From an uncultured bacterium (lineage in GTDB: Bacteria; Verrucomicrobiota; Verrucomicrobiia; Verrucomicrobiales; DEV007): a stretch of DNA of 64,000 nucleotides. Location: assembly GCA_963977015.1 (NCBI GenBank), contig CAXBMO010000005.1, positions 32,001 through 96,000 of the forward strand, given 5' to 3'. Below, in pieces: positions 1 through 64,000 of the stretch; positions within the stretch are counted from its first letter, which is position 1; each line of letters starts with the position of its first letter. The notes below the pieces were generated by a model, which saw only the letters and a program-made list of their open reading frames with translations, did not search any database and was not told the origin of the DNA. The translations under genes and the position numbers were made by a program.

Positions 1-1143
1 CCGGTTGGCGCAGGATACAGCGGACCGACGGTCGCGGGAGACCATGTGTATCTGATGGACCGCGGGCCGGCAGGAAACCGAGCTCAGCTTGAGCGAATCG
101 TCTGTGTCGACCGAAAGACCGGCGCCCAATCCTGGGTTCACACCTATCCCTGCGTTTACTCCGACATCGGCTATGCGTATGGGCCTCGGGCAAGTGTCAC
201 CATTCGAGATGGCAAAGCCTGGGCGCTCGGAACAATGGGGCATCTTCATTGCCTGGATGCAAAAACCGGGTCCGTGATTTGGGCTCATGATTTGCGGCAG
301 AACTACACGGTTGACCTCCCCATTTGGGGACTCACGGCGTCTCCACTCGTGGTCGGCGACGTGGTGGTCGTCCAACTTGGCGCCATGGCCGACAACGCCT
401 GTGTCGTGGCGTTTGAGAAAGACACCGGCAAGGAAGTCTGGCGCGCGTTTGACGACAAGGCATCCTACGTTTCGCCGATCATGATTCGGCAGGGAAAAAC
501 CGACGTGATGGTCGTCTGGACGGGCTTTCGAATTGCGGGAATGAATCCGGCTGATGGGAGTGTCTATTGGGAACTCCCGACTCGTCCTGCCAAAATGCCG
601 ATCAACGTTCCCGGTCCGGCGCTCAACGAGGATGGCACGCTCATGTTTTTGTCCGTTTTCTATGATGGTTCGCGAATGATCGAACTCGATCCGGACAAGC
701 CTGCGGCCAAGGAACTCTGGCATCGTCAGGGAATCAACGAACGCAAGACCGACGCACTTCATTGCATGATCAGCCCGCCGTATCTTGCCGATGGCTACGT
801 CTTCGGAATCGACAGCTATGGCCAAATGCGTTGCCTCGATCCCAAGACCGGTGACCGAATCTGGGAAGACCAAACGGCAGTTCCCTATGGGCGCTGGGGC
901 ACAGCTTTCATGGTCAGAAACGGAGACCAAACCTGGATGCTCAACGAACGCGGCCAACTCATTATCGCCCGTCTGACGGAAAAAGGGTATGAGGAAATTG
1001 ATCGCGCGAATTTGATCGAGCCGACGACCCCGCTCAACCAGCGAAAGGAAGGCACCGTTCTCTGGTCTCATCCGGCCTTTGCCGGGACCCAGATTTTTGC
1101 GCGAAACGATCGCGAACTGATCTGCGTTGAGCTTGCTGAATAA
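1..1143 (+). CDS. PQQ-binding-like beta-propeller (BamB-like repeat) protein, 5'-partial
   Basis: Frame is open from base 1 (PVGAGYSGPTVAGDHVYLMD...). Repeated 'CLDAKTG..W' blades and a C-terminal 'WSHPAF...IFARNDRELICV' typical of PVC propeller proteins. Confidence 0.85.
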   Translation, partial: PVGAGYSGPTVAGDHVYLMDRGPAGNRAQLERIVCVDRKTGAQSWVHTYPCVYSDIGYAYGPRASVTIRDGKAWALGTMGHLHCLDAKTGSVIWAHDLRQNYTVDLPIWGLTASPLVVGDVVVVQLGAMADNACVVAFEKDTGKEVWRAFDDKASYVSPIMIRQGKTDVMVVWTGFRIAGMNPADGSVYWELPTRPAKMPINVPGPALNEDGTLMFLSVFYDGSRMIELDPDKPAAKELWHRQGINERKTDALHCMISPPYLADGYVFGIDSYGQMRCLDPKTGDRIWEDQTAVPYGRWGTAFMVRNGDQTWMLNERGQLIIARLTEKGYEEIDRANLIEPTTPLNQRKEGTVLWSHPAFAGTQIFARNDRELICVELAE

Positions 1144-1187
1144 GGGGGCCAAACAGCCCAGGCTCGATTAGCTCCAGGGTTCAAAAG

Positions 1188-2354
1188 TCAGGCGTGGTGA
1201 TCACGAATTCCACCACTCAAGGCGAACTGAAGATGCGGGGAATACAGCCCCGGCTCGAGCAGGAACGAATCGTGCCCTTTCTCTGAATGCACGGTAATAT
1301 GCATGGAAGGAACATCCGCTTTCTTGAGCGCCCTCGCCAGGTGCAGTTGCTGATCCGGATAAAAGCAGACGTCGGAGTCGATGCTGAAAACGAGCCATTG
1401 CTGCTCCTTACTCTTAGCGAAAAGGTCTTTCGCCGTTGTCGTCTGGGTGTCGTGAAAGGGGTCAAACTTCTGCCAAACCTCCAAAACCCGGAGATAGGTG
1501 TTTGCGTCAAATCGATTTACGAATTTGAGCCCGTGATGCAAGAGATAGGATTCCAGCGGGCTTTCCACCTTGTACCAGGCCAAGGCATCGTCGAACTTCG
1601 CCACATCGCGGCGAGCACGGCGCTCCATCGTCTTCAAACTTACAAACGTCTTGTGGCTGATCATCCGCGCCAGCGCCAGGCCACGATTCGGCGGCTCACC
1701 GTCGTAATAATCGCCTCCATTGAAGTTTTGATCGTTCTCAATCGCCAGCACCTGCTCAAAAATCACGATTTTCTGGAGTAGCGAAATCTCCAGGGCGCTG
1801 GCCAATGAAACCACAATCCCGACACGGTCCGGAAACAGAGTGGCAAAACTCAAACTCAACAATCCGCCAATCGAAGATCCAATCACCGCCTTCAACTTGT
1901 CGATCCCCAGCGCGTCCAATATCTGAGCCTGAGAGCGCACAATATCCGCCGCGCCAACGCTGGGGAAGGTGGAACCGTAAGGCTTTCCGGTATCCGGCGA
2001 GATGGAAGCCGGTCCCGAAGATCCATAACATCCTCCCAGGTAATTCGCGCAAATCACAAAGTGCTTATTGGTATCAATGGCCTTGCCCGGGCCAACAAAT
2101 GCATCCCACCATCCAAGGTGACATTCCTCACTCCACCACGGACAGTCTCCCGGCCCCTCGGGATTGATTCCGGTCAGGTGTTGCGTCCCGGAGAGCGCGT
2201 GAAAGACCAGGATCGCGTTGTCTTTCGCCGCATTGAGTTCTCCGTAGGTTTGATAGGCAACACCAAGATCGCGGAGCGATTCTCCATTGCTGAGCTGAAA
2301 ATCGCCACCGTCGTTGAGCTTCAGATAATGCGTTTGGAAGTCGTTTTCGATCAT
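1188..2354 (-). CDS. metX: Homoserine O-acetyltransferase
   Basis: Motifs HALSG, GWWD..VGPGKAIDT, GSSIGG nucleophile elbow, SIDSD, GHDSFL. Start re-picked at ATG 2354 (MIEND) because the longer ORF overlaps the upstream gene. Confidence 0.92.
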   Translation of the reverse strand: MIENDFQTHYLKLNDGGDFQLSNGESLRDLGVAYQTYGELNAAKDNAILVFHALSGTQHLTGINPEGPGDCPWWSEECHLGWWDAFVGPGKAIDTNKHFVICANYLGGCYGSSGPASISPDTGKPYGSTFPSVGAADIVRSQAQILDALGIDKLKAVIGSSIGGLLSLSFATLFPDRVGIVVSLASALEISLLQKIVIFEQVLAIENDQNFNGGDYYDGEPPNRGLALARMISHKTFVSLKTMERRARRDVAKFDDALAWYKVESPLESYLLHHGLKFVNRFDANTYLRVLEVWQKFDPFHDTQTTTAKDLFAKSKEQQWLVFSIDSDVCFYPDQQLHLARALKKADVPSMHITVHSEKGHDSFLLEPGLYSPHLQFALSGGIRDHHA

Positions 2355-2455
2355 TTCTAGGTTTTGGGGCAGCGAAAGTAGGGCAAAGGCCGTTGCCTTG
2401 CCAAAGCTTTCGGTGTCATACATCGACTGAGGTTCGGTGAAAGCACGGCACGAAC

Positions 2456-3304
2456 CTAAGCCTCCGAAGTATTGCGGGGAGGCAGCTTGTTGCCACAATC
2501 CCGGCAATACCGCGCACTTTCCAGGTGACCGGCCGATCCGCACTCACCGCATTCGCGATCATCGAGCTTGGATTGTCTGCTGATCTCAGCTCCAACAATC
2601 CCGGTAGGCACTGCAATGATGCCATAGCCAATGATCATCATGACAGCGGAAAGCACCTGACCAGCCGACGTCTGCGGAGTGATATCACCGTATCCTACCG
2701 TGGTAATGGTCACGATGGCCCAATAAACCGACCGGGGAATACTGACAAATCCACCCGCATAATCCGGATCATAGGTCGCCCCTTCAATCAGATAGAGAAA
2801 CGTCCCGAAAATCATCACCAGGGTAAGCACCGCGAAGAGAAATACCGTGATTTTTGGTCGGCTCGCGCGCAACGCATTCATCAGGAGCCTCGCCTCCCCC
2901 ATGTGGCGGACCATCTTGAAAACGCGGAACATCCGAAGCACCCGCAAGACCCGAATCACCACGAGTTGTTCGGCCCCGTAGACCACCAGCGAGAGATAAG
3001 TCGGGAGGATCGAGAGCAAATCGACAAGCCCGAAAAAGCTGAACATGTAGCGCAGCGGCTGGCGGCTCACGCAAATGCGTGTCAAATACTCAATCGTAAA
3101 GAGGATGGTGAAAAACCACTCTGCAGCGTCGAGCTGAATGCCGTATTGCTCTCGTACGCCCTTCATGCTGTCGAGCATGACGACGCCAATGCTGAACCCG
3201 ATCAGCCAGAGAAGCGCGATGTCAAAGTTTCGGGAAGCGCCGCTATCCGAGAGAAAGATGATTCTCCAAAGCCGCTCCCTGAGACTGTTTTTCTTGTCGT
3301 CCAT
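2456..3304 (-). CDS. Six-TM potassium channel (ion transporter) with C-terminal zinc ribbon
   Basis: TTVGYGD selectivity filter, S4-like RVLRVLRMFRVFK, C-terminal CGEC...CRDC. Confidence 0.93.
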   Translation of the reverse strand: MDDKKNSLRERLWRIIFLSDSGASRNFDIALLWLIGFSIGVVMLDSMKGVREQYGIQLDAAEWFFTILFTIEYLTRICVSRQPLRYMFSFFGLVDLLSILPTYLSLVVYGAEQLVVIRVLRVLRMFRVFKMVRHMGEARLLMNALRASRPKITVFLFAVLTLVMIFGTFLYLIEGATYDPDYAGGFVSIPRSVYWAIVTITTVGYGDITPQTSAGQVLSAVMMIIGYGIIAVPTGIVGAEISRQSKLDDRECGECGSAGHLESARYCRDCGNKLPPRNTSEA

Positions 3305-3481
3305 TGGTGGGGAGTGACATGGTCCTCACCCACGATCTTGTCAAACCGACGACACATCGCGGGAAACGAGGTCGCTGAACCGGGCGAGACTGTAGATTGA
3401 ATCGTAGGGAAAGCATTCCGCGTGACCACGCATTTGGTGGCCACGCGAAGAAAGTAACGAACGAGCGTCAGGAGCCCCTGC

Positions 3482-4111
3482 TCACCCTTTGGCGAGGTAC
3501 TGGGAAGTGCTCTCGTGCGTTGGCTTCATGGCATCTTTGCCTTTCTCCCAATTCATCGGGCAGACTTCGCCATGTTCCTCAAAATGCTGAAGAGCGTCAA
3601 CGACCCGCAACGCCTCTGAGATCGAACGGCCAAGAGGAAAGTTGTTCACGAGCTGGTGCTGAACCACACCCTCTTTATCAATCAGGAAAAGGCCGCGATA
3701 CGCGATCAATTCACCATCGACCGACAGATCTCCGTCCTCATCGATGTCGTATTCGCCTGCAAGAACGTCATAAGCGAAGGAGACCGTCTTGTTGGTATCG
3801 GCGACGATCGGGTAGGAAACGCCAGCGATACCGCCTTGATCGCGAGGAACCTGGAGCCATCCCCAGTGAGAGAACTCCGTGTCCGTCGAACAACCGACAA
3901 CCTGGACATCCCGGTCTTCGAATTCCTTCAAGGAATCCTGAAACGCGTGCAGTTCAGTTGGGCAGACAAAGGTGAAGTCCTTTGGGTAGAAAAAGAGAAC
4001 GACGTACTTTTTACCAAGATACTGGTCAAGCGAGAAATTCTCTTCGATTGCGCCATCAACAACGGCTGCACAGGAAAATGAAGGGGCGGCTTTGCCTACA
4101 AGAACGGACAT
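3482..4111 (-). CDS. ahpC: 2-Cys peroxiredoxin (AhpC/Prx1)
   Basis: FYPKDFTFVCPTE peroxidatic motif, GGI motif, GEVCP resolving Cys. Confidence 0.95.
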   Translation of the reverse strand: MSVLVGKAAPSFSCAAVVDGAIEENFSLDQYLGKKYVVLFFYPKDFTFVCPTELHAFQDSLKEFEDRDVQVVGCSTDTEFSHWGWLQVPRDQGGIAGVSYPIVADTNKTVSFAYDVLAGEYDIDEDGDLSVDGELIAYRGLFLIDKEGVVQHQLVNNFPLGRSISEALRVVDALQHFEEHGEVCPMNWEKGKDAMKPTHESTSQYLAKG

Positions 4112-4170
4112 GATAAGAAATGATTAGGGATAAGTTAGACTTGCGCGGAACTTGAACAATCTGGGGGCTT

Positions 4171-4176
4171 TGTCAA
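4171..4176 (-). promoter_or_regulatory. Putative sigma70 -35 box (TTGACA) upstream of ahpC
   Basis: Perfect TTGACA on the minus strand about 60 nt upstream of the start. The -10 match is weak (CAAGTT). Confidence 0.4.
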
Positions 4177-4245
4177 CATCTCACCAACGGTAGTAACCCG
4201 GTCCCCAAAGTGACCCATCCCGCACCAACTCCCCCAAATTTGGGG

Positions 4246-4274
4246 TTGACGGAATTGATGGTCCGGGGTATCGG
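4246..4274 (+). promoter_or_regulatory. Putative promoter of the small basic protein gene
   Basis: TTGACG-17 nt-TATCGG, followed by a leader hairpin (gccagaag/ttttctggc). Confidence 0.35.
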
Positions 4275-4330
4275 ACACGCCCGCCAGAAGACCTCTTTTC
4301 TGGCGCCTTAAGCATTTACTTCATTTCCCC

Positions 4331-4543
4331 ATGCCTCTCGGTCGCAAATACAACAAGAAGAACATGACTCGCCCCACGAAGGGTGGCGGCAAAAAGCGTC
4401 GTCGGCAGAATCTGCATCGCAAGCGCTTGATCGCGCTCGGAGTCAGTGAGGAAGTCGTCAACAAGATGAACCCACGCGACGTCCGCACGAAGCTGAAGTA
4501 TCCGGCGAAAGTTGCCGCTGAGGTTGCTGCGGCTAAAAAGTAG
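4331..4543 (+). CDS. Small, very basic (K/R-rich) hypothetical protein
   Basis: 70-aa ORF filling the gap between divergent ahpC and convergent uxaA. K/R-rich N-terminus, helical C-terminus, own promoter-like signal. Confidence 0.8.
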   Translation: MPLGRKYNKKNMTRPTKGGGKKRRRQNLHRKRLIALGVSEEVVNKMNPRDVRTKLKYPAKVAAEVAAAKK

Positions 4544-4554
4544 CCCGGCTCTTT

Positions 4555-6195
4555 CTACAGCGAAACGCCCCGTTTCCACGGGAGGAAGTCATCCTGCGCC
4601 AACCGAACTGCGCAGGGACTGTATTCGCCACTCGCGGTTTGGAGGGCAAGCTCGAGCAGCTTTTCGCCGACCTCCGCAATGGTTGCTTCACCGCGAATCA
4701 CCGCTCCAGCATCGAAGTCGATGATGTCGGTCATGCGTTTTGCCAACTGACTGTTTGTCGCAACCTTGAGGGTCGGAACAATGGGATTACCGGTCGGAGT
4801 GCCCAATCCGGTCGAAAAAAGCATCAGGTTCGCCCCCGCCCCCGCCATCGCCGTCGTCGATTCCACATCGTTTCCAGGCGTGCAAAGCAGTGTCAATCCG
4901 TCGCGTCGCACCGCCTCCGGATAATCGAGCACATCACGAACCGGGCTCGTTCCTCCTTTTTTGGCCGCCCCGGCTGACTTGATGGCGTCAGTGATGAGGC
5001 CATCGGCAATATTTCCCGGGGAAGGATTCATGTGAAGCGCGGATCCCGTTTCTTCGGCCCGTTTCTCATAGCGCCTCATCAACTCGGCAAAACGCTCGGC
5101 GCTGGCATTGTCGACACATCGATCGAGAAGCTCCTGCTCAACCCCACAAAGCTCGGGAAACTCCGAGAGAATGGTTCGCCCCCCCAATTGAACGATCAAA
5201 TCCGACACCTGGCCAATGGCGGGATTCGCTGAAATGCCGGAAAAGCCATCAGAGGCTCCGCATTCCATGCCGAACGTGAGCTTCGTCAGCGGCGCGTCCT
5301 CCCGCTCGAGGCGGTTCGCCTGCTCCAATCCGACAAAAAGTCGCTTCAACGCCTCGGCCAACATCGTTTGTTCCGATGGATAGCTTTGTTGGGTGAAAAT
5401 GTGGAGCGGCCGGTCAAAACCTGGGCATCGCCTCTCAATCTCGCTTTCGAGTTTGGACACTTCCGCATTCTGACATCCCAGACTCAACACCGTCGCACCG
5501 GCGACATTCGGGTGCGTGATATAACCGGCCAACAGACCGCAGAGAGCGTCGGAATCGCCGCGCGTCCCGCCGCACCCGATGCCGTGAGTCAAAAACTTTA
5601 CGCCATCGATGTTGGGAAAGAGCCGCTCGCCGGCATCGCCCTCCTGAGGCAACGGCTCCGCCAACAAATCAGCTTCAGCGGCGCCCCCGCGTTTCAATTC
5701 CGCCAAACGTCCCACGAGTCTGGCGTAATGGCTGGTGCGATCATATCCAAGAGCCTCGCTCAACGCCTCGCGCATGACGTCCAAATTGCGGTTCTCGCAA
5801 AAAACCATTGGAACCACGATCCAGTAGTTGGCGGTCCCAACCTGCCCGTTGCTCCGATGATACCCCTTGAACGTCCGCCCCGAGAATCTGGTAACATCCG
5901 GCCCCTTCCACTCGATCTTTCGATCGGGACGAATCTCAAATCCTTCCGCATCATGGCTCAGATTCTCCGTTGTGATCCGTTCCCCCGCTGAAATCGGCTT
6001 CGTCGCAGCCCCCACCACCACGCCATACATCTTGATGCGATCGCCCTGCTGAAAATCCTGAAGCGCGACCTTGTGCTTGGCGGCAACTTTTTCTCGAACG
6101 ATCAATCCTTCGAAGATTTCGCCTCCCGGTTCCAAATTCTGCAAGGCGACGGCGACATTGTCGCGAGGATCGATTCGGAGGGCGTTTTTCGTCAT
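4555..6195 (-). CDS. uxaA: Altronate dehydratase (UxaA/GarD family)
   Basis: N-terminal SAF domain (DNVAVAL..HKVAL), GCG, LGCQ, ECGASDGFSG, TGLGTPTG. Start placed at MTKNAL. Confidence 0.9.
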   Translation of the reverse strand: MTKNALRIDPRDNVAVALQNLEPGGEIFEGLIVREKVAAKHKVALQDFQQGDRIKMYGVVVGAATKPISAGERITTENLSHDAEGFEIRPDRKIEWKGPDVTRFSGRTFKGYHRSNGQVGTANYWIVVPMVFCENRNLDVMREALSEALGYDRTSHYARLVGRLAELKRGGAAEADLLAEPLPQEGDAGERLFPNIDGVKFLTHGIGCGGTRGDSDALCGLLAGYITHPNVAGATVLSLGCQNAEVSKLESEIERRCPGFDRPLHIFTQQSYPSEQTMLAEALKRLFVGLEQANRLEREDAPLTKLTFGMECGASDGFSGISANPAIGQVSDLIVQLGGRTILSEFPELCGVEQELLDRCVDNASAERFAELMRRYEKRAEETGSALHMNPSPGNIADGLITDAIKSAGAAKKGGTSPVRDVLDYPEAVRRDGLTLLCTPGNDVESTTAMAGAGANLMLFSTGLGTPTGNPIVPTLKVATNSQLAKRMTDIIDFDAGAVIRGEATIAEVGEKLLELALQTASGEYSPCAVRLAQDDFLPWKRGVSL

Positions 6196-6300
6196 TGGGC
6201 GTTGAGCGTTCGAGAAGAACATTTTTCAGCAGGAAGCTGATCCAATATTCTTACCTCTTTCTATTCGGTTCAGACTTCATTTTTTGCTAGTCTTCAATTT

Positions 6301-7014
6301 ATGAAAGCTGGGATTTCGTGTTTTCTGCCTTTCCTTTTCGCGGTTTCGATCGTTGCCGAGGAAAGTTATCGCACCTTTACCGATACCGAAGGAAGGAGCA
6401 TCGAGGCGATGCCTTCCATGATGAGCGGCAATTCCATTATCGTGAAGTTGAAGAACGGGCGGACCTACACCATTCCCGTCAACAAACTGAGTCCTCCCGA
6501 TCAACAGTTCGTGGCGAAGTGGAAGGAGACCGCGCCGAAGCCAATTCCCAGAATGATCGTCGATTTTACTTCCGGACGCCGAAACGAAGGCGAAAAAGGC
6601 TTCTCAGATCTCCGCATCGAAACGCTTTCGCCAAAGGTGAAAGTCGTGAATCAGGATTCGCGCTACGAAATTGAAAAGGCAAAGGCGACCTACTTTGCCT
6701 TTGGCAAGCACATTGCGGCTCGGAATAACCTGAAGGTGCTGCAAAAAGCATCGTTCGTATTCTCCCTCAAACCGGGCGAGACGATAGAACACGCCGGCAA
6801 GACGATTCAACACCAATACGACGACGAGTATGTCAAATATGGCTACAAATATACGGGCTACCTCGTCGTGCTTCAGGACTCCAATGGAAAAGTGGTCCAA
6901 TCGATTGGGAGTACGGGATTCGAGAAGTTTGCGGAGATGGCGCTTCCCTTGTCCCAGGATGCCATCATCGATCGCAAATTTCAGCCCGCAGAGGACCCTG
7001 GTTACATCTACTGA
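6301..7014 (+). CDS. Secreted hypothetical protein with N-terminal SHD1-like domain
   Basis: Signal peptide followed by RTFTDTEGRSIEA...IPVNKLSPPDQQFV, a module common in PVC secreted proteins. Confidence 0.7.
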   Translation: MKAGISCFLPFLFAVSIVAEESYRTFTDTEGRSIEAMPSMMSGNSIIVKLKNGRTYTIPVNKLSPPDQQFVAKWKETAPKPIPRMIVDFTSGRRNEGEKGFSDLRIETLSPKVKVVNQDSRYEIEKAKATYFAFGKHIAARNNLKVLQKASFVFSLKPGETIEHAGKTIQHQYDDEYVKYGYKYTGYLVVLQDSNGKVVQSIGSTGFEKFAEMALPLSQDAIIDRKFQPAEDPGYIY

Positions 7015-7104
7015 ACCCCGGTTTGAGCGATTCTCTTCGCTGGGTCTTGAAAATTCAGTCATGCGTGGGATTATTTCCAGCTTAACCCCCACAAACCCTA
7101 CTTC

Positions 7105-8298
7105 GTGCTGATTCGCGCCTTTTTTCTGAGTGCTTTTGCCTCGCTTTTCCCTCTCCTCGCATCTGCTGAGCTTCCAGCTTCCGCCAAGGCCCACGCCATT
7201 CTTCGAGGAACCTACGAAAACTCCCAAATTCGCTTCGAGCGAGAAAAGAAAGGCCACGTGGTCTTTCTGGGTGGATCCATCACGGAAAACAAATCGGGGC
7301 ATACCCAGATGATTCCGGCTTGGCTGGAAGAGCGATTCCCCGAAACGGAGTTTCAATTCGTCAACGCGGGGATTGCTTCAACCTGTTCGACCAGTGGCGC
7401 GTTTCGACTGCAAGATCACGCTTTGGCAACCGGTCCCGTTGACCTTCTCATCGTGGAATTCGCCGTCAATGACGATCAGGACGCGAATCATGCAAAGCGG
7501 GAGGCGCTTCGGGGAATGGAGGGAATCATCCAGCATACCCGATCCCACAATCCCGCCGCTGACATTCTCGTCATTCATTATGTGAATCCCCCGATCCTGG
7601 AGAAACTGCAAAACGGTGAAGCCGTGACCAGTGTTTCAGCTCATGAATCCGTTGCCGAGCGCTACGAGTTAGCCTCCGTCAATGTTGGGGCGGCGTTGGC
7701 TGCTGGAGCAATGACCTGGGAGACCTACGGCGGAACGCATCCGAAAAAGCCCGGCTATCGACTGGCATCAGACATGGCGATTTCGGTTTTGGAGAAGGCC
7801 TGGTCAGAGCCGGTTTCGGAAGATGCCACCATCATCGACTTTCCCGCCCCAATGCCCATGGATCCCGGCAGCTACAACAACGGGAGCTTTATCGATCCGA
7901 CCGAAGCGGACTGGATGGGAGGTTGGACGACCGGCCATGTCAGCAAAAAGCTGCTTCCCTCCGGAGGCATTCGCGAGCGTTACAAGGCATGGGACATCAC
8001 CGTGGCGGAAAAAGCCGGTTCCATGATGACGCTCAATTTTCGCGGATCCGCGATTGGGGCGTTTGTCCTGGCGGGGCCTGATGCCGCAAAGCTGGAGGCC
8101 AGTGTCGATGCCGGGGATTGGAAGCCCGTCGAGCTTTATCACCACCACAGCAAAGGTCTGAACTACCCCAGAACCGCCATGTTTTTCACGGATCTCCCAT
8201 TGGGGAACCACCAATTATCACTTCGAGTCGCACAACGCCCGGAAGGTCAGCCTGGAGGTGAGCGCGCCGCGATTCTGAAATTTGTCGTCGATGAATAA
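7105..8298 (+). CDS. Secreted SGNH/GDSL hydrolase with C-terminal beta domain
   Basis: FLGGSIT block I, NAGI, EFAVND, GTHP. GTG start and signal peptide. Confidence 0.85.
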   Translation: MLIRAFFLSAFASLFPLLASAELPASAKAHAILRGTYENSQIRFEREKKGHVVFLGGSITENKSGHTQMIPAWLEERFPETEFQFVNAGIASTCSTSGAFRLQDHALATGPVDLLIVEFAVNDDQDANHAKREALRGMEGIIQHTRSHNPAADILVIHYVNPPILEKLQNGEAVTSVSAHESVAERYELASVNVGAALAAGAMTWETYGGTHPKKPGYRLASDMAISVLEKAWSEPVSEDATIIDFPAPMPMDPGSYNNGSFIDPTEADWMGGWTTGHVSKKLLPSGGIRERYKAWDITVAEKAGSMMTLNFRGSAIGAFVLAGPDAAKLEASVDAGDWKPVELYHHHSKGLNYPRTAMFFTDLPLGNHQLSLRVAQRPEGQPGGERAAILKFVVDE

Positions 8299-9199
8299 CC
8301 CCACGCTCTGCGCCCTTGTCATCGCATCGCTTTCCCTCGGGACAAGTCATGCGGAACCTTTCCAGTTTCAAAACGACGACCTGGTCGTGATGCTGGGAAA
8401 TACCTTTGTCGAACGCGCTCAGCAAACCGGCCACATCGAAACCCAGCTCACGTTGGCGGCCGGAGATAAAACGGTGAGATTCCGCAACCTCGCCTGGAGC
8501 GGCGACACGGTTTACGGAACTGCCCGCTCCTATTTTGGCCCGCCTCAGGAAGGCTTCGACCGGTTGTCCAAGCAGATGAGCGAACTTCAGCCCAACGTGG
8601 TGTTGATCAACTACGGCGCGGTCGCGGCCTTTGAAGGAAGTGAGGGAATCGCCGATTTTTTGAAGGGATACAATCGGCTCCTGGATATGATTTACGAGAA
8701 GTCCGTTCCTCGAGAGCTGGTTTTGATCTCCCCTGCCCCGGCGGAAAACCTGGGGGCACCTCTCCCTGACCAAACGGAACACAACCGCAGGCTGGCCCTT
8801 TATCGGGATGCGATCCGCGATCTAGCGAAAGCTCGAAACGCCCGTTTTCTGGATCTCTTCGGTTCCGTCATTTCCGATGCGAGTCTCACGACGAACGGAA
8901 TTCACTATTCTCCCGAAGGATACGAGTACATCGCGCCTCTTTTCGCCAAGGAATTGGGCCTGAAGCCTGTCGACCCGGCTCAACTCAACGAAAACGCGGT
9001 CGAAAGGCTTCGCCAAAAGGTCGTCGAAAAGAACCGGCTTTATTTCCATCGATGGCGCCCCGCCAACGAGACGTATCTCCATCTCTTCCGCAAACACGAG
9101 CAAGGGCAGAATGCACGCGAGCTCTCCTTGTTCGAGCCCTTGGTCGAAGCCAGGGAAATTGAGATCCAGGTTTTCAAGCAACTCGTCCTTTCCAAGTAA
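8291..9199 (+). CDS. Secreted SGNH/GDSL-fold protein (GNT variant)
   Basis: LGNTFVER, FRNLAWSGD, TTNGIH. Start overlaps the previous stop, consistent with translational coupling. Confidence 0.85.
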   Translation: MNNPTLCALVIASLSLGTSHAEPFQFQNDDLVVMLGNTFVERAQQTGHIETQLTLAAGDKTVRFRNLAWSGDTVYGTARSYFGPPQEGFDRLSKQMSELQPNVVLINYGAVAAFEGSEGIADFLKGYNRLLDMIYEKSVPRELVLISPAPAENLGAPLPDQTEHNRRLALYRDAIRDLAKARNARFLDLFGSVISDASLTTNGIHYSPEGYEYIAPLFAKELGLKPVDPAQLNENAVERLRQKVVEKNRLYFHRWRPANETYLHLFRKHEQGQNARELSLFEPLVEAREIEIQVFKQLVLSK

Positions 9200-9201
9200 T
9201 C

Positions 9202-12200
9202 ATGACACGCGCGCTCCTACTTCTCCTTGCCGGCGGTTTCCTATTCTCTACCGGCTTTGCCCAACAGGGGTTGACCGAAATTCCGGATCCCGCGGTCGAG
9301 GTTCAGCAAGCAGGATTCAAGATTCCAGATGGGCTTGAGGTCAACGTTTTTGCCGCTGACCCAATGATTTCCAAGCCGGTTCAAATGAACTGGGATGCTC
9401 ACGGAAGACTCTGGTTGGTTAGCAGCCCAATGTATCCCCACATCGAGCCACTCCAGGAGGAATCGGATCAGGTCCTTGTTCTGGAAGATCTCGATTCGGA
9501 CGGCCGCGCCGACAAAGTGACGAGTTTCGCCAGCGGTCTTCACATCCCAACGGCGGTGATTCCGGGCGATGGCGGCGCTTACGTCGCAAACTCGACGGAG
9601 ATCCTCTTCCTGAAAGACACCGACGGCGATTTGGTCGCCGACGAACGGGAAGTGATGCTGAGCGGGTTTGGGACGGAAGACACGCATCACCTCATTCACA
9701 CCTTCCGGCATGGCCCGGACGGGATGCTCTACTTTGCTCAATCCATCTACATTCACAGCCACATCGAAACTCCCTACGGCGTACGGCGGTTGATGGGTGG
9801 CGGAGTCTGGCATTTCCGCCCAGAGACGAAACGACTTGAGATTTTGTCCAAGGGACTCGTTAACCCTTGGGGCTATGGATTTGATCAATGGGGCCAATCC
9901 TTCGCGACCGACGGAGCTGGCCGGGAAGGCATCAACTACATCTTTCCGCGGTCGGTCTTTGTTACCTCGCCCGGCGCAAAACGTACCGTTTCCGGCCTCA
10001 ATCCCGGCCAACCCAAGCACTGCGGCCTCGAATTCCTGAGCGGACGCCATGTTCCCGAGGAACTCCGCGGTCAGGTGCTCGCCCCCGATTTTCGGGGCCA
10101 TCGAATCAATCGATTCAAGCTCGAGCCGAAGGACAGTTCCTACAAATCAATCCAACAGGAAGATCTCCTCGCTTCCGTTCACCGGGCGTTTCGCCCCATC
10201 GACGTCAAGATGGGCCCGGACGGTGCGGTCTACATCGCGGATTGGTACAACCCGATCATCCAACATGGAGAAGTCGATTTCCGCGACCCCAGACGCGACC
10301 ATGTCCACGGTCGAATCTGGCGGGTGACCTTCAAAGATCGCCCGCTGGTGGAGAAGCCTGACATTCCCGGTGCCAGCATCGAAGAATTGCTGGAAATGTT
10401 GAGCGCTCCGGAAGACTGGACCCGCCACTTTGCCAAACGCGAGTTGCGTCACCGGGGAGCCGAAAAAGTGCTGCCCAAACTCGACGCATGGTCGGCAACA
10501 CTCGAAAGCGATGCGTTGAAGCAGGAAGCTCTCTGGACCTACCAATCCCTCGACCGCCTCAACCCGACGCTCCTCGATGCCCTGCTCAAGAGCGATGACC
10601 CGCGGTATCGCGCCGCTGCGCTTCGGGTCGTGTATCATCGCCATCAAGAGGTCGAAAAGGCCGATGAGATCCTTCAAACGGCGATTCGGGACGAGAACGC
10701 CCAGGTCCGGCTCTGGGCGATCAGTTGCCTGGCCCAAGTGGGAGGCGTTCACTCGGTCGATCTCGCCCTCCAGGCCCTTGATCATCCCATGGATGAGATG
10801 CTGGATTTCGCCCTTTGGTCACTGGTTCGGGAAAAGGAAAGCGAATGGCTTCCTTCGTTTACCCAGGGAGAACTCCAATTCGACGGACGGATCCACCATT
10901 TACTCTTTGCGGCAAGAGCCCTCGGGAAACCAATCGGAATCGAGGCGATCTTCTCGGCTCTTGAGAGCGGCAACTTGAGTGAATCGCAAGCCGATGACGC
11001 AACCCGCTATCTTTCCCGGGTGGGATCGGCTCAGGATTTGGCCCGTCTCTTTGCCATTGCATCGAAACCTGGAGGAAGACTAGTGGTGACGCTCGATACG
11101 TTGATCGAGGCAAAACGGCTTCGCAAACTCCAGCCGAGCGGCAATCTGAGTTCCATTGCAGGACTGGTGAAGTCCGAAAATCCGGAGGTGGTTCAGCGTG
11201 CCGCGCTTCTCGCCGGAATGTGGAACGTCACCGAAGCGCGCGCCGAGTTGGAGGAAGTCTTTGTCTACGAAAGTTCGAGCGAAGCCCTGCGGTTGGCCGC
11301 GGCGGAAGGCCTCCGTTACCTGGGCGGCAAGGAGACGCTGGCGCTTTTCGAATCCGTTGCGAGAACGTCCGAATCGTCATCAGCACGGATGATCGCCGTG
11401 AATGAACTCGCGAGGATGAACCCGAAACTCGCCGCACAATGCGCCATTTCCGTCCTCGCAAAGGCGGAGAATACCCAGCAATCGGCATCCATCTTCGACA
11501 CCTTTATTCGCAACCCTATCGCGACCGATGCACTTTCGCTGGCGCTCGTCAACCAGACCCTGCCGGAGGATGTCGCCGTTTCCGGCCTGCAACGCGCGCA
11601 AACCTCCGGAAAGAACCTTCGGCCGCTTCTGAACTCGATTCGCAAGGCTGGTGGACTGAAAAAGATGAAGACCCAGCTGACCCCTGAGGAGATGAGCGCG
11701 ATGGTGCAACGGGTTCAACAAGCCGGTAACCCTCATCGGGGTGAGCAGATTTATCGACGCATGGAACTGCAGTGCACGGTGTGCCACGCCATCGGCGGAG
11801 TCGGAGGCGTGATCGGTCCGGATCTGGTCAGCATCGGCTCGAGTGCCCCGATCGACTACCTCGTGAATTCCCTGCTTCTCCCCAACGACAAGATCAAAGA
11901 GGGATATCACATGACGCTTGTCGTGACCAAATCCGGAGACAGCGTTGCCGGCGGATTGATCAGCGAGGACGACCGCGAAGTCGTCTTGCGGGATAACCTG
12001 GGTAATCTGAAGAAGGTCGCGAAAAACGAGGTTGCCAGCAAAACGATTAGCCCGGTTTCGATGATGCCGGCTGGGCTCACCGCCAACCTTCGGGAGGACG
12101 AGTTCGTTGATCTGGTCAGGTTTCTCTCCGAGCTCGGCAAGGAAGGTGACTTCAAGGTTTCCCCTCAGCCAATCATTCGCCATTGGAGCGCTCTCCTCCC

Positions 12201-13743
12201 CCATCGTCGAACCCGGGACGACATCGGTCACTACGGTGAGGAGATTTTCGCCGAAAACTACGAAGGTTATCAATGGATGCCCGTTGGAAGCATGGTGGAT
12301 GGCAGCCTCCCCTTGAACGAGCTTCCGAAAGTCGTGGGCCGGGGAAAAAATCGCTGGGGAGTGGTTCGGTTTGATGTCGCAGGCGAAGTCGGCAAGGAAG
12401 TCGTCCTGAAGATCAACGAGACGAATCTGATGCACCTCTTCGTGGGGGAAGAACGCATTTCCATCCCGGAAAAAGGTCCGGCTTCCGTGGCCGTCAAAAT
12501 TCCGGGGGACGGCAAGCAATTCACGATCGCGGCAAACTCCGCCTATCGATCAACTCCCGTTCGCGTTGTCGTTGCCGACAAGAAGCCGGACCCTGTCAAA
12601 AAAGCCAAGAGATCGCCAGCGCCAGCGACTCCTGATTCGCTCAAGTTCAGGGTGCAGCAACTGCACAAAGACAACATTGAAGGAATCGCGGTTGGCGACA
12701 TCGATCAGGATGGCGATCTGGACATCGTTGCCGGCGAACATTGGTACACCAACCCGGATTGGAAACAGCGCAAGATCCGGAAAGTGCTGCCGTTCGGGGC
12801 AGACTACATGCAGGACAACGGGGACCACCTTTGGGACGTGAACGGCGACGGTTGGCTCGATCTCGTCAGCGGGCAGTTCACGGAAACCAAGGTTCACTGG
12901 TTCGAGAACCCCAAAGGCGAAGCGCTGCTTTCTGCGGAAGAACCCTGGCCAGCCCATCTGTTGGTCGATACTCAGACCACTCGCAACGAAGCGACGTTGA
13001 TGCACGACATCGATGGGGACGGCACGCCTGAGTGGTTTGAAAACAGCTGGGGAGACGACAATCCCATGCTGATTTGGAAATTGACGAAAACCGAGGACGG
13101 AACGCCAACCATGAAAAAAATCACGGTGGGTGAGAGCGGCAATGGCCACGGTCAGGGAATCGGCGACGTCAACGGCGACGGGCTTGAGGACATTGTCTTC
13201 AAACAGGGTTGGTATGAGCAACCCGCTGAAAATCCCTGGGGCCAGCCTTGGAAGTGGCGGAAGGATATGGCGCTCCCTCATGCCAGCGTTCCCATTCTGA
13301 TCCTCGACGTGAACGGAGACGGAAGAAATGATCTCATTTGGGGAGACGGGCACAACTACGGTCTGTATTGGGAAGAACAGCTCCTTCCAAAGGAAGATGG
13401 AACCACGGTTTGGGAACAACACCTCATCGACAAAGCGTTCTCTCAAGCTCATACCATGGCCTGGGAAGACATTGATAATGATGGCCAATCCGAACTCATT
13501 ACCGGAAAGCGTTATTATGCCCACAGCGGCAAGGACGCGGGCTCGGAAGACGAGATTGTCATCAATTATTACAAGTGGAATCCCGACACCTCCTCATTCG
13601 TCAAGTTTGAGGCCCATCGCGGCCAGGCGGGAGTCGGATTGCAGATTCGCGTTGCCGATCTCGATGCCGATGGCTGGAAGGAAATCATCGTTCCCGGAAA
13701 ATCCGGCACTCATATTCTCTGGAACGAGGGATTGGCCAAGTAA
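9202..13743 (+). CDS. PVC-type heme-binding CxxCH protein (dehydrogenase-like propeller + HEAT + cytochrome c) with C-terminal FG-GAP/VCBS repeats
   Basis: KPVQMNWD.GRLW, GPDGAVYIADWYN, HEAT-like helices, CTVCH..GG.IGPDL, SMMP, then repeated D(V/I)(N/D)GDG motifs. Confidence 0.9.
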   Translation: MTRALLLLLAGGFLFSTGFAQQGLTEIPDPAVEVQQAGFKIPDGLEVNVFAADPMISKPVQMNWDAHGRLWLVSSPMYPHIEPLQEESDQVLVLEDLDSDGRADKVTSFASGLHIPTAVIPGDGGAYVANSTEILFLKDTDGDLVADEREVMLSGFGTEDTHHLIHTFRHGPDGMLYFAQSIYIHSHIETPYGVRRLMGGGVWHFRPETKRLEILSKGLVNPWGYGFDQWGQSFATDGAGREGINYIFPRSVFVTSPGAKRTVSGLNPGQPKHCGLEFLSGRHVPEELRGQVLAPDFRGHRINRFKLEPKDSSYKSIQQEDLLASVHRAFRPIDVKMGPDGAVYIADWYNPIIQHGEVDFRDPRRDHVHGRIWRVTFKDRPLVEKPDIPGASIEELLEMLSAPEDWTRHFAKRELRHRGAEKVLPKLDAWSATLESDALKQEALWTYQSLDRLNPTLLDALLKSDDPRYRAAALRVVYHRHQEVEKADEILQTAIRDENAQVRLWAISCLAQVGGVHSVDLALQALDHPMDEMLDFALWSLVREKESEWLPSFTQGELQFDGRIHHLLFAARALGKPIGIEAIFSALESGNLSESQADDATRYLSRVGSAQDLARLFAIASKPGGRLVVTLDTLIEAKRLRKLQPSGNLSSIAGLVKSENPEVVQRAALLAGMWNVTEARAELEEVFVYESSSEALRLAAAEGLRYLGGKETLALFESVARTSESSSARMIAVNELARMNPKLAAQCAISVLAKAENTQQSASIFDTFIRNPIATDALSLALVNQTLPEDVAVSGLQRAQTSGKNLRPLLNSIRKAGGLKKMKTQLTPEEMSAMVQRVQQAGNPHRGEQIYRRMELQCTVCHAIGGVGGVIGPDLVSIGSSAPIDYLVNSLLLPNDKIKEGYHMTLVVTKSGDSVAGGLISEDDREVVLRDNLGNLKKVAKNEVASKTISPVSMMPAGLTANLREDEFVDLVRFLSELGKEGDFKVSPQPIIRHWSALLPHRRTRDDIGHYGEEIFAENYEGYQWMPVGSMVDGSLPLNELPKVVGRGKNRWGVVRFDVAGEVGKEVVLKINETNLMHLFVGEERISIPEKGPASVAVKIPGDGKQFTIAANSAYRSTPVRVVVADKKPDPVKKAKRSPAPATPDSLKFRVQQLHKDNIEGIAVGDIDQDGDLDIVAGEHWYTNPDWKQRKIRKVLPFGADYMQDNGDHLWDVNGDGWLDLVSGQFTETKVHWFENPKGEALLSAEEPWPAHLLVDTQTTRNEATLMHDIDGDGTPEWFENSWGDDNPMLIWKLTKTEDGTPTMKKITVGESGNGHGQGIGDVNGDGLEDIVFKQGWYEQPAENPWGQPWKWRKDMALPHASVPILILDVNGDGRNDLIWGDGHNYGLYWEEQLLPKEDGTTVWEQHLIDKAFSQAHTMAWEDIDNDGQSELITGKRYYAHSGKDAGSEDEIVINYYKWNPDTSSFVKFEAHRGQAGVGLQIRVADLDADGWKEIIVPGKSGTHILWNEGLAK

Positions 13744-13903
13744 GGCTCGCAGACGACCGGAATCCCCCGGTCTCCGATTGTCTCACCCTCAAGCGCATTT
13801 GGGGCGAATGGACAGCGTTCCCGCTCCGTGCGAGAGTCTCCAGATGTAGCGGATCTTGCGAAATCGCAAAATGCTCCTACTTTCCGCCCCGCACCAATCA
13901 CCC

Positions 13904-15706
13904 ATGTCTATCGAACTCACCCGCAATTTCTCGATCATCGCCCATATCGACCATGGGAAGACGACGCTTTCCGATCGGTTGCTGGAGAAGACGCAGACGA
14001 TCACCCAACGACAAGCTCAGGATCAACTCCTGGATTCCATGGATTTGGAGCGGGAACGCGGGATCACGATCAAGTCGCACCCGGTAACGATGCATTACCC
14101 GTCAAAAAACGGGAAGACCTACAAATTGAACCTGTTGGATACGCCGGGACACGTGGATTTCTCCTATGAGGTGAGTCGAAGCTTGGCCGCGTGCGAAGGC
14201 GCCCTGCTCCTGATTGATGCGGCGCAAGGTGTTGAGGCTCAGACCATGGCGAATGTGAGCCTGGCACATCAACAGAATTTGACCGTGATTCCGGTGATCA
14301 ATAAGATCGATTTGCCGAGCGCGGACATCCCGAAAATCAATCAGCAGCTTGAGGATATTCTCCAGATTCCAGCGGAGGAGGCGATTCATGCGAGCGCGAA
14401 AATGGGAATCGGGATTGAGGACATTTTGGAGGCGGTGGTGGAACGGATTCCCGCGCCAGAGCAACCGGAGGATGATGTCCTGCGGGCCAGTGTGTTTGAC
14501 AGCGTTTATGATGGGTTTCGCGGCGTGATCAGTTATGTGCGGATTTTTTCCGGTTCGATGAAGCGGGGGAACGGGATCGTGATGATGAGCACGGAGAAGA
14601 AGTATGAGACGAAGGAGGTGGGGGTTTTCACGCCGAAAATGACGAAGCTGGACGAACTGGTGGCGGGCGATGTGGGCTACATCATCGCGAACATGAAGTC
14701 ACCCAGCGAAGTGAAGATTGGCGACACCATCACCGATTCCCAGAAGCCGGCCAGTAAGCCACTTCCGGGATTCAAAGAGATTCAGCCAATGGTGTTTAGC
14801 GGAATTTATCCCGTTAGTACTGATGATTTTGAGCAGATGAAGGGAGCAATGGGCAAGCTGCAGATCAATGACGCGGCGTTCACGTTCATGAGCGAAAGTT
14901 CGGCAGCCCTGGGATTCGGTTTTCGCTGCGGATTTCTCGGCTTGCTCCACATGGAGATCATTCAGGAGCGGTTGCGCCGCGAGTTCAACATGGATGTCAT
15001 CTCGACCTACCCGGGCGTGGTCTATGAGATCACAAAGACCGATGGCAGCGAGATTACGGTGGATAATCCCAGTTTCATGCCGGACCCGGCCGAGATTGAG
15101 GAAATTCGCGAACCCCTGGTGAAGGCCTTCATCATGGTGCCGAATGATTACATCGGGGAAGTCATGCAACTGGTGGCGGAAAAACGCGGCTGGATCGATC
15201 ACACGGAGAGCTTGGACGGAACCCGCGTGATGCTGACCTGCATGCTGCCGCTGAACGAGATTTTGGTCGACTTCAATGACAAACTGAAGAGTTCGACGCG
15301 AGGATACGGCTCGATGGACTACGAGCACGCCGGCTATGCACCGTCCAATCTGGTGAAGATGGATGTGTTGATCAATGCCGAGCCGGTGGATGCGTTTTCG
15401 ACCATCGTCCACCGCGACAAGGCGGAATTTCGCGGTCGCGACCTCTGCAAGCGATTGAAGGAAGTCATCCCGCGTCAATTGTTCCTCGTTCCGATTCAAG
15501 CGGCGATCGGTGGAAAGATCATTGCCCGGGAAAGTATCAAGGCGCTCCGGAAAAACGTCACGGCAAAGTGCTACGGCGGCGACATCTCGAGAAAGCGTAA
15601 GCTGTTGGAGAAGCAGAAGGAAGGAAAGAAGAAGATGAAGGCGATCGGGAAAGTCAATATTCCGCAAGAGGCGTTCATCCAGGTTCTGAAGAGTTCGACC
15701 GAGTGA
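13904..15706 (+). CDS. lepA: Translation elongation factor 4
   Basis: RNFSIIAHIDHGKTT, DTPGHVDF, NKID, GFRCGFLGLLH, AKCYGGDISRKRKL. Confidence 0.98.
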   Translation: MSIELTRNFSIIAHIDHGKTTLSDRLLEKTQTITQRQAQDQLLDSMDLERERGITIKSHPVTMHYPSKNGKTYKLNLLDTPGHVDFSYEVSRSLAACEGALLLIDAAQGVEAQTMANVSLAHQQNLTVIPVINKIDLPSADIPKINQQLEDILQIPAEEAIHASAKMGIGIEDILEAVVERIPAPEQPEDDVLRASVFDSVYDGFRGVISYVRIFSGSMKRGNGIVMMSTEKKYETKEVGVFTPKMTKLDELVAGDVGYIIANMKSPSEVKIGDTITDSQKPASKPLPGFKEIQPMVFSGIYPVSTDDFEQMKGAMGKLQINDAAFTFMSESSAALGFGFRCGFLGLLHMEIIQERLRREFNMDVISTYPGVVYEITKTDGSEITVDNPSFMPDPAEIEEIREPLVKAFIMVPNDYIGEVMQLVAEKRGWIDHTESLDGTRVMLTCMLPLNEILVDFNDKLKSSTRGYGSMDYEHAGYAPSNLVKMDVLINAEPVDAFSTIVHRDKAEFRGRDLCKRLKEVIPRQLFLVPIQAAIGGKIIARESIKALRKNVTAKCYGGDISRKRKLLEKQKEGKKKMKAIGKVNIPQEAFIQVLKSSTE

Positions 15707-15812
15707 GAATCGGGCAAATGCGTCGTTGCAGATCGGGTGCGAATCGCTAGGTTCGGCGGCCATGGTCCCGACCACTTGGCTTGAATCCCTACCCCGGCCA
15801 ATCCGTCATTTG

Positions 15813-16940
15813 ATGGATTCCATGCTGAAACCCAAATACGTGAAGGAAGGCGAACTCCTGCTCAAGGGAGTGAAGCGGTTCGTCAATTATCGTCGCGATT
15901 TGCTGGAAAAGAGCTCGCCCGAGACGCTGGAGAAAATTGAGAGCCTGCGAGGCGACTTTGCCGCAGCCCTGAAAGCGCGGGATCGCGACAAAACCAAGGT
16001 CCTGGCCGAAGAGTTGACCGAAATTTGCGAAGGCGCGGGTTCTGATTATCGAAACTCCGCAATCGCTGAGAACATCGAGGTGATCTTTGTGGCCATCGCA
16101 ATCGCGCTCGGGATCCGCGCTTACATCGCCCAACCGTTCAAGATTCCCACAGGTTCGATGCAACCAACCCTGAACGGGATTGTCTCGCACCCAACCGAAA
16201 CACCGCCACCCAACGTGATTGTGCGGGTGATCGATTTTCTGCGATTGGGCAGGGCCTGGGAAAACGAGATTGCGAAAGAGGATGAGACGATTTCCGCTTT
16301 CAAGGAATACACAAAGGCCAAATTCTTCACGTGGACGGATGTGATCATGGAAAGCGGGCGCGTTTACACGGTGTTCGCCCCCAAGAAAAACGTGGAAGTC
16401 AGCTACGGGCAAAATCCTGACGGCACGTTTGGACTGTATCGCGGCAAATTCATTGCCAAGGGGGATCCGATCGCGCGGGGGCACATCGATACGGGCGATC
16501 AGGTAATCGTCGACAAAATGTCGTACCACTTTTTGGGGCCGCGCCGGGGCGAAGTCTTCGTGTTCACGACCAAGAATATTCGCATGATCAGCGTCGATCC
16601 TAACATGGGAAGTATCCACTACATCAAGCGGCTTGCGGGCGTTCCCGGCGATCACCTTCTGGTGAATGAGCCAGACCTTTTTGTGAATGGTGAACTGGCG
16701 AAAGAACGAGGATTCAAAAAAGTGATGAGCCGGGAGAACGGATATCGCGGTTATCAGAATGATCGCAGTGGCGACCCATGGGATCGCAACGTGCCGGAAG
16801 ATCGTTACGTCGCGCTGGGCGACAACAGTTTTAACAGCTACGACAGTCGGGGATGGGGGTTTGTCCCGGAGGAAAATTTGGTGGGTCGCGCGTTTGTGGT
16901 TTACTGGCCGTTCAATAGCCATTGGGGACTGATTCGCTAA
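15813..16940 (+). CDS. lepB: Signal peptidase I
   Basis: PFKIPTGSMQPTL (catalytic Ser), YIKRL (catalytic Lys), GDNSFNSYDSR. Follows lepA. Start is 15813 or 15822. Confidence 0.95.
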   Translation: MDSMLKPKYVKEGELLLKGVKRFVNYRRDLLEKSSPETLEKIESLRGDFAAALKARDRDKTKVLAEELTEICEGAGSDYRNSAIAENIEVIFVAIAIALGIRAYIAQPFKIPTGSMQPTLNGIVSHPTETPPPNVIVRVIDFLRLGRAWENEIAKEDETISAFKEYTKAKFFTWTDVIMESGRVYTVFAPKKNVEVSYGQNPDGTFGLYRGKFIAKGDPIARGHIDTGDQVIVDKMSYHFLGPRRGEVFVFTTKNIRMISVDPNMGSIHYIKRLAGVPGDHLLVNEPDLFVNGELAKERGFKKVMSRENGYRGYQNDRSGDPWDRNVPEDRYVALGDNSFNSYDSRGWGFVPEENLVGRAFVVYWPFNSHWGLIR

Positions 16941-17028
16941 AATGTCAGGGTTTGAACGCAGGCGCGTGTCTTAACACTTGCGCCCTGACATTCCTTCAAC
17001 CACTTGTGCTGTGACTTTCGTCGCAAGC

Positions 17029-18099
17029 ATGAGAACTCCCCTCACAATTTTGCTTCTTCTGGTGAGCTTGACCTGCGCAGGCTGGGCCAAAACGTTCATT
17101 TACACGTCGTTGAGTGGCGACAATGCAATTGCCGTTCACCAACTGGACCCGAAGACCGGTGAACTGAGCTACATTGGCAAGGCCCAGGCCGACAGTAAAC
17201 CTGGAGCTTTGACGACCAGTTCCGACCACAAGTTTCTCTATGCCAGCTTGCGCGGATCCTCTGCGGTTGGCGTCTACGCAATCGACCCGGAATCGGGGGA
17301 ACTTTCCCATCAGCAAACCACCCCGCTTCCAGGGAATGCGTCGTACCTGTTTGTCGACCAAACCGGCCACTTCCTGCTCAGCGCCTACTATGCGGATGGC
17401 AGAATAGCCGTCAACAGAATCAGCGAAGATGGCAATGTGAAGGGCGACGACTTTCAGGTCATCGACAACGGGTTGAAGGCGCACTCGATTCGGGCCGACG
17501 CGAGCAACCGGTTTGTGTTTTGCCCCCACACCGGAGAGGTCAACAAGATCGACCAGTATTTATTCAACCCGGAAACGGGACGCCTTTCGCCCAACGACCC
17601 GCCAGTTGTTGCCCAACCCGCTGAGAATATCGGACCACGCCACTTTCAATTCCACCCCGATGGCGAGTGGGTTTACTTCGTGAACGAGCAAGGCGCCAGC
17701 GTGACGGGCTACGAGCTGAACAAGAAAAAGGGAACCCTTACTCCGTTGGAAACCGTTTCAACGCTTCCCAAAGACTTTGAAGGCAAGAATTCCTGCGCGG
17801 ATATCGAAATTCATCCGAGTGGCAAGTTTCTCTATGCCTCCAATCGTGGCCACGACAGCATCGCGTGTTTCGCCATCGATCCGGAGGGAGGTTCGTTGAT
17901 TCCCCTGGGTCAAGCCCCCACGGAGGCAACTCCTCGCAGCTTTGATTTGGATCCCAATGGACAATACCTGATCGCTGCAGGTCAGAAATCTGGAACCCAA
18001 GCCATTTATCGGATCGATCAAGAAACCGGCAAATTGACCAAACTCGCCGTCATGGAAATCGGAAACGGGCCTTCATGGGTTGAAGCCGTGAAATTTTGA
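17029..18099 (+). CDS. Secreted lactonase family (6-phosphogluconolactonase-like) beta-propeller
   Basis: AHSI, GPRHF.FHP, FVNE, ADIEIHPSGKFLYASNRGHDSI, TPRSF. Signal peptide. Confidence 0.9.
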   Translation: MRTPLTILLLLVSLTCAGWAKTFIYTSLSGDNAIAVHQLDPKTGELSYIGKAQADSKPGALTTSSDHKFLYASLRGSSAVGVYAIDPESGELSHQQTTPLPGNASYLFVDQTGHFLLSAYYADGRIAVNRISEDGNVKGDDFQVIDNGLKAHSIRADASNRFVFCPHTGEVNKIDQYLFNPETGRLSPNDPPVVAQPAENIGPRHFQFHPDGEWVYFVNEQGASVTGYELNKKKGTLTPLETVSTLPKDFEGKNSCADIEIHPSGKFLYASNRGHDSIACFAIDPEGGSLIPLGQAPTEATPRSFDLDPNGQYLIAAGQKSGTQAIYRIDQETGKLTKLAVMEIGNGPSWVEAVKF

Positions 18100-18119
18100 G
18101 CTTCGCTTCTCCTCTCCGA

Positions 18120-18743
18120 TCAGCGCGCAAGTGCGACTTTTACGCCCCCATCAAGACAGCTCTTGAGTTTGTGAAGCATATTTGGAAGGTCTTTCCTGAT
18201 GTTTTGGCGAACCAGCGATGGAGGGACAATGCCGCCGGGATCGACGTAAATTTGGTAGAGCACCACGGTTCCGCTCCCCAAACCTAGATCATTTGCGTCG
18301 ATGAGTTGCCAGTATCCTTCAAATTCGCGCAAATCGCCTTCAATCATCGTAAAATGGATATTTCGCTGGCGCGAGTAGTTCGCCTGATAGGTGTATCGAA
18401 CCGCCATTGGCAAAAACGACATTTTCACCTCGTGCGAAATGATCTGCATCTTGTTGGTGCGCTTGACCGATACTGACTTCCGCACATTGCGCAGATACCG
18501 GGGCATGGACTTCGCATTGGTGATGAGCTTCCAGACGTCCGCCGATGCGGCGTCGACGTGAATCGCTCCAGCCAAATGTCCTCCGCGACTCCGGGTTGCA
18601 GGATCAAACGTGACGACCTGCCCCTTCAAGAGTTCCTCAATCGCAGTTTTAGTCCAGGTAGGCTTTATTTTTGCTGATGAAGCCATCGCTGGTGTTGAAA
18701 AACCGACGAATGACAAAAAGAGAAAGAGGGCGACGCGGACCAT
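18120..18743 (-). CDS. Secreted SRPBCC/polyketide-cyclase (START-like) family protein
   Basis: I.VDA...VW.LIT...MP.Y, F.MIEGDLREFEGYW, VDPG..VP. Signal peptide from MVRVAL. Confidence 0.75.
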   Translation of the reverse strand: MVRVALFLFLSFVGFSTPAMASSAKIKPTWTKTAIEELLKGQVVTFDPATRSRGGHLAGAIHVDAASADVWKLITNAKSMPRYLRNVRKSVSVKRTNKMQIISHEVKMSFLPMAVRYTYQANYSRQRNIHFTMIEGDLREFEGYWQLIDANDLGLGSGTVVLYQIYVDPGGIVPPSLVRQNIRKDLPNMLHKLKSCLDGGVKVALAR

Positions 18744-19010
18744 TGTATTTTTGATTGGAGGTTTTGGAGAACCAAGCGCTGACGCAAGATTCGCCACAAA
18801 CTTCCTTGTAATATTTACGATAATTTTAAATTTTGCGAATAGTTTTTGAAAAAGCTCAACCAAGCTGGCCTAATCAATTAAGATCCACGTAATTTAAATT
18901 ACCTTAAATATTTAGGGAATGGAATCTTTATTTTTGGAGTCCGCGCTCCATTGAGGATGCCCCAATTCGCCAACCAACAGATGGCGTTCCTGAACCCCGC
19001 CTTTGCTCCG

Positions 19011-20099
19011 CTACTTGGAAGCCGTCAGAAGGACATCCAGACTTACAAATTTGTCAGGCCCCCTCCGAACTTTCACGGGAACGGTGTCTCCAATTCTCCG
19101 CTTATCCAAGGCCTTGTAGAGATCTTCTGACCCTTGAATCTTTCGACCATCAACTTCGACCACGAGATCTCCAAGCTGCACTTGGCCCCTGTTATCCCGG
19201 GTCGTCCCCCGAATCCCGGCCTTTGCTGCGCCACTTCCCGGGACCACTTCCATCACCAAAACCCCATCAATCCCCTGGCGACGAAGAACCGCATCATTCG
19301 CAATTTCGATCCCCAAAACCGGCTTAATGACCCGCCCAAACTCGATCAGTTGCGGAACGATCCGGTTCACAACATTGACCGGCACGGCAAACCCAACGCC
19401 GGCATAGGCTCCGGAAGGGCTGAAAATCGCGGTATTCACCCCAATCACCCGCCCAGAACTGTCCAGCAACGGTCCACCGGAGTTCCCCGGATTGATCGCC
19501 GCATCGGTCTGAATCACATCTTCAATCGTCCGTTTGGTAACCGCTTCAATTTCGCGCCCCAATCCACTAATCACGCCGGTCGTGAGGGTCTGGTCCAAGC
19601 CGAACGGGTTTCCGATCGCAAAGACGCTTTGTCCAACGCGCAGATCGCTCGACGTCCCCACATGAATCGGACGCAACTTCTCTTTCGGGGCATCGATCTT
19701 GAGAACTGCCAGGTCCTTGTCAGGTTCAGCGCCAACGAGCTTCGCATTCCAAGTCGATTGATCACTTAAAATCACCTTCGCCGCGTTCGCGTCTTTGATG
19801 ACGTGATAATTGGTAACGACGTGCCCTTGCTGATCCCAAATGAATCCTGTTCCGGTCCCCGCTGGGATCTTGGTGAGGTTCAACGTAAAAAAGTCGCGCC
19901 GAACCGCAATGCTCTCGATGTGAACGACGGAGGGCGAGGTGGTCTCAAAAAGGTTAATTGTCGCGATCTCTGATGGATACAGATCGGCCCGCGGCGAAAT
20001 CTCCCGAGGTTGCCCCTGCCCCATCAACCAAAGTGTTCCCAGGAGGATGGCGGAGGAAAATCCCAGAACGGCGGCCCAATTTCGGCGAATGAGTTTCAT
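19011..20099 (-). CDS. HtrA/DegQ-family trypsin-like serine protease with one PDZ domain
   Basis: GTGF, TNYHV, DLAVL, QTDAAINPGNSGGP and a C-terminal PDZ domain. N-terminal anchor from MKLIRR. Confidence 0.93.
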   Translation of the reverse strand: MKLIRRNWAAVLGFSSAILLGTLWLMGQGQPREISPRADLYPSEIATINLFETTSPSVVHIESIAVRRDFFTLNLTKIPAGTGTGFIWDQQGHVVTNYHVIKDANAAKVILSDQSTWNAKLVGAEPDKDLAVLKIDAPKEKLRPIHVGTSSDLRVGQSVFAIGNPFGLDQTLTTGVISGLGREIEAVTKRTIEDVIQTDAAINPGNSGGPLLDSSGRVIGVNTAIFSPSGAYAGVGFAVPVNVVNRIVPQLIEFGRVIKPVLGIEIANDAVLRRQGIDGVLVMEVVPGSGAAKAGIRGTTRDNRGQVQLGDLVVEVDGRKIQGSEDLYKALDKRRIGDTVPVKVRRGPDKFVSLDVLLTASK

Positions 20100-20249
20100 G
20101 AAGTTCAAATCTGACGTTGTTGGACGTGTTCGCAATCGAACCTAGATCGATTTTTCGCAAGAAACCACGTCCAATATTCGTATGAACCTTTGACTGGCCA
20201 ACCTCGGTTTTCGTATCTATCCTAGTCGGTCGCCCCCAAACGTTCGCTT

Positions 20250-23200
20250 ATGGATCGCAATTTAAATCCAGGAGATTCGGACAAATTGTCCAAGTCCTTG
20301 CCTGATGAGGCGCTGGAATTACCGCCCAACCTGAAGGCTCGACTGGAGCGCTTTAGACGATCGGTTTGGACGGTGAAGCTCGCGGAGGGTATTCTCGCCG
20401 GAATATTCGGCCTCACACTGTCCTACCTTTTCGTCTTCGTTCTCGATCGGTTTTGGAACACTCCCTCGACCATACGCGCCTTCATTCTGGTCGCGGGCGC
20501 ATCGGGATTCGGCTTCTGGTTTCCCACCAAATGCCATCGCTGGGTTTGGGAACAACGCAACCTGGAACAAGCCGCACGATTGCTTCGCCACAAGTTCCGT
20601 CGGCTTGGTGACCAGCTTCTCGGCATCGTTGAACTCGCCAAACATAAGTCTGGCTCGGAAACGCTGATCAAGGCCGCGTTCCAGCAAGCGGACGAAAAAA
20701 TTGGCGATCGAGACTTTGCTCAAGCGGTGCCCAATCCCAATCATTGGAAATGGGCCGTTGCATCAGGATTGATTATCGGTGTGTCGATCGCGGCCATCGT
20801 CGCCGTGCCTAAGGCGGGAAAAAACGCGGGAGCCCGGTGGTTTCAACCTTGGAAAAAGACCGAGCGATATACCTTCGCCCAGCTCGACAACGTTCCCAAG
20901 AAAATGATTGTTCCCTACGCTGAACCCTTCGACATGAAGGTGAATCTCAGCGAAGAGAGCGACTGGAAGCCAGAAACCGGACGCGCCCGCTTTCTCGACC
21001 AGGAACCGGTTGAAGTTGCGCGTGAGGGCGAAGCGTTTTCCTTCTCGATCTCCGGGCGAAAAGAAATCGCAAATCTCAAGCTGGCGGTCGGGGATGACCG
21101 CGAAAGTGTCGAAATTCAGCCGACTCCCCGTCCGGAACTGACGTCCATCACCGCGACCGTTCGCTTGCCCGACTATTTGCGCTACAACTACGAGCCTTCG
21201 ATCGAGGTTCGCGATGGAACCATCTCGGTGTTGAAGGGAAGCGAAACGACGTTTCGGGCCGAGGCATCCCGCCCCCTCGCAATGGCAGAGATGAACGGCG
21301 ACACTCTAAACGTGCGTTCCAACAAGATGGAAACGGAGCCACTCTTTGTCTCAGAATCCCAACAGCACAGACTCACGTGGCGGGATGATTTGGGCTTGAC
21401 GGCCAAGGAGCCTCTTTCGCTTCGCATCAATGCAATTGAAGATGCGAAACCCAATGTCGTCGCGAAAATGGAGCATCGGGAACAGGTCGTTTTGGTCGAT
21501 GAAACCGTGCAATTTGACATTAAGGTCGACGACGACTTCGGAGTTCGCGAAACCGGCCTGATGTGGTCCGGCAGCCTCTTTCAACAAGGGAGAGATCCCC
21601 AGATGGGCGCAAAAGTGGTAGCGGCAGGTGCGCCGGAACGAAAAACGATCGAAACCACCGCAACTTTCAATCCCCAGCGCGAACGGGTAAAACCACAGAC
21701 GATTCAACTGGTCGCCTACGCTCAGGATTATCTGCCCGGTCGGGCACCTGCGCTCTCCCGCCCCTTCATTCTGCACATTCTCGGCACGGATCAACACGCC
21801 CTCTGGATCACGGATCAGATCGGGAAGTGGTTTCGCCAGGCCCAGGAAGTCTACGAACGCGAAAAACAACTTCACGCAGCCAACCAGGAGTTGCGCAGGC
21901 TCTCGGCAGAAGAACTCGACGAGGCAAAAACTCGCCAACGAATTCAGGCCCAGGCCCAGGCGGAAGCCAACAATGGAAAGCGACTTCAGAATCTGACCGA
22001 AGCTGGCAAAGAAATTGCTGAACAGGCGACTCGAAATCGCGACTTCGATGCGGAACGCCTTGAGAAATTTGCCGAAATGCTGGAGCAGCTTAAAAACATT
22101 GCCGAAAACCGGATGCCATCCGTTTCCGAGATGCTGAAAGATGCGGCGAGTGCTCCTCCACAACAACCCGATTCCCAAAAATCGGAACCCGGCAAACCTT
22201 CCGAGTCCGATCCTCAACTCGCTCAAAATGCTCCCAAACCCGGGGAACAAGGCGAAAACAAGCCCGGGGAGAGCCCCAAGGGTCCGCAGATGGAGAACAA
22301 GCCGGAGGACAATTGGCTCAAGCCTGTGGATCCCGATCCCAATGCTCCCAAGCCTCCATCCGGTGGTTCCGGCGGCCTTGGGCTTCCCTCCACCAGTCTG
22401 GGCGCTGTGCCCACGGAGAAAAAGGCTCCAGCGCCTTCGCCTGCTCAGGAAGCCACTGAAGACGCGGTCGTCGAGCAATCCGGTCTTCTGGAAGAGTTCG
22501 CCAAAATTTCCGACGAACTGAAGCAACTGCTGAGCAAGTTGGAGGGCAGCACGTTCGTGAAACGGCTCAAAGCTGCCTCGCGCGCTCAAATCTCCGTGGC
22601 GAGTGACCTCAACGAAACCCTCAATGGCGTCTTTGGGATGCCCGATCGCCAGGTTACGGACGATGTGCGCTCACGGGCGGAAGTCATCGCAGACCGCCAG
22701 ATTGAGCAAAGCGAAACCATCCATACGATCCAGCAGGATCTCCAAGCCTATTTCCATCGGAAGCAGGACCTTCGCTACAAGAAAATCCTCGATCAAATGC
22801 GCGAAACCAGCGTCGTTTCTGAAATTCGGGAGATTGGGGATGCAGTGCGCGTGAATCAAAACGGCCTTTCGATCGCAGCGGCAGAATATTGGGCTGATGC
22901 GCTGGATTGCTGGGCCGAGGAAATGGTTCCCGCCCCGGAGGCCGGCCAACCGGGTGGTCCGCCCCAGGATGCAGACAGCCTTCCTCCAGAGATTGTGCTG
23001 AAGGTGATGCAAGTCCTTCATGATGAAATCAAGCTCCGTGAAGAAACCCGAGAGTTGGAGAACGCGAAACCCGCGCTGGATTCCGACGACTATTCGGACC
23101 GGGCGGAAGGATTGACCGACACTCAGCGCGATCTCCGCGACCGCACGTACGGGGCTTTGCGAAGCATCGAGTCGCTCCCTTTCGGCCCTCGCCGCTTTGA

Positions 23201-23573
23201 AAAGCCGATCAAGCTGCTGACCGCTGTAGCAGAAGTCATGGGCGAAGCGCGCAACATTCTCGCCAAGCCCGACACCGGTGAAGAAGCGGTTGCCGCCCAG
23301 ACCGAAGCCATCGAGTTGCTGCTCCAGACTCGCCGCTCCGATCCCAATGGGGGCGGTGGTGGCGGAGGCGGAAGCCCTGGAGGAGGTGGCGCGGGAGGCG
23401 CCAGCACACGTTCGGCTCTGGCTGGGCTGGGGCCGGGTGCAGACGAAGGAACCAATGTCGAAGATCGCGATGTCGACCAGAGCACGGGCCGCGACGGCCG
23501 TAAGTTCCCCGAAGAATTTCGGTCTGGTCTTGATGCCTACTTTAACGAATTGGAACGCGGAGCCGGTAGTTAG
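20250..23573 (+). CDS. Large membrane-anchored coiled-coil protein (DUF4175-like architecture)
   Basis: Three N-terminal TM segments, beta-rich region with P.Y and DDFG motifs, long helical/coiled-coil region, Pro/Gly-rich linkers, C-terminal PEEFR..LDAYF. Confidence 0.75.
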   Translation: MDRNLNPGDSDKLSKSLPDEALELPPNLKARLERFRRSVWTVKLAEGILAGIFGLTLSYLFVFVLDRFWNTPSTIRAFILVAGASGFGFWFPTKCHRWVWEQRNLEQAARLLRHKFRRLGDQLLGIVELAKHKSGSETLIKAAFQQADEKIGDRDFAQAVPNPNHWKWAVASGLIIGVSIAAIVAVPKAGKNAGARWFQPWKKTERYTFAQLDNVPKKMIVPYAEPFDMKVNLSEESDWKPETGRARFLDQEPVEVAREGEAFSFSISGRKEIANLKLAVGDDRESVEIQPTPRPELTSITATVRLPDYLRYNYEPSIEVRDGTISVLKGSETTFRAEASRPLAMAEMNGDTLNVRSNKMETEPLFVSESQQHRLTWRDDLGLTAKEPLSLRINAIEDAKPNVVAKMEHREQVVLVDETVQFDIKVDDDFGVRETGLMWSGSLFQQGRDPQMGAKVVAAGAPERKTIETTATFNPQRERVKPQTIQLVAYAQDYLPGRAPALSRPFILHILGTDQHALWITDQIGKWFRQAQEVYEREKQLHAANQELRRLSAEELDEAKTRQRIQAQAQAEANNGKRLQNLTEAGKEIAEQATRNRDFDAERLEKFAEMLEQLKNIAENRMPSVSEMLKDAASAPPQQPDSQKSEPGKPSESDPQLAQNAPKPGEQGENKPGESPKGPQMENKPEDNWLKPVDPDPNAPKPPSGGSGGLGLPSTSLGAVPTEKKAPAPSPAQEATEDAVVEQSGLLEEFAKISDELKQLLSKLEGSTFVKRLKAASRAQISVASDLNETLNGVFGMPDRQVTDDVRSRAEVIADRQIEQSETIHTIQQDLQAYFHRKQDLRYKKILDQMRETSVVSEIREIGDAVRVNQNGLSIAAAEYWADALDCWAEEMVPAPEAGQPGGPPQDADSLPPEIVLKVMQVLHDEIKLREETRELENAKPALDSDDYSDRAEGLTDTQRDLRDRTYGALRSIESLPFGPRRFEKPIKLLTAVAEVMGEARNILAKPDTGEEAVAAQTEAIELLLQTRRSDPNGGGGGGGGSPGGGGAGGASTRSALAGLGPGADEGTNVEDRDVDQSTGRDGRKFPEEFRSGLDAYFNELERGAGS

Positions 23574-23585
23574 TCGTATTGCTGA

Positions 23586-24479
23586 ATGAATCACCTTCCC
23601 CCAGTCTCAACACCACCTCGCGAGCGGATCCTGACCTGGCTACTGAGTTTCGTCTTTCTGGCATCCCCTCTGGTTTGGGGACAGGCACCGCCCTTTCTCT
23701 CCCCCCCTCCAGATGCCGAAACGGAAGCAAATGAGGAGGGAGACGAACTTTCCCCGGAAGACAAGATCAACCAGTATCTTCAACGATTGGCCGAAACTCA
23801 AAAAGAGGAACGCCTCAAGCGAATGAGCGCCGTGATCGGGGATATTGATCGCGTTTGCCAACTGAGCGACGAGCAAAAGAAAGTCCTGAACCTCGCGGCC
23901 AAGGGAGCCACTGACAAAGGCTTGGATGGCTGGAGAACGCGAATGGATGCGTGGGTTCGGGATCGCGCCCGCCATTCCGACCAAGACATCGACGAGTTCT
24001 TGTCCGGCGTGGGAAATGTCCGCTTTGGGGAATCCAGGCAATGGGCACCTGAGCGTCAGGCAATCTGGACGAATTCCCTCAAAGAAACCCTGACCAATCC
24101 CCAACGAGAAGCTTATTGGAATGATCTGAAAGCGCGATTGGCCTTTAAGCACGAATCCATGGCTCGCGTCATCGTCGCCGATTTGGATCGTCATCTGAAG
24201 TTTTCGGCAGAACAACGCAGCATGGTGCTGACCAAGATGATTGCTTCATCCGAGAAGTATTGGGAGCGACTGGAAGAATGGTCGGGAGACGAAGACAATC
24301 TACCGCTCTACCAGATGGGTGCTCTTGTCGGAGCGATCAGCAATGACGAGCTGAAAACCATTCTCAACGAAAACCAATTGGATGGCTGGCAACGATACTT
24401 CGCCCGGCATTCCGGCGTCTGGGACACGATCCGGGGACGTCCCGAACCTCAGTTGGATCACCTTTTCCTTGCGCCTTAG
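23586..24479 (+). CDS. Secreted helical hypothetical protein (LTxxQ-like repeats)
   Basis: Signal-like N-terminus and repeats LSDEQ, LTNPQ, FSAEQ, LNENQ. Confidence 0.75.
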   Translation: MNHLPPVSTPPRERILTWLLSFVFLASPLVWGQAPPFLSPPPDAETEANEEGDELSPEDKINQYLQRLAETQKEERLKRMSAVIGDIDRVCQLSDEQKKVLNLAAKGATDKGLDGWRTRMDAWVRDRARHSDQDIDEFLSGVGNVRFGESRQWAPERQAIWTNSLKETLTNPQREAYWNDLKARLAFKHESMARVIVADLDRHLKFSAEQRSMVLTKMIASSEKYWERLEEWSGDEDNLPLYQMGALVGAISNDELKTILNENQLDGWQRYFARHSGVWDTIRGRPEPQLDHLFLAP

Positions 24480-24488
24480 CAATCAGGA

Positions 24489-25277
24489 ATGACATCGCCT
24501 CACCTCAACTTCTTGCTCGTGATCTCTTGGCTGACTTTAACAGTTGGCCTTAAGGGAGAAGATCCAATTGTGCTCGAAGGGCTCGATTTGGACATCATCC
24601 TGGATGGAAGCCCATTCGATGGTGAAAAACCTTCCAATGAGACGATGCGCCCCCTCAAGCTCGCCACTGAAGATGCGCGTCGAGAGATGCTCAGCTACAT
24701 GAAGGGCCAAATTGCCGACTTGGAGACGGCCTGCAATTTGAGTAGTCAGCAAAAACGCCGCCTTACAACTGCGGCAAAAGGGGCCATCGACTCATCCATG
24801 GAACAGTGGGTACGAAAAATTGAGAGCTGGGGATGGATCGAGAGGAGCGGACGGCTCGACCGCGACACTGCCCGCAGATTCCTCACCAACGTTGGTGCGT
24901 CGGAGTCCGCCGTGATTCGGAACAAGATCTGGATTGATGCCGTTGAGTCGACACTCAGCCCGTCGCAACAAGCTCAACGCAGTTCGGTTCTCAGCCAGCG
25001 AGCGATCAGCAAACGCAAAAACGCCGTCCAAATGGCGGCCAATCGACTGGGGGAAGAACTCGACTTGAATCCTGATCAACTGAAACTGGTCACCCAACTG
25101 ATGGATGAAAAAATTGGCCGGCGACTTGCCCGACAGGAGAATCCCCCGGAGAGCGTCATCGCCTTCGCACGATTTCTCCCACTCGATGACCTGAAAACGA
25201 TCCTGAATGAGGACCAATTTCAACAATGGGAGCAATTTCTGGAACATGCTCCTGAAAACGAACCTGTCGGATTTTGA
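24489..25277 (+). CDS. Secreted helical hypothetical protein, paralog of the preceding gene
   Basis: Shares C.LS..Q...L..AAKGA.D and LKTILNE.Q...W with 23586..24479. Confidence 0.75.
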   Translation: MTSPHLNFLLVISWLTLTVGLKGEDPIVLEGLDLDIILDGSPFDGEKPSNETMRPLKLATEDARREMLSYMKGQIADLETACNLSSQQKRRLTTAAKGAIDSSMEQWVRKIESWGWIERSGRLDRDTARRFLTNVGASESAVIRNKIWIDAVESTLSPSQQAQRSSVLSQRAISKRKNAVQMAANRLGEELDLNPDQLKLVTQLMDEKIGRRLARQENPPESVIAFARFLPLDDLKTILNEDQFQQWEQFLEHAPENEPVGF

Positions 25278-26311
25278 TGAAGAATTTTTGGATTACCTTC
25301 ATCGTTAGCTCGTTTTTCTTCCTGAATTTGGCAAACGCTCAGAGCCCATTGATCCGCTACGGTTCCAAGGTTCCCGCCGAGGTCGAAACCATTTACGAAC
25401 GCGGACTTGGTTGGCTGGTTCAGAACCAGGGGGAAAGTGGAAGTTGGGAAGGTGATGGAGAACACGGCATTACCGGCATGTGCGTCATGGCGATGATGGC
25501 GAGTGGTCAGGATCCCAATTTTGGCCGCTACAGCACTCCAATTCGACGCGCCATACGCCACATGATCATGGGCCAGGATCCCAAAACCGGCTATCTTGGC
25601 GACAGCATGTATCATCATGGTTTTGCCATGCTGGGATTGTCCGAGGCCTACGGCGCGGTGGATGACACGCTCATTTGGGAAGGAAGTGAAGATCAAAATC
25701 GGAGACGAAGCATTGGTGAAGCACTGGAATTGGCGGTGAGCTGCGCTGCCATTTCTCAAAAGAACAATCGCTGGGGCGGCTGGCGGTATTCTCCCGAGTC
25801 CAGCGATGCAGATACCTCCGTGACCGGGGCGGTGTTGATGGGGTTGCTCGCGGCTCGCAACGCAGGGTTGGAAGTCCCGGATGAGGTGGTGGAAAAGGCG
25901 CTTGGCTACTTTAAACAAAGCACCGGCCCAACGGGGATGGTGGCCTACACCGGCGGCTTGGGCGGGATGGGCGAATCGATGAACCGCTCAGCCATCGGTG
26001 CCCTTGTCTATGCGGTCGGGAGGAAGAAGGAGTGGCCGGAATATGGCGCAACGCTGAAGCACATCACGGACCGGCTCGAACATCCGGAAAGCGGCTATCC
26101 CCATTATTTTCGTTACTACATGGCTCAGGCTCTGTTTCAGGGCAATTTCGAGGCTTGGGAAAGCTGGAATCGGGAAACCGCCCGTCTTCTCAGCCAAACG
26201 CAGCAGGAAGACGGCAGTTTTCCTGGCAGCCACGGAGATGCGTATGGAACTGCGATGTCCATGCTCGCACTCGCCCTCAACTACCGCCTCTTACCCATTT
26301 ACGAGCGATGA
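25274..26311 (+). CDS. Secreted prenyltransferase/squalene-cyclase-repeat (alpha/alpha barrel) protein
   Basis: QW-like repeats (WL..NQGESGSW, GGWRY, QQEDGSF), MYHHGFA, DTSVT, C-terminal LPIYER. Confidence 0.85.
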   Translation: MMKNFWITFIVSSFFFLNLANAQSPLIRYGSKVPAEVETIYERGLGWLVQNQGESGSWEGDGEHGITGMCVMAMMASGQDPNFGRYSTPIRRAIRHMIMGQDPKTGYLGDSMYHHGFAMLGLSEAYGAVDDTLIWEGSEDQNRRRSIGEALELAVSCAAISQKNNRWGGWRYSPESSDADTSVTGAVLMGLLAARNAGLEVPDEVVEKALGYFKQSTGPTGMVAYTGGLGGMGESMNRSAIGALVYAVGRKKEWPEYGATLKHITDRLEHPESGYPHYFRYYMAQALFQGNFEAWESWNRETARLLSQTQQEDGSFPGSHGDAYGTAMSMLALALNYRLLPIYER

Positions 26312-29300
26312 AAAACACCTTTCAAATTCATCGCACGATGCGGGAGTACGCATCCGTTGTCGCAATGGTCATCGCAGCACTGCTGCTGTGCCCGGAATCT
26401 GGGGCACAAACCACGAACCTGCCCGGGGAATTGGTTTGGACGAACGGCGACAAGCTGGTTGGGAAACTGGTGGGAGCAAGAAACGACCAGATTCATTGGA
26501 GTTCCGAGATTTTCGCGGAGCCGATCGTCCTCGACACCGCCCACCTGGAATCGATCGAGCTTTTTTCCGAAAAAGAAACCGCATCCGGTGGCCCTTTCCG
26601 AGCCAGTTTAGTCAATGGTGATGTGATCCACGGTTCACTGATTCATTTGAACGATACCTGGATCACGATGGAAAGCTCCCGCCACGGCACCATCAAGATC
26701 AAGCGCGACAGCGTGATTCATCTCCGACGACTGAACCATCCTTCCCTGATCTTTTTGGGCCCCAATGGCCGCGAAGGCTGGAGCGTGCAAAGCCGGCGCA
26801 CGAGTGTCAACTTCTGGGGAATGCGTCCCGGAGGAGGTCTCTACTCGCCCCGTTGGCGATCTGAGTTATTTCGCCGCTTGATCTACCCGGAGAAGGTTGA
26901 GGTAGAGGTCATGCTTCGTTCCAGCGAACGCCCCGAATTTACGATTGCTCTCGACCAACGACTCGATACCACCGTGCGGCTCGAAACGTGGGATGATGAG
27001 TTGGTCGTAACCCGCGGAACCGACTTTTCGCCGGTCATGACGTTAGGCAAAAACGACAGGTCGGTTCATCTTCGCTTGTTTTGGGATCGTCAGGCTGGTG
27101 AAATGTTTATCCATTCGGGGGACGGCACCCAATTGGCGCGTCTGCCGGCCAAAACGGATTCCAACTCGACAAAGAACGATGCGTTCTATCTTCTCAACAA
27201 AGGAATCGACCTGGAATTGGGCAAATTGCGCATTTCCAAATGGAATGGCCGTCCGCCGGTGAAGGTTCGAAATGACGAAGGTCACGTTCGTTTGCTCGAT
27301 GGCGAATTTGCCTACGGGGCCGTGACGGGCCTGACAGCCTCCGATGGAAGTATCACGCTTTCCGGCGGCAAACGCGTGCCGCTTGACCGCATCGACACCA
27401 TCCGTTTCAGCAATCCGGCCACGGCCACGCCCAAGCAGCAGCCCGTTGAGATGACGTTCGCGGATGGCTCCCTGCTTTCCGGGACGCTCGCCGGAATCTC
27501 GAACGGAAAAGTCCTTCTTCAAACTCCCTACACGGATCAGCCCATTCCATCCGGTCTGCAGGAAGCTCGACAATTGCGGTTCCGGAAGGATTCCGCTCCT
27601 CCGATCGATACCTCGGACCAGCTCCACACTTCCGAAAAAGTATTGCACGGCTCCATTGCGGGCGGTGCTGGCCCAAACCCGATTCGCTGGCGGCCACTGG
27701 GTGCCGTTGAGCCGGTTTCGTTGGCGCCGGGAATTCCCGCCAGGATGGTCCGAACCCGCACTCAATCCGTCGGGAACCTGGATGGTGACCGCGTTTTTCT
27801 CAGCAGTGGTGAAATTGTCTCCTGCCGGGTCGCGAGCATGAATGGAACGGAGATGAAGCTTTCCAGCAGTTTCTCAGAAATCGAGACCCTTCCGGGAAGC
27901 CAGATTCGTGCGGTTGAATTTCGCGAAGGGCGTCTGCAACTTTCAGGATTCCGGGATCGCGCTTGGACCAAAATGCCGATCGATGGCGGTAAGAGCCTGC
28001 GCGAAGCCGAGAGGCTCGTTCTCGATGGAGGCGGCATTGCTCACCCATCCATTTTGCGGGCTGACGAGATTGCGTTTGACCTGAAATGGCTCAAAACAGA
28101 GCAAGGCGGCGTCACCTTGAGCCTTTTTGCTCAGGAACTCCTCGATACCCCGGCACCGCTCGACATCAGCTTCAGTTGTTGGAGCAATCGCCTTTGGGTT
28201 GCCGGAATGGAACCAACTTTGGGCAACAATTTGGGCGGCGACGATATCAATATCGAGAACGGATATGCCCAAGTCATGATTCGGGCGACGACCGACCGGG
28301 TTTTTGTCTGGGTGAATGGCAAGCAGCTTGTGAATCTCCATTTGGACGCCAAAAAGCGACTCGGAAATGGCCTCCGAATTTGGAGCGGTGGACCGTGGTT
28401 CGAAGCCGGAGCGAAACTCAGTAGCGTCACGATTCAGAAATTTGAGGTTCGCAGCAGCACCGGACTCTTGGCGCCCCTGCGTGTTGATGACAGCGCCAAA
28501 GAACACGTTCTCGCAACCCCCAGATTTCGACGCGACAATCCCGACACTCACGTCTTGATCGCTCCGAACGGAGACCTTCTCCGGGGACGACTGGGCGACG
28601 CCAACAGCGAACAGATCGGCTTCACGTCTCGACTGAAAGAGTTTCAATTTCCGCGAGAGCGCGTCGCAGGTCTGGTTTCCCTGGAATCAAGCGATAGTAC
28701 CCTTCCCCAGTTGGAGAACGAAGCCCGCGTGGTTCTGAACGACGGAGCCGTGATTCGGCTCGTTCCAACGGAAATGAGCGCGACAATCCTCAAGGGTAAA
28801 TCTCCCAGCCTCGGCGACTGTGAGCTGCCTGTCGCCGCCATCCGCCAAATTCACCTTGCCGAAGTCGAGCCGATTCCGGATCAATTGATCTATGCCGACT
28901 GGACTCGGCAGGAACCGCGGGAACCCGTCATCCCAAAGGCCGGTGCTCCGGGAACACAATCTCAGATGATCGGCAAAGCGGCTCCTCCTTTTCGATTGCC
29001 CTTACTCTCGGGGGAAACCTTCGACCTCGAAGAGCAGCGTGGGCAGCTTGTCGTCTTGGAGTTTTGGGCCACTTGGTGCGGCCCATGTCAGGCAGCTTTT
29101 CCAGAGTATCTGGAGGCATTGGGACATTTCAATCCTGATGAGGTCCGGTTCATCACCGTCAACCAGGCGGAACCCGCCGCGATCGTGAAACCGTACCTGA
29201 AACGCCACAACTGGAATTTCGAGGTCGCTCTCGACTCTCGCGAATCAGTCGCTCGGAAATACGGAGTTCAGGGCATTCCCCACACCGTGTTGATTGATCG

Positions 29301-29409
29301 AGAAGGCAAGGTGGCCTGGGTTCAAACCGGTTTCGTTCCCGGAGTTGGCGAGGAACTCAAGAACGTCATCACAGAGCTTCTCAATCCCAGCGAGCCTGGC
29401 TCGAATTGA
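26308..29409 (+). CDS. Large secreted protein with C-terminal TlpA-type thioredoxin domain
   Basis: ATGA overlap with the upstream stop. C-terminal APPF.L...FWATWCGPC...GIPHTVLID. Confidence 0.85.
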   Translation: MKNTFQIHRTMREYASVVAMVIAALLLCPESGAQTTNLPGELVWTNGDKLVGKLVGARNDQIHWSSEIFAEPIVLDTAHLESIELFSEKETASGGPFRASLVNGDVIHGSLIHLNDTWITMESSRHGTIKIKRDSVIHLRRLNHPSLIFLGPNGREGWSVQSRRTSVNFWGMRPGGGLYSPRWRSELFRRLIYPEKVEVEVMLRSSERPEFTIALDQRLDTTVRLETWDDELVVTRGTDFSPVMTLGKNDRSVHLRLFWDRQAGEMFIHSGDGTQLARLPAKTDSNSTKNDAFYLLNKGIDLELGKLRISKWNGRPPVKVRNDEGHVRLLDGEFAYGAVTGLTASDGSITLSGGKRVPLDRIDTIRFSNPATATPKQQPVEMTFADGSLLSGTLAGISNGKVLLQTPYTDQPIPSGLQEARQLRFRKDSAPPIDTSDQLHTSEKVLHGSIAGGAGPNPIRWRPLGAVEPVSLAPGIPARMVRTRTQSVGNLDGDRVFLSSGEIVSCRVASMNGTEMKLSSSFSEIETLPGSQIRAVEFREGRLQLSGFRDRAWTKMPIDGGKSLREAERLVLDGGGIAHPSILRADEIAFDLKWLKTEQGGVTLSLFAQELLDTPAPLDISFSCWSNRLWVAGMEPTLGNNLGGDDINIENGYAQVMIRATTDRVFVWVNGKQLVNLHLDAKKRLGNGLRIWSGGPWFEAGAKLSSVTIQKFEVRSSTGLLAPLRVDDSAKEHVLATPRFRRDNPDTHVLIAPNGDLLRGRLGDANSEQIGFTSRLKEFQFPRERVAGLVSLESSDSTLPQLENEARVVLNDGAVIRLVPTEMSATILKGKSPSLGDCELPVAAIRQIHLAEVEPIPDQLIYADWTRQEPREPVIPKAGAPGTQSQMIGKAAPPFRLPLLSGETFDLEEQRGQLVVLEFWATWCGPCQAAFPEYLEALGHFNPDEVRFITVNQAEPAAIVKPYLKRHNWNFEVALDSRESVARKYGVQGIPHTVLIDREGKVAWVQTGFVPGVGEELKNVITELLNPSEPGSN

Positions 29410-29414
29410 TCCGG

Positions 29415-30404
29415 CTACTTCTTGGCAAACGCCTCGAAAGCTTCGGAAATCTTCGCCGACTTCTCATCGCCTTCGTGAAAAATGACGCGATAGCGCAGGG
29501 CAAATGAATCGCCGTTTTTCAGTTCAAAGGTGCCATCTTCCAGTTTCGCGACGCTCTTCATTCCGAACGGGTTTGCGGTGAAGAGCCCGTAACCCCGGAC
29601 GTGCCAGGGCGTTGGGTGGCGCATGTTCGTTGGATGATCCAGAATCGCGATTCCAACGTGGGAACCATCCACCGGTCCGTTGAAATCGCACCACTCCGCC
29701 CGCTTTCCCCAAGCGTCGCCGTCACGGTCTCCGAGACTATTGACGATCGTCCCTCCTTCCTTCGCCTCCACACACATGCTGTGGGCAACCCGGAGATTGA
29801 ACCCCGAATCCTTGGCATCACCGATCGTGACGCCGTTCTCGCCCCCCGTGAACTGAAGCGTCGCATCAACAATTCGCGATCCCGTTTCTTTATCGACCGA
29901 AAACTCAAAGGTTCGCACGTCTGACATCATCGTGTTACCCGAAGAGTCGCGATAATCATTCGTCACGATGAGAGTCGCAGAATTTCCTGACGCTTCCGCT
30001 GTTTTCACCGCCGTATGAGCCGTCGAACCGAGCACCTTTAGGCGTTTCTCCAATTCTTCCGGCCCTTTCTTGGAATAGCGCTCTTCCAGGGTCAATTTTT
30101 CGTGCCAAGTATCGAATCCATTCAACTCCTGATGACCAAACCAAAAGGATCGATGGTGAGGATGATCCTGCTTTTCCCCCTCCACATCCTTCATGGGGTA
30201 ATTCCGCGTCATCTCTTTCCCCGTTGGTCCAATCACCGGCCAAAAATACGGTTTGTTGGTGCCCTCTCCGAAGTGGTATTTCGTGAAGAGTTTGCCATCG
30301 ATCGAAATCTCAACGCCATCATCAGCCGTTTCGATCGAAAATTCCGCAGCATTGAGCGGACCAACCAGCAAGAGGGACAGAAAAAGAAGAGGGGCTAACT
30401 TCAT
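29415..30404 (-). CDS. PmoA-like / DUF6807 family secreted protein
   Basis: KPYFWPV, DHPHHRSFWFGH, WGKRAEW, DHP.N, WHVRGYGLF.ANPF. Signal peptide. Confidence 0.85.
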   Translation of the reverse strand: MKLAPLLFLSLLLVGPLNAAEFSIETADDGVEISIDGKLFTKYHFGEGTNKPYFWPVIGPTGKEMTRNYPMKDVEGEKQDHPHHRSFWFGHQELNGFDTWHEKLTLEERYSKKGPEELEKRLKVLGSTAHTAVKTAEASGNSATLIVTNDYRDSSGNTMMSDVRTFEFSVDKETGSRIVDATLQFTGGENGVTIGDAKDSGFNLRVAHSMCVEAKEGGTIVNSLGDRDGDAWGKRAEWCDFNGPVDGSHVGIAILDHPTNMRHPTPWHVRGYGLFTANPFGMKSVAKLEDGTFELKNGDSFALRYRVIFHEGDEKSAKISEAFEAFAKK

Positions 30405-30473
30405 CAGACACCATTTGTGGGGATCGCGAAATTGCAATCCCTCATCATCCCGATTTGCCCACCAAATCCGCGA

Positions 30474-30923
30474 TCAGCCCTGTCTTTCTTCTCCCCCGCC
30501 CGGCAAATCTTCCAGTTTATGGCGTCGAGTCTCCTCAATGAATTCGCGAATCCCCTTGAGATCGACCGACGAGGTCTCCTTCAAATATTCGCGCACTTCT
30601 TCAGACATGGGGCGGCCGGACTCCAGCGTATTCTGCGTTGGTGGGGCAACGCGTGGTGCCGGCGTTGAAGCCGCAGCGGCCGAAATGGCTTCGGCCTGAT
30701 GATTCAACTCAGCTTGCTTCTTCAACAATTTCTGTTTCTCGCGAAAAAAGCCAACCACGAACCCGAGCAAGGAGAAGAGCAAGGGCACGGCGTAAAGAAC
30801 AACCGAAGGGAGAACCTTAAACAGTCGCCCCGCGTCTCCCTGAAAAAACGCATACCCGCTTCCCACTATCAGCAGAAGAGAAGCGACGTAAAAAATGGCA
30901 GCATATACAAATCCCGTAGTCAT
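30474..30923 (-). CDS. Small membrane protein, hypothetical
   Basis: Two hydrophobic segments followed by a charged helical tail. Fills the intergenic gap. Confidence 0.65.
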   Translation of the reverse strand: MTTGFVYAAIFYVASLLLIVGSGYAFFQGDAGRLFKVLPSVVLYAVPLLFSLLGFVVGFFREKQKLLKKQAELNHQAEAISAAAASTPAPRVAPPTQNTLESGRPMSEEVREYLKETSSVDLKGIREFIEETRRHKLEDLPGGGEERQG

Positions 30924-31069
30924 GATCTCTACAAAGGTGACGCTGATTGAGCGAAATCGTATCTTCTAAAGTGGGGCAAATGCTCAATCTTGCAACCTCT
31001 AGTCGAAATTCCCCCACCAGAAGCGCCCCACAGCGAGGTTCCGCTTCCCCAGCCCATCCAATTCTCCGC

Positions 31070-31097
31070 ATGACAAATCACTACACCTTGCTAAGGT
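31070..31097 (+). promoter_or_regulatory. Putative ppdK promoter
   Basis: ATGACA-16 nt-TAAGGT with an extended-10 TG, about 57 nt before the start. Confidence 0.4.
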
Positions 31098-31154
31098 CGC
31101 GCCGAAATCCCCCGCTAAAATAAGTAAAAACACACCTAAAAATCGACTGATTCG

Positions 31155-33860
31155 ATGGCTACCAAATACGTATACTCCTTCTCTCCCTCTGGCTCCGATG
31201 GGGATGGCAAACAGAAACCTCTCCTTGGCGGAAAAGGAGCAAACCTCGCTGAAATGTGCAACATCGGCCTGCCAGTTCCTGCAGGCTTCACGTTGAGCAC
31301 TGAAGTTTGCGTTGATTACTACAAAAACGACAAGAACTACCCCGCCGAGCTCGAACAGCAGGTCAACGACGCAGTAGCCAAGCTCGAAGCAGATCAAGGC
31401 AAAAAGTTTGGCGATCCTTCCAACCCGCTTCTCGTTTCCGTCCGCTCCGGCGCCCGCGAATCGATGCCCGGAATGATGGATACCATTTTGAACCTCGGCA
31501 TCAATGATGAAGTGGTTGCAGGTCTCGCGAAAAAGACCGGTAATGAGCGTTTCGCATGGGACAGCTACCGTCGTTTCCTTCAAATGTACGGCGACGTCGT
31601 CATGGGCGTCCAGGCCGGCGAAGGCGAAGATCACGAACCCTTTGAAGAAGTCATTCACGCCCTCAAAACCGAATTGGGTAAGGTGGAGGACAATGATCTT
31701 ACGACGGACGATCTCAAAGAACTCGTCACGCGCTTCAAGCACCTCATCAAATCGCACACCGGAGAAGATTTCCCGGAAGATCCAATGACCCAACTTTGGG
31801 GCGCTGCCAGCGCAGTGTTCAACTCCTGGGAAAACGATCGCGCGGTTGTTTATCGCCGGAAGTATGACATCCCCGCAGCTTGGGGAACGGCCGTCAACGT
31901 TCAGGCCATGGTCTTTGGCAACAGTGGTGACACGTCCGGAACTGGAGTCGCCTTCACTCGTGACCCCGCCAACGGTGAAAAGGTCTTCTACGGTGAATAC
32001 CTCATGAACGCACAGGGCGAAGATGTCGTCGCTGGTGTTCGCACCCCCAAGCAATTGGCCGAGATGGTGGAGGATATGCCCGAAAGCTACAAGCAACTCG
32101 GAGAAGTATTCGAGAAGCTGGAAGCCCACTTCAAAGATGTGCAGGACGTCGAGTTCACGGTTGAAGACGGTAAACTCTACATGCTGCAAACCCGGAACGG
32201 CAAGCGCACTGGCCTCGCCGCTCTCAATATCGCCTGCGATATGGTCGAAGAAGGCTTGGTTGACGAAGATACCGCTTTCGGCCGCATCCCGGCGGACGAT
32301 CTGGAGCAACTGCTCGCCCCCATCTTCAACGCTGATGCGGAAAAGACCGCCCAGACGATCGGAACCGGCCTTCCCGCTGGCCCCGGCGCAGCCACGGGCA
32401 AGATCTACTTCAACGCAACTGACGCGGTCGCTGCCGCCGAAAAGGGCGACAACGTGATCCTCGTCCGCATCGAAACTTCTCCGGAAGATTTGCGCGGAAT
32501 GATCGCAGCAAAGGGGATTCTCACCTCTCGCGGAGGTTCCTCCTCACACGCAGCACTTGTGGCCCGTCAAATGGGCAAAGTCTGCATCTGCGGAGCAACG
32601 GGCATCCAAATCGATTACACGTCCAAGACCGTCACCGCAAATGGTGTCACCTTGAAGGAAGGCGAAGACATCTCCATCAACGGCACCAACGGAAACGTTT
32701 ATGCCGGCGCGATTGAAACCGCTCCATCCGAGATCATCCAGGTGCTCGTCGAGAAGACGATGGCTCCCGGCGACTCGGCACTTTACGCGAAGTGGGAAAA
32801 ACTGATGGCATGGTGCGACCGGACCCGCAAACTCGGCGTCCGCACCAACTCAGACGATCCTGAACAAGTGAAACGCGCAATCGGGTTCGGTGCGGAAGGC
32901 ATCGGCCTGACCCGGACCGAGCACATGTTCTTCGAAGGCGATCGCATTGACGCCGTGCGTGAAATGATTCTCGCAGAAACGCTCGAAGCACGGAAAACCG
33001 CACTCGCGAAGCTTCTCCCTTACCAGCGCGAAGACTTCACTGGCATTTTCGAAGCACTCGACGGCCGTCCCGGAACCATTCGTCTCCTCGACCCACCGTT
33101 GCACGAGTTCCTGCCTCACACCGATGAGCAGAAAAAGGATCTCAGCAGCAAGATCGGCGTCAGCGTTGAGAAGATCAACGAGCGCTGCGACGCCCTCCAC
33201 GAGTTCAACCCAATGCTCGGCCACCGCGGTTGCCGACTTGGCATCGTCTACCCGGAAATCACTGAAATGCAGGCCCGCGCCATCTTTGAAGCGGCTGCCG
33301 ACGTGAAAGCGAAGGGCATCGACGTCTTGCCGGAAGTGATGGTGCCGCTCGTCGGTTACAAGCGCGAATTCGACCTCCAAGCCCAAGTCATCAACCGCGT
33401 CGCGGCAGAAGTGAAGGCTGAAAAAGGCGTCGAGTTCGACTACCTCGTCGGCACGATGATCGAGTTGCCACGCGCAGCCCTCACCGCGAACGAGATCGCC
33501 GAGAGCGCTGACTTCTTCAGCTTCGGAACCAACGACCTGACCCAGACCTGCCTCGGCCTCAGCCGTGACGACAGTGCCGGATTCATGGGCGCCTACCAGG
33601 AAGCCGACGTGTTCGCCAAGAACCCGTTTGCCGCCATTGATCAGGACGGCGTTGGCCAATTGGTTCAACTCGGAGTCGAGCGCGGACGCAGCACCAAGCC
33701 TGATCTCAAGCTCGGCATCTGCGGTGAGCACGGTGGTGAACCAAGCTCGGTGAAGTTCTGCCACCGCGCAGGACTCAACTACGTGAGCTGCTCTCCCTTC
33801 CGCATTCCGATCGCACGGATGGCGGCCGCTCAGGCGGTTTTGGAGGAGAAGAACTCCTAA
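31155..33860 (+). CDS. ppdK: Pyruvate, phosphate dikinase
   Basis: [32 protein letters not shown] phospho-His loop, [22 protein letters not shown]. Confidence 0.98.
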
Positions 33861-33909
33861 GCGCTTCATCGTAACGGAATCCGCAAGGAATTCCGACTCG
33901 CTGAATTTG

Positions 33910-33945
33910 AAGCCCTGTCGACTTCGGTCGGCAGGGCTTTTTTTT
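33910..33945 (+). terminator. Intrinsic terminator of ppdK
   Basis: AAGCCCTGTCGAC-TTCG-GTCGGCAGGGCTT stem with a UUCG loop running into a T8 tract. Preceded by a GCAA-loop hairpin at 33875-33895. Confidence 0.92.
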
Positions 33946-34167
33946 GAGGGCGGATTGCCCCCCCCGACGGGACACACGATTCGCTCGAAGATTGTGCCGT
34001 TTTACGCGTTCAACACTGCTCCGTTCCTTTCACGAACCGTTTCCACCATCTCCAGCCAACCGGGTTTGCTTCGTCAAGCAACGTGGTCGTTGCGATCCGG
34101 CAAGCTGCCGGCTTCCCATTCCCGCATCATCCCACCCGAGTCTTGGGTTGGCGCATTCGACTGGTTT

Positions 34168-34401
34168 TCAAGACTGCGGACCGCAGCCACCAAAGGGATT
34201 TCAGCCTCCGCCCGGCGGCGGGCTGGGTGCGGCCCCGGAAGGAGAGATGAAGCCGTAGCCGCCGGAGATGACCCGGCGCACCGGGACACCGGTGTCGGGA
34301 TGCCGTTTGAGCGGTGGATCGGTCATGCTCTGACGAACTTCGAACTGAATCGGAGCCTCGTTGCAGCAGTCCGGAATGGTCTCGTAAACGTAGGTCGGCA
34401 T
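34168..34401 (-). CDS. FmdB-family small protein; probable selenoprotein (in-frame UGA at 34201-34203)
   Basis: MPTYVYE...FEVRQSMTDPPL..HP.TG.PVRRVISGG is the FmdB-like pattern. The ORF to the first TGA is 34201..34401. Readthrough gives ...GGG-U-NPFGGCGPQS to the next TGA at 34168-34170. Confidence 0.75.
34172..34188 (-). promoter_or_regulatory. Candidate bacterial SECIS element
   Basis: Hairpin GGCUGCG-GUC-CGCAGUC starts 12 nt after the UGA. It has a G/U apical loop and resembles the fdhF SECIS upper stem GGUUGCAGGUCUGCACC. No U-tract follows it. Confidence 0.6.
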
Positions 34402-34413
34402 GACTCAAACACC

Positions 34414-37400
34414 TTACTTCATGGGATGCTCCTTGAGCAAGTCCGCCGGTTTGTAGAATTGGCCGGGCTGCCGGTCGGAAGTGGCTTTGCGGACTTTTTT
34501 GACCGTTTCCGGCTTCACCACCGAAGCGTTGTTACCAAAGGCGTTGCGAACGTAGGTCAACACACCCGCAATTTCCTCGTCATTGAGAAAGCCTGCAAAT
34601 GGTGTCATGGGAGGCACTCCCTGGCTTGGGTCATACGTTTTGCCGTTAACCTCAATGGGGCCCCATAATCCATGGAGCACGAGTTTGATGAGACGCTCTT
34701 CGCTTCCACTCACCCACGGACTCTTCGTCAGTGGTGGATAAATATTCGGAACCGCCCCTACCCCATCGGCGCCATGGCAAGTCTCGCAGTGTGCATCGCG
34801 GCCATAGACTTCCTCGCCGATCTTCCAAAGCTTTTTCTCAGCATTGGTGAGATGGGAGGGAGCTTTGGGTTTGGGAGCTTCCTTCGTTTTCAGCTCAAGC
34901 TTTCCCTGGGTGAGAAGCTCGGCGTTCTTGTTGTCACCAATATCGAGTCCTTCAGCATCATCTTTCAGGGTCCAGTAGGCAGCCTCGATCGATGGCCCCA
35001 TCCATTTGTCGAACGGTAGGCGAACCGCCTCCATGAGAATCTTGGCCCCGTCCTGATTATCGAGCCAGCTGGCGGCAACGATCGCTTCGAGTCGAACGCG
35101 AGGATGTTCGTCGGTCGCTGCATCAAGGAAGAGTTCGGTGCTGTTGGGCACCTGCCCGTGGGTGAAGCGGAGTACATCGACGGCGGCTGCGCGGACTTGG
35201 TGGCGACTGTCATTGAGCGCCTGTCTGAGAATGTGGTGATCGACTTTGCCTTGCGCCCAAGTCGCCCACAAACCTTCGAGGAGGTGACGCCCGTAATCCG
35301 GATCACTCGGGCTGAGACCGGCTACCCATTTGCGAACTGCCGGAAGCACTTCCGCAGGGGCGTGTTCGCGAAGCTCGCGACGGGTGCGATATCGGGTCCG
35401 GTATTCGTGAGCTTTGAGGTTCTCCAACAGATTGGCGACCGGCTCACCATCGATTTTGGCCGGCTCGACCAAGGGACGGGATGGATAGGTGAGTCGGTAG
35501 ATACGGCCATACTGCGAATTGCGATTGGGGTCGCGCGCGGAATGCTGCATGTGCCCGATGAGGGCGTTGTGCCAATCGACGATGTAGAGAGAGCCATCGG
35601 GCGCGAATTCAAGGTCGGCAGGGCGATAGTTTCCGTCATCGCTGCGCACGAGATCCTGCCGGTGGCGTCCCTGAAAGCCGGATCCATCTTCCAACACCGT
35701 GTGTTGCTTGGTGCCGAGAAAGCCAATCGTGTTGTTGAGCAGGTAGTCGCCCTGAACAGCGTCAGGGAAATGGCGACTGGAAACAAATTCGCCGCCGGAG
35801 GTGGGCCGCACCTTGTGAGTTGTGAATTGCTCGGTCTTTCCAATTTCCATCCCATGCGGAGTCTTGGCGCTTAGGGCTGTCATCCACCAATTCGCTCCTC
35901 CGGAAGCATCGCCAAGGAAGTCCTGGCCAAATTCATCGAAGGAAACGGCCCAGGGATTGGAGTAGTCGGACTGGGAATGGCGGATCAACTTCCACGAACG
36001 CGGATCAAAGCGCCAAACGCCGCCATCAGTCATGCGCTGAGGGCCATACGGAGTCTCAACCTGACTGTGGAGAAATCGCCCTTCGCAAAGATAAAAGGCG
36101 CCGGAAGCGTCCGCGCAGTAGGCTGAAATGGCGTGGTGAGTATCGTGAGAATCGAATCCGTCCACGATACGGGTGCGCTTGTCGGCCACGTCGTCGCCGT
36201 CGGTGTCTTCGAGCAACATCAGGTAAGGTTCCTCGCTAACGTAAACGCCTTCGGGCGCAAGTTCGAAGCCGATGGGAACGTGAAGACCTTCTGCGAAAAT
36301 CGTCCGTTTATCCGCACGGTTGTCGCCGTCGGTATCTTCAAAAATCAGGATCTTGTCATTGGGTCGCTCACCTCCGGGGAGATAATGCGGATAGCTCGGA
36401 ACGGTGGAAACCCAGAGGCGGCCTTTCGCATCGAACGACATTTGGACCGGATTCTGCAGGAGCGGAAACTCTTTCTCGGAAGCAAACAGCTCCAATTTGT
36501 AGCCTTCCGGGAGCTGGAAGCGCGACATGGCGGCGGGAGGATCGAGATATTCGATCTTCCGCGTGTAGTTCGTGATGACCTTGCTCAGCTTACGTGTTTT
36601 AGAGTCATCCACGGCCTTGTCCTTGCCTTGGGCGATGGCCCAGATTTTCTCATCACGGAGGAACCCCATCTGGCGGATTTTCTCGATCTCTTCCGGATAG
36701 TTCACGTTGCCGTATGGCGCCCAGCGACGTCCCCAAACGTGAACACCGTTCAGCATCCGGTAATCATTGTGCCAGAGCCAATTCCGATCAAGAATCGCCT
36801 CGCGAAGCTTGGCCAATTGCTCGGGTTTCGTCTTCAGTCGAATGGGGCCAAAGAGCTTTTCCATCAGCACCGGAGCAAGCAATTCGTAACCGTCGGAGTT
36901 GAGATGACAGCCGTTGAGTGTGAGTTGGGAACCATCGACGGAGAACCAGTCTTTCGTCACCGAAAAGAGATCGATTCCGCCCACGTTCCTGGCTTTGGCA
37001 ACTTCGAGAACCGCTTGGGAATAGGCTTCCAAGCGCTTGTTCTCCGCTTGGCCAGAAGGCAAATCATAGGCATCGCGCCGGTCTTCAAAGGCAATCGGCG
37101 TTACCAAAACCAGCTTTGGCGCAGACTTGCCACCGTTGTAGCTGAGGCTCAGCGTGTGATCGACGAAGGCGCTCAATTCCGCTTTGAAATTGGCCAGCCC
37201 ATCCATCCCATCGAATGACTCATTGTAGCCGAAGAATGCGACAATCGTGTCCGCCTTCAGATCCGCCAGCCACTCATCGGGATAGGGGTAGTGACCATTC
37301 CCGGGTTTCAATCCGGGAATGTGCGTTTGCTTGTCGGGGTGAAACTTCTCGGCACCGGGAAACGCCCAGGGAGTATCGCGTGCCGGATGAGCGCGAAATC

Positions 37401-38661
37401 CCGGTGTGTCGGCCGGGTGACACATGTTCCGGAAAAACAGATTCTTGTCGGCAAAATGCGCAAAGAGCCGGGTTTCAAAGTGCCCCTCATGAAGCATGCG
37501 CTCGCCCAGGCTGTTTCCAATGAAGACAATTCGTTCACCCTGTTGGGGCTTGAGGGGCAGGTTCACCGGCCCCACGGATTTCGGCGCCTTCTTTGGCTGT
37601 TCGTACTTGGGCCGTTCGGCCATTCCCTCTTGAATCGGCTTCTTCGTTCCCTTCGGCTCCTTCATGGTCGTTGCGAGACCGGTTGCGGTGCTCTTGCCCA
37701 ACGCGAAGCTTTGCGCGGTAAGCTTGAGCCCGTCGTAATACTCCTTGGGGTTGCGGGAATAGAACGTCGGTTGATAACGATCGACGGGCTTAACATTGGC
37801 TGCGGGCGGGACCTCCAGCCCCGTCAGATGGAAGACGCCATTTACGACGATTCGACGAAGGCTTTTCGCTTTGAAGTCGACCGATGACCCAATCGTGCTC
37901 ATGAGGGCCATACCCGTCTTGCCGCTTGGCGCGGTGTATTCCTTCAACCAAACAGCCGCCTGGAGAGGATCGTTCTTTGCCTGAACGTAATTGGAATTGG
38001 GGTCGAGCGACTCGATCACCGCACCTCGCACCAAAATCGTGGCATTCGCCTCATCCAGATTTCCCGTTCCATAAACATCACTCGGCGCAAAGAACATATC
38101 ATCGACTCCGCGCAAAACGGGATGCCGCGAATGCTTCTGAACAATGATACCGCGGGTTCCCTCCACCTTGTGTTTTCCGTGATGGCCCGCCCACTTCTCC
38201 CCGAGGAACGTCAGCCCAAAATTGTTCCAATCGATCCCGCCCAGATCGGACTTGGTCTTGAACGCATGCGTTGCGGTTCGCAGTCCGATCACGGGTTTCC
38301 CAGCATTGATGAAATCCAGAATATGTTGCAACTGCGGTTCGGGCAGATCGCGAAACCGGGTCGCCAGAATCATCACATCGGCGGTTTTGAGAGCCGCCAA
38401 GCCAGGAATGTTGGTGTTGAGCTCCGGATTGATGTATCCGGTCTTCGGGTCGATGGCAAAACAGACCGTTGCCTTGAATCCATGATACTGGGAAAGAATC
38501 TTGGCCAACATCGGTCCCGTTTCCTCTGACCGGTATTCCTCATCGCCGGTGACGATGACAACGTGTTTGCCCTTGCCGGGCCCTTCTTCGCCCTCGAGGA
38601 CGAGCGTTTGAGCCGAAGCCAGAAACGGCAAGGCGAGAATCGAAAGAAGCAGTTGACGCAT
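34414..38661 (-). CDS. Multi-domain PVC-type heme protein: ThuA-like + SGNH + dehydrogenase-like propeller + HEAT + cytochrome c
   Basis: GDEEYRSE and GLRTATHAF (ThuA-like), IGNSLGER and NGCH (SGNH), NPVQMSFD.KGRLW and APDGSLYIVDWHN (propeller), CETCH...YPPL...PMTPF (cytochrome c). Confidence 0.9.
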   Translation of the reverse strand: MRQLLLSILALPFLASAQTLVLEGEEGPGKGKHVVIVTGDEEYRSEETGPMLAKILSQYHGFKATVCFAIDPKTGYINPELNTNIPGLAALKTADVMILATRFRDLPEPQLQHILDFINAGKPVIGLRTATHAFKTKSDLGGIDWNNFGLTFLGEKWAGHHGKHKVEGTRGIIVQKHSRHPVLRGVDDMFFAPSDVYGTGNLDEANATILVRGAVIESLDPNSNYVQAKNDPLQAAVWLKEYTAPSGKTGMALMSTIGSSVDFKAKSLRRIVVNGVFHLTGLEVPPAANVKPVDRYQPTFYSRNPKEYYDGLKLTAQSFALGKSTATGLATTMKEPKGTKKPIQEGMAERPKYEQPKKAPKSVGPVNLPLKPQQGERIVFIGNSLGERMLHEGHFETRLFAHFADKNLFFRNMCHPADTPGFRAHPARDTPWAFPGAEKFHPDKQTHIPGLKPGNGHYPYPDEWLADLKADTIVAFFGYNESFDGMDGLANFKAELSAFVDHTLSLSYNGGKSAPKLVLVTPIAFEDRRDAYDLPSGQAENKRLEAYSQAVLEVAKARNVGGIDLFSVTKDWFSVDGSQLTLNGCHLNSDGYELLAPVLMEKLFGPIRLKTKPEQLAKLREAILDRNWLWHNDYRMLNGVHVWGRRWAPYGNVNYPEEIEKIRQMGFLRDEKIWAIAQGKDKAVDDSKTRKLSKVITNYTRKIEYLDPPAAMSRFQLPEGYKLELFASEKEFPLLQNPVQMSFDAKGRLWVSTVPSYPHYLPGGERPNDKILIFEDTDGDNRADKRTIFAEGLHVPIGFELAPEGVYVSEEPYLMLLEDTDGDDVADKRTRIVDGFDSHDTHHAISAYCADASGAFYLCEGRFLHSQVETPYGPQRMTDGGVWRFDPRSWKLIRHSQSDYSNPWAVSFDEFGQDFLGDASGGANWWMTALSAKTPHGMEIGKTEQFTTHKVRPTSGGEFVSSRHFPDAVQGDYLLNNTIGFLGTKQHTVLEDGSGFQGRHRQDLVRSDDGNYRPADLEFAPDGSLYIVDWHNALIGHMQHSARDPNRNSQYGRIYRLTYPSRPLVEPAKIDGEPVANLLENLKAHEYRTRYRTRRELREHAPAEVLPAVRKWVAGLSPSDPDYGRHLLEGLWATWAQGKVDHHILRQALNDSRHQVRAAAVDVLRFTHGQVPNSTELFLDAATDEHPRVRLEAIVAASWLDNQDGAKILMEAVRLPFDKWMGPSIEAAYWTLKDDAEGLDIGDNKNAELLTQGKLELKTKEAPKPKAPSHLTNAEKKLWKIGEEVYGRDAHCETCHGADGVGAVPNIYPPLTKSPWVSGSEERLIKLVLHGLWGPIEVNGKTYDPSQGVPPMTPFAGFLNDEEIAGVLTYVRNAFGNNASVVKPETVKKVRKATSDRQPGQFYKPADLLKEHPMK

Positions 38662-38805
38662 GAATCTAGGGATGAGGTTTGGGTTGCCGCAAAAGGCTGA
38701 AAAACCTCAATCTTGCGATTATTGGTAAAGATTCAACCGCTCACCTCAGTTTTGCCGATTCAAAGGGGGAAACTGCTCCGAATTTCCCAGCAGGCCCGTT
38801 TCGGC

Positions 38806-39237
38806 TTACCGGCTCGCCACCAACATCATGGAGCATTCATCTTCTCCGTTGACGCGATCGTCGCCATCCCGATCCAAAACTTGAAAAACCCGGGCGAAGG
38901 TGTGGCTCCACGATGCAGATGCGACAAACTCCGCCAGAGAAACACGCTGATCCTCATCGCAGTCGCGGCTTGCGAATTCTCCCAGGCTATCGCGAGCTTC
39001 CGGCACCGAAGTCCATTCAGCTTCCGTCAGGACTCCGTCTGCGTCTTCATCCAACAGCTGAAACTTCGTTTGCAGAAAAACCATCTCCATTTCCGTTCGG
39101 GTTACTGACCAGTCTCCGTCCAGATCAAAGGCTTTGATGAATTGGCTGATCGGAAACGATTCATCCTCTGCAAAAGCGTTGGCGGAGAACATTGCCAGAG
39201 TCGTTGCCAGGATGGTGAGGGAAGCGGTGATTTTCAT
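38806..39237 (-). CDS. Secreted EF-hand protein
   Basis: Signal peptide plus four DxDxD loops: DLDGDWSVTRTE, DEDADGVLTEAE, DCDEDQRVSLAE, DRDGDDRVNGED. Confidence 0.8.
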   Translation of the reverse strand: MKITASLTILATTLAMFSANAFAEDESFPISQFIKAFDLDGDWSVTRTEMEMVFLQTKFQLLDEDADGVLTEAEWTSVPEARDSLGEFASRDCDEDQRVSLAEFVASASWSHTFARVFQVLDRDGDDRVNGEDECSMMLVASR

Positions 39238-39355
39238 GATGGAGTTGCCCGTTGGAGGTTTTCAATTTGGTTCTTGGTCAGGAGACAACAAACACCCACC
39301 CCGATTGCAAGGTTTCCGGGTCCAAATCGCCGGAAAAATTGTACCGACGCAAGGA

Positions 39356-39721
39356 TCAAGATTCCCCTCTGGCAATTCGCGCCTTCGCGCCACCTTCGTC
39401 GATATTCACCAGCGAAATCCGGGTATCAAAAAGCACCACATCAGCCTCCCCGGGTCGGCGCGTGCCAAAGACGCTGACCTTATAGTGAATCGACGTGTTT
39501 CCGAGCTTTTCCCGCACCACACGGAATCTCAGAATCTCGCCATTCTCAACGCCGTGCCGAAATTCCACGTTGTCGAGCGCGATCGTCACAAAGCAATTGC
39601 CGGGAAACTCCAAGTTCGCCGTGATGTAGGCGAACTCGTCGATCCACTTCAACAGATGCCCACCGAAGAGCTTGCCGTAATGATTGAGGTGCTCGGGAAG
39701 GACAAGTTTGAAATGATCCAT
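39356..39721 (-). CDS. Acyl-CoA thioesterase (hotdog, YciA-like)
   Basis: VLPEHLNHYGKLFGGHLLKWIDE, VTIALDNVEF, GNTSI. Start placed at MDHF. Confidence 0.88.
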   Translation of the reverse strand: MDHFKLVLPEHLNHYGKLFGGHLLKWIDEFAYITANLEFPGNCFVTIALDNVEFRHGVENGEILRFRVVREKLGNTSIHYKVSVFGTRRPGEADVVLFDTRISLVNIDEGGAKARIARGES

Positions 39722-39764
39722 GGCTGCAGGTTGCATCGCCACCCGCAATTGTCCAGACTGACGA
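39722..39764. promoter_or_regulatory. Overlapping divergent promoters
   Basis: Plus strand: TTGCAT-17-CAGACT-5 nt-ATG. Minus strand: TGGACA-16-CAACCT-6 nt-ATG. Confidence 0.55.
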
Positions 39765-40862
39765 ATGACCGTTGGAGTCCCCAAAGAAATCAAAGAACAG
39801 GAAAATCGAGTGGCAATGGTTCCTTCCGGCGTAATGCAACTCACCCGCCGAGGTCATCGAGTTGTCGTCGAAACCAATGCAGGAACCGGAGCCGACTATT
39901 CCGATGAGGAGTATCGCAACGCAGGTGCCGAGATTCTCGACACGCATGAAGCAGTCTTTGCTGAAGCAGAGATGATTGTGAAAGTGAAAGAGCCACTCGA
40001 AAGCGAGTTGGGACTCCTCACCAAAGACCACATTCTCTTCACCTACCTGCACCTCGCAGCGAGCAAGAAGCTCACGGAAATGGTCTTGAAAAGCGGCTGC
40101 ACCGCGATCGCCTACGAAACGGTCAGTCTGGGCGGACGTCTCCCGCTGTTGGAACCCATGAGCGAGGTGGCTGGGCGGATGTCGGTTCTCGTCGGCGCTT
40201 ACTACCTCGCAAAGCATGCCGGAGGCCGCGGCACGCTCCTTGGCGGTGTGCCCGGCGTTTTACCAGGCCGCGTTCTCGTCCTGGGAGGCGGAACCTGCGG
40301 TGTGAACGCAGCAAAGGTCGCAACAGGTATTGGCGCACAAACGACCATTCTCGAAATCGATCACGGTCGAATGCGCTTTCTCGATGACACCCTGACCGCA
40401 CAAACCATGTATTCGAGCGAGGCTGCCCTGATGGAACTCCTGCCACGCACCGATCTTCTGATTGGCGCGGTTCTCGTTCCCGGCGCCAAGGCCCCCAAGC
40501 TGGTATCGCGCGAAATGCTCAAACTGATGCGGAAAGGCACGGTTCTCGTCGATATCGCGGTCGACCAGGGAGGCTGCATTGAAACGGCTCGCCCCACCAC
40601 CCACGAAAAACCGGTTTTCGTCGAAGAAGGCGTCATCCACTACTGCGTGGCCAACATGCCAGGCGCCTTCGCCCGGACATCGACGCAGGCCCTCACCAGC
40701 GTCACCTTTCCCTATGTGCAACTCCTCGCGTCACAGGGTCTGAAGGACGCATGTGAACAGCGCCCCGAACTGGTCGAAGGGATCAATTGCCAGGGAGGCA
40801 GACTGACCTGCGCCGGGGTTGCCCAGGCTCACGACATGGAGTGGGGCGAACCCAAGTTCTAG
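39765..40862 (+). CDS. ald: Alanine dehydrogenase
   Basis: GVPKEIK..ENRV, VKVKEP, FTYLHLA, PLLEPMSEVAGR, DIAVDQGGC, HYCVANMPGA. Confidence 0.96.
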   Translation: MTVGVPKEIKEQENRVAMVPSGVMQLTRRGHRVVVETNAGTGADYSDEEYRNAGAEILDTHEAVFAEAEMIVKVKEPLESELGLLTKDHILFTYLHLAASKKLTEMVLKSGCTAIAYETVSLGGRLPLLEPMSEVAGRMSVLVGAYYLAKHAGGRGTLLGGVPGVLPGRVLVLGGGTCGVNAAKVATGIGAQTTILEIDHGRMRFLDDTLTAQTMYSSEAALMELLPRTDLLIGAVLVPGAKAPKLVSREMLKLMRKGTVLVDIAVDQGGCIETARPTTHEKPVFVEEGVIHYCVANMPGAFARTSTQALTSVTFPYVQLLASQGLKDACEQRPELVEGINCQGGRLTCAGVAQAHDMEWGEPKF

Positions 40863-40863
40863 C

Positions 40864-41298
40864 TTACTCCAAAAAGCTCTTCAGCATCCAAACCGTTTTC
40901 TCGTGAACCTGAATCCGAGCGATCAACAAATCCTCGGTCTCAGAGTCGTTGTCTTCAGCTGCGCAATCACGAGCGGCCTTCAAATCCGTCAGCAGTTTCT
41001 CGTTTGCTTTCACGAGGTGATTGACCATTTCCTGAGCGGAAGAATCCTCAGCAATCTCGTCGATTTCGGCGAGTTTGGCCAGATTCGACAACCCTCCCGG
41101 GGCCAACGCTCCCTTGGCTCGGATGCGTTCCGCAATCTCATCAACCGCCGCAAACAACTCATTGTATTGCTCCTCAAACGCAGTGTGCAGTGAGAAGAAC
41201 GACGGTCCACGGACATTCCAATGACAGAGGTGCGTCTGGCCGATCAGCGCGTAGGTATCGGCAACGACAAGGCGAAGGGCGTTTATTGTGTCTTTCAT
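40864..41298 (-). CDS. dps: DNA starvation/stationary-phase protection protein
   Basis: HWNVRG..F..LH..FEEQY, DEIAERIR, HEK..WML. Confidence 0.95.
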   Translation of the reverse strand: MKDTINALRLVVADTYALIGQTHLCHWNVRGPSFFSLHTAFEEQYNELFAAVDEIAERIRAKGALAPGGLSNLAKLAEIDEIAEDSSAQEMVNHLVKANEKLLTDLKAARDCAAEDNDSETEDLLIARIQVHEKTVWMLKSFLE

Positions 41299-41434
41299 TC
41301 GATTGTTTTGGTGAGCAGTTATCTTGATTTTGACGACACCGAAGCCGTCACTTTACAGTGAGGGGAAACGGATGGTGAACAAGTTTGGATTCCGTCCCTT
41401 CCCATTCCGTTCAGCAAAAAAATCGCAGATTGAG

Positions 41435-42265
41435 TCAACGCCGAATCCGCCCTTCTCCTGCGTAGACGTTGAACCCTCGCTCGCGCAAAAAACCAATCAC
41501 GGTCTGACCGGAAGTTTCCGCGAATTCGACGGCGAGGCTGCTGGGAGCCGAGATGCCGGCGATGATGGGAATGCCTGCGGCAAGTGCCTTTTGCATGATC
41601 TCAAACGAGAGCCTGCCGCTCATCAAAACAATGGAGGATTTCAGGGGGAGTTGATTGGCGAGCAGAGCCTGACCAATCACTTTGTCGAGGGCATTGTGCC
41701 GGCCGACGTCCTCGCGGAGGATTTGGAGTTCACCTTCCACGTTAAAAATCGCGCTGGCATGGAGTCCGCCGGTCTGCTCAAAATTTTCCTGGGCTTGTCG
41801 CAGGATTGAGGGTAGCCGCAACAGCGTTTCCGGAGCAACGAGGAGGTCGCTGGTAACGGGGGCAAAATTGCAGAACACGGACTCGATCGTGGCTTTCCCA
41901 CAAATCCCACAACTCGAGGAACTGAAAACGTGACGCGTCAGGCTTTCCAATTTCGCAGCGTCAGGATTTCGCAGCAGCACATCGATCACGTTCCCCTCCC
42001 CCGCCTCGTCCACGGCGGGACAGGCGGAAATTTCGAAAAGGTCGTCGTTGGTGTGAATCATCCCTTCCGTCGCCAGAAATCCGGCGACGAGTTCGTTGTC
42101 ATGGCCTGGCGTACGCATGACGACGGCAACGCTTCTCCCTTCGACCCGAATTTCCAGGGGCTCTTCGACCGCCAACACATCAGGCTCGACCGCGTCAGTG
42201 ATTGCATCACTTTGCCGGCGTTGAAAGCGGCGTTTCTCGACTGAGAGGATTCCAGATGATTCCAT
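41435..42265 (-). CDS. fdhD: Formate dehydrogenase accessory sulfurtransferase
   Basis: EEPLEI, MRTPG, SSCGICG, TGGLH, REDVGRHNALDK, SGR.SFE..QKA, SAPSSLA. Confidence 0.95.
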   Translation of the reverse strand: MESSGILSVEKRRFQRRQSDAITDAVEPDVLAVEEPLEIRVEGRSVAVVMRTPGHDNELVAGFLATEGMIHTNDDLFEISACPAVDEAGEGNVIDVLLRNPDAAKLESLTRHVFSSSSCGICGKATIESVFCNFAPVTSDLLVAPETLLRLPSILRQAQENFEQTGGLHASAIFNVEGELQILREDVGRHNALDKVIGQALLANQLPLKSSIVLMSGRLSFEIMQKALAAGIPIIAGISAPSSLAVEFAETSGQTVIGFLRERGFNVYAGEGRIRR

Positions 42266-42279
42266 AGCGCAACGTAGCC

Positions 42280-44471
42280 TTACTTTTCGACAAAGTCGGA
42301 GATTCCGTTCCAGGTTGGTGGTGGAGGATTCTGCGCAGCATCCTCACACAGTCGCGACAGGCGGAGCGCCGAGGAATCGCCCACGTCTTTGAGCAACAAC
42401 GCGCTCAACCGATCCCTCGCGCCGGTGAAGTCGCGAGCGAGGTAGGCATCGAACGCGGCTTCGTAAAGCCGCGCGTGCTCCACGCGAACTTCCGGAACCT
42501 GGCCGCGTTTCCCGAGTAGTTCGTAGATCAACTCGGGCTCGGAACGTCCCAAAACGCGCACCTTATCGAGCTTTCGCCAAACAAACTGGTCGCCCGCTTC
42601 GGCAACGGAGTTGGCGGCGGCAATGATTCGGGTGCCGTAAAACTTGTTCGCGCCTTCGAGGCGACTTGCGAGATTCACGGCATCACCAAGCGCCGTGTAG
42701 CTGAGTCGATTGACGGCACCAACGTTTCCAACCATGACTTCCCCGGTGGATACCCCGAAGCGGGTGGGCAAACGGGGAAGTCCCTGGGATTCCCATTTCT
42801 CATTCAACCTTTGGAGTTCTTCGTGACAGCGAAGCGCCCCCTGGATCGCGTCTCGCGCATGGTGCTCGTTCATCTTGGGCGCCCCCCAAAACGCAACGAT
42901 GGCATCCCCAATGAGCTTGTCCACGGTACCGTTGTGCTCGGTGATGATTTGGATCATCGCGTCAAAGTAATCGGCCATGTGGGCCGTAAGTTGGTCGGGC
43001 GGCATCTTTTCCGAATCGTGGTGAACCCTTCGATGTCGGTGAACAGGATGCTCATGGAAGTGTGACGCCCGCCAATCACGGCGGCTTCCCCTTTTTCCAG
43101 CAATTCTCGAACGACGTCACTCGGAACGTATTTGGCAAAGGAATCAAGCGCGAGGCGCATGCGCTCCTGCGCGTCGTGCAACTGGGCAATCTCACGGATG
43201 TCCGTGCAGTGGTTGTCAGACTGCTCCGTATTCAACGTTCGCAATCGATCAGCCTGTTGGATCAGGGCCTGGATCGGGTAGCTATAGCGCCGCGCCAACC
43301 GGACCGAGGTAAATCCCGCAGTCACCAGCGCGATCGCAAAGAAACCCAAAGCGTATCTGCGCCCCTCTTTCAATTCGCCCAAAAAGTCGTCTTCGGGAAC
43401 CGCAACGCCGATCCAAAACTGAGGACCTTCCTCCACCACGCAGGGGCGGACGTAACTCCACCAGCCCTTGCCTTCAAAGATCCAACGGAAAGGCTGATTC
43501 TTCTCTCCCATACCTCTCTCGACACTCAATGCCTTCTCGGAATCCATCCCCAACTGCGTCTGAAGTTGCGCGGTCGTTTTCGCAAACAAGGGAATTCCCA
43601 GGTCTGCCGGCTTTCTGAGAAACGCCGCCCTTCGCCGTTCGGGATCCTCAAATTCGGGATGACGCGGCAAGCCGATCGTCCGCATGTCACTGGTCGTCAC
43701 CACGAGGAAACCATTGGGGCTGATCTCAAGCGTTTCGCTAAGCCGTGAAACGTCATCGAGCAGCAGATCGAGAGAAATGACCACCGTTCGCCCGGCATTG
43801 TCCTTTAGCCGGATCGAAGCGGTGATTCCGGGAGCTCCGGTCGAGAAAAAAGGGTAAGGCTCCGTCCAATGAGCAACCGGGTTGGCCGGATCCTCGTCCG
43901 GGTCGTCCACGACGATGCGATACCAAGGGCGGATTCGAGGATCATAGGCATCCTCACGAATTTCCTGTTCACGTGGCCCATCCACGGTTCCCCAGGTGGT
44001 CCAGAGCGAGGTTTTCCCAACCGTTTGCGGCGTCACAATCTGATTGTGAAAAACCTGATCCCGATAGGAATCCAGACCGCGCGCCAGCATGTACCCCGAA
44101 CCATCGGAATACCCGATCGACAGCCCCACCAGCTGGGGGATGGAATTGAGAATCGGCGCGAACAACTCATTCAGTCGATCCGGATCCTTATCATCAAGGA
44201 CGCCGCTTTCCGACCAATCGCGAAAAATATGGAGCACCGGCGGGATCGGAGCAAAGAAACGACGCAGTTCGGTTTCGACGCGATCCGTTCCGCTATCGAC
44301 AAGGTCTCGACACAATGTTCGGACCGCTTTGCGCGCCCCGAGGCTCGAAACGGTCAAAATCGCAAACGCCAGCGCCAGAATCAGCACAATCAGGTTGCGC
44401 AAGAGGCTCGTGCGAAACGTTACCGATCGGTGGCGACCTCTTTCGGGCGCCGAATGAAAGTCTGCGGTCAT
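42280..44471 (-). pseudogene. Membrane-bound class III adenylate/guanylate cyclase (Cache + HAMP + cyclase) split by a 1-nt frameshift near 43014
   Basis: The upstream frame carries LFTDIEGFTTI before going out of frame. The downstream frame resumes SEKMPPDQL...DKLIGDA...GDAVNLASRLEG. Restoring one base joins them. Confidence 0.8.
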
Positions 44472-44632
44472 GCAGGCTGCAGAGTAGAAGGAGGAGGAGC
44501 AAGCTTCAAGGAAGCATCACTCGTTTGACGGTTTTCCGCTGAAAACCCCAACGCGGCGTTCGATTTGGACTTCACCGGATCGAAACCAGATGGTGATTGA
44601 CGAACGCGCGGAATCGTCGATTGCTCTTCGCT

Positions 44633-45562
44633 ATGAAAACGGTGAAAACTGGCGTTGTCGGCGTTGGCGCAATTGGCCACAACCATGCTCGCGTCTACGC
44701 AGAGCTCGAAAATGCGGATCTGGTGGCAATTTTCGATGCCGATGAAGGACGAGCCAAGGAATTTGCCGAAAAATACGGTGCGAAGGCGACAACCTCCCTC
44801 GAGGAATTTGCCAGCATGGTCGAGGCTGCATCGATCTCGACTCCGACGGTAACCCACCGCGCGATCGGTGAGCAATTGCTCGGGAACGGCGTCCATTGCC
44901 TTGTCGAGAAACCCATCGCGGACAATCCCGACGACGCCGCGGCCTTGGTCGAAGTGGCTCACAAGAACGATTGCCTGCTCCAGGTTGGGCACATTGAGCG
45001 ATTCAATCCGGTTCTCGAGAAGCTCGAGGAACGATTGACCGAACCCAAGTTCATGGAAGTGCATCGCCTGAGCCCCTTTCCCAATCGGAGCATGGATGTC
45101 GGCGTCGTGCTCGATGTCATGATCCACGATCTCGAAATCGTGCTTCATCTCGTTAAATCACCCATCGCTCACATTGACGCGGTTGGCGTTCCGGTTTTGA
45201 CCCACCGGGAAGACATCGCAAACGCGCGAATTCGCTTTGAAAACGGCTGCGTCGCCAACATCACCGCAAGCCGGATCAGCCCGGAAAAAATGCGCAAGAT
45301 CCGGGTCTTTCAGCACGATACCTACCTCTCGCTCGATTATCAGGAGCAGGACGGAAAGATGTTTCGCAAGATCGATGGTCAGATCGTTCCCGAACCGGTT
45401 CAAGTGGAGAAGGATGAGCCGCTGAAGTTGGAATTGGCCTCGTTCATCGATTGCGTGGCGAATGGCGAGCGGCCGAAAGTGAGCGGAGCCGAAGCCGCTG
45501 CGGCCCTTGAGGTGGCGATCGAAATCACGCGCCTGATTGCCGAAGGAAATCCCCTCGATTAG
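44633..45562 (+). CDS. Gfo/Idh/MocA oxidoreductase (GnnA-like)
   Basis: GVVGVGAIG, TPT..H, EKP, VGHIERFNP, DVMIHD, TASRIS. Confidence 0.9.
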   Translation: MKTVKTGVVGVGAIGHNHARVYAELENADLVAIFDADEGRAKEFAEKYGAKATTSLEEFASMVEAASISTPTVTHRAIGEQLLGNGVHCLVEKPIADNPDDAAALVEVAHKNDCLLQVGHIERFNPVLEKLEERLTEPKFMEVHRLSPFPNRSMDVGVVLDVMIHDLEIVLHLVKSPIAHIDAVGVPVLTHREDIANARIRFENGCVANITASRISPEKMRKIRVFQHDTYLSLDYQEQDGKMFRKIDGQIVPEPVQVEKDEPLKLELASFIDCVANGERPKVSGAEAAAALEVAIEITRLIAEGNPLD

Positions 45563-45604
45563 CAGCGCTGGACAAGCTCTGGCATCCAGTTTAAAAATCA
45601 CCCC

Positions 45605-46510
45605 ATGAAAATCCCCTCATTTCTCACCGCAATCTGCCTCGCGGTTGCTGCGACTCTCTTTGTCTGGAAGCTCGATGCGCAAGACGAAGCGAAGAAGCTT
45701 TCCGTCCTGATCATCGACGGTCAGAACAATCACAAGTGGAAGGAAACGACACCAGTCCTGGTCGATGCTCTGGAAAGCTGCGGAAAGTTTTCCGTCGAGG
45801 TTTCCACCAGTCCGGGGAAGAATGCGGAAAGCAGCGCGTGGGATAGCTGGCGTCCGGAATTTGGCAAATACGACGCGGTCTTGACGAACTACAATGGTCA
45901 AATGTGGCCGACGGAAGTTCGCGGTTCCTTCATCGAATACGTGAAGGGCGGGGGCGCTCTCGTCGTGGTTCACGCGGCCAACAATTCATTTGGGATGTGG
46001 CCGGAATACAACGAGATGATCGGTCTGGGAGGCTGGGGCGGCCGAAACGAAAAGCACGGCCCTTATGTTTACGTGAAGGATGGCGAGGTCGTTCGCGATG
46101 AAACGCCAGGAAGAGGAGGAAACCACGGTCCTCAGCATGAATTTGTGATCGAAGTGGTGGATCCGGAACATCCGATTACCAAGGGAATGCCCGATCGTTG
46201 GCTTCACGCCAAGGACGAGCTTTACGACATGCTTCGCGGCCCCGCCAAGAACATGACGGTTTTGGCAACGGCAATGAGCCAGGTCACCAAGCGCCAGGAA
46301 CCCATGATGTTTACAATAGGATACGGCGAAGGCCGGGTTTTCCACACCCCCATGGGTCACGCGGATTACTCCATGCAGTGTGTCGGATTCTACAACACGA
46401 TTCAGCGCGGAACGGAGTGGGCCATTACCGGGGACGTGACCCTTCCACTCTCCGAAAATTTCCCCACAACGGAAGCTGTGTCCTCCGTTGGCGCGAAGGG
46501 CGCGGAGTAA
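45605..46510 (+). CDS. Secreted ThuA-like domain protein
   Basis: IIDGQNNH.W, HAANN, HPITKG, DELY, GRVFHT.MGH, RGTEWA. Confidence 0.88.
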   Translation: MKIPSFLTAICLAVAATLFVWKLDAQDEAKKLSVLIIDGQNNHKWKETTPVLVDALESCGKFSVEVSTSPGKNAESSAWDSWRPEFGKYDAVLTNYNGQMWPTEVRGSFIEYVKGGGALVVVHAANNSFGMWPEYNEMIGLGGWGGRNEKHGPYVYVKDGEVVRDETPGRGGNHGPQHEFVIEVVDPEHPITKGMPDRWLHAKDELYDMLRGPAKNMTVLATAMSQVTKRQEPMMFTIGYGEGRVFHTPMGHADYSMQCVGFYNTIQRGTEWAITGDVTLPLSENFPTTEAVSSVGAKGAE

Positions 46511-48097
46511 CTACTTTTTCGGAGTCGTCCAAAATTTGGGCGCAGTGGCAAACGCTTTCCATTTTTCGACAATCCCATCGCGGAGCAACGTTCGTTCCCG
46601 GGATTGCCAACCGCGAAACGCAATGGCCACCATGTGAGTCGGTGACGCTTCGTCTTGACCGGCGAGTTCCTCGAGATGCGCCGAGGCATTTGCAACGTCG
46701 TTGAGTTTGCCCAGGTGATCCTGGAGACGTCGTGCGGCTTTGCCGTAAGACTTTGCAGGTTTGCCGGGGAAGCAGGATTGAAAAAAGTCCACGGTGTAGC
46801 GCTGCTTCTTGATTGCCAGCCTGAGTTTGTGCCACTCTTCATCGGTCGCCAAATCCAAACTTCCCGCTTGTTCCATCACTCCCTGGTGGGCTTTTTCAAG
46901 GATGGTTGCGGCCATGGATCGAACAGGCCGATTCAACGCTTTGAGCTCTTTTTTCGACATCTCCCCTCGCCATCCCTGCTTCACGATCCACAAATTCAGC
47001 TCAATGATGGTCGCGCCATATTCGCGGGAAAGAATCGCGTTCCGCAATTTTCGATACGCATACCCCCGTTTGCGGTTGGCCACTTTCTGGAGATCGGAAA
47101 AGAGCTTCTCTTCCGGAAACTCGCTCAGCATCGGGCGAAGCCGTTCCTCAACGAAAACATCCCAGTCACGCGCCACGCCCAGTGGAACACCAATGACGTC
47201 CAATCGTTCTTTAAACGGAGCCGTAATCCGTTTGGGAATAGCGATCGAGAAAACGCTGAAGAGCGATTTGAGCCGTCTCAATCCAATGCGCATCTGATGG
47301 ACGGCATCGATATTGCGACCTTCCAGGATGGCGGCTTCATTCCCGCGAATCAGCTCGAGACAGTTGGTTAGAATGGCGAGGAACGCCTCTTCAACCGGGA
47401 TCTTGGCCCGGAATTTCAACGGTGTGATTTTCTGCGGTTCTGGCTCACGATGATTGAGTAGCCGATACCCCACATCCGCTTTTCGCGGACTGCCCAGCCG
47501 AACTGGAACCTGCTTCGCAAGCTGACTCGCTACCTCGTAAAGTGTCTCCGGACGTCCACGCTTGAGTTCCAGTTCGATCTGACAAAGTGCAGTCACTTTT
47601 CCTCCGGCACTGACCTCTCCTTCATCGACAACCATCTCCACCAGGTCTCCCTGAATCTCGAGATCGTGGAGGGTTCGTGAAATCTTTGTCTCAAACACCG
47701 GCTGCAGCTTTTTCTGGATCTTCGATTTGTGGACCGGCAGTTTGCCATGGCCGTTTTGCGCGGGAAGGAGGTCCAAATTCAATTCGGCATCGTCGACCTC
47801 GGCGTCATACTCCATTCGCTCATACACGCCCAACGCATCGCCCGGCTGTTCGGCGACCTTCATCGTCTGGATCCAACGATCGCCCTCCCTGCGGATTCGC
47901 AGTTCCACGTCCTCTTCGTTCAAGGCGCAATCCGGCGTATCAAAATAGCGCGATGCCAATTCGCAATGCTCGGGCTCATACCGGAGATGCTCAGCAACAT
48001 AAGACAATCCCAGAATCTTGGCGATATCCTCGCTGCGGCAGGTCAATTTCAATTCCGTTTCCTTGCTTCCTTCTGCCTGATTTTTCTTTTGTGTCAC
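46511..48097 (-). CDS. CYTH + CHAD domain protein (inorganic triphosphatase-like)
   Basis: ETELK, YFDTP, LRIR, IELELK, then CHAD motifs HQMRIGLRRL, RDWDV, HKLR...KKQRY, LQDHLG..ND. Confidence 0.9.
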   Translation of the reverse strand: MTQKKNQAEGSKETELKLTCRSEDIAKILGLSYVAEHLRYEPEHCELASRYFDTPDCALNEEDVELRIRREGDRWIQTMKVAEQPGDALGVYERMEYDAEVDDAELNLDLLPAQNGHGKLPVHKSKIQKKLQPVFETKISRTLHDLEIQGDLVEMVVDEGEVSAGGKVTALCQIELELKRGRPETLYEVASQLAKQVPVRLGSPRKADVGYRLLNHREPEPQKITPLKFRAKIPVEEAFLAILTNCLELIRGNEAAILEGRNIDAVHQMRIGLRRLKSLFSVFSIAIPKRITAPFKERLDVIGVPLGVARDWDVFVEERLRPMLSEFPEEKLFSDLQKVANRKRGYAYRKLRNAILSREYGATIIELNLWIVKQGWRGEMSKKELKALNRPVRSMAATILEKAHQGVMEQAGSLDLATDEEWHKLRLAIKKQRYTVDFFQSCFPGKPAKSYGKAARRLQDHLGKLNDVANASAHLEELAGQDEASPTHMVAIAFRGWQSRERTLLRDGIVEKWKAFATAPKFWTTPKK

Positions 48098-48186
48098 AAT
48101 CCTTGCTTAAACTAAGTTTCCCAGATTATACATTTCAATCCTTGGAGAAAGGATTGCTTTGTGACAAAACCCCACCCGCGCTTTCC

Positions 48187-51129
48187 ATGCATTTTCAGCG
48201 ACTCATTCTGATCGCCTTCTCACTACCCTCTCTGCTGATTGCGGATACCTACACACCTCGGAACACTCAGGCGGAGGGTGAGCATCCACCGACACCCACA
48301 GAGGCTCTCGCTTCCATCACGGTTCCCGACGGATTCGAGGTCACTCTATTTGCAGGCGAACCCGATGTCCATCAGCCCGTCGCGATGGTGACCGATCATC
48401 GGGGGCGCATCTGGGTGGCTGAAAGCTATTCCTACAATGAATGGAAGAAGACCGCCGAAGATCGCATTGTCATTCTCGAAGATACCGACAACGACGGAAT
48501 TCATGACACGCGGAAAGTGTTCTGGACCGGCGGAAACCACGTCAGTGGCATGAATGTGGGTTGGGGCGGCGTTTGGATCTGTAGCGCTCCAAACCTGCTT
48601 TTCATTCCGGATCGAGATGGAGACGATATTCCCGATGGAGATCCCGAAGTCGTGCTCGACGGCTGGACGACCGAGGCCCTACACAACTTCTTCAACGGGC
48701 TGACCTGGGGAATCGATGGTTGGCTCTACGGGCGGCACGGCATCACCCGGCCTTCGCTGGTCGGAAAACCCGGCGCTCCGGATTCAGAGCGGCAGGCGTT
48801 CGATTGCTCAATCTGGCGCTTTCATCCCGTCACCAGGGAGTTTGAAATCGTTTGCCGGGGCACAACCAACCCCTGGGGCATGGACTGGGATGCCAATGGC
48901 GAGCTGTTTTTCACGAACAACGTGAACGGTCACCTGTGGCACGCGGTCCCGGGCGCGCTGTTTCCCAGAATGGGCAACCGTCCGGACGCCAATGTGAAGT
49001 TCGACTACGAGCGAATGCCAATGACCGCAGATCATCTTCATCATGCGGGGACGATCGCGGATTGGACGAAGACCCGGGACGGAGTCGGAGTCCACGGCGA
49101 CCTTGGCGGTGGCCACTCCCATTGCGGTGGAATGATCTATCTCGGAAACAATTGGCCCGATGAATACCGGGGACGCATTTTCATGTGCAACACCCACGGT
49201 CGCCGAATGAACCAGAATATTCTGGAACGCCACGGCTCTGCTTACGTCGGCAAACGGGCTCCCGATCTCTTTTTTGCCAACCAACCCTGGTTTCGCGGGG
49301 TTTCGGTTCTCTACGGACCTGATGGGGGCGTTTTCATCAGTGACTGGACCGATCTGGGTGAGTGCCACGACCGCGATGGGGTTCATCGCAGCAGCGGGCG
49401 CATTTTCAAAATGACCTACGGGAAGCCCGCCCTTTCCCGAGAATCGCTGGCGATGCTCCAAGGTTCGGACGAGATGCTGGTCCAACTGCATTTGCACGAG
49501 AACGAGTGGTTCCCGCGTAAGGCGCGTCGACTGCTTCAAGAGCGGAAATTCCTCGACGGCAAGAATGTCGCTGAAGCGATCGATGCGCTTCGAAAACTCG
49601 CCAACTCCAACCAGCGTTCGCAGATTCGAATTCGGGCATTGCTGACTTTGCATGCACTGGATGCGGTTCCCGATGCCACGATTCGCGCCCTGCTCAAGGA
49701 AGACGACGAGCACCTGAGAAAGTGGGCGGTTCGACTCGTTGTCGATCACGGAGCCCCCCGACCGGAACTGCGAAAGCTGCTCCTTCAGTCCGCGAAAACC
49801 GAGAAATCGAGCCTGGTTCGGCTCTATTTGGCCTCGTCCTTGCAACGGCTGCCTGAAGAGGAACGCTGGGAGCTGGCCCAAGCTCTCGCGGCACACTCGG
49901 AGGATGCGGATGATCGCTACCTCCCGTTGATGGTCTGGTTTGGCGTCAAAGACGCCCTTGCCGCCTCACCATCCGATCATTTGGCCTGGCTGGATTCGTG
50001 CAGCATCCCAAAGCTTCACCAATTCACCGCGCAACTGGCCTGCGAAACCCAGCCTTCCAAACTGATGCTCGCGGCCCTGCTCGATCGAATCCTGAACGAC
50101 GAGCAACACGCGACCGCGCTGGCTCGGGGTATGGTCGCCGGCCTTGATGGCCAACGGAACCTGCCGGCCTTGGAGAGTTGGCCCGCAGTTCGGGATCGCC
50201 TCGCCAGCTCGCCGTCGCCAGGACTGGCGATCGAGCTCGGTTTGACGCTCGCCCCGGTCGAGACCAATCGAGAGCTGATAAAACGCGTGCAAAGCGGCGA
50301 CGCGAAAGCCCTGAAGCGCCTGTTCACGGCGCGAGCGCCGGGAGTTGGCGAGCTTCTGTCGAATTCGCTCGATTCGCCAAAGCTCCGCCAAACGGCATTG
50401 CAGGGGCTGGCTCAGGTCCCCAACGCGAATGCTCCAGATAAAATCATCAAACTTTGGCCGATCCTGGATTCCGCGGAAAAATCCGCGGCCGTAGCCACAT
50501 TGGTCGCCACCAAACGCAGCGCCGCCGAGTTGCTCGACGCCATGGAGGCGGGACGGATCCCGAGATCCGCCCTGACCGCGTTTCAAGCCCGGCAGATCCA
50601 AGCGTTGAAGGACGCGGAATTGACGAAACGCGTCACCCGGATATGGGGGAGACTCAATGCCTCCAACGCCGCCAAAAAAGCGGAGATCAAACGCTATCAG
50701 AATCAACTGACCAGCGACGTCCTCGCTCAGGCCGACCTTGCCCATGGAAAAGAACTCTACAGCCTCCGCTGTGCGGTCTGTCACTCGTTGTTCGGCGAAG
50801 GCGGAACCATCGGCCCCAACCTCACCGGCGCAAATCGCAGTGACGTTTACTACCTGTTGGAGAACATCATCGATCCCAGCGCGTCCCTTCCCCTCGACTA
50901 CCATGTCACCGTCATCAGCATGAAGGACGGACAGGTATTGACGGGAAATCTGACGAAATCGACGGACTACACCGTTACGCTCACATCACCGGCAGGCGAA
51001 GTCGTCATCAACCGCGATGACATTGAGAAACAGTCCACTTCGCAGATTTCCCTGATGCCCGATGGCCTTCTTATCGGATTGGAGGTGAAGGATGTTCGTG
51101 ATCTTCTCGGTTATTTGATGAAGGAATGA
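48187..51129 (+). CDS. PVC-type heme-binding CxxCH protein
   Basis: FAGEPD..QPVAM..D.RGRIWVAE, WGIDGWLYG.HG, TNPWG, GPDG.V...DW.D, HEAT region, CAVCH..FGEG..IGPNLTG, SLMP. Start placed at MHFQR. Confidence 0.9.
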   Translation: MHFQRLILIAFSLPSLLIADTYTPRNTQAEGEHPPTPTEALASITVPDGFEVTLFAGEPDVHQPVAMVTDHRGRIWVAESYSYNEWKKTAEDRIVILEDTDNDGIHDTRKVFWTGGNHVSGMNVGWGGVWICSAPNLLFIPDRDGDDIPDGDPEVVLDGWTTEALHNFFNGLTWGIDGWLYGRHGITRPSLVGKPGAPDSERQAFDCSIWRFHPVTREFEIVCRGTTNPWGMDWDANGELFFTNNVNGHLWHAVPGALFPRMGNRPDANVKFDYERMPMTADHLHHAGTIADWTKTRDGVGVHGDLGGGHSHCGGMIYLGNNWPDEYRGRIFMCNTHGRRMNQNILERHGSAYVGKRAPDLFFANQPWFRGVSVLYGPDGGVFISDWTDLGECHDRDGVHRSSGRIFKMTYGKPALSRESLAMLQGSDEMLVQLHLHENEWFPRKARRLLQERKFLDGKNVAEAIDALRKLANSNQRSQIRIRALLTLHALDAVPDATIRALLKEDDEHLRKWAVRLVVDHGAPRPELRKLLLQSAKTEKSSLVRLYLASSLQRLPEEERWELAQALAAHSEDADDRYLPLMVWFGVKDALAASPSDHLAWLDSCSIPKLHQFTAQLACETQPSKLMLAALLDRILNDEQHATALARGMVAGLDGQRNLPALESWPAVRDRLASSPSPGLAIELGLTLAPVETNRELIKRVQSGDAKALKRLFTARAPGVGELLSNSLDSPKLRQTALQGLAQVPNANAPDKIIKLWPILDSAEKSAAVATLVATKRSAAELLDAMEAGRIPRSALTAFQARQIQALKDAELTKRVTRIWGRLNASNAAKKAEIKRYQNQLTSDVLAQADLAHGKELYSLRCAVCHSLFGEGGTIGPNLTGANRSDVYYLLENIIDPSASLPLDYHVTVISMKDGQVLTGNLTKSTDYTVTLTSPAGEVVINRDDIEKQSTSQISLMPDGLLIGLEVKDVRDLLGYLMKE

Positions 51130-51216
51130 ACGGGAATACCCCTGGAATTTGCTGACACAGGAAGCCCAGCAAATTCCCTTGCGAAAGTCCATATCCAGCG
51201 TCCCTTTAGCGGGCTC

Positions 51217-52818
51217 ATGGACACGTATAAAATTCTTGTCGCGGACCCGATCTCGGAGAAGGGAATCGAAGATCTGAAAGCAGATCCACAGCTCGAAGTG
51301 GACGTCAAAATTGGCCTCAGCGAGGACGAATTGGTCGAGATCGCGGGCGAATACTCCGGAATCGTGGTGCGAAGCCAGACCAAGATCACGCCGCGGGTCT
51401 TTGAATCGGCGAAAAAACTGAAAGCTGTGGGACGCGCCGGGGTTGGGGTCGACAATATCGATATTCCGACCGCTTCGCAGAACGGGGTCATTGTGATGAA
51501 CACCCCGGGCGGGAACACGATTTCGACCGCGGAACACGCTTTTGCCCTGATGATGAGCCTTGCCCGCCACATTCCGCACGGCCACGCCGGAGTCGTCGCC
51601 GGCAAGTTCAAGGAGTCGCGCAAGAAGTATCAGGGAGTCGAGTTGAACGGAAAAACGCTCGCCATTCTCGGCATGGGCCGAATCGGTGGCGAATTCGCGA
51701 TGCGAGCCCGCGCCTTCAACATGCACGTCGTAGCCTACGACCCATATCTCGCCGGCAGCAAAGCGGAGTCCATGGGGGTGGAACTGTGCGACTCGATCGA
51801 AGACGCCATCAAAAAGGCGGACTTCATCACACTCCACATGCCGAAAACCGACGAAACGAAGCACATGATCAATGCGAAGCGACTGGCCATGATGAAGCCA
51901 GGCGTTCGCATCATCAACTGCGCACGCGGTGGATTGATCGACGAGAAAGCGCTCTTGGACGCGCTGGAAAACGGCAACGTCGCGGGTTGCGCGCTCGATG
52001 TGTTTGAGGTGGAGCCTCCCGAGCCGGATTATGCGTTGCTCAAGCGTGAGGACGTTGTTTTGACGCCACATTTGGGTGCCTCAACCGCTGAAGCCCAGGA
52101 AAATGTCGGAATTGAGATCGCCAAACAGGTGCGTGATGCAGTTGTTGATGGAACCATCGTGAACTCGGTGAACATGCCAAACATCGACGATCGCACGATC
52201 GCGGAAGTCGGCGGATACCTTGAGCTTGCCGAAGCTCTCGGCGTGATCATCGCGCGGACAGCCCCCAAGCAGGCTGAAGTGCTGAAAATTCACTACAGTG
52301 GCAAAGTCGCGGATCTCGATACCCGACTGATTACCCGTTACGTGATGAAAGGATTCCTTCGCGTTGGCTCGGAAGGGCTCGGCGTGAATCACATCAATGC
52401 ACCGACGTTTGCCGAAAGCCGCGGCATCCAGGTCATCGAATCGAAACTGCCCCGGCCAATCGACTATACCGATTTGATTGAGGTGTATGCCGAGAAGGAA
52501 GACCAAAGTGTCTGCTCTGCGGGAACGCTCTTCGGAAAAGAGCCTAGGATCGTTCGGTTGCATGAGCGAAAAGTGAATGTCGTTCCCCGCGGCCATCTGC
52601 TGTTGCTCGAAAACAGTGATTACCCGGGAATCGTCGGGGGTGTTGGAACGGTTTTGGCGAAAAACAACGTCAACATCGCCAACATGTCGCTGGGCCGAAA
52701 CGAAGCAGGCGGAACTGCTCTCATGGTGCTCAATCTCGATTCGGCCCCGGACTCTTCGCTTCGCTCAGAGTTGATGGAACTGGAAGGCATCCTCGATGCC
52801 CGGCTCATTTCGCTTTGA
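51217..52818 (+). CDS. serA: D-3-phosphoglycerate dehydrogenase (long form with ASB/ACT domains)
   Basis: VRSQT, RAGVGVDN, NTPGGNT, GMGRIG, NCARGG, TPHLGAST and a C-terminal ACT domain. Confidence 0.96.
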   Translation: MDTYKILVADPISEKGIEDLKADPQLEVDVKIGLSEDELVEIAGEYSGIVVRSQTKITPRVFESAKKLKAVGRAGVGVDNIDIPTASQNGVIVMNTPGGNTISTAEHAFALMMSLARHIPHGHAGVVAGKFKESRKKYQGVELNGKTLAILGMGRIGGEFAMRARAFNMHVVAYDPYLAGSKAESMGVELCDSIEDAIKKADFITLHMPKTDETKHMINAKRLAMMKPGVRIINCARGGLIDEKALLDALENGNVAGCALDVFEVEPPEPDYALLKREDVVLTPHLGASTAEAQENVGIEIAKQVRDAVVDGTIVNSVNMPNIDDRTIAEVGGYLELAEALGVIIARTAPKQAEVLKIHYSGKVADLDTRLITRYVMKGFLRVGSEGLGVNHINAPTFAESRGIQVIESKLPRPIDYTDLIEVYAEKEDQSVCSAGTLFGKEPRIVRLHERKVNVVPRGHLLLLENSDYPGIVGGVGTVLAKNNVNIANMSLGRNEAGGTALMVLNLDSAPDSSLRSELMELEGILDARLISL

Positions 52819-52954
52819 GAACGGCCGGTCAATCCCCGGTTGAAACGACATCCTATTTCCAAACTTAAGAAGAAAGAGGTTCAACTTTCTACCAAAGATG
52901 TTGTAAAGTTGGCGGAAAATCCCACCTCAGCTCGGGGTTGGCTTTCCTCTCCAG

Positions 52955-54058
52955 ATGACAGTTCACCTTCCCTACGTAGGACTTCGGCCCTACGAAAAAT
53001 CCGAAGGCTCCTACTTTTGTGGGCGCCGTGGGGAGGTGTCGGTGCTTCTCGATGCGTATCTGGAACAAGCCGCCGAAAAAGGGAAGCTCCTCATTATCTA
53101 TGGACCGAGCGCGGTGGGAAAAACCTCGATGGTACAGGCCGGGTTGTGGCCCATTGTTCGCCTTGAAAAGGACGTGGCCAGGTTTGAACGCATTGTTCCG
53201 ACTTTTGAAGATGATCTGGCTTCCTTCTCCCAAAGAGTCCGCGCAATTGTCGGGCGGATGTCGGGAGGTGCGAGCGCGGAACGCACCTTGGTCTTCATTG
53301 ACGAAATCGACCAGGTTTTCGGTTACCCATTGAATGGTGAGTTGGAGGACGAAACCCGGCTTGTTCTGGTCAAGCTGCTCGAGTTTCTGGTCGAAGCCTC
53401 GAAACGTGGCATTGCGAGAATCCTCATTGGAGTCAGCGAACCCTGGTCCCGATTTCTCGAAGACGCCCCCACAAGTCAGCAATTTTTGGCGAATGCGCTC
53501 GATTTTTTCCGGCTCAATCACATGAGCACGTCGGGTATGGAAGAATTTCTTCGGCTCCCGGTCGCTCGTTGGAAAAAAGCTCCGAAAGATGCGGTTGGAG
53601 TCGTTGACCAAACTTTTTTCTACGACTTCTACGGCGAGATTTCGGCCAACCCGGCTTCGCTGCCTTTGGCCAACTACACCTTGGAACGCATTCTCGAAAC
53701 GGGAGACAAGACCAAGGCTTTCGACTATGTCGCCTACCGGGAAATGGGCGGGTTGCTGGGCGCAATGTTACAATATATTGAAGAGGTCTACTACAGTTGG
53801 CCGGAGGAATTGCAGGCTAAATTGCCCATTTTTCTGGAGCTCTTTCGCGCGGCCAGCACCGAAAATTCGGAACATGATGTCCGGTGTGCGCAGGTCAATC
53901 CGCTTGTTGCGGACCCCGATGCTCGGGAGGTATTTGGGAATCTTCTGCATGCCCGGATCCTTTGTTTGAAGGGCGATCGTTGGAACAACGCGGAAGCTCA
54001 GCTCGCCCATGATCGCCTGTTTGAGAAATGGCCGAGATCGACCGTGGGTGCCTACTGA
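52955..54058 (+). CDS. Stand-alone nSTAND1-like P-loop NTPase
   Basis: PYVGLRPY.....FCGR, Walker A GPSAVGKTS..QAGL, Walker B LVFIDEID, LPL....L, Y..MGG..GA, LAHDRL...WPR. Confidence 0.8.
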   Translation: MTVHLPYVGLRPYEKSEGSYFCGRRGEVSVLLDAYLEQAAEKGKLLIIYGPSAVGKTSMVQAGLWPIVRLEKDVARFERIVPTFEDDLASFSQRVRAIVGRMSGGASAERTLVFIDEIDQVFGYPLNGELEDETRLVLVKLLEFLVEASKRGIARILIGVSEPWSRFLEDAPTSQQFLANALDFFRLNHMSTSGMEEFLRLPVARWKKAPKDAVGVVDQTFFYDFYGEISANPASLPLANYTLERILETGDKTKAFDYVAYREMGGLLGAMLQYIEEVYYSWPEELQAKLPIFLELFRAASTENSEHDVRCAQVNPLVADPDAREVFGNLLHARILCLKGDRWNNAEAQLAHDRLFEKWPRSTVGAY

Positions 54059-54071
54059 TTCCCGCTCCGTT

Positions 54072-54554
54072 TCAGCTCCCGTGCCTCTCCAGGCCCTCCT
54101 CGAAGGTCGCTCGATCCAGTCCATTCCGAACATGGACCGCAGTTACCCCCAACGCAGCGACCTCAATGATGTTCCTCTCCTCATCATCAAAGAAGATCAT
54201 CTCTTCAAAACTGATATTGGTATCCGCCTGGAGCTTTTCAAAATGCCGGATTTTGCTGCTCGGATAAATTTCCTGATGCGCAAACCACGAATCCAGGTCC
54301 CAGGCTTTCAACAACCAATCCGCCCACTCCGGTCGAGTCGTGCGAGACGCGAGAGCAAGTCGACAATCGGCATCCTGCAGCTCATCCAACAATTCTCTCA
54401 CCTCTGCATATAGCAAAAACTCGTTCCCGCTCTGATCAAAGACTCGATCCTGCTCCTGTCGAAACGGCCAGTCCGTACAATCGATCCATTTCCCGCCGCA
54501 ATCCCAAAGGGTAAAGTCGAGATCGAACACCACCAATTTTGGATACACCTGCAT
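54072..54554 (-). CDS. Magnesium-dependent phosphatase-1-like HAD phosphatase (subfamily IIIC)
   Basis: VFDLDFTLW, ASRT, EIYPSSK..HF, FFDDE.RN. Confidence 0.9.
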   Translation of the reverse strand: MQVYPKLVVFDLDFTLWDCGGKWIDCTDWPFRQEQDRVFDQSGNEFLLYAEVRELLDELQDADCRLALASRTTRPEWADWLLKAWDLDSWFAHQEIYPSSKIRHFEKLQADTNISFEEMIFFDDEERNIIEVAALGVTAVHVRNGLDRATFEEGLERHGS

Positions 54555-54560
54555 TCCAGA

Positions 54561-55418
54561 CTAATCGGATCGCGAATGATAGTAGTGGGCCACCAGACGT
54601 TCACGTTCGTGTCCCGCCAGTAGCGTCCCGTCCACAAATGCCCTCGTAGCATCCTCCCGGCCCGACTCAAACAACTGGCGCGGAGTCGCGATTTCCACCA
54701 GTTCGCCCTTCTCCAAAACCGCAATGAGATCAGCAAACTGTTCCGCTCGCCGAACTCGCCCGGTGCCCATCAATACCGACATTCCCCGCTCCAACTTCAA
54801 GTCCTCCAACATATCGACCAGGTGGGCGACCGTATTACTGTCGAATTCGGCGGCTGGCTCATCCATAATCAGCAATCTGGGTTCACAGGCCAACGCCGAT
54901 GCGATCATCACCAATTGCCGGGTCTCGATATCCAGTTCCACCGGAAAACAGCGCTTCTCAATCAATGCCTCCGGATCCAGAATCCCAACTTTGTAGAGAT
55001 AGAAGATCGCGTGTGCGGCGCGATCCTTGATCTTGGGACGATTAAACCTCAGAAGAATGTCAAAATGTTGCCGGATGCTAAGCCGAGCATTAAAATTCTG
55101 GTGGGCGTTCTGTAGAATATAGGCAATTCGCGCGCCACGAATGTTCAGCAGTTTTTGATTTGAAGTGCGCAAGAGATTCTTCCCTTCAAACCAGATTTCT
55201 CCTTCAACCGATCGAACGGGGAGTTCGTGAAAAAAGCGTGTGATCGCGCGGAGAAGAAGGGATTTTCCACTGGCGGTTCTTCCCAGAATCGCAAGCGAAC
55301 TACCTCGAGCCAGGTCAAACGTGACACCATCGAGAATCTGTCGAGGCGGCTGCGAAAGTGAAGGAGGATGCAATTCAAGCCGCAGATCGTTGACGCTAAG
55401 AATGTGTTCCGAAGGCAT
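54561..55418 (-). CDS. Peptide/nickel-type ABC transporter ATP-binding protein (degenerate motifs)
   Basis: Walker A GRTASGKS, Q-loop ILQN, Walker B LLIMDEP. Signature reads LDIET and the H-loop reads TGR. Confidence 0.85.
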   Translation of the reverse strand: MPSEHILSVNDLRLELHPPSLSQPPRQILDGVTFDLARGSSLAILGRTASGKSLLLRAITRFFHELPVRSVEGEIWFEGKNLLRTSNQKLLNIRGARIAYILQNAHQNFNARLSIRQHFDILLRFNRPKIKDRAAHAIFYLYKVGILDPEALIEKRCFPVELDIETRQLVMIASALACEPRLLIMDEPAAEFDSNTVAHLVDMLEDLKLERGMSVLMGTGRVRRAEQFADLIAVLEKGELVEIATPRQLFESGREDATRAFVDGTLLAGHERERLVAHYYHSRSD

Positions 55419-55423
55419 GATCT

Positions 55424-56197
55424 TTAATTCGGGCGGGATTTCGGCAGGGACAGCAACCGATCAACAATCGGCACACAGGCATAGGCAATCAGACTTGCCA
55501 ATATAATCGCAAAGCCAGCATAAAACACCTGCCATGGATCATCGAGCATCTGATCTGCCCCCAGATGAATCAGGCTACCCCAGGTATAGCCCATCGGAAG
55601 TGGCATGAGCCCAACGGAGCTCAACATGGACTCCATCAATAAACTGTAGATGAACCCAAGAAAGAAGAACGGAATCGTCAAGGGGAGAAACTTCGGCCAG
55701 GCATATTCGATAAACACGCCAATGGGACTGTGGCCCAGAATCTTCGCCTGCATGAATTGAAACTCTTCCTTCGCTTCAGACACCCGCGTCAGCAACTGTC
55801 TTCCGATCAAGGGATAGATCGACAATGCGAGAACAAAGACGAGAAATACCGGATGGCTTTCTTCCCGGGTTCCGTAAACGACCAGCAATAGAACCAAGGG
55901 CGAAATACAGGCCAAAGTCTGCAACAACTGTCGCAAGACGAACTTGGTCCAAGCCCCAAAGTAAAGAATGCTGAATGCGGTGACGATGGCCAGGAAGTAG
56001 GTGATGAAGGCAGCCACCAAACTGGTGCCAATGGTAGGAGCAATGGCGGTTGTCACCTCATCCCGCGCGGCCTGTTTTGCCGCTGCGACCTGAGCATCCT
56101 GAGGGCTCATTTCAACCTGACCGGAGTCTTGGGCAGATCCCTGAGTCCAGGCCCCCAATACCAAAACCAGCCAAATGATGTAGTAGAATTTCCTCAT
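55424..56197 (-). CDS. ABC transporter permease (DppC-like, divergent)
   Basis: Multiple TMs, EAA-like FMQAKILG, ESMLSSVGL..TWGSLI. Start placed at MRKFYY. Confidence 0.78.
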   Translation of the reverse strand: MRKFYYIIWLVLVLGAWTQGSAQDSGQVEMSPQDAQVAAAKQAARDEVTTAIAPTIGTSLVAAFITYFLAIVTAFSILYFGAWTKFVLRQLLQTLACISPLVLLLVVYGTREESHPVFLVFVLALSIYPLIGRQLLTRVSEAKEEFQFMQAKILGHSPIGVFIEYAWPKFLPLTIPFFFLGFIYSLLMESMLSSVGLMPLPMGYTWGSLIHLGADQMLDDPWQVFYAGFAIILASLIAYACVPIVDRLLSLPKSRPN

Positions 56198-56198
56198 T

Positions 56199-57071
56199 CT
56201 AATCCATTTCAGGAGCTGAAGGGTGACGCTCATCGATAAACTCGACAATAATATCGACCAACATGTTGGCCGCCAACAACGCAATGGAAATCCAGAGGCT
56301 GAGAACAGCCAGACGCTGAAGATCACTCTGCTCGGCAGCTTCATAAACCGCGTAGCCGAACCCCGGCACAAAGAAGGCGGTTTCAATCACAATGAGCACA
56401 CTGAGAAACAAGGAGAACAGGAAGGGAAACGATCTGAGCAGGGGCCTCCAAATCACCGTCGTCATTACGGTATCAAAGATCATCCGCTGGGTAATTCCCA
56501 ACGATCGAGCCGATCTCAATGAACCTGGCGAAAAGGCATTGGTCAGCGTCTGCGAAACTTGCCGGGCCACAAAGGCGATTCCCGACAACGAAAGCGGAAT
56601 GGCGAGAAGCAGGCATTTCCCAATGTAGATCGTGTCGATTTTTTCGATCTGCGTCGCTTCGCCACCAATGTAGATGCCCCAGTCGGCAATCGAGTAATAC
56701 AACACTACATAGGCAACCCAGAACGCAGGAATCGCGAGTGTAATACTGATGAGGGAATGCCCCAAGACCTGGGTCCAGAGCATCCGGTAACGTCCTAACA
56801 CGATGCCCAGGGGAACACCCAGCCCATAACTCAGGATCAGCGCTAATGCGAGAATCGTAACACTGTAAACCAGTGCCGGCAGGAGTGGCGTCATCCCGGT
56901 CAAGGCCGGATCACTCATCAAACGCCCACTGAACATCGCTTTGAAAAACCCCAGAAATGAGAGCGACGTGTCATAGGTGGTGTTCCCGCTCAAAATCACG
57001 AAAATCAGCACGCTCAACAGAAGCAGCTTTGCCACGCCAAGCGCGAGATTGCGACCGAAAACCTGGATCAT
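56199..57071 (-). CDS. ABC transporter permease (DppB-like, divergent)
   Basis: GVPLGI, IPAFW, ARSLG, IETAFFVPGFG. Start at MIQV overlaps the binding-protein stop. Confidence 0.82.
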   Translation of the reverse strand: MIQVFGRNLALGVAKLLLLSVLIFVILSGNTTYDTSLSFLGFFKAMFSGRLMSDPALTGMTPLLPALVYSVTILALALILSYGLGVPLGIVLGRYRMLWTQVLGHSLISITLAIPAFWVAYVVLYYSIADWGIYIGGEATQIEKIDTIYIGKCLLLAIPLSLSGIAFVARQVSQTLTNAFSPGSLRSARSLGITQRMIFDTVMTTVIWRPLLRSFPFLFSLFLSVLIVIETAFFVPGFGYAVYEAAEQSDLQRLAVLSLWISIALLAANMLVDIIVEFIDERHPSAPEMD

Positions 57072-59203
57072 GGCTTGTTCAGTGGTGGAAGAATTGCGGC
57101 AGGCCCAATGGGTTCCTCTTGCGGTATTTTCACCCACCAGGCCAAATCGTGAGTCAACGAGACTCGGTTCTCGCCCACCTCTCTTCGAACGGGGCCTTGT
57201 TTGGTTGACTTGTCGACGACTACCGCTCGGTCACGCTGAAAGACTCGAGCTGAATCGCGCCGGAATAGCGGAGAAATGGGCTGTAGCTGCAACAGTTTGA
57301 CCTGCAATTCCCCGGCAAGCTTTCGCGCTTCGGAGTCGTCATACGTAGCGCGCAAAGCTTCCAGAAGCCGGTCGACTTCTTGATCTTTGACACTCGTAAA
57401 GTTGCCCTTGCCGGGGCCAGCCTCGCTGGAATGCCAGTTCGCATACTGGTCCAAGCTCCAGGTTAGCGGTTCCGTCATCAAAGCGGCATCGAAATCAACA
57501 TTGCCGTGTCGAAGCTTTGAGAGTTCTGCATACGAAGCGATGTGCAACTGAACCTGAGCCCCTACCTTGTCTCCAATTCGGCGCCACTGGCTCAACAACG
57601 ATCTCGCGATGTCACGCTGTAATTCATCTCCTCCAATCACGGCGAGGGTAAATGTCAGCGGAGTCCGATCCTTGTGGCGCGTCCCGTAGCGAATGCTGTT
57701 CCATCCCGCGCTCTCCAACAGCTTGATACTCTCTTCCGGGTCAAACGGCACCGGAGACACTTTGCTGTCAATATTGGCCCCCGGATGAAAGAGCTGATCA
57801 ACCAACTCACCATTCCCATCCAGCAGGTCATCGATCATTCTCTGCCGATCAACCGCCATTGCGAGCGCCTCCCTTACCCTCACATCCGCAAACACCTCTT
57901 TCTGCAGATTCCAAGCGATGTAGGTGTGGAAAACCGGAGGACTTTTCACCAAATCAAAATTCTCCCGATTCTGCAGATTTTCATAGGTTGTTGGTTTTGC
58001 CTCGTAGCTGTCGATCGAGTTGATCTGAAAAAGGATCCGCCGCATCCGTGCTTCCAACACTCGCTCGTAAACGAATCGCTGATTCTCCGGTTTGCCACGA
58101 AAGTAGTCTTCGTTCCGCTCCAGTCGAATCGGTCGTTCCGCTTCCCATTCCGCAATGGTGAAAGGCCCCGTTCCGATGAGAGGCGGAAGTCCGGTCTCGT
58201 TGGGAACGTGAAAATAAACGGCATGGGCAGGCAAAATCGGAAGCTCTTCCCACATTTCCAAGGTGCGGCCAATCGGCTTCTTGTAATACACCGTAAACGA
58301 GAGGGGACGCCTGGGTTCGATTCGCTCGATCGATTCCAACGCAGAGGTTACCACGGGTTGGGACTGGCTGTCCTTGGCCATGCTGAGACTGTGCATCACG
58401 TCATCCACCGTAAATGGCTTACCGTCGTGCCAACGAACCCCGTTGCGGAGATTCATCGTCATTCTGGTTGAGAACAGGTAGGAAACCGGCCCGACTTCCT
58501 TCAAAACCGGCTTAAGCTCGGGTTTGGTGTCGTAGTAAATCGCAACTTCGCGCCGAAAACGCTCCAACTTTCCAAACGTATAAAACTCGGCTTGATTGAC
58601 GCTGTTCGCTTTGATTCGGCGGACCTGCCATCCTTCAACCGCGGATTCGGCAAACGATCTCACGCTCTCGGCTGCCGAATCCTTCATCTGAAGTTCCCAC
58701 TTGATGAGTTCGGCCATATCTTCCTTGGCAAAGAATCCAAGCAACTCATCCTTCGCATTGGTGTGATGAGTGTTGAAGTCGACCAGAATCTCGATTTCGC
58801 CATCCGGCGAAATCCGTTCGATTCCCCACCCGTGCCATCGTGCTTTGGCATTTCCCAATTCCTTCAACCAGTGATCCCGGTGTTCCTGACTGCGGAAAAA
58901 GTAACGCGCCGTTGATCCATAGCTCCAATTTTCCGCGAGTCGCCCCTCCAGTTTCATCTCTGGCGATCGACCGAGCAGCCGGTCAAACAGCAGACTTTCG
59001 ATTTCCTCGGAGATGGGGTCCTGCTGCGTGAGTGGATCAATTCCAATCGGGACGGTGGTAATCGCGAAGGTGATGGCATCCGGGTCCACGGCTTCGCGCT
59101 CCGTTCGTGCCATGCTGGCGACAAAGTAGTAGGCCAGCACAATCAGGAGGAGAGGCAGAAAGTAGAGGCTAATTCGAAGCCATCGCACAAGAGGTTGAAT
59201 CAT
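57068..59203 (-). CDS. ABC transporter substrate-binding protein, family 5, with N-terminal TM anchor and insertion
   Basis: LFDRL, LAENW, LRNGVRWHDGKPFT..DV, IGTGPF, FADVRVREAL..AVDR, LLE.AGW. Confidence 0.88.
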   Translation of the reverse strand: MIQPLVRWLRISLYFLPLLLIVLAYYFVASMARTEREAVDPDAITFAITTVPIGIDPLTQQDPISEEIESLLFDRLLGRSPEMKLEGRLAENWSYGSTARYFFRSQEHRDHWLKELGNAKARWHGWGIERISPDGEIEILVDFNTHHTNAKDELLGFFAKEDMAELIKWELQMKDSAAESVRSFAESAVEGWQVRRIKANSVNQAEFYTFGKLERFRREVAIYYDTKPELKPVLKEVGPVSYLFSTRMTMNLRNGVRWHDGKPFTVDDVMHSLSMAKDSQSQPVVTSALESIERIEPRRPLSFTVYYKKPIGRTLEMWEELPILPAHAVYFHVPNETGLPPLIGTGPFTIAEWEAERPIRLERNEDYFRGKPENQRFVYERVLEARMRRILFQINSIDSYEAKPTTYENLQNRENFDLVKSPPVFHTYIAWNLQKEVFADVRVREALAMAVDRQRMIDDLLDGNGELVDQLFHPGANIDSKVSPVPFDPEESIKLLESAGWNSIRYGTRHKDRTPLTFTLAVIGGDELQRDIARSLLSQWRRIGDKVGAQVQLHIASYAELSKLRHGNVDFDAALMTEPLTWSLDQYANWHSSEAGPGKGNFTSVKDQEVDRLLEALRATYDDSEARKLAGELQVKLLQLQPISPLFRRDSARVFQRDRAVVVDKSTKQGPVRREVGENRVSLTHDLAWWVKIPQEEPIGPAAILPPLNKP

Positions 59204-59405
59204 GGTGGCAAATGAACAATTCGCAACCCCTGACATCCCACGAATCGGTGATAGCTGAGACGCCTCTCGTTCCCTTCCCTTCGAGAATCCTCCTTGGAAT
59301 CGGCAAATCGCGATGGTGAATTTTCGTATTTCCTTACGGATTTCCCTTAAGCCGGGATGCGCACTTGACGGGTAACGAATCCACGTCTTCCTATCCCAAC
59401 TTCGC

Positions 59406-60437
59406 ATGAAAGCCACCTCCATTTTACTCTTCGCCCTTCTCACCGTAAGTCCGTTGTTTGGCCAGGATGTGAACCGGGCTCAACTCGCGATCTTCGGGAA
59501 ATTGCCCGAAGTTTTTGAGTCGGAGAAGAATCCGCTCACCCAAGAAAAAATTGATCTGGGCCGGAAGCTCTACTACGAGCCACGACTGTCGAAGGCCCAG
59601 GAAATTTCCTGCAATTCCTGCCATGATCTCGCCTCCTATGGTGTCGACAATCTCGACTTCAGCATCGGTCATCTGGAGCACCGGACCGGCAGAAACTCGC
59701 CTACGGTATTGAATGCCGCCGGTCACCTCACCCAGTTTTGGGACGGACGGGCTCCCGATGTCGAAGAACAGGCCAAGGGCCCGGTTCTGGCTGGTGGAGA
59801 GATGGGAATGCCCAGTGAGGAGTATGTGGTCACCGTTTTGAAGTCGATTCCGGGTTATGTCGAAGAGTTCGCCAAGACGTTCCCCGGCGAGGACGATCCC
59901 GTCACTTACGACAATATGGCCAAAGCGATCGGAGCATTCGAACGGAAATTGGTGACGCCCGCCCCCTTTGACGACTACGTGGAGGGCGATGACGAAGCGC
60001 TCACGGAAGCCCAGAAGCGTGGACTCCAGACCTTCATCTCAACCGGTTGTATCACCTGCCACATGGGCCCCCTGGTCGGCGGCATGACCTACCAAAAGCT
60101 CGGCTTGGTGAAACCCTGGCCCGCGCTCACCGACAAGGGGAGAGGCGCCCTCACCGGCAACGCAGCGGAAGATTATTTCCTCAAAGTGCCCAGCCTTCGA
60201 AATGTCGACAAAACCGGCCCCTACCTGCACGACGGCTCGATCAACAGTCTGCCGCTGACGGTCGGGATGATGGCGGAATATCAGCTGGGGAAAACACTGA
60301 CCAACGGTGAAATTGCCGACATCACGGCCTTTCTTGAGTCGCTGACTGGTGAAATCGATGCTGAATTCGTCAAAAAACCGCAACTTCCACCAAACGGCCC
60401 CAACACCCCAAAACCAGACTTCAGTCCGGCCCTCTGA
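59406..60437 (+). CDS. Diheme cytochrome c peroxidase
   Basis: LG.KLYYEPRLS, CNSCH, RNSPTVLN, QFWDGRA, CITCH, KVPSLRN, PYLHDGS. Signal peptide. Confidence 0.93.
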   Translation: MKATSILLFALLTVSPLFGQDVNRAQLAIFGKLPEVFESEKNPLTQEKIDLGRKLYYEPRLSKAQEISCNSCHDLASYGVDNLDFSIGHLEHRTGRNSPTVLNAAGHLTQFWDGRAPDVEEQAKGPVLAGGEMGMPSEEYVVTVLKSIPGYVEEFAKTFPGEDDPVTYDNMAKAIGAFERKLVTPAPFDDYVEGDDEALTEAQKRGLQTFISTGCITCHMGPLVGGMTYQKLGLVKPWPALTDKGRGALTGNAAEDYFLKVPSLRNVDKTGPYLHDGSINSLPLTVGMMAEYQLGKTLTNGEIADITAFLESLTGEIDAEFVKKPQLPPNGPNTPKPDFSPAL

Positions 60438-60447
60438 AATCCAGCCC

Positions 60448-60828
60448 ATGAACGGGCGCCAATCCATCACGTTTATCTGCGTTACACTCGCGCTAGCAGC
60501 GGGAACGGCGTTTTTCGCCCTGAAAACTCACCGCGAGGCAGAGGAGGTTCGGGCCATGTCCCGGGAGGTTGAGTCCCAAATCGCCGCAAAACTTGATTCT
60601 GCTCAAGCCCAGGTCGCGGCCACTGAAACCGCGATTGGAAAAGAGTCCGAAACACAACGCATTGCGATGCTCGCGCGGTTGAAACGGGCCAGCGGAGAAC
60701 TGGCGTCGCTGCGGGCGAGTGGAGGGAGCGAAACCCGGATTTCCGCGCTCGAGACGGAAATTCGTAACCTTCAGGCGAAAATCGCCGAAATCGACCACCC
60801 GGTCAGTCCGTCAACCTCAGCCAAGTAG
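60448..60828 (+). CDS. Membrane-anchored coiled-coil hypothetical protein
   Basis: ATG 11 nt after the peroxidase stop. One TM followed by heptad-like helices. Confidence 0.6.
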   Translation: MNGRQSITFICVTLALAAGTAFFALKTHREAEEVRAMSREVESQIAAKLDSAQAQVAATETAIGKESETQRIAMLARLKRASGELASLRASGGSETRISALETEIRNLQAKIAEIDHPVSPSTSAK

Positions 60829-61182
60829 CTCCCCAATCCGAACTCGAACGGCTTTGGAGTGTCCGGCGAGAACCCTGTCGAACGAGTGCTCGATCAATTC
60901 GAGCACGAACGCATTCCCAAGCGATCCATCGAGCTTGAGGGTATTCCAATGGCGCTTGTTCATGTGATATCCAGGTTCGATCGCCTCATGCTCGTCGCGC
61001 AGTTCCACCGCACGATCGGGATCACACTTGAGATTCATCCGGACCGGAACTTCATCCGGACTCAACGTCGCAAACATTTTTCCCGCGACCTTGTAGACCA
61101 GATGTTCGGGACCAAAGGGCGTTTCCTCGGTCGTCTCAGGGAAGCCCAACAGCTTCTTGCGCAAGAGCTCGATATCGTTCAC
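60817..61182 (-). CDS. MmcQ/YjbR family DNA-binding protein
   Basis: PFGP...VYKV.GKMFA, NLKCDP, I.PGYHMNKRHWN. The GTG start overlaps the upstream TGA (GTGA). Confidence 0.92.
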   Translation of the reverse strand: MNDIELLRKKLLGFPETTEETPFGPEHLVYKVAGKMFATLSPDEVPVRMNLKCDPDRAVELRDEHEAIEPGYHMNKRHWNTLKLDGSLGNAFVLELIEHSFDRVLAGHSKAVRVRIGELLG

Positions 61183-63239
61183 ACCTTCAAGCTGCTTTTC
61201 ACCTTCTCCCAAAGTCCGCTGCCAACCATCTTATCGGCTTTGTCGAGCAGGACGCGAACCAGTTCCAAAGCGTCCCCTTCTCCGGCCCAATTTCGCTGCA
61301 CAACTTCAGGCTCAACGTCATTCATCATGCGATTGATGACGAAAGCCGCGAGCGCCAAGTCATCAAGATAACCGATTGGCCCCAGCAAACCTTCCGGAAC
61401 GACATCGAATGGAAGCACAAAGTAGGCGATTGCCCCGCCGAGCGCCGCCTTGTGTTTGGAAGGAACATCCGGATCAGCGAGCAGTCGTGTGAGCAGGTGA
61501 AAGAAGTCCGGGACCATCAGAATGTATTCCAGCCAACGGTGACTGAGTCCGGTTTTGGTCGCAGCCCATTCTGAAACGCGATCCCGGAGCTGCCGATAGA
61601 ATCCCTCGTGCCCACTCACGAATTCTCCGGAAATCGAGGTCGTTCCCGCCCCGGGAACGCTTGTCCGGAGGATTCCCGCAGTTTTGCTGCCGCACGATTC
61701 AAGCGTCAGTTCCCCTGTCGCCGAAGCGGGGATCGCAAAAAAGCGGCCGGGCCCAAAAACGTGCTCCCCACATCGAATTTGCCCCTGAATCACCGTGATG
61801 ATCGCAAATTCGCCCAATCCCCCCGCAATTCGCGACTCACCGGGTTTGAGTTCCCATTTTTCGACATTGAAGTACTCGCATTCGACCAAGGTGTTTCCAC
61901 TGGGAATGGCAACTCCAGGCTCGATGTCTTCAAAATCAATGCTCTGAAGGGACTCCTCCACGTGAAGTTCGCGGGGTTTGCCATCCAACCCGGTTCGGTT
62001 CCAATCGAAGACCCGATAAGTAGTATCGCTGTTCTGCTGAATTTCGTAAATCAGCAAGCCCGCGCCAATTGCATGAATCCGGCCACTTGGAATGAACAGA
62101 CAATCGCCGGTTTTGACCTCGATCTCGTGAACTTTGTCCGCGAGGCTGCCATCTTGAATCGCAGCCTCGACCTCTTCCCGAGTCACACCGCTCTTGAGGC
62201 CCGCGTAGAGTTTCGCACCGGGCATCGCGTGAGCGACATACCACATTTCCGTCTTCGGTTCGCCATTCAGAGCTTTCGCCGCTGACTGCGGAGGATGCAC
62301 CTGGATCGACAAATCCTGGGTTGCGTCCAGAATCTTGAGGAGAAGGGGAAATCGATCCCCCGAGGCTCCAGCACCAAAAATCTCGGCCCGCCGTTGCTCC
62401 CACAACTCGCCCAAGGTAAATCCGGCAAAGGTTCCTGCGCGAATCACGGTTTGAGCTTCCGGCCGATCAACCATCTCCCAGCTTTCGCCAAACGGCTGAT
62501 CACTGGGCAATGAACGGTTGAGCCACTCCTGCAGTTTACGGCCGCCCCAAACCCGTTCCTGGTAAACGGGTTGAAACACCAGCGGTTCATTCAAGGGTGG
62601 TGTTTCTCTCAGAACCTTCTTTTTCTGCGCGTTCCATTCTTCAGCAGTGTCGATATCCGTGGAGATTGGCAGAGATCCAATGTGTAGCTGCAACTCCATT
62701 GCGCGCTCAACGCTCTTGTCGAGCGTCTCTTCGGAACTCCAGGGAATGTCTTGAAACAGCTCCGGTTTGAAGAGACTCAACCCAATCAGGTAATAGCCTC
62801 CATCGGCGGCCGGGCCGAAAACCACGTCTTCCTCGTCCAAACGCTCCCAGGTTTTCGTGAAGGTCTCGGGGGTAATTTCCACACAATCCGTCCCAATCGC
62901 CGCGACTTTTCGAAATCCTTGACCAAAGGCGGTCTGGAACGCGGCACTCATTCTTGCCCCCAAATCACCTTCTGCCTGAGCAACCAGCTCGACGTTGCCG
63001 GGTGCATCAGGCCATTCGCTCGCGAGCCAGGTTTTAATGTCTTGCTCGCGATTCGGAGGGTCGAACAGAATCCGGATTTGTTGCGCATCCGTTTGTCCCA
63101 CGACCGCCAGGACTTCCCGAACCAGGCGGCGATAAACAATAGCCGCAGCCTCGTCACCGATTTCTGAACCAAGGCGCGTTTTCACCTCACCGGGCGTGGG
63201 AAATTTAAGGAAAATTAAAATTAGGGTGTCCTTCACCAT
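61179..63239 (-). CDS. Triple fusion: DUF2064 (TIGR04282-like) glycosyltransferase + type I phosphomannose isomerase + DUF1232 (YkvA)
   Basis: K.P.PG.VKTRL, GDLG.RM, IGTDC, GPA.DGGYYL, DID; then VWGG, GESWE, LSIQVHP, KTEMWY, IHAIG, EIQQNSD; then YFVLPFDVVPE...GYLDD. Confidence 0.88.
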   Translation of the reverse strand: MVKDTLILIFLKFPTPGEVKTRLGSEIGDEAAAIVYRRLVREVLAVVGQTDAQQIRILFDPPNREQDIKTWLASEWPDAPGNVELVAQAEGDLGARMSAAFQTAFGQGFRKVAAIGTDCVEITPETFTKTWERLDEEDVVFGPAADGGYYLIGLSLFKPELFQDIPWSSEETLDKSVERAMELQLHIGSLPISTDIDTAEEWNAQKKKVLRETPPLNEPLVFQPVYQERVWGGRKLQEWLNRSLPSDQPFGESWEMVDRPEAQTVIRAGTFAGFTLGELWEQRRAEIFGAGASGDRFPLLLKILDATQDLSIQVHPPQSAAKALNGEPKTEMWYVAHAMPGAKLYAGLKSGVTREEVEAAIQDGSLADKVHEIEVKTGDCLFIPSGRIHAIGAGLLIYEIQQNSDTTYRVFDWNRTGLDGKPRELHVEESLQSIDFEDIEPGVAIPSGNTLVECEYFNVEKWELKPGESRIAGGLGEFAIITVIQGQIRCGEHVFGPGRFFAIPASATGELTLESCGSKTAGILRTSVPGAGTTSISGEFVSGHEGFYRQLRDRVSEWAATKTGLSHRWLEYILMVPDFFHLLTRLLADPDVPSKHKAALGGAIAYFVLPFDVVPEGLLGPIGYLDDLALAAFVINRMMNDVEPEVVQRNWAGEGDALELVRVLLDKADKMVGSGLWEKVKSSLKV

Positions 63240-63511
63240 TATCGTAATTTGGTAATTCGTAGCTGTTAGGCTTTGAAATTGCTACAATGGGTGGCACGCT
63301 AATTTGCGGCACCTGGAATCCGTCTAATCAAAGCCACAACGACCGCCGACTCAAAGTCAATTTCCGCGAAATCCTCGCACCATGAAGCCCGTCCGACTGG
63401 AATCCAACTTCCCTCAAAACCGCAAAGGAAGTCGAATCGCCAATCCCCCGAAAAACCACACGAAATTCTGGTCGCCAGAACGAAGGAAGTTGGTTACCAT
63501 TTCCACTGCCA

Positions 63512-64000
63512 ATGTCTGAATCGATCGGCAAACAGCTGAAGCAAGCACGGCTCAAACGCGGGTTGAGTGTGGAGGATATTGCCCACGAAACGCGGATTCA
63601 GGAATCAATGCTGCGAAATCTGGAGGAGGATGATTACTCACAGTTTCCCAGCCCCACTTACGCCCGCAGCTTTCTCTCGATTTACAGTGAAAATCTTGGT
63701 GTCGATGCGAGCGAGGTCATTGACGCAATGTCCGGCCCAGGAGGTGGCGGAATCGGAGCCAGCAAGGAATCCTTGGAACCGATCATCGATTTAACGCCTT
63801 CCGATCAGACGATCCCAATCTTCAAGGACGTTGAAGAGCCTCAGAAAGGTCATCCGATTGTGATGATCCTGCTGTTCGTGGGGTTGATCGTCCTCGTGCC
63901 GAGCGTCTTCCTCATTGGCAAACGCATGGCGCATGAGGAATTGAGCCAACAGGCAGCCTTGGCCAAAGCAGCTCCCGATTCAGAAAATCAGGCCGGCGAA
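63512..64000 (+). CDS. RodZ-like helix-turn-helix membrane protein, 3'-partial
   Basis: Hand translation MSESIGKQLKQARLKRGLSVEDIAHETRI...LEEDDY...YARSFL..YS..LG then a TM segment. Open to the window end and absent from the ORF track. Confidence 0.85.
   Translation, partial: MSESIGKQLKQARLKRGLSVEDIAHETRIQESMLRNLEEDDYSQFPSPTYARSFLSIYSENLGVDASEVIDAMSGPGGGGIGASKESLEPIIDLTPSDQTIPIFKDVEEPQKGHPIVMILLFVGLIVLVPSVFLIGKRMAHEELSQQAALAKAAPDSENQAGE

Follow-up and report, generated by a model that had tools for sequence, protein, structure and literature searches.

The window, a stretch of 64,000 nt, carries on its minus strand a small ORF (34201..34401, 66 aa) whose C-terminus reads PSPPPGGG and which ends at a TGA (34203..34201). 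Is this TGA a stop, or does it specify selenocysteine (Sec)? Inspection of the sequence showed that the frame past it continues as U-NPFGGCGPQS to a second TGA at 34170..34168, so the GGG-TGA end and the in-frame Gly/Cys tail described in a sequence-only reading of this DNA were both recovered. That reading had proposed a hidden selenoprotein, and we find support for it in the alignment of the TGA with Cys, a conserved tail, GU-loop hairpins and the Sec machinery of the genome. On these grounds the gene at 34171..34401(-) probably encodes a 77-residue selenoprotein in which UGA at codon 67 is read as Sec; we put the probability at roughly 0.85. The features are as follows.

34171 to 34401, minus strand: proposed 77-residue selenoprotein, full coding sequence, Met1 to Ser77 with Sec67, in the frame past the TGA; gene callers stop at residue 66.
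34261 to 34401, minus strand: FmdB-like N-terminal beta domain, residues 1-47, without zinc-binding Cys (PF09723 and TIGR02605 below cut-off; AlphaFold2).
34204 to 34260, minus strand: Gly/Pro/Ser-rich linker, residues 48-66, predicted disordered (pLDDT <50 for residues 48-77).
34201 to 34203, minus strand: TGA probably read as selenocysteine, residue 67; kept in 14 orthologues and aligned with the Cys column of Cys forms.
34171 to 34200, minus strand: proposed post-Sec tail NPFGGCGPQS with the conserved Cys73; in-frame Cys-bearing tails occur in 14/14 Sec forms.
34172 to 34188, minus strand: SECIS-like hairpin, 7-bp stem, loop GUC; numbering from the U of UGA puts the loop G at +23 and the loop U at +24; -8.6 kcal/mol.
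34168 to 34170, minus strand: putative true stop, the second TGA; orthologues stop at the equivalent place and conservation ends there.
34414 to 38661, minus strand: upstream 1415-aa gene, 12 nt away, for a PVC-type heme-binding protein (context only).
33909 to 33940, plus strand: terminator-like hairpin behind ppdK, ~230 nt past the stop of the small gene on its downstream side; 33800..34500 has no other terminator-like site.

In the mechanism that we propose, the ribosome would reach the UGA at codon 67, and the stem-loop 12 nt further on (7 bp, loop GUC) would recruit SelB and Sec-tRNA(Sec), leading to insertion of Sec. Ten further codons (NPFGGCGPQS) would then be translated, up to the stop at 34168-34170 directly behind the hairpin. 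The product would consist of a zinc-free FmdB-type beta domain joined through a disordered Gly/Pro linker to a C-terminal cluster, [Sec/Cys]-x(3-5)-Cys-(x)-Cys, and in cells lacking selenium a tail-less 66-aa protein would be made. Sequence comparison establishes the TGA and the tail translated beyond it, as well as the hairpin and the Sec machinery; binding of SelB to this particular hairpin we infer.

Since Sec insertion at the UGA calls for dedicated factors, the genome was searched for them. SelA (403 bits), SelB (293 bits) and SelD (376 bits) were all found above curated cut-offs, and selD itself carries an in-frame TGA (SSCAG-U-ASK). A tRNA-Sec was detected by Infernal (61.8 bits, above the curated cut-off; anticodon loop CUUCAAA, anticodon UCA), though ARAGORN missed it. 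All four of selA, selB, selC and selD, the genes on which the sequence-only reading had wished its proposal to be checked, are thus present, and fdhD, which it had noticed nearby, lies at 41438..42265(-). An assembly slip does not account for the TGA: 34201-34203 are covered in three sequencing runs (X1, X2 and X3, the latter two from another study) by contigs with no difference listed there, such as a TGC or TGT, and a 99% identical metagenome scaffold (L154) keeps the TGA. Truncation by gene callers had also been foreseen correctly, public protein collections holding only the 66-aa form of the product (P0002).

To see how the codon behaves in relatives, we used a comparative set of 134 genomes of the same taxonomic family. 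One internal TGA was found in 15 of 58 match rows, from which we dropped G108, where the TGA is the terminal stop of another tail type. The remaining 14, referred to here as Sec forms, come from 7 genera and show the pattern [G/T/C]-U-x(3-5)-C(G)C followed by a stop codon, with 7 to 12 residues after Sec, including the conserved C(G)C; the stop at the equivalent place is TAG, TAA or TGA. When 32 sequences were aligned, the Sec column contained an invariant Cys in 18/18 Cys forms and TGA in 10 Sec forms. The four other Sec forms, which carry C-U, have Cys in that column; their TGA lines up with the second residue of a CC pair. Further Cys forms occupy 72/80 genome loci and 71/80 metagenome loci. 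Homologues ending at GGG with TAA or TAG, which would have pointed to a plain stop, were not the pattern seen: the homologues have either TGA followed by a conserved Cys-bearing tail (14 genomes) or Cys at the column. The N-domains of Sec forms outside the window's genus are 49-63% identical to the window's. A possible second Sec at 34168-34170 had been suggested as well and is not supported, as the equivalent stop is TAG or TAA in 10 of the 14 orthologues and nothing is conserved among Sec forms after the second TGA. In a 401-genome sample of the phylum, 47 genomes matched and none of them showed a Sec form outside the taxonomic family; the 80 metagenome loci yielded only the window's twin. 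Finally, 5 of the best 120 database proteins end before any tail Cys: the window's own product (P0002), a protein identical to the truncated product of G024 (P0103), and P0010, P0024 and P0121.

We then characterized the domain that carries the tail. The small protein scores below both FmdB cut-offs (PF09723, 29.6 bits against 34.4; TIGR02605, 24.9 bits against 31.3), and at E up to 0.01 the TIGR02605 and PF09723 models match 22 and 27, respectively, of 32 gene-family members. Relative to the genome's canonical FmdB, the first zinc Cys is replaced (C8 to T8), the second is lost in a 5-aa insert, the third has become H34 and the fourth is deleted; the zinc-ribbon CxxC pairs are therefore absent, as had been noted, and the DCC at residues 11-13 is particular to genus g1. 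AlphaFold2 predicts three strands for residues 1-47 with pLDDT ~90. Foldseek with this predicted model gave no match in the PDB at E up to 0.001, and the VIA fold search reached a best Z of 2.8, with weak rows including RbpA, small ribosomal proteins, aRF1 and the MCM N-terminal domain. The linker varies in length and sequence among homologues.

What might such a tail do? There are about even odds that it binds a metal or metalloid via the selenolate and thiolates, a role suggested by the COG0523/ArsA neighbours and the His-rich tails of relatives. CobW/COG0523 genes lie within 3 kb in 14/80 loci and ArsA in 4/80; the 5/5 Cys forms examined in genus g2 are directly downstream of CobW, and three Cys forms sit downstream of an ArsA gene. 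His-rich tails end other gene-family members, for example HGHGHDHEH in the window's genome. Among the Sec forms themselves no metal-related neighbour is conserved, the one exception being the convergent CobW of G060, and the queries used found no CobW or ArsA match in the window's genome. Complex prediction for CobW and the adjacent Cys-form protein (G096) scored 0.01 against a mark of 0.32, and counts neither way.

The main alternative, possible if somewhat unlikely, is that Sec is inserted but that the tail serves as a redox arm, in which a selenenylsulfide between Sec67 and Cys73 (or a vicinal Cys-Sec) shuttles electrons; in the window's genus the adjacent heme/cytochrome c protein would be a possible partner. 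Such an arm can be likened to the C-terminal Gly-Cys-Sec-Gly (GCUG) of mammalian thioredoxin reductase. Four Sec forms do have adjacent Cys-Sec, most catalogued selenoproteins are redox proteins (PMC9312934, PMC13188914), and in G000 and G003 the gene lies 12 nt behind the cytochrome c-containing protein. This 1415-aa protein has ThuA-like, GDSL-like, DUF7133/PVC heme-binding, HEAT and cytochrome c parts (TIGR02604, 205.6 bits). Its position 12 nt upstream in the window had been reported correctly, but the same neighbour is confined to a single genus (G000, G003/L074), and a functional link to it as a general feature was accordingly rejected. Also against a redox arm, the recurrent neighbours of the wider family named above are P-loop metal(loid) chaperone-type NTPases, not oxidoreductases, and the His-rich tails of relatives fit metal binding rather than redox chemistry. 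Separately, a RiPP-precursor reading of the Gly/Cys tail was rejected, no modifying enzyme being found among 61 neighbour proteins scanned.

The TGA could instead be an ordinary stop, with the 66-aa tail-less protein as the product and the downstream frame as a decaying remnant of a Cys-type ancestor (TGC/TGT to TGA). We consider this improbable. Public gene calls end there (P0002), one base change suffices to make a Cys codon TGA, and the local fold is insignificant on its own (see below). Moreover, the tree places all 14 Sec forms on one side, and they may have a common single origin, in which case they are not 14 independent events. A remnant, however, would lose frame, Cys codons and stop position over 7 genera, whereas the frame is intact in all 14. 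Most tail changes are synonymous: of 64 codon comparisons in 8 close pairs, 40 showed no change, 15 a synonymous one and 9 a non-synonymous one. The tail has a nucleotide identity of 0.76-0.92, versus 0.12-0.75 over the same length past the true stop. Judged from these codons, the tail is under protein-level constraint. SelA is likewise present in 14/14 Sec-form genomes versus 86/134 genomes of the taxonomic family, and Cys forms fill the SelA-less genera (g17, g18, g19 and g21).

We next turned to the hairpin. It reads GGCUGCG(GUC)CGCAGUC (34188..34172(-)), starts 12 nt after the first TGA and is followed by UUGAAAAC, with no U-tract; its spacing and the missing U-tract had both been described accurately. 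The loop is 3 nt with G first and then U, the stem 7 bp, the UGA-loop distance 19 nt and the energy -8.6 kcal/mol. The bacterial SECIS consensus given in PMC13188914 has a loop of 3-9 nt, an upper stem of 4-16 bp, a UGA-loop distance of 16-37 nt, G in the first two loop positions followed by G/U, and an MFE <= -7.5 kcal/mol. The window's hairpin lies within all four constraints of this consensus; 4 of the 14 minimal Sec-form hairpins are weaker than -7.5 kcal/mol (-6.4 to -7.0), and here the hairpin overlaps or abuts the real stop, so that part of it is 3' untranslated. Indeed, the true stop is inside the hairpin in 11/14 Sec forms and straddles its end in one more (G016). The 5' arm is built from Gly/Cys codons.

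Using criteria set after seeing the 14 (stem of at least 6 bp, loop of 3-5 nt containing GU, G between +23 and +27), a matching hairpin was found in 14/14 Sec forms, in at least 4 different registers relative to the peptide, compared with 0/19 Cys forms and 0/93 gene-family members in which TGA is the terminal stop. This specificity for TGA forms again speaks against an ordinary stop. Across the window's genome the same criteria picked out 18 of 7037 TGA-ended long frames (0.26%); among the 18 is a peroxiredoxin clearly of the Sec type (FTVG-U-TKEC). Folding the 76-nt context showed no advantage over shuffled sequence (z 0.67; 147/200 shuffles fold as well). Taken alone, then, the window's hairpin is not beyond chance; by comparison of sequences across orthologues, it is. 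In a MAFFT alignment past the TGA the hairpins were out of register, and when hairpins alone were aligned GU was invariant while variable loops prevented a single consensus structure; pair types were counted per stem level by hand, a procedure that is circular by construction. An Rfam scan of 33800..34500 at E up to 10 returned 13 weak matches, none at gathering score, none to a SECIS family and none at the hairpin.

Might the hairpin be a mere mRNA 3'-end element, a stabiliser or U-tract-less terminator common to the gene family, with any read-through independent of it? This appears more improbable still. In three Cys forms (G021, G134 and G034) a 7-8 bp hairpin follows the aligned Cys codon at the same distance, suggesting that a 3'-end hairpin may predate Sec use, and the location of the true stop within or across the hairpin in most Sec forms would fit such an element. 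The loops of these Cys forms lack GU, however, which all 14 Sec forms have, and the loop G stays between +23 and +27, counted from the UGA, despite the differing stem registers. There is no U-tract, a terminator scan of 33800..34500 found nothing at the hairpin, and the conserved translated tail would be left unexplained. Lastly, a TGA read as some other amino acid, through a changed code (UGA to Trp or Gly) or unprogrammed read-through, can be set aside, since although UGA-to-Trp reassignment is reported for some Verrucomicrobiota (PMC13462651), TGA is the commonest stop in this genome (ending 7040/12520 long open frames), the codon aligns with Cys and not with Trp or Gly, and a full Sec system is present.

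If the gene is a selenoprotein gene as we propose, it represents a type missed by annotation, every public copy seen being cut at the TGA with loss of the Cys cluster, and Sec would have moved to a second, unrelated position in the FmdB superfamily. It would also be a compact natural case of a stop-codon-spanning SECIS. Around it stands a large unstudied group that lacks the zinc site (712 representative clusters at E up to 0.001), with Cys, His or Sec in a C-terminal tail, often beside COG0523/ArsA; the poorly understood FmdB family would thereby gain a testable job in metal or metalloid handling. A more speculative and rather doubtful extension is a selenium-gated metal(loid) adaptor, in which a zinc-free FmdB fold with a selenolate-first tail passes metals or metalloids to or from COG0523/ArsA-type P-loop chaperones, and the hairpin may double as a SelB-binding autoregulatory site for selB. 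With the SECIS overlapping the stop codon, the whole ligand cluster would on this view be made only with selenium, and the cell would switch between tail-less and tail-bearing protein. In one genus the hairpin is ~50 nt upstream of the selB start, with 43 nt from the gene's stop to that start, and in E. coli a SECIS-like element is found upstream of selAB.

How does this protein compare with known systems? Public records call its homologues 'FmdB family zinc ribbon protein', and its N-terminal 45-52 residues do align end to end with the FmdB zinc ribbon (TIGR02605 CxxC_CxxC_SSSS; PF09723 Zn_ribbon_8), sharing the MPTY.YE start and FE..Q core as well as a low-complexity C-terminal tail that varies. 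It differs in that Cys is in the tail, the zinc Cys are replaced or deleted, and the scores are below curated cut-offs. (The 'FmdB' of PMC4807772 and PMC11227280 is the unrelated formylmethanofuran dehydrogenase subunit B.) Zhang and Gladyshev (2008, PMC2398784) predicted FmdB-family selenoproteins in Global Ocean Sampling reads, and later reviews list them as 'U/CxxU' (PMC9312934) or 'UxxU, 2 Sec' (PMC13188914). In the two published examples Sec is in the first zinc knuckle, as UxxU or CxxU at residues 8-11 (PMC2398784). Like these, the present protein is small, starts with MP(I/T)Y.Y, matches the FmdB model, is truncated by gene callers and has an in-frame TGA paired with Cys in many homologues; unlike them, it has lost both knuckles, and its proposed Sec, at position 67 in a chain of 77, lies in the tail, 11 residues short of the C-terminus. 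The selenoprotein table of a 2026 review (PMC13188914), in the portion available, has no tail-type FmdB entry, and literature searches on FmdB, selenoproteins, zinc ribbons and COG0523 turned up no tail-Sec FmdB protein. A Sec in the tail would thus be a new position within a family in which knuckle Sec is already known. When the read-through protein was scanned against NCBIfam release 20 at E up to 10, TIGR02605 alone was returned, with no UXX-star, KCU-star or SaoC, and the outcome was the same for all 32 aligned members at E up to 0.01. These three are among the curated C-terminal-Sec families, SaoC being of the 'Cys-Cys-COOH' type, and metal-ligand roles have been proposed for SaoC and UXX-star (PMC13188914). 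With these families, as presented there, our protein would share a Sec beside Cys in a short flexible C-terminus and a recoding signal past the stop, and it would be set apart by its FmdB-like carrier domain and by the 7 to 12 residues past Sec that include the C(G)C.

Reading through the in-frame TGA of the small FmdB-like gene yields a protein of 77 residues with a Sec-bearing tail, and that the gene encodes such a hidden selenoprotein is well supported (probability roughly 85%). The organism is a Sec user: the sel genes on which the sequence-only reading depended are all present in the genome (95% complete), where SelA (403 bits), SelB (293 bits), SelD (376 bits) and tRNA-Sec (61.8 bits, anticodon loop CUUCAAA, overlooked by ARAGORN) score above their curated cut-offs. 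SelD has an in-frame TGA of its own, at SSCAG-U-ASK. The genetic code is standard, since TGA is the commonest stop, ending 7040 of 12520 long frames. We also noted a peroxiredoxin-like frame (G000:C2, TGA at ~6232, minus strand; ...AWFPKAFTVG-TGA-TKECQSLREGG) with a hairpin (loop CGUGA) past the TGA; the frame is apparently that of a Sec-type peroxiredoxin which annotation cuts in two.

The features of the locus, and the one terminator-like site near it, are as follows.

34401 to 34203-34201, minus strand: small FmdB-like ORF from ATG to the first TGA, 66 residues, C-terminus PSPPPGGG
Past the first TGA to 34170-34168, minus strand: extended tail U-NPFGGCGPQS, from translation through that TGA, then the second TGA, the true stop
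34188-34172, minus strand: hairpin GGCUGCG-GUC-CGCAGUC, perfect 7-bp stem, 12 nt past the first TGA
33909-33940, behind ppdK: sole terminator-like site in a terminator scan of 33800..34500

The hairpin is not followed by a U-tract, and at its position the same scan was empty. The small gene starts 12 nt past the stop of a 1415-aa gene matching the PVC-type heme-binding family, which also has HEAT and cytochrome c domains and, below cut-off, ThuA and GDSL-type lipase matches. ORF, read-through tail, hairpin without U-tract and upstream heme-protein gene are thus all as first described. A second large protein of this type (DUF7133) lies about 10 kb from the first, at 47677-51126 (+), near a separate ThuA-family gene (45605-46507, +); the DUF7133/PVC heme-binding family is multi-copy in the genome (18 tblastn pieces). 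Elsewhere in the window, a 1125-aa frame (26032-29406, +), whose start as called overlaps the preceding ORF, has as its sole annotation a C-terminal AhpC/TSA-redoxin-thioredoxin domain (residues 980-1104).

Assembly error is addressed by independent contigs. At 34201-34203, where TGC or TGT had been named as the alternative, TGA stands: no difference is listed in the covering contigs of sequencing runs X1, X2 and X3, X1 being possibly the source sample and X2 and X3 coming from another study. A 99% identical metagenome scaffold (L154) has the same TGA, tail and hairpin.

With the read-through protein as query, we searched 134 genomes of the window's family. Matches came from 46 of these and filled 58 rows, 15 rows having one internal TGA. 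Thirty-five loci were translated, 32 from the family plus three Cys forms belonging to a sister family; left out of the counts were G108, whose TGA is the terminal stop of another tail type (...SMNTRKGGRR), G022, with neither TGA nor Cys in its tail, and copies with SILSMN-type or His-rich tails. Sec forms number 14, in seven genera (G000, the window's own genome, and G003, G024, G104, G018, G008, G107, G016, G141, G123, G124, G122, G125 and G060). Their tails follow the pattern [G/T/C]-U, 3-5 residues, C(G)C, 0-3 residues, stop, as in GGG-U-MPSGCGCSS, PG-U-ARPGGCGCT, PT-U-APGGGCC and GGC-U-NPGGCGCS. The 19 Cys forms include tails such as GGGGGG-C-GSGCGCH and GGS-CC-SGGSCCS. In an alignment of 32 sequences (the Cys form G049, a cut locus, left out) the Sec column is an invariant Cys, and in four C-U forms Sec stands opposite the second Cys of a CC pair. 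Homologues therefore show what the sequence-only reading had proposed to look for: TGA aligned with Cys, and tail and hairpin kept in the 14 Sec forms. All 14 genomes with a Sec form have SelA, compared with 86 of the 134 in the family, a co-occurrence given without a p-value because the relatives are not independent. The SelA-less genera g17, g18, g19 and g21 hold Cys forms, as do some SelA-positive genomes of genus g2. In a maximum-likelihood tree the 14 Sec forms share one side with a single Cys form on a long branch; to judge from this topology they may have a single origin, and the evidence is thus of long retention, not repeated invention.

Translation past the TGA is also suggested by how the tail has changed. 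Across eight close pairs, 64 codons compared between the TGA and the true stop comprise 40 identical, 15 synonymous and 9 non-synonymous, and nucleotide identity is 0.76-0.92 in the tail versus 0.12-0.75 over equal length past the true stop; the pairs overlap, so neither count is independent. A dead remnant behind an ordinary stop would not be expected to keep frame, Cys codons and stop position, as Sec forms beyond the window's own genus do with N-domains only 49-63% identical to the window's protein.

A stem-loop follows the TGA in every Sec form (14/14). We described it, post hoc, as a stem of 6 bp or more, 3 or more of them G-C, closed by a loop of 3-5 nt in which GU begins at position 1 or 2, with a G falling between +23 and +27, numbered from the U of UGA.

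Loci with a hairpin of this description
Sec forms: 14 of 14
Cys forms, with the aligned Cys codon in place of the UGA: 0 of 19
Genome loci of family members with a terminal TGA as first in-frame stop: 0 of 50
Metagenome loci of such members: 0 of 43
Frames of 150 codons or more in this genome that end in TGA: 18 of 7037

One of the 18 is the Sec-type-looking peroxiredoxin frame (...FTVG-U-TKEC). The stems of the Sec forms sit on Gly/Cys codons in at least four registers, the 3' arm often past the stop, and the loop GU is invariant in their hairpin alignment. The true stop is inside the hairpin in 11 of 14, astride its end in G016, and one nucleotide past the stem in the window. The published bacterial SECIS consensus (PMC13188914, Fig. 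2) asks for a loop of 3-9 nt with G in its first two positions, a stem of 4-16 bp, a distance of 16-37 nt between UGA and loop, and an MFE of -7.5 kcal/mol or lower; the window's hairpin agrees throughout (loop GUC, 7 bp, 19 nt, -8.6 kcal/mol). Against a SECIS, the fold of the 76-nt context is no better than shuffles, the minimal hairpins of 4 of the 14 Sec forms reach only -6.4 to -7.0 kcal/mol, Rfam has no match at the window's hairpin, and hairpins of 7-8 bp, with loops lacking GU, stand at equal spacing in three Cys forms. These three (L027 and L064, from G021 and G134, and L035, from G034) belong to SelA-less genomes, the distance being taken from the aligned Cys codon, and the gene's UGA stop lies within the loop (CUGAU, AUUGA); their hairpins could be former-SECIS relics or a general 3'-end element. 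For the Sec forms, the sequences point to Sec insertion by the standard bacterial recoding mechanism.

The carrier domain has lost its metal site. Pfam Zn_ribbon_8 aligns end to end over N-terminal residues 1-45/52 with 29.6 bits (cut-off 34.4), and over the same residues NCBIfam TIGR02605, 'FmdB family zinc ribbon protein', scores 24.9 bits (cut-off 31.3); it is the only match, at E up to 10, of the read-through protein in NCBIfam release 20, which includes curated selenoprotein models. Set against the canonical FmdB of the same genome (59 bits), the protein has none of the four zinc cysteines: T8 replaces C8, a five-residue insert takes out the second, an invariant His34 stands for the third, and the fourth is missing through a deletion. 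The reported loss of the CxxC pairs is thus complete; the DCC noted along with it is present but restricted to the window's own genus. AlphaFold2, given the 32-sequence alignment, predicts a confident three-stranded domain (residues 1-47, pLDDT about 90) and disorder in residues 48-77. Foldseek found no match in the PDB at E up to 0.001, and the best Z in a VIA fold search was 2.8, the weak rows including RbpA, small ribosomal proteins, aRF1 and the MCM N-terminal domain.

Cys-tailed members without knuckles form a large subfamily: 869 database proteins match at E up to 1e-5, and a profile search yields 712 representative clusters when E is 0.001 at most (235 at 1e-10); record titles name Verrucomicrobiota, Planctomycetota, Gemmatimonadaceae and some MAGs labelled proteobacterial. 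Of the 80 best genome loci, 72 carry two or more Cys in the tail and two are Sec forms; the best 80 metagenome loci comprise 71 Cys forms, the window's twin and 8 other tails. Of 401 genomes sampled from the phylum, 47 others match, and in none of these does a TGA fall within the match. From these surveys, Sec forms are seen only in the window's own family.

Sec forms have no conserved neighbour in common: a heme protein lies upstream in G000 and G003, and a convergent CobW gene beside the Sec form of G060. In two genomes of one genus, G016 (L026:1447-1540) and G141 (L061), selB follows directly in the same orientation; its ATG comes 43 nt past the small gene's stop, which puts the candidate SECIS hairpin ~50 nt before the selB start. 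E. coli selAB has a SelB-binding control site; by analogy the hairpin could serve as one, or its placement could be chance.

The function of the Sec-tailed protein we can only infer. Within 3 kb of the best 80 genome loci, CobW/COG0523 occurs at 14, in several phyla, ArsA at 4 and an ArsC-type LMW phosphatase at 3. All five Cys forms examined in g2 (L065, L066, L067, L070, L071) are directly downstream of CobW, and those of G020, G041 and G053 downstream of ArsA. Another family member in the window's genome has the His-rich tail HGHGHDHEH, and two metagenome loci (L219, L227) have tails with Cys plus long His/Gly runs. Such neighbours and His-rich tails suggest that the tail binds metal or metalloid on a small carrier domain, to which we give about even odds; in the window's genome the queries used found no match to CobW or ArsA. 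That the tail is a redox arm seems to us rather unlikely. Some Cys-tailed members lie between ArsA and the ArsC-type phosphatase (L032, L103, L149). The second knuckle-less FmdB-like gene of G000, at C1:561772-561999 (L044:1501-1728), ends in a His-rich tail, ...DDYSHGHGHDHEH, where a Cys/Sec tail would stand; a His-rich copy much like it occurs in G002.

No tail-type FmdB selenoprotein was found in the literature searched, bioRxiv supplements and subscription journals lying outside its scope. Selenoproteins of the FmdB family had been predicted from two ocean reads in 2008 (PMC2398784), and reviews list the motif as 'U/CxxU' (PMC9312934) or 'UxxU' (PMC13188914). In both reads the first zinc knuckle holds the Sec, at residues 8-11, with the motifs UxxU and CxxU, whereas here it lies in the tail; what is new is this position of Sec and the zinc-less domain that carries it.
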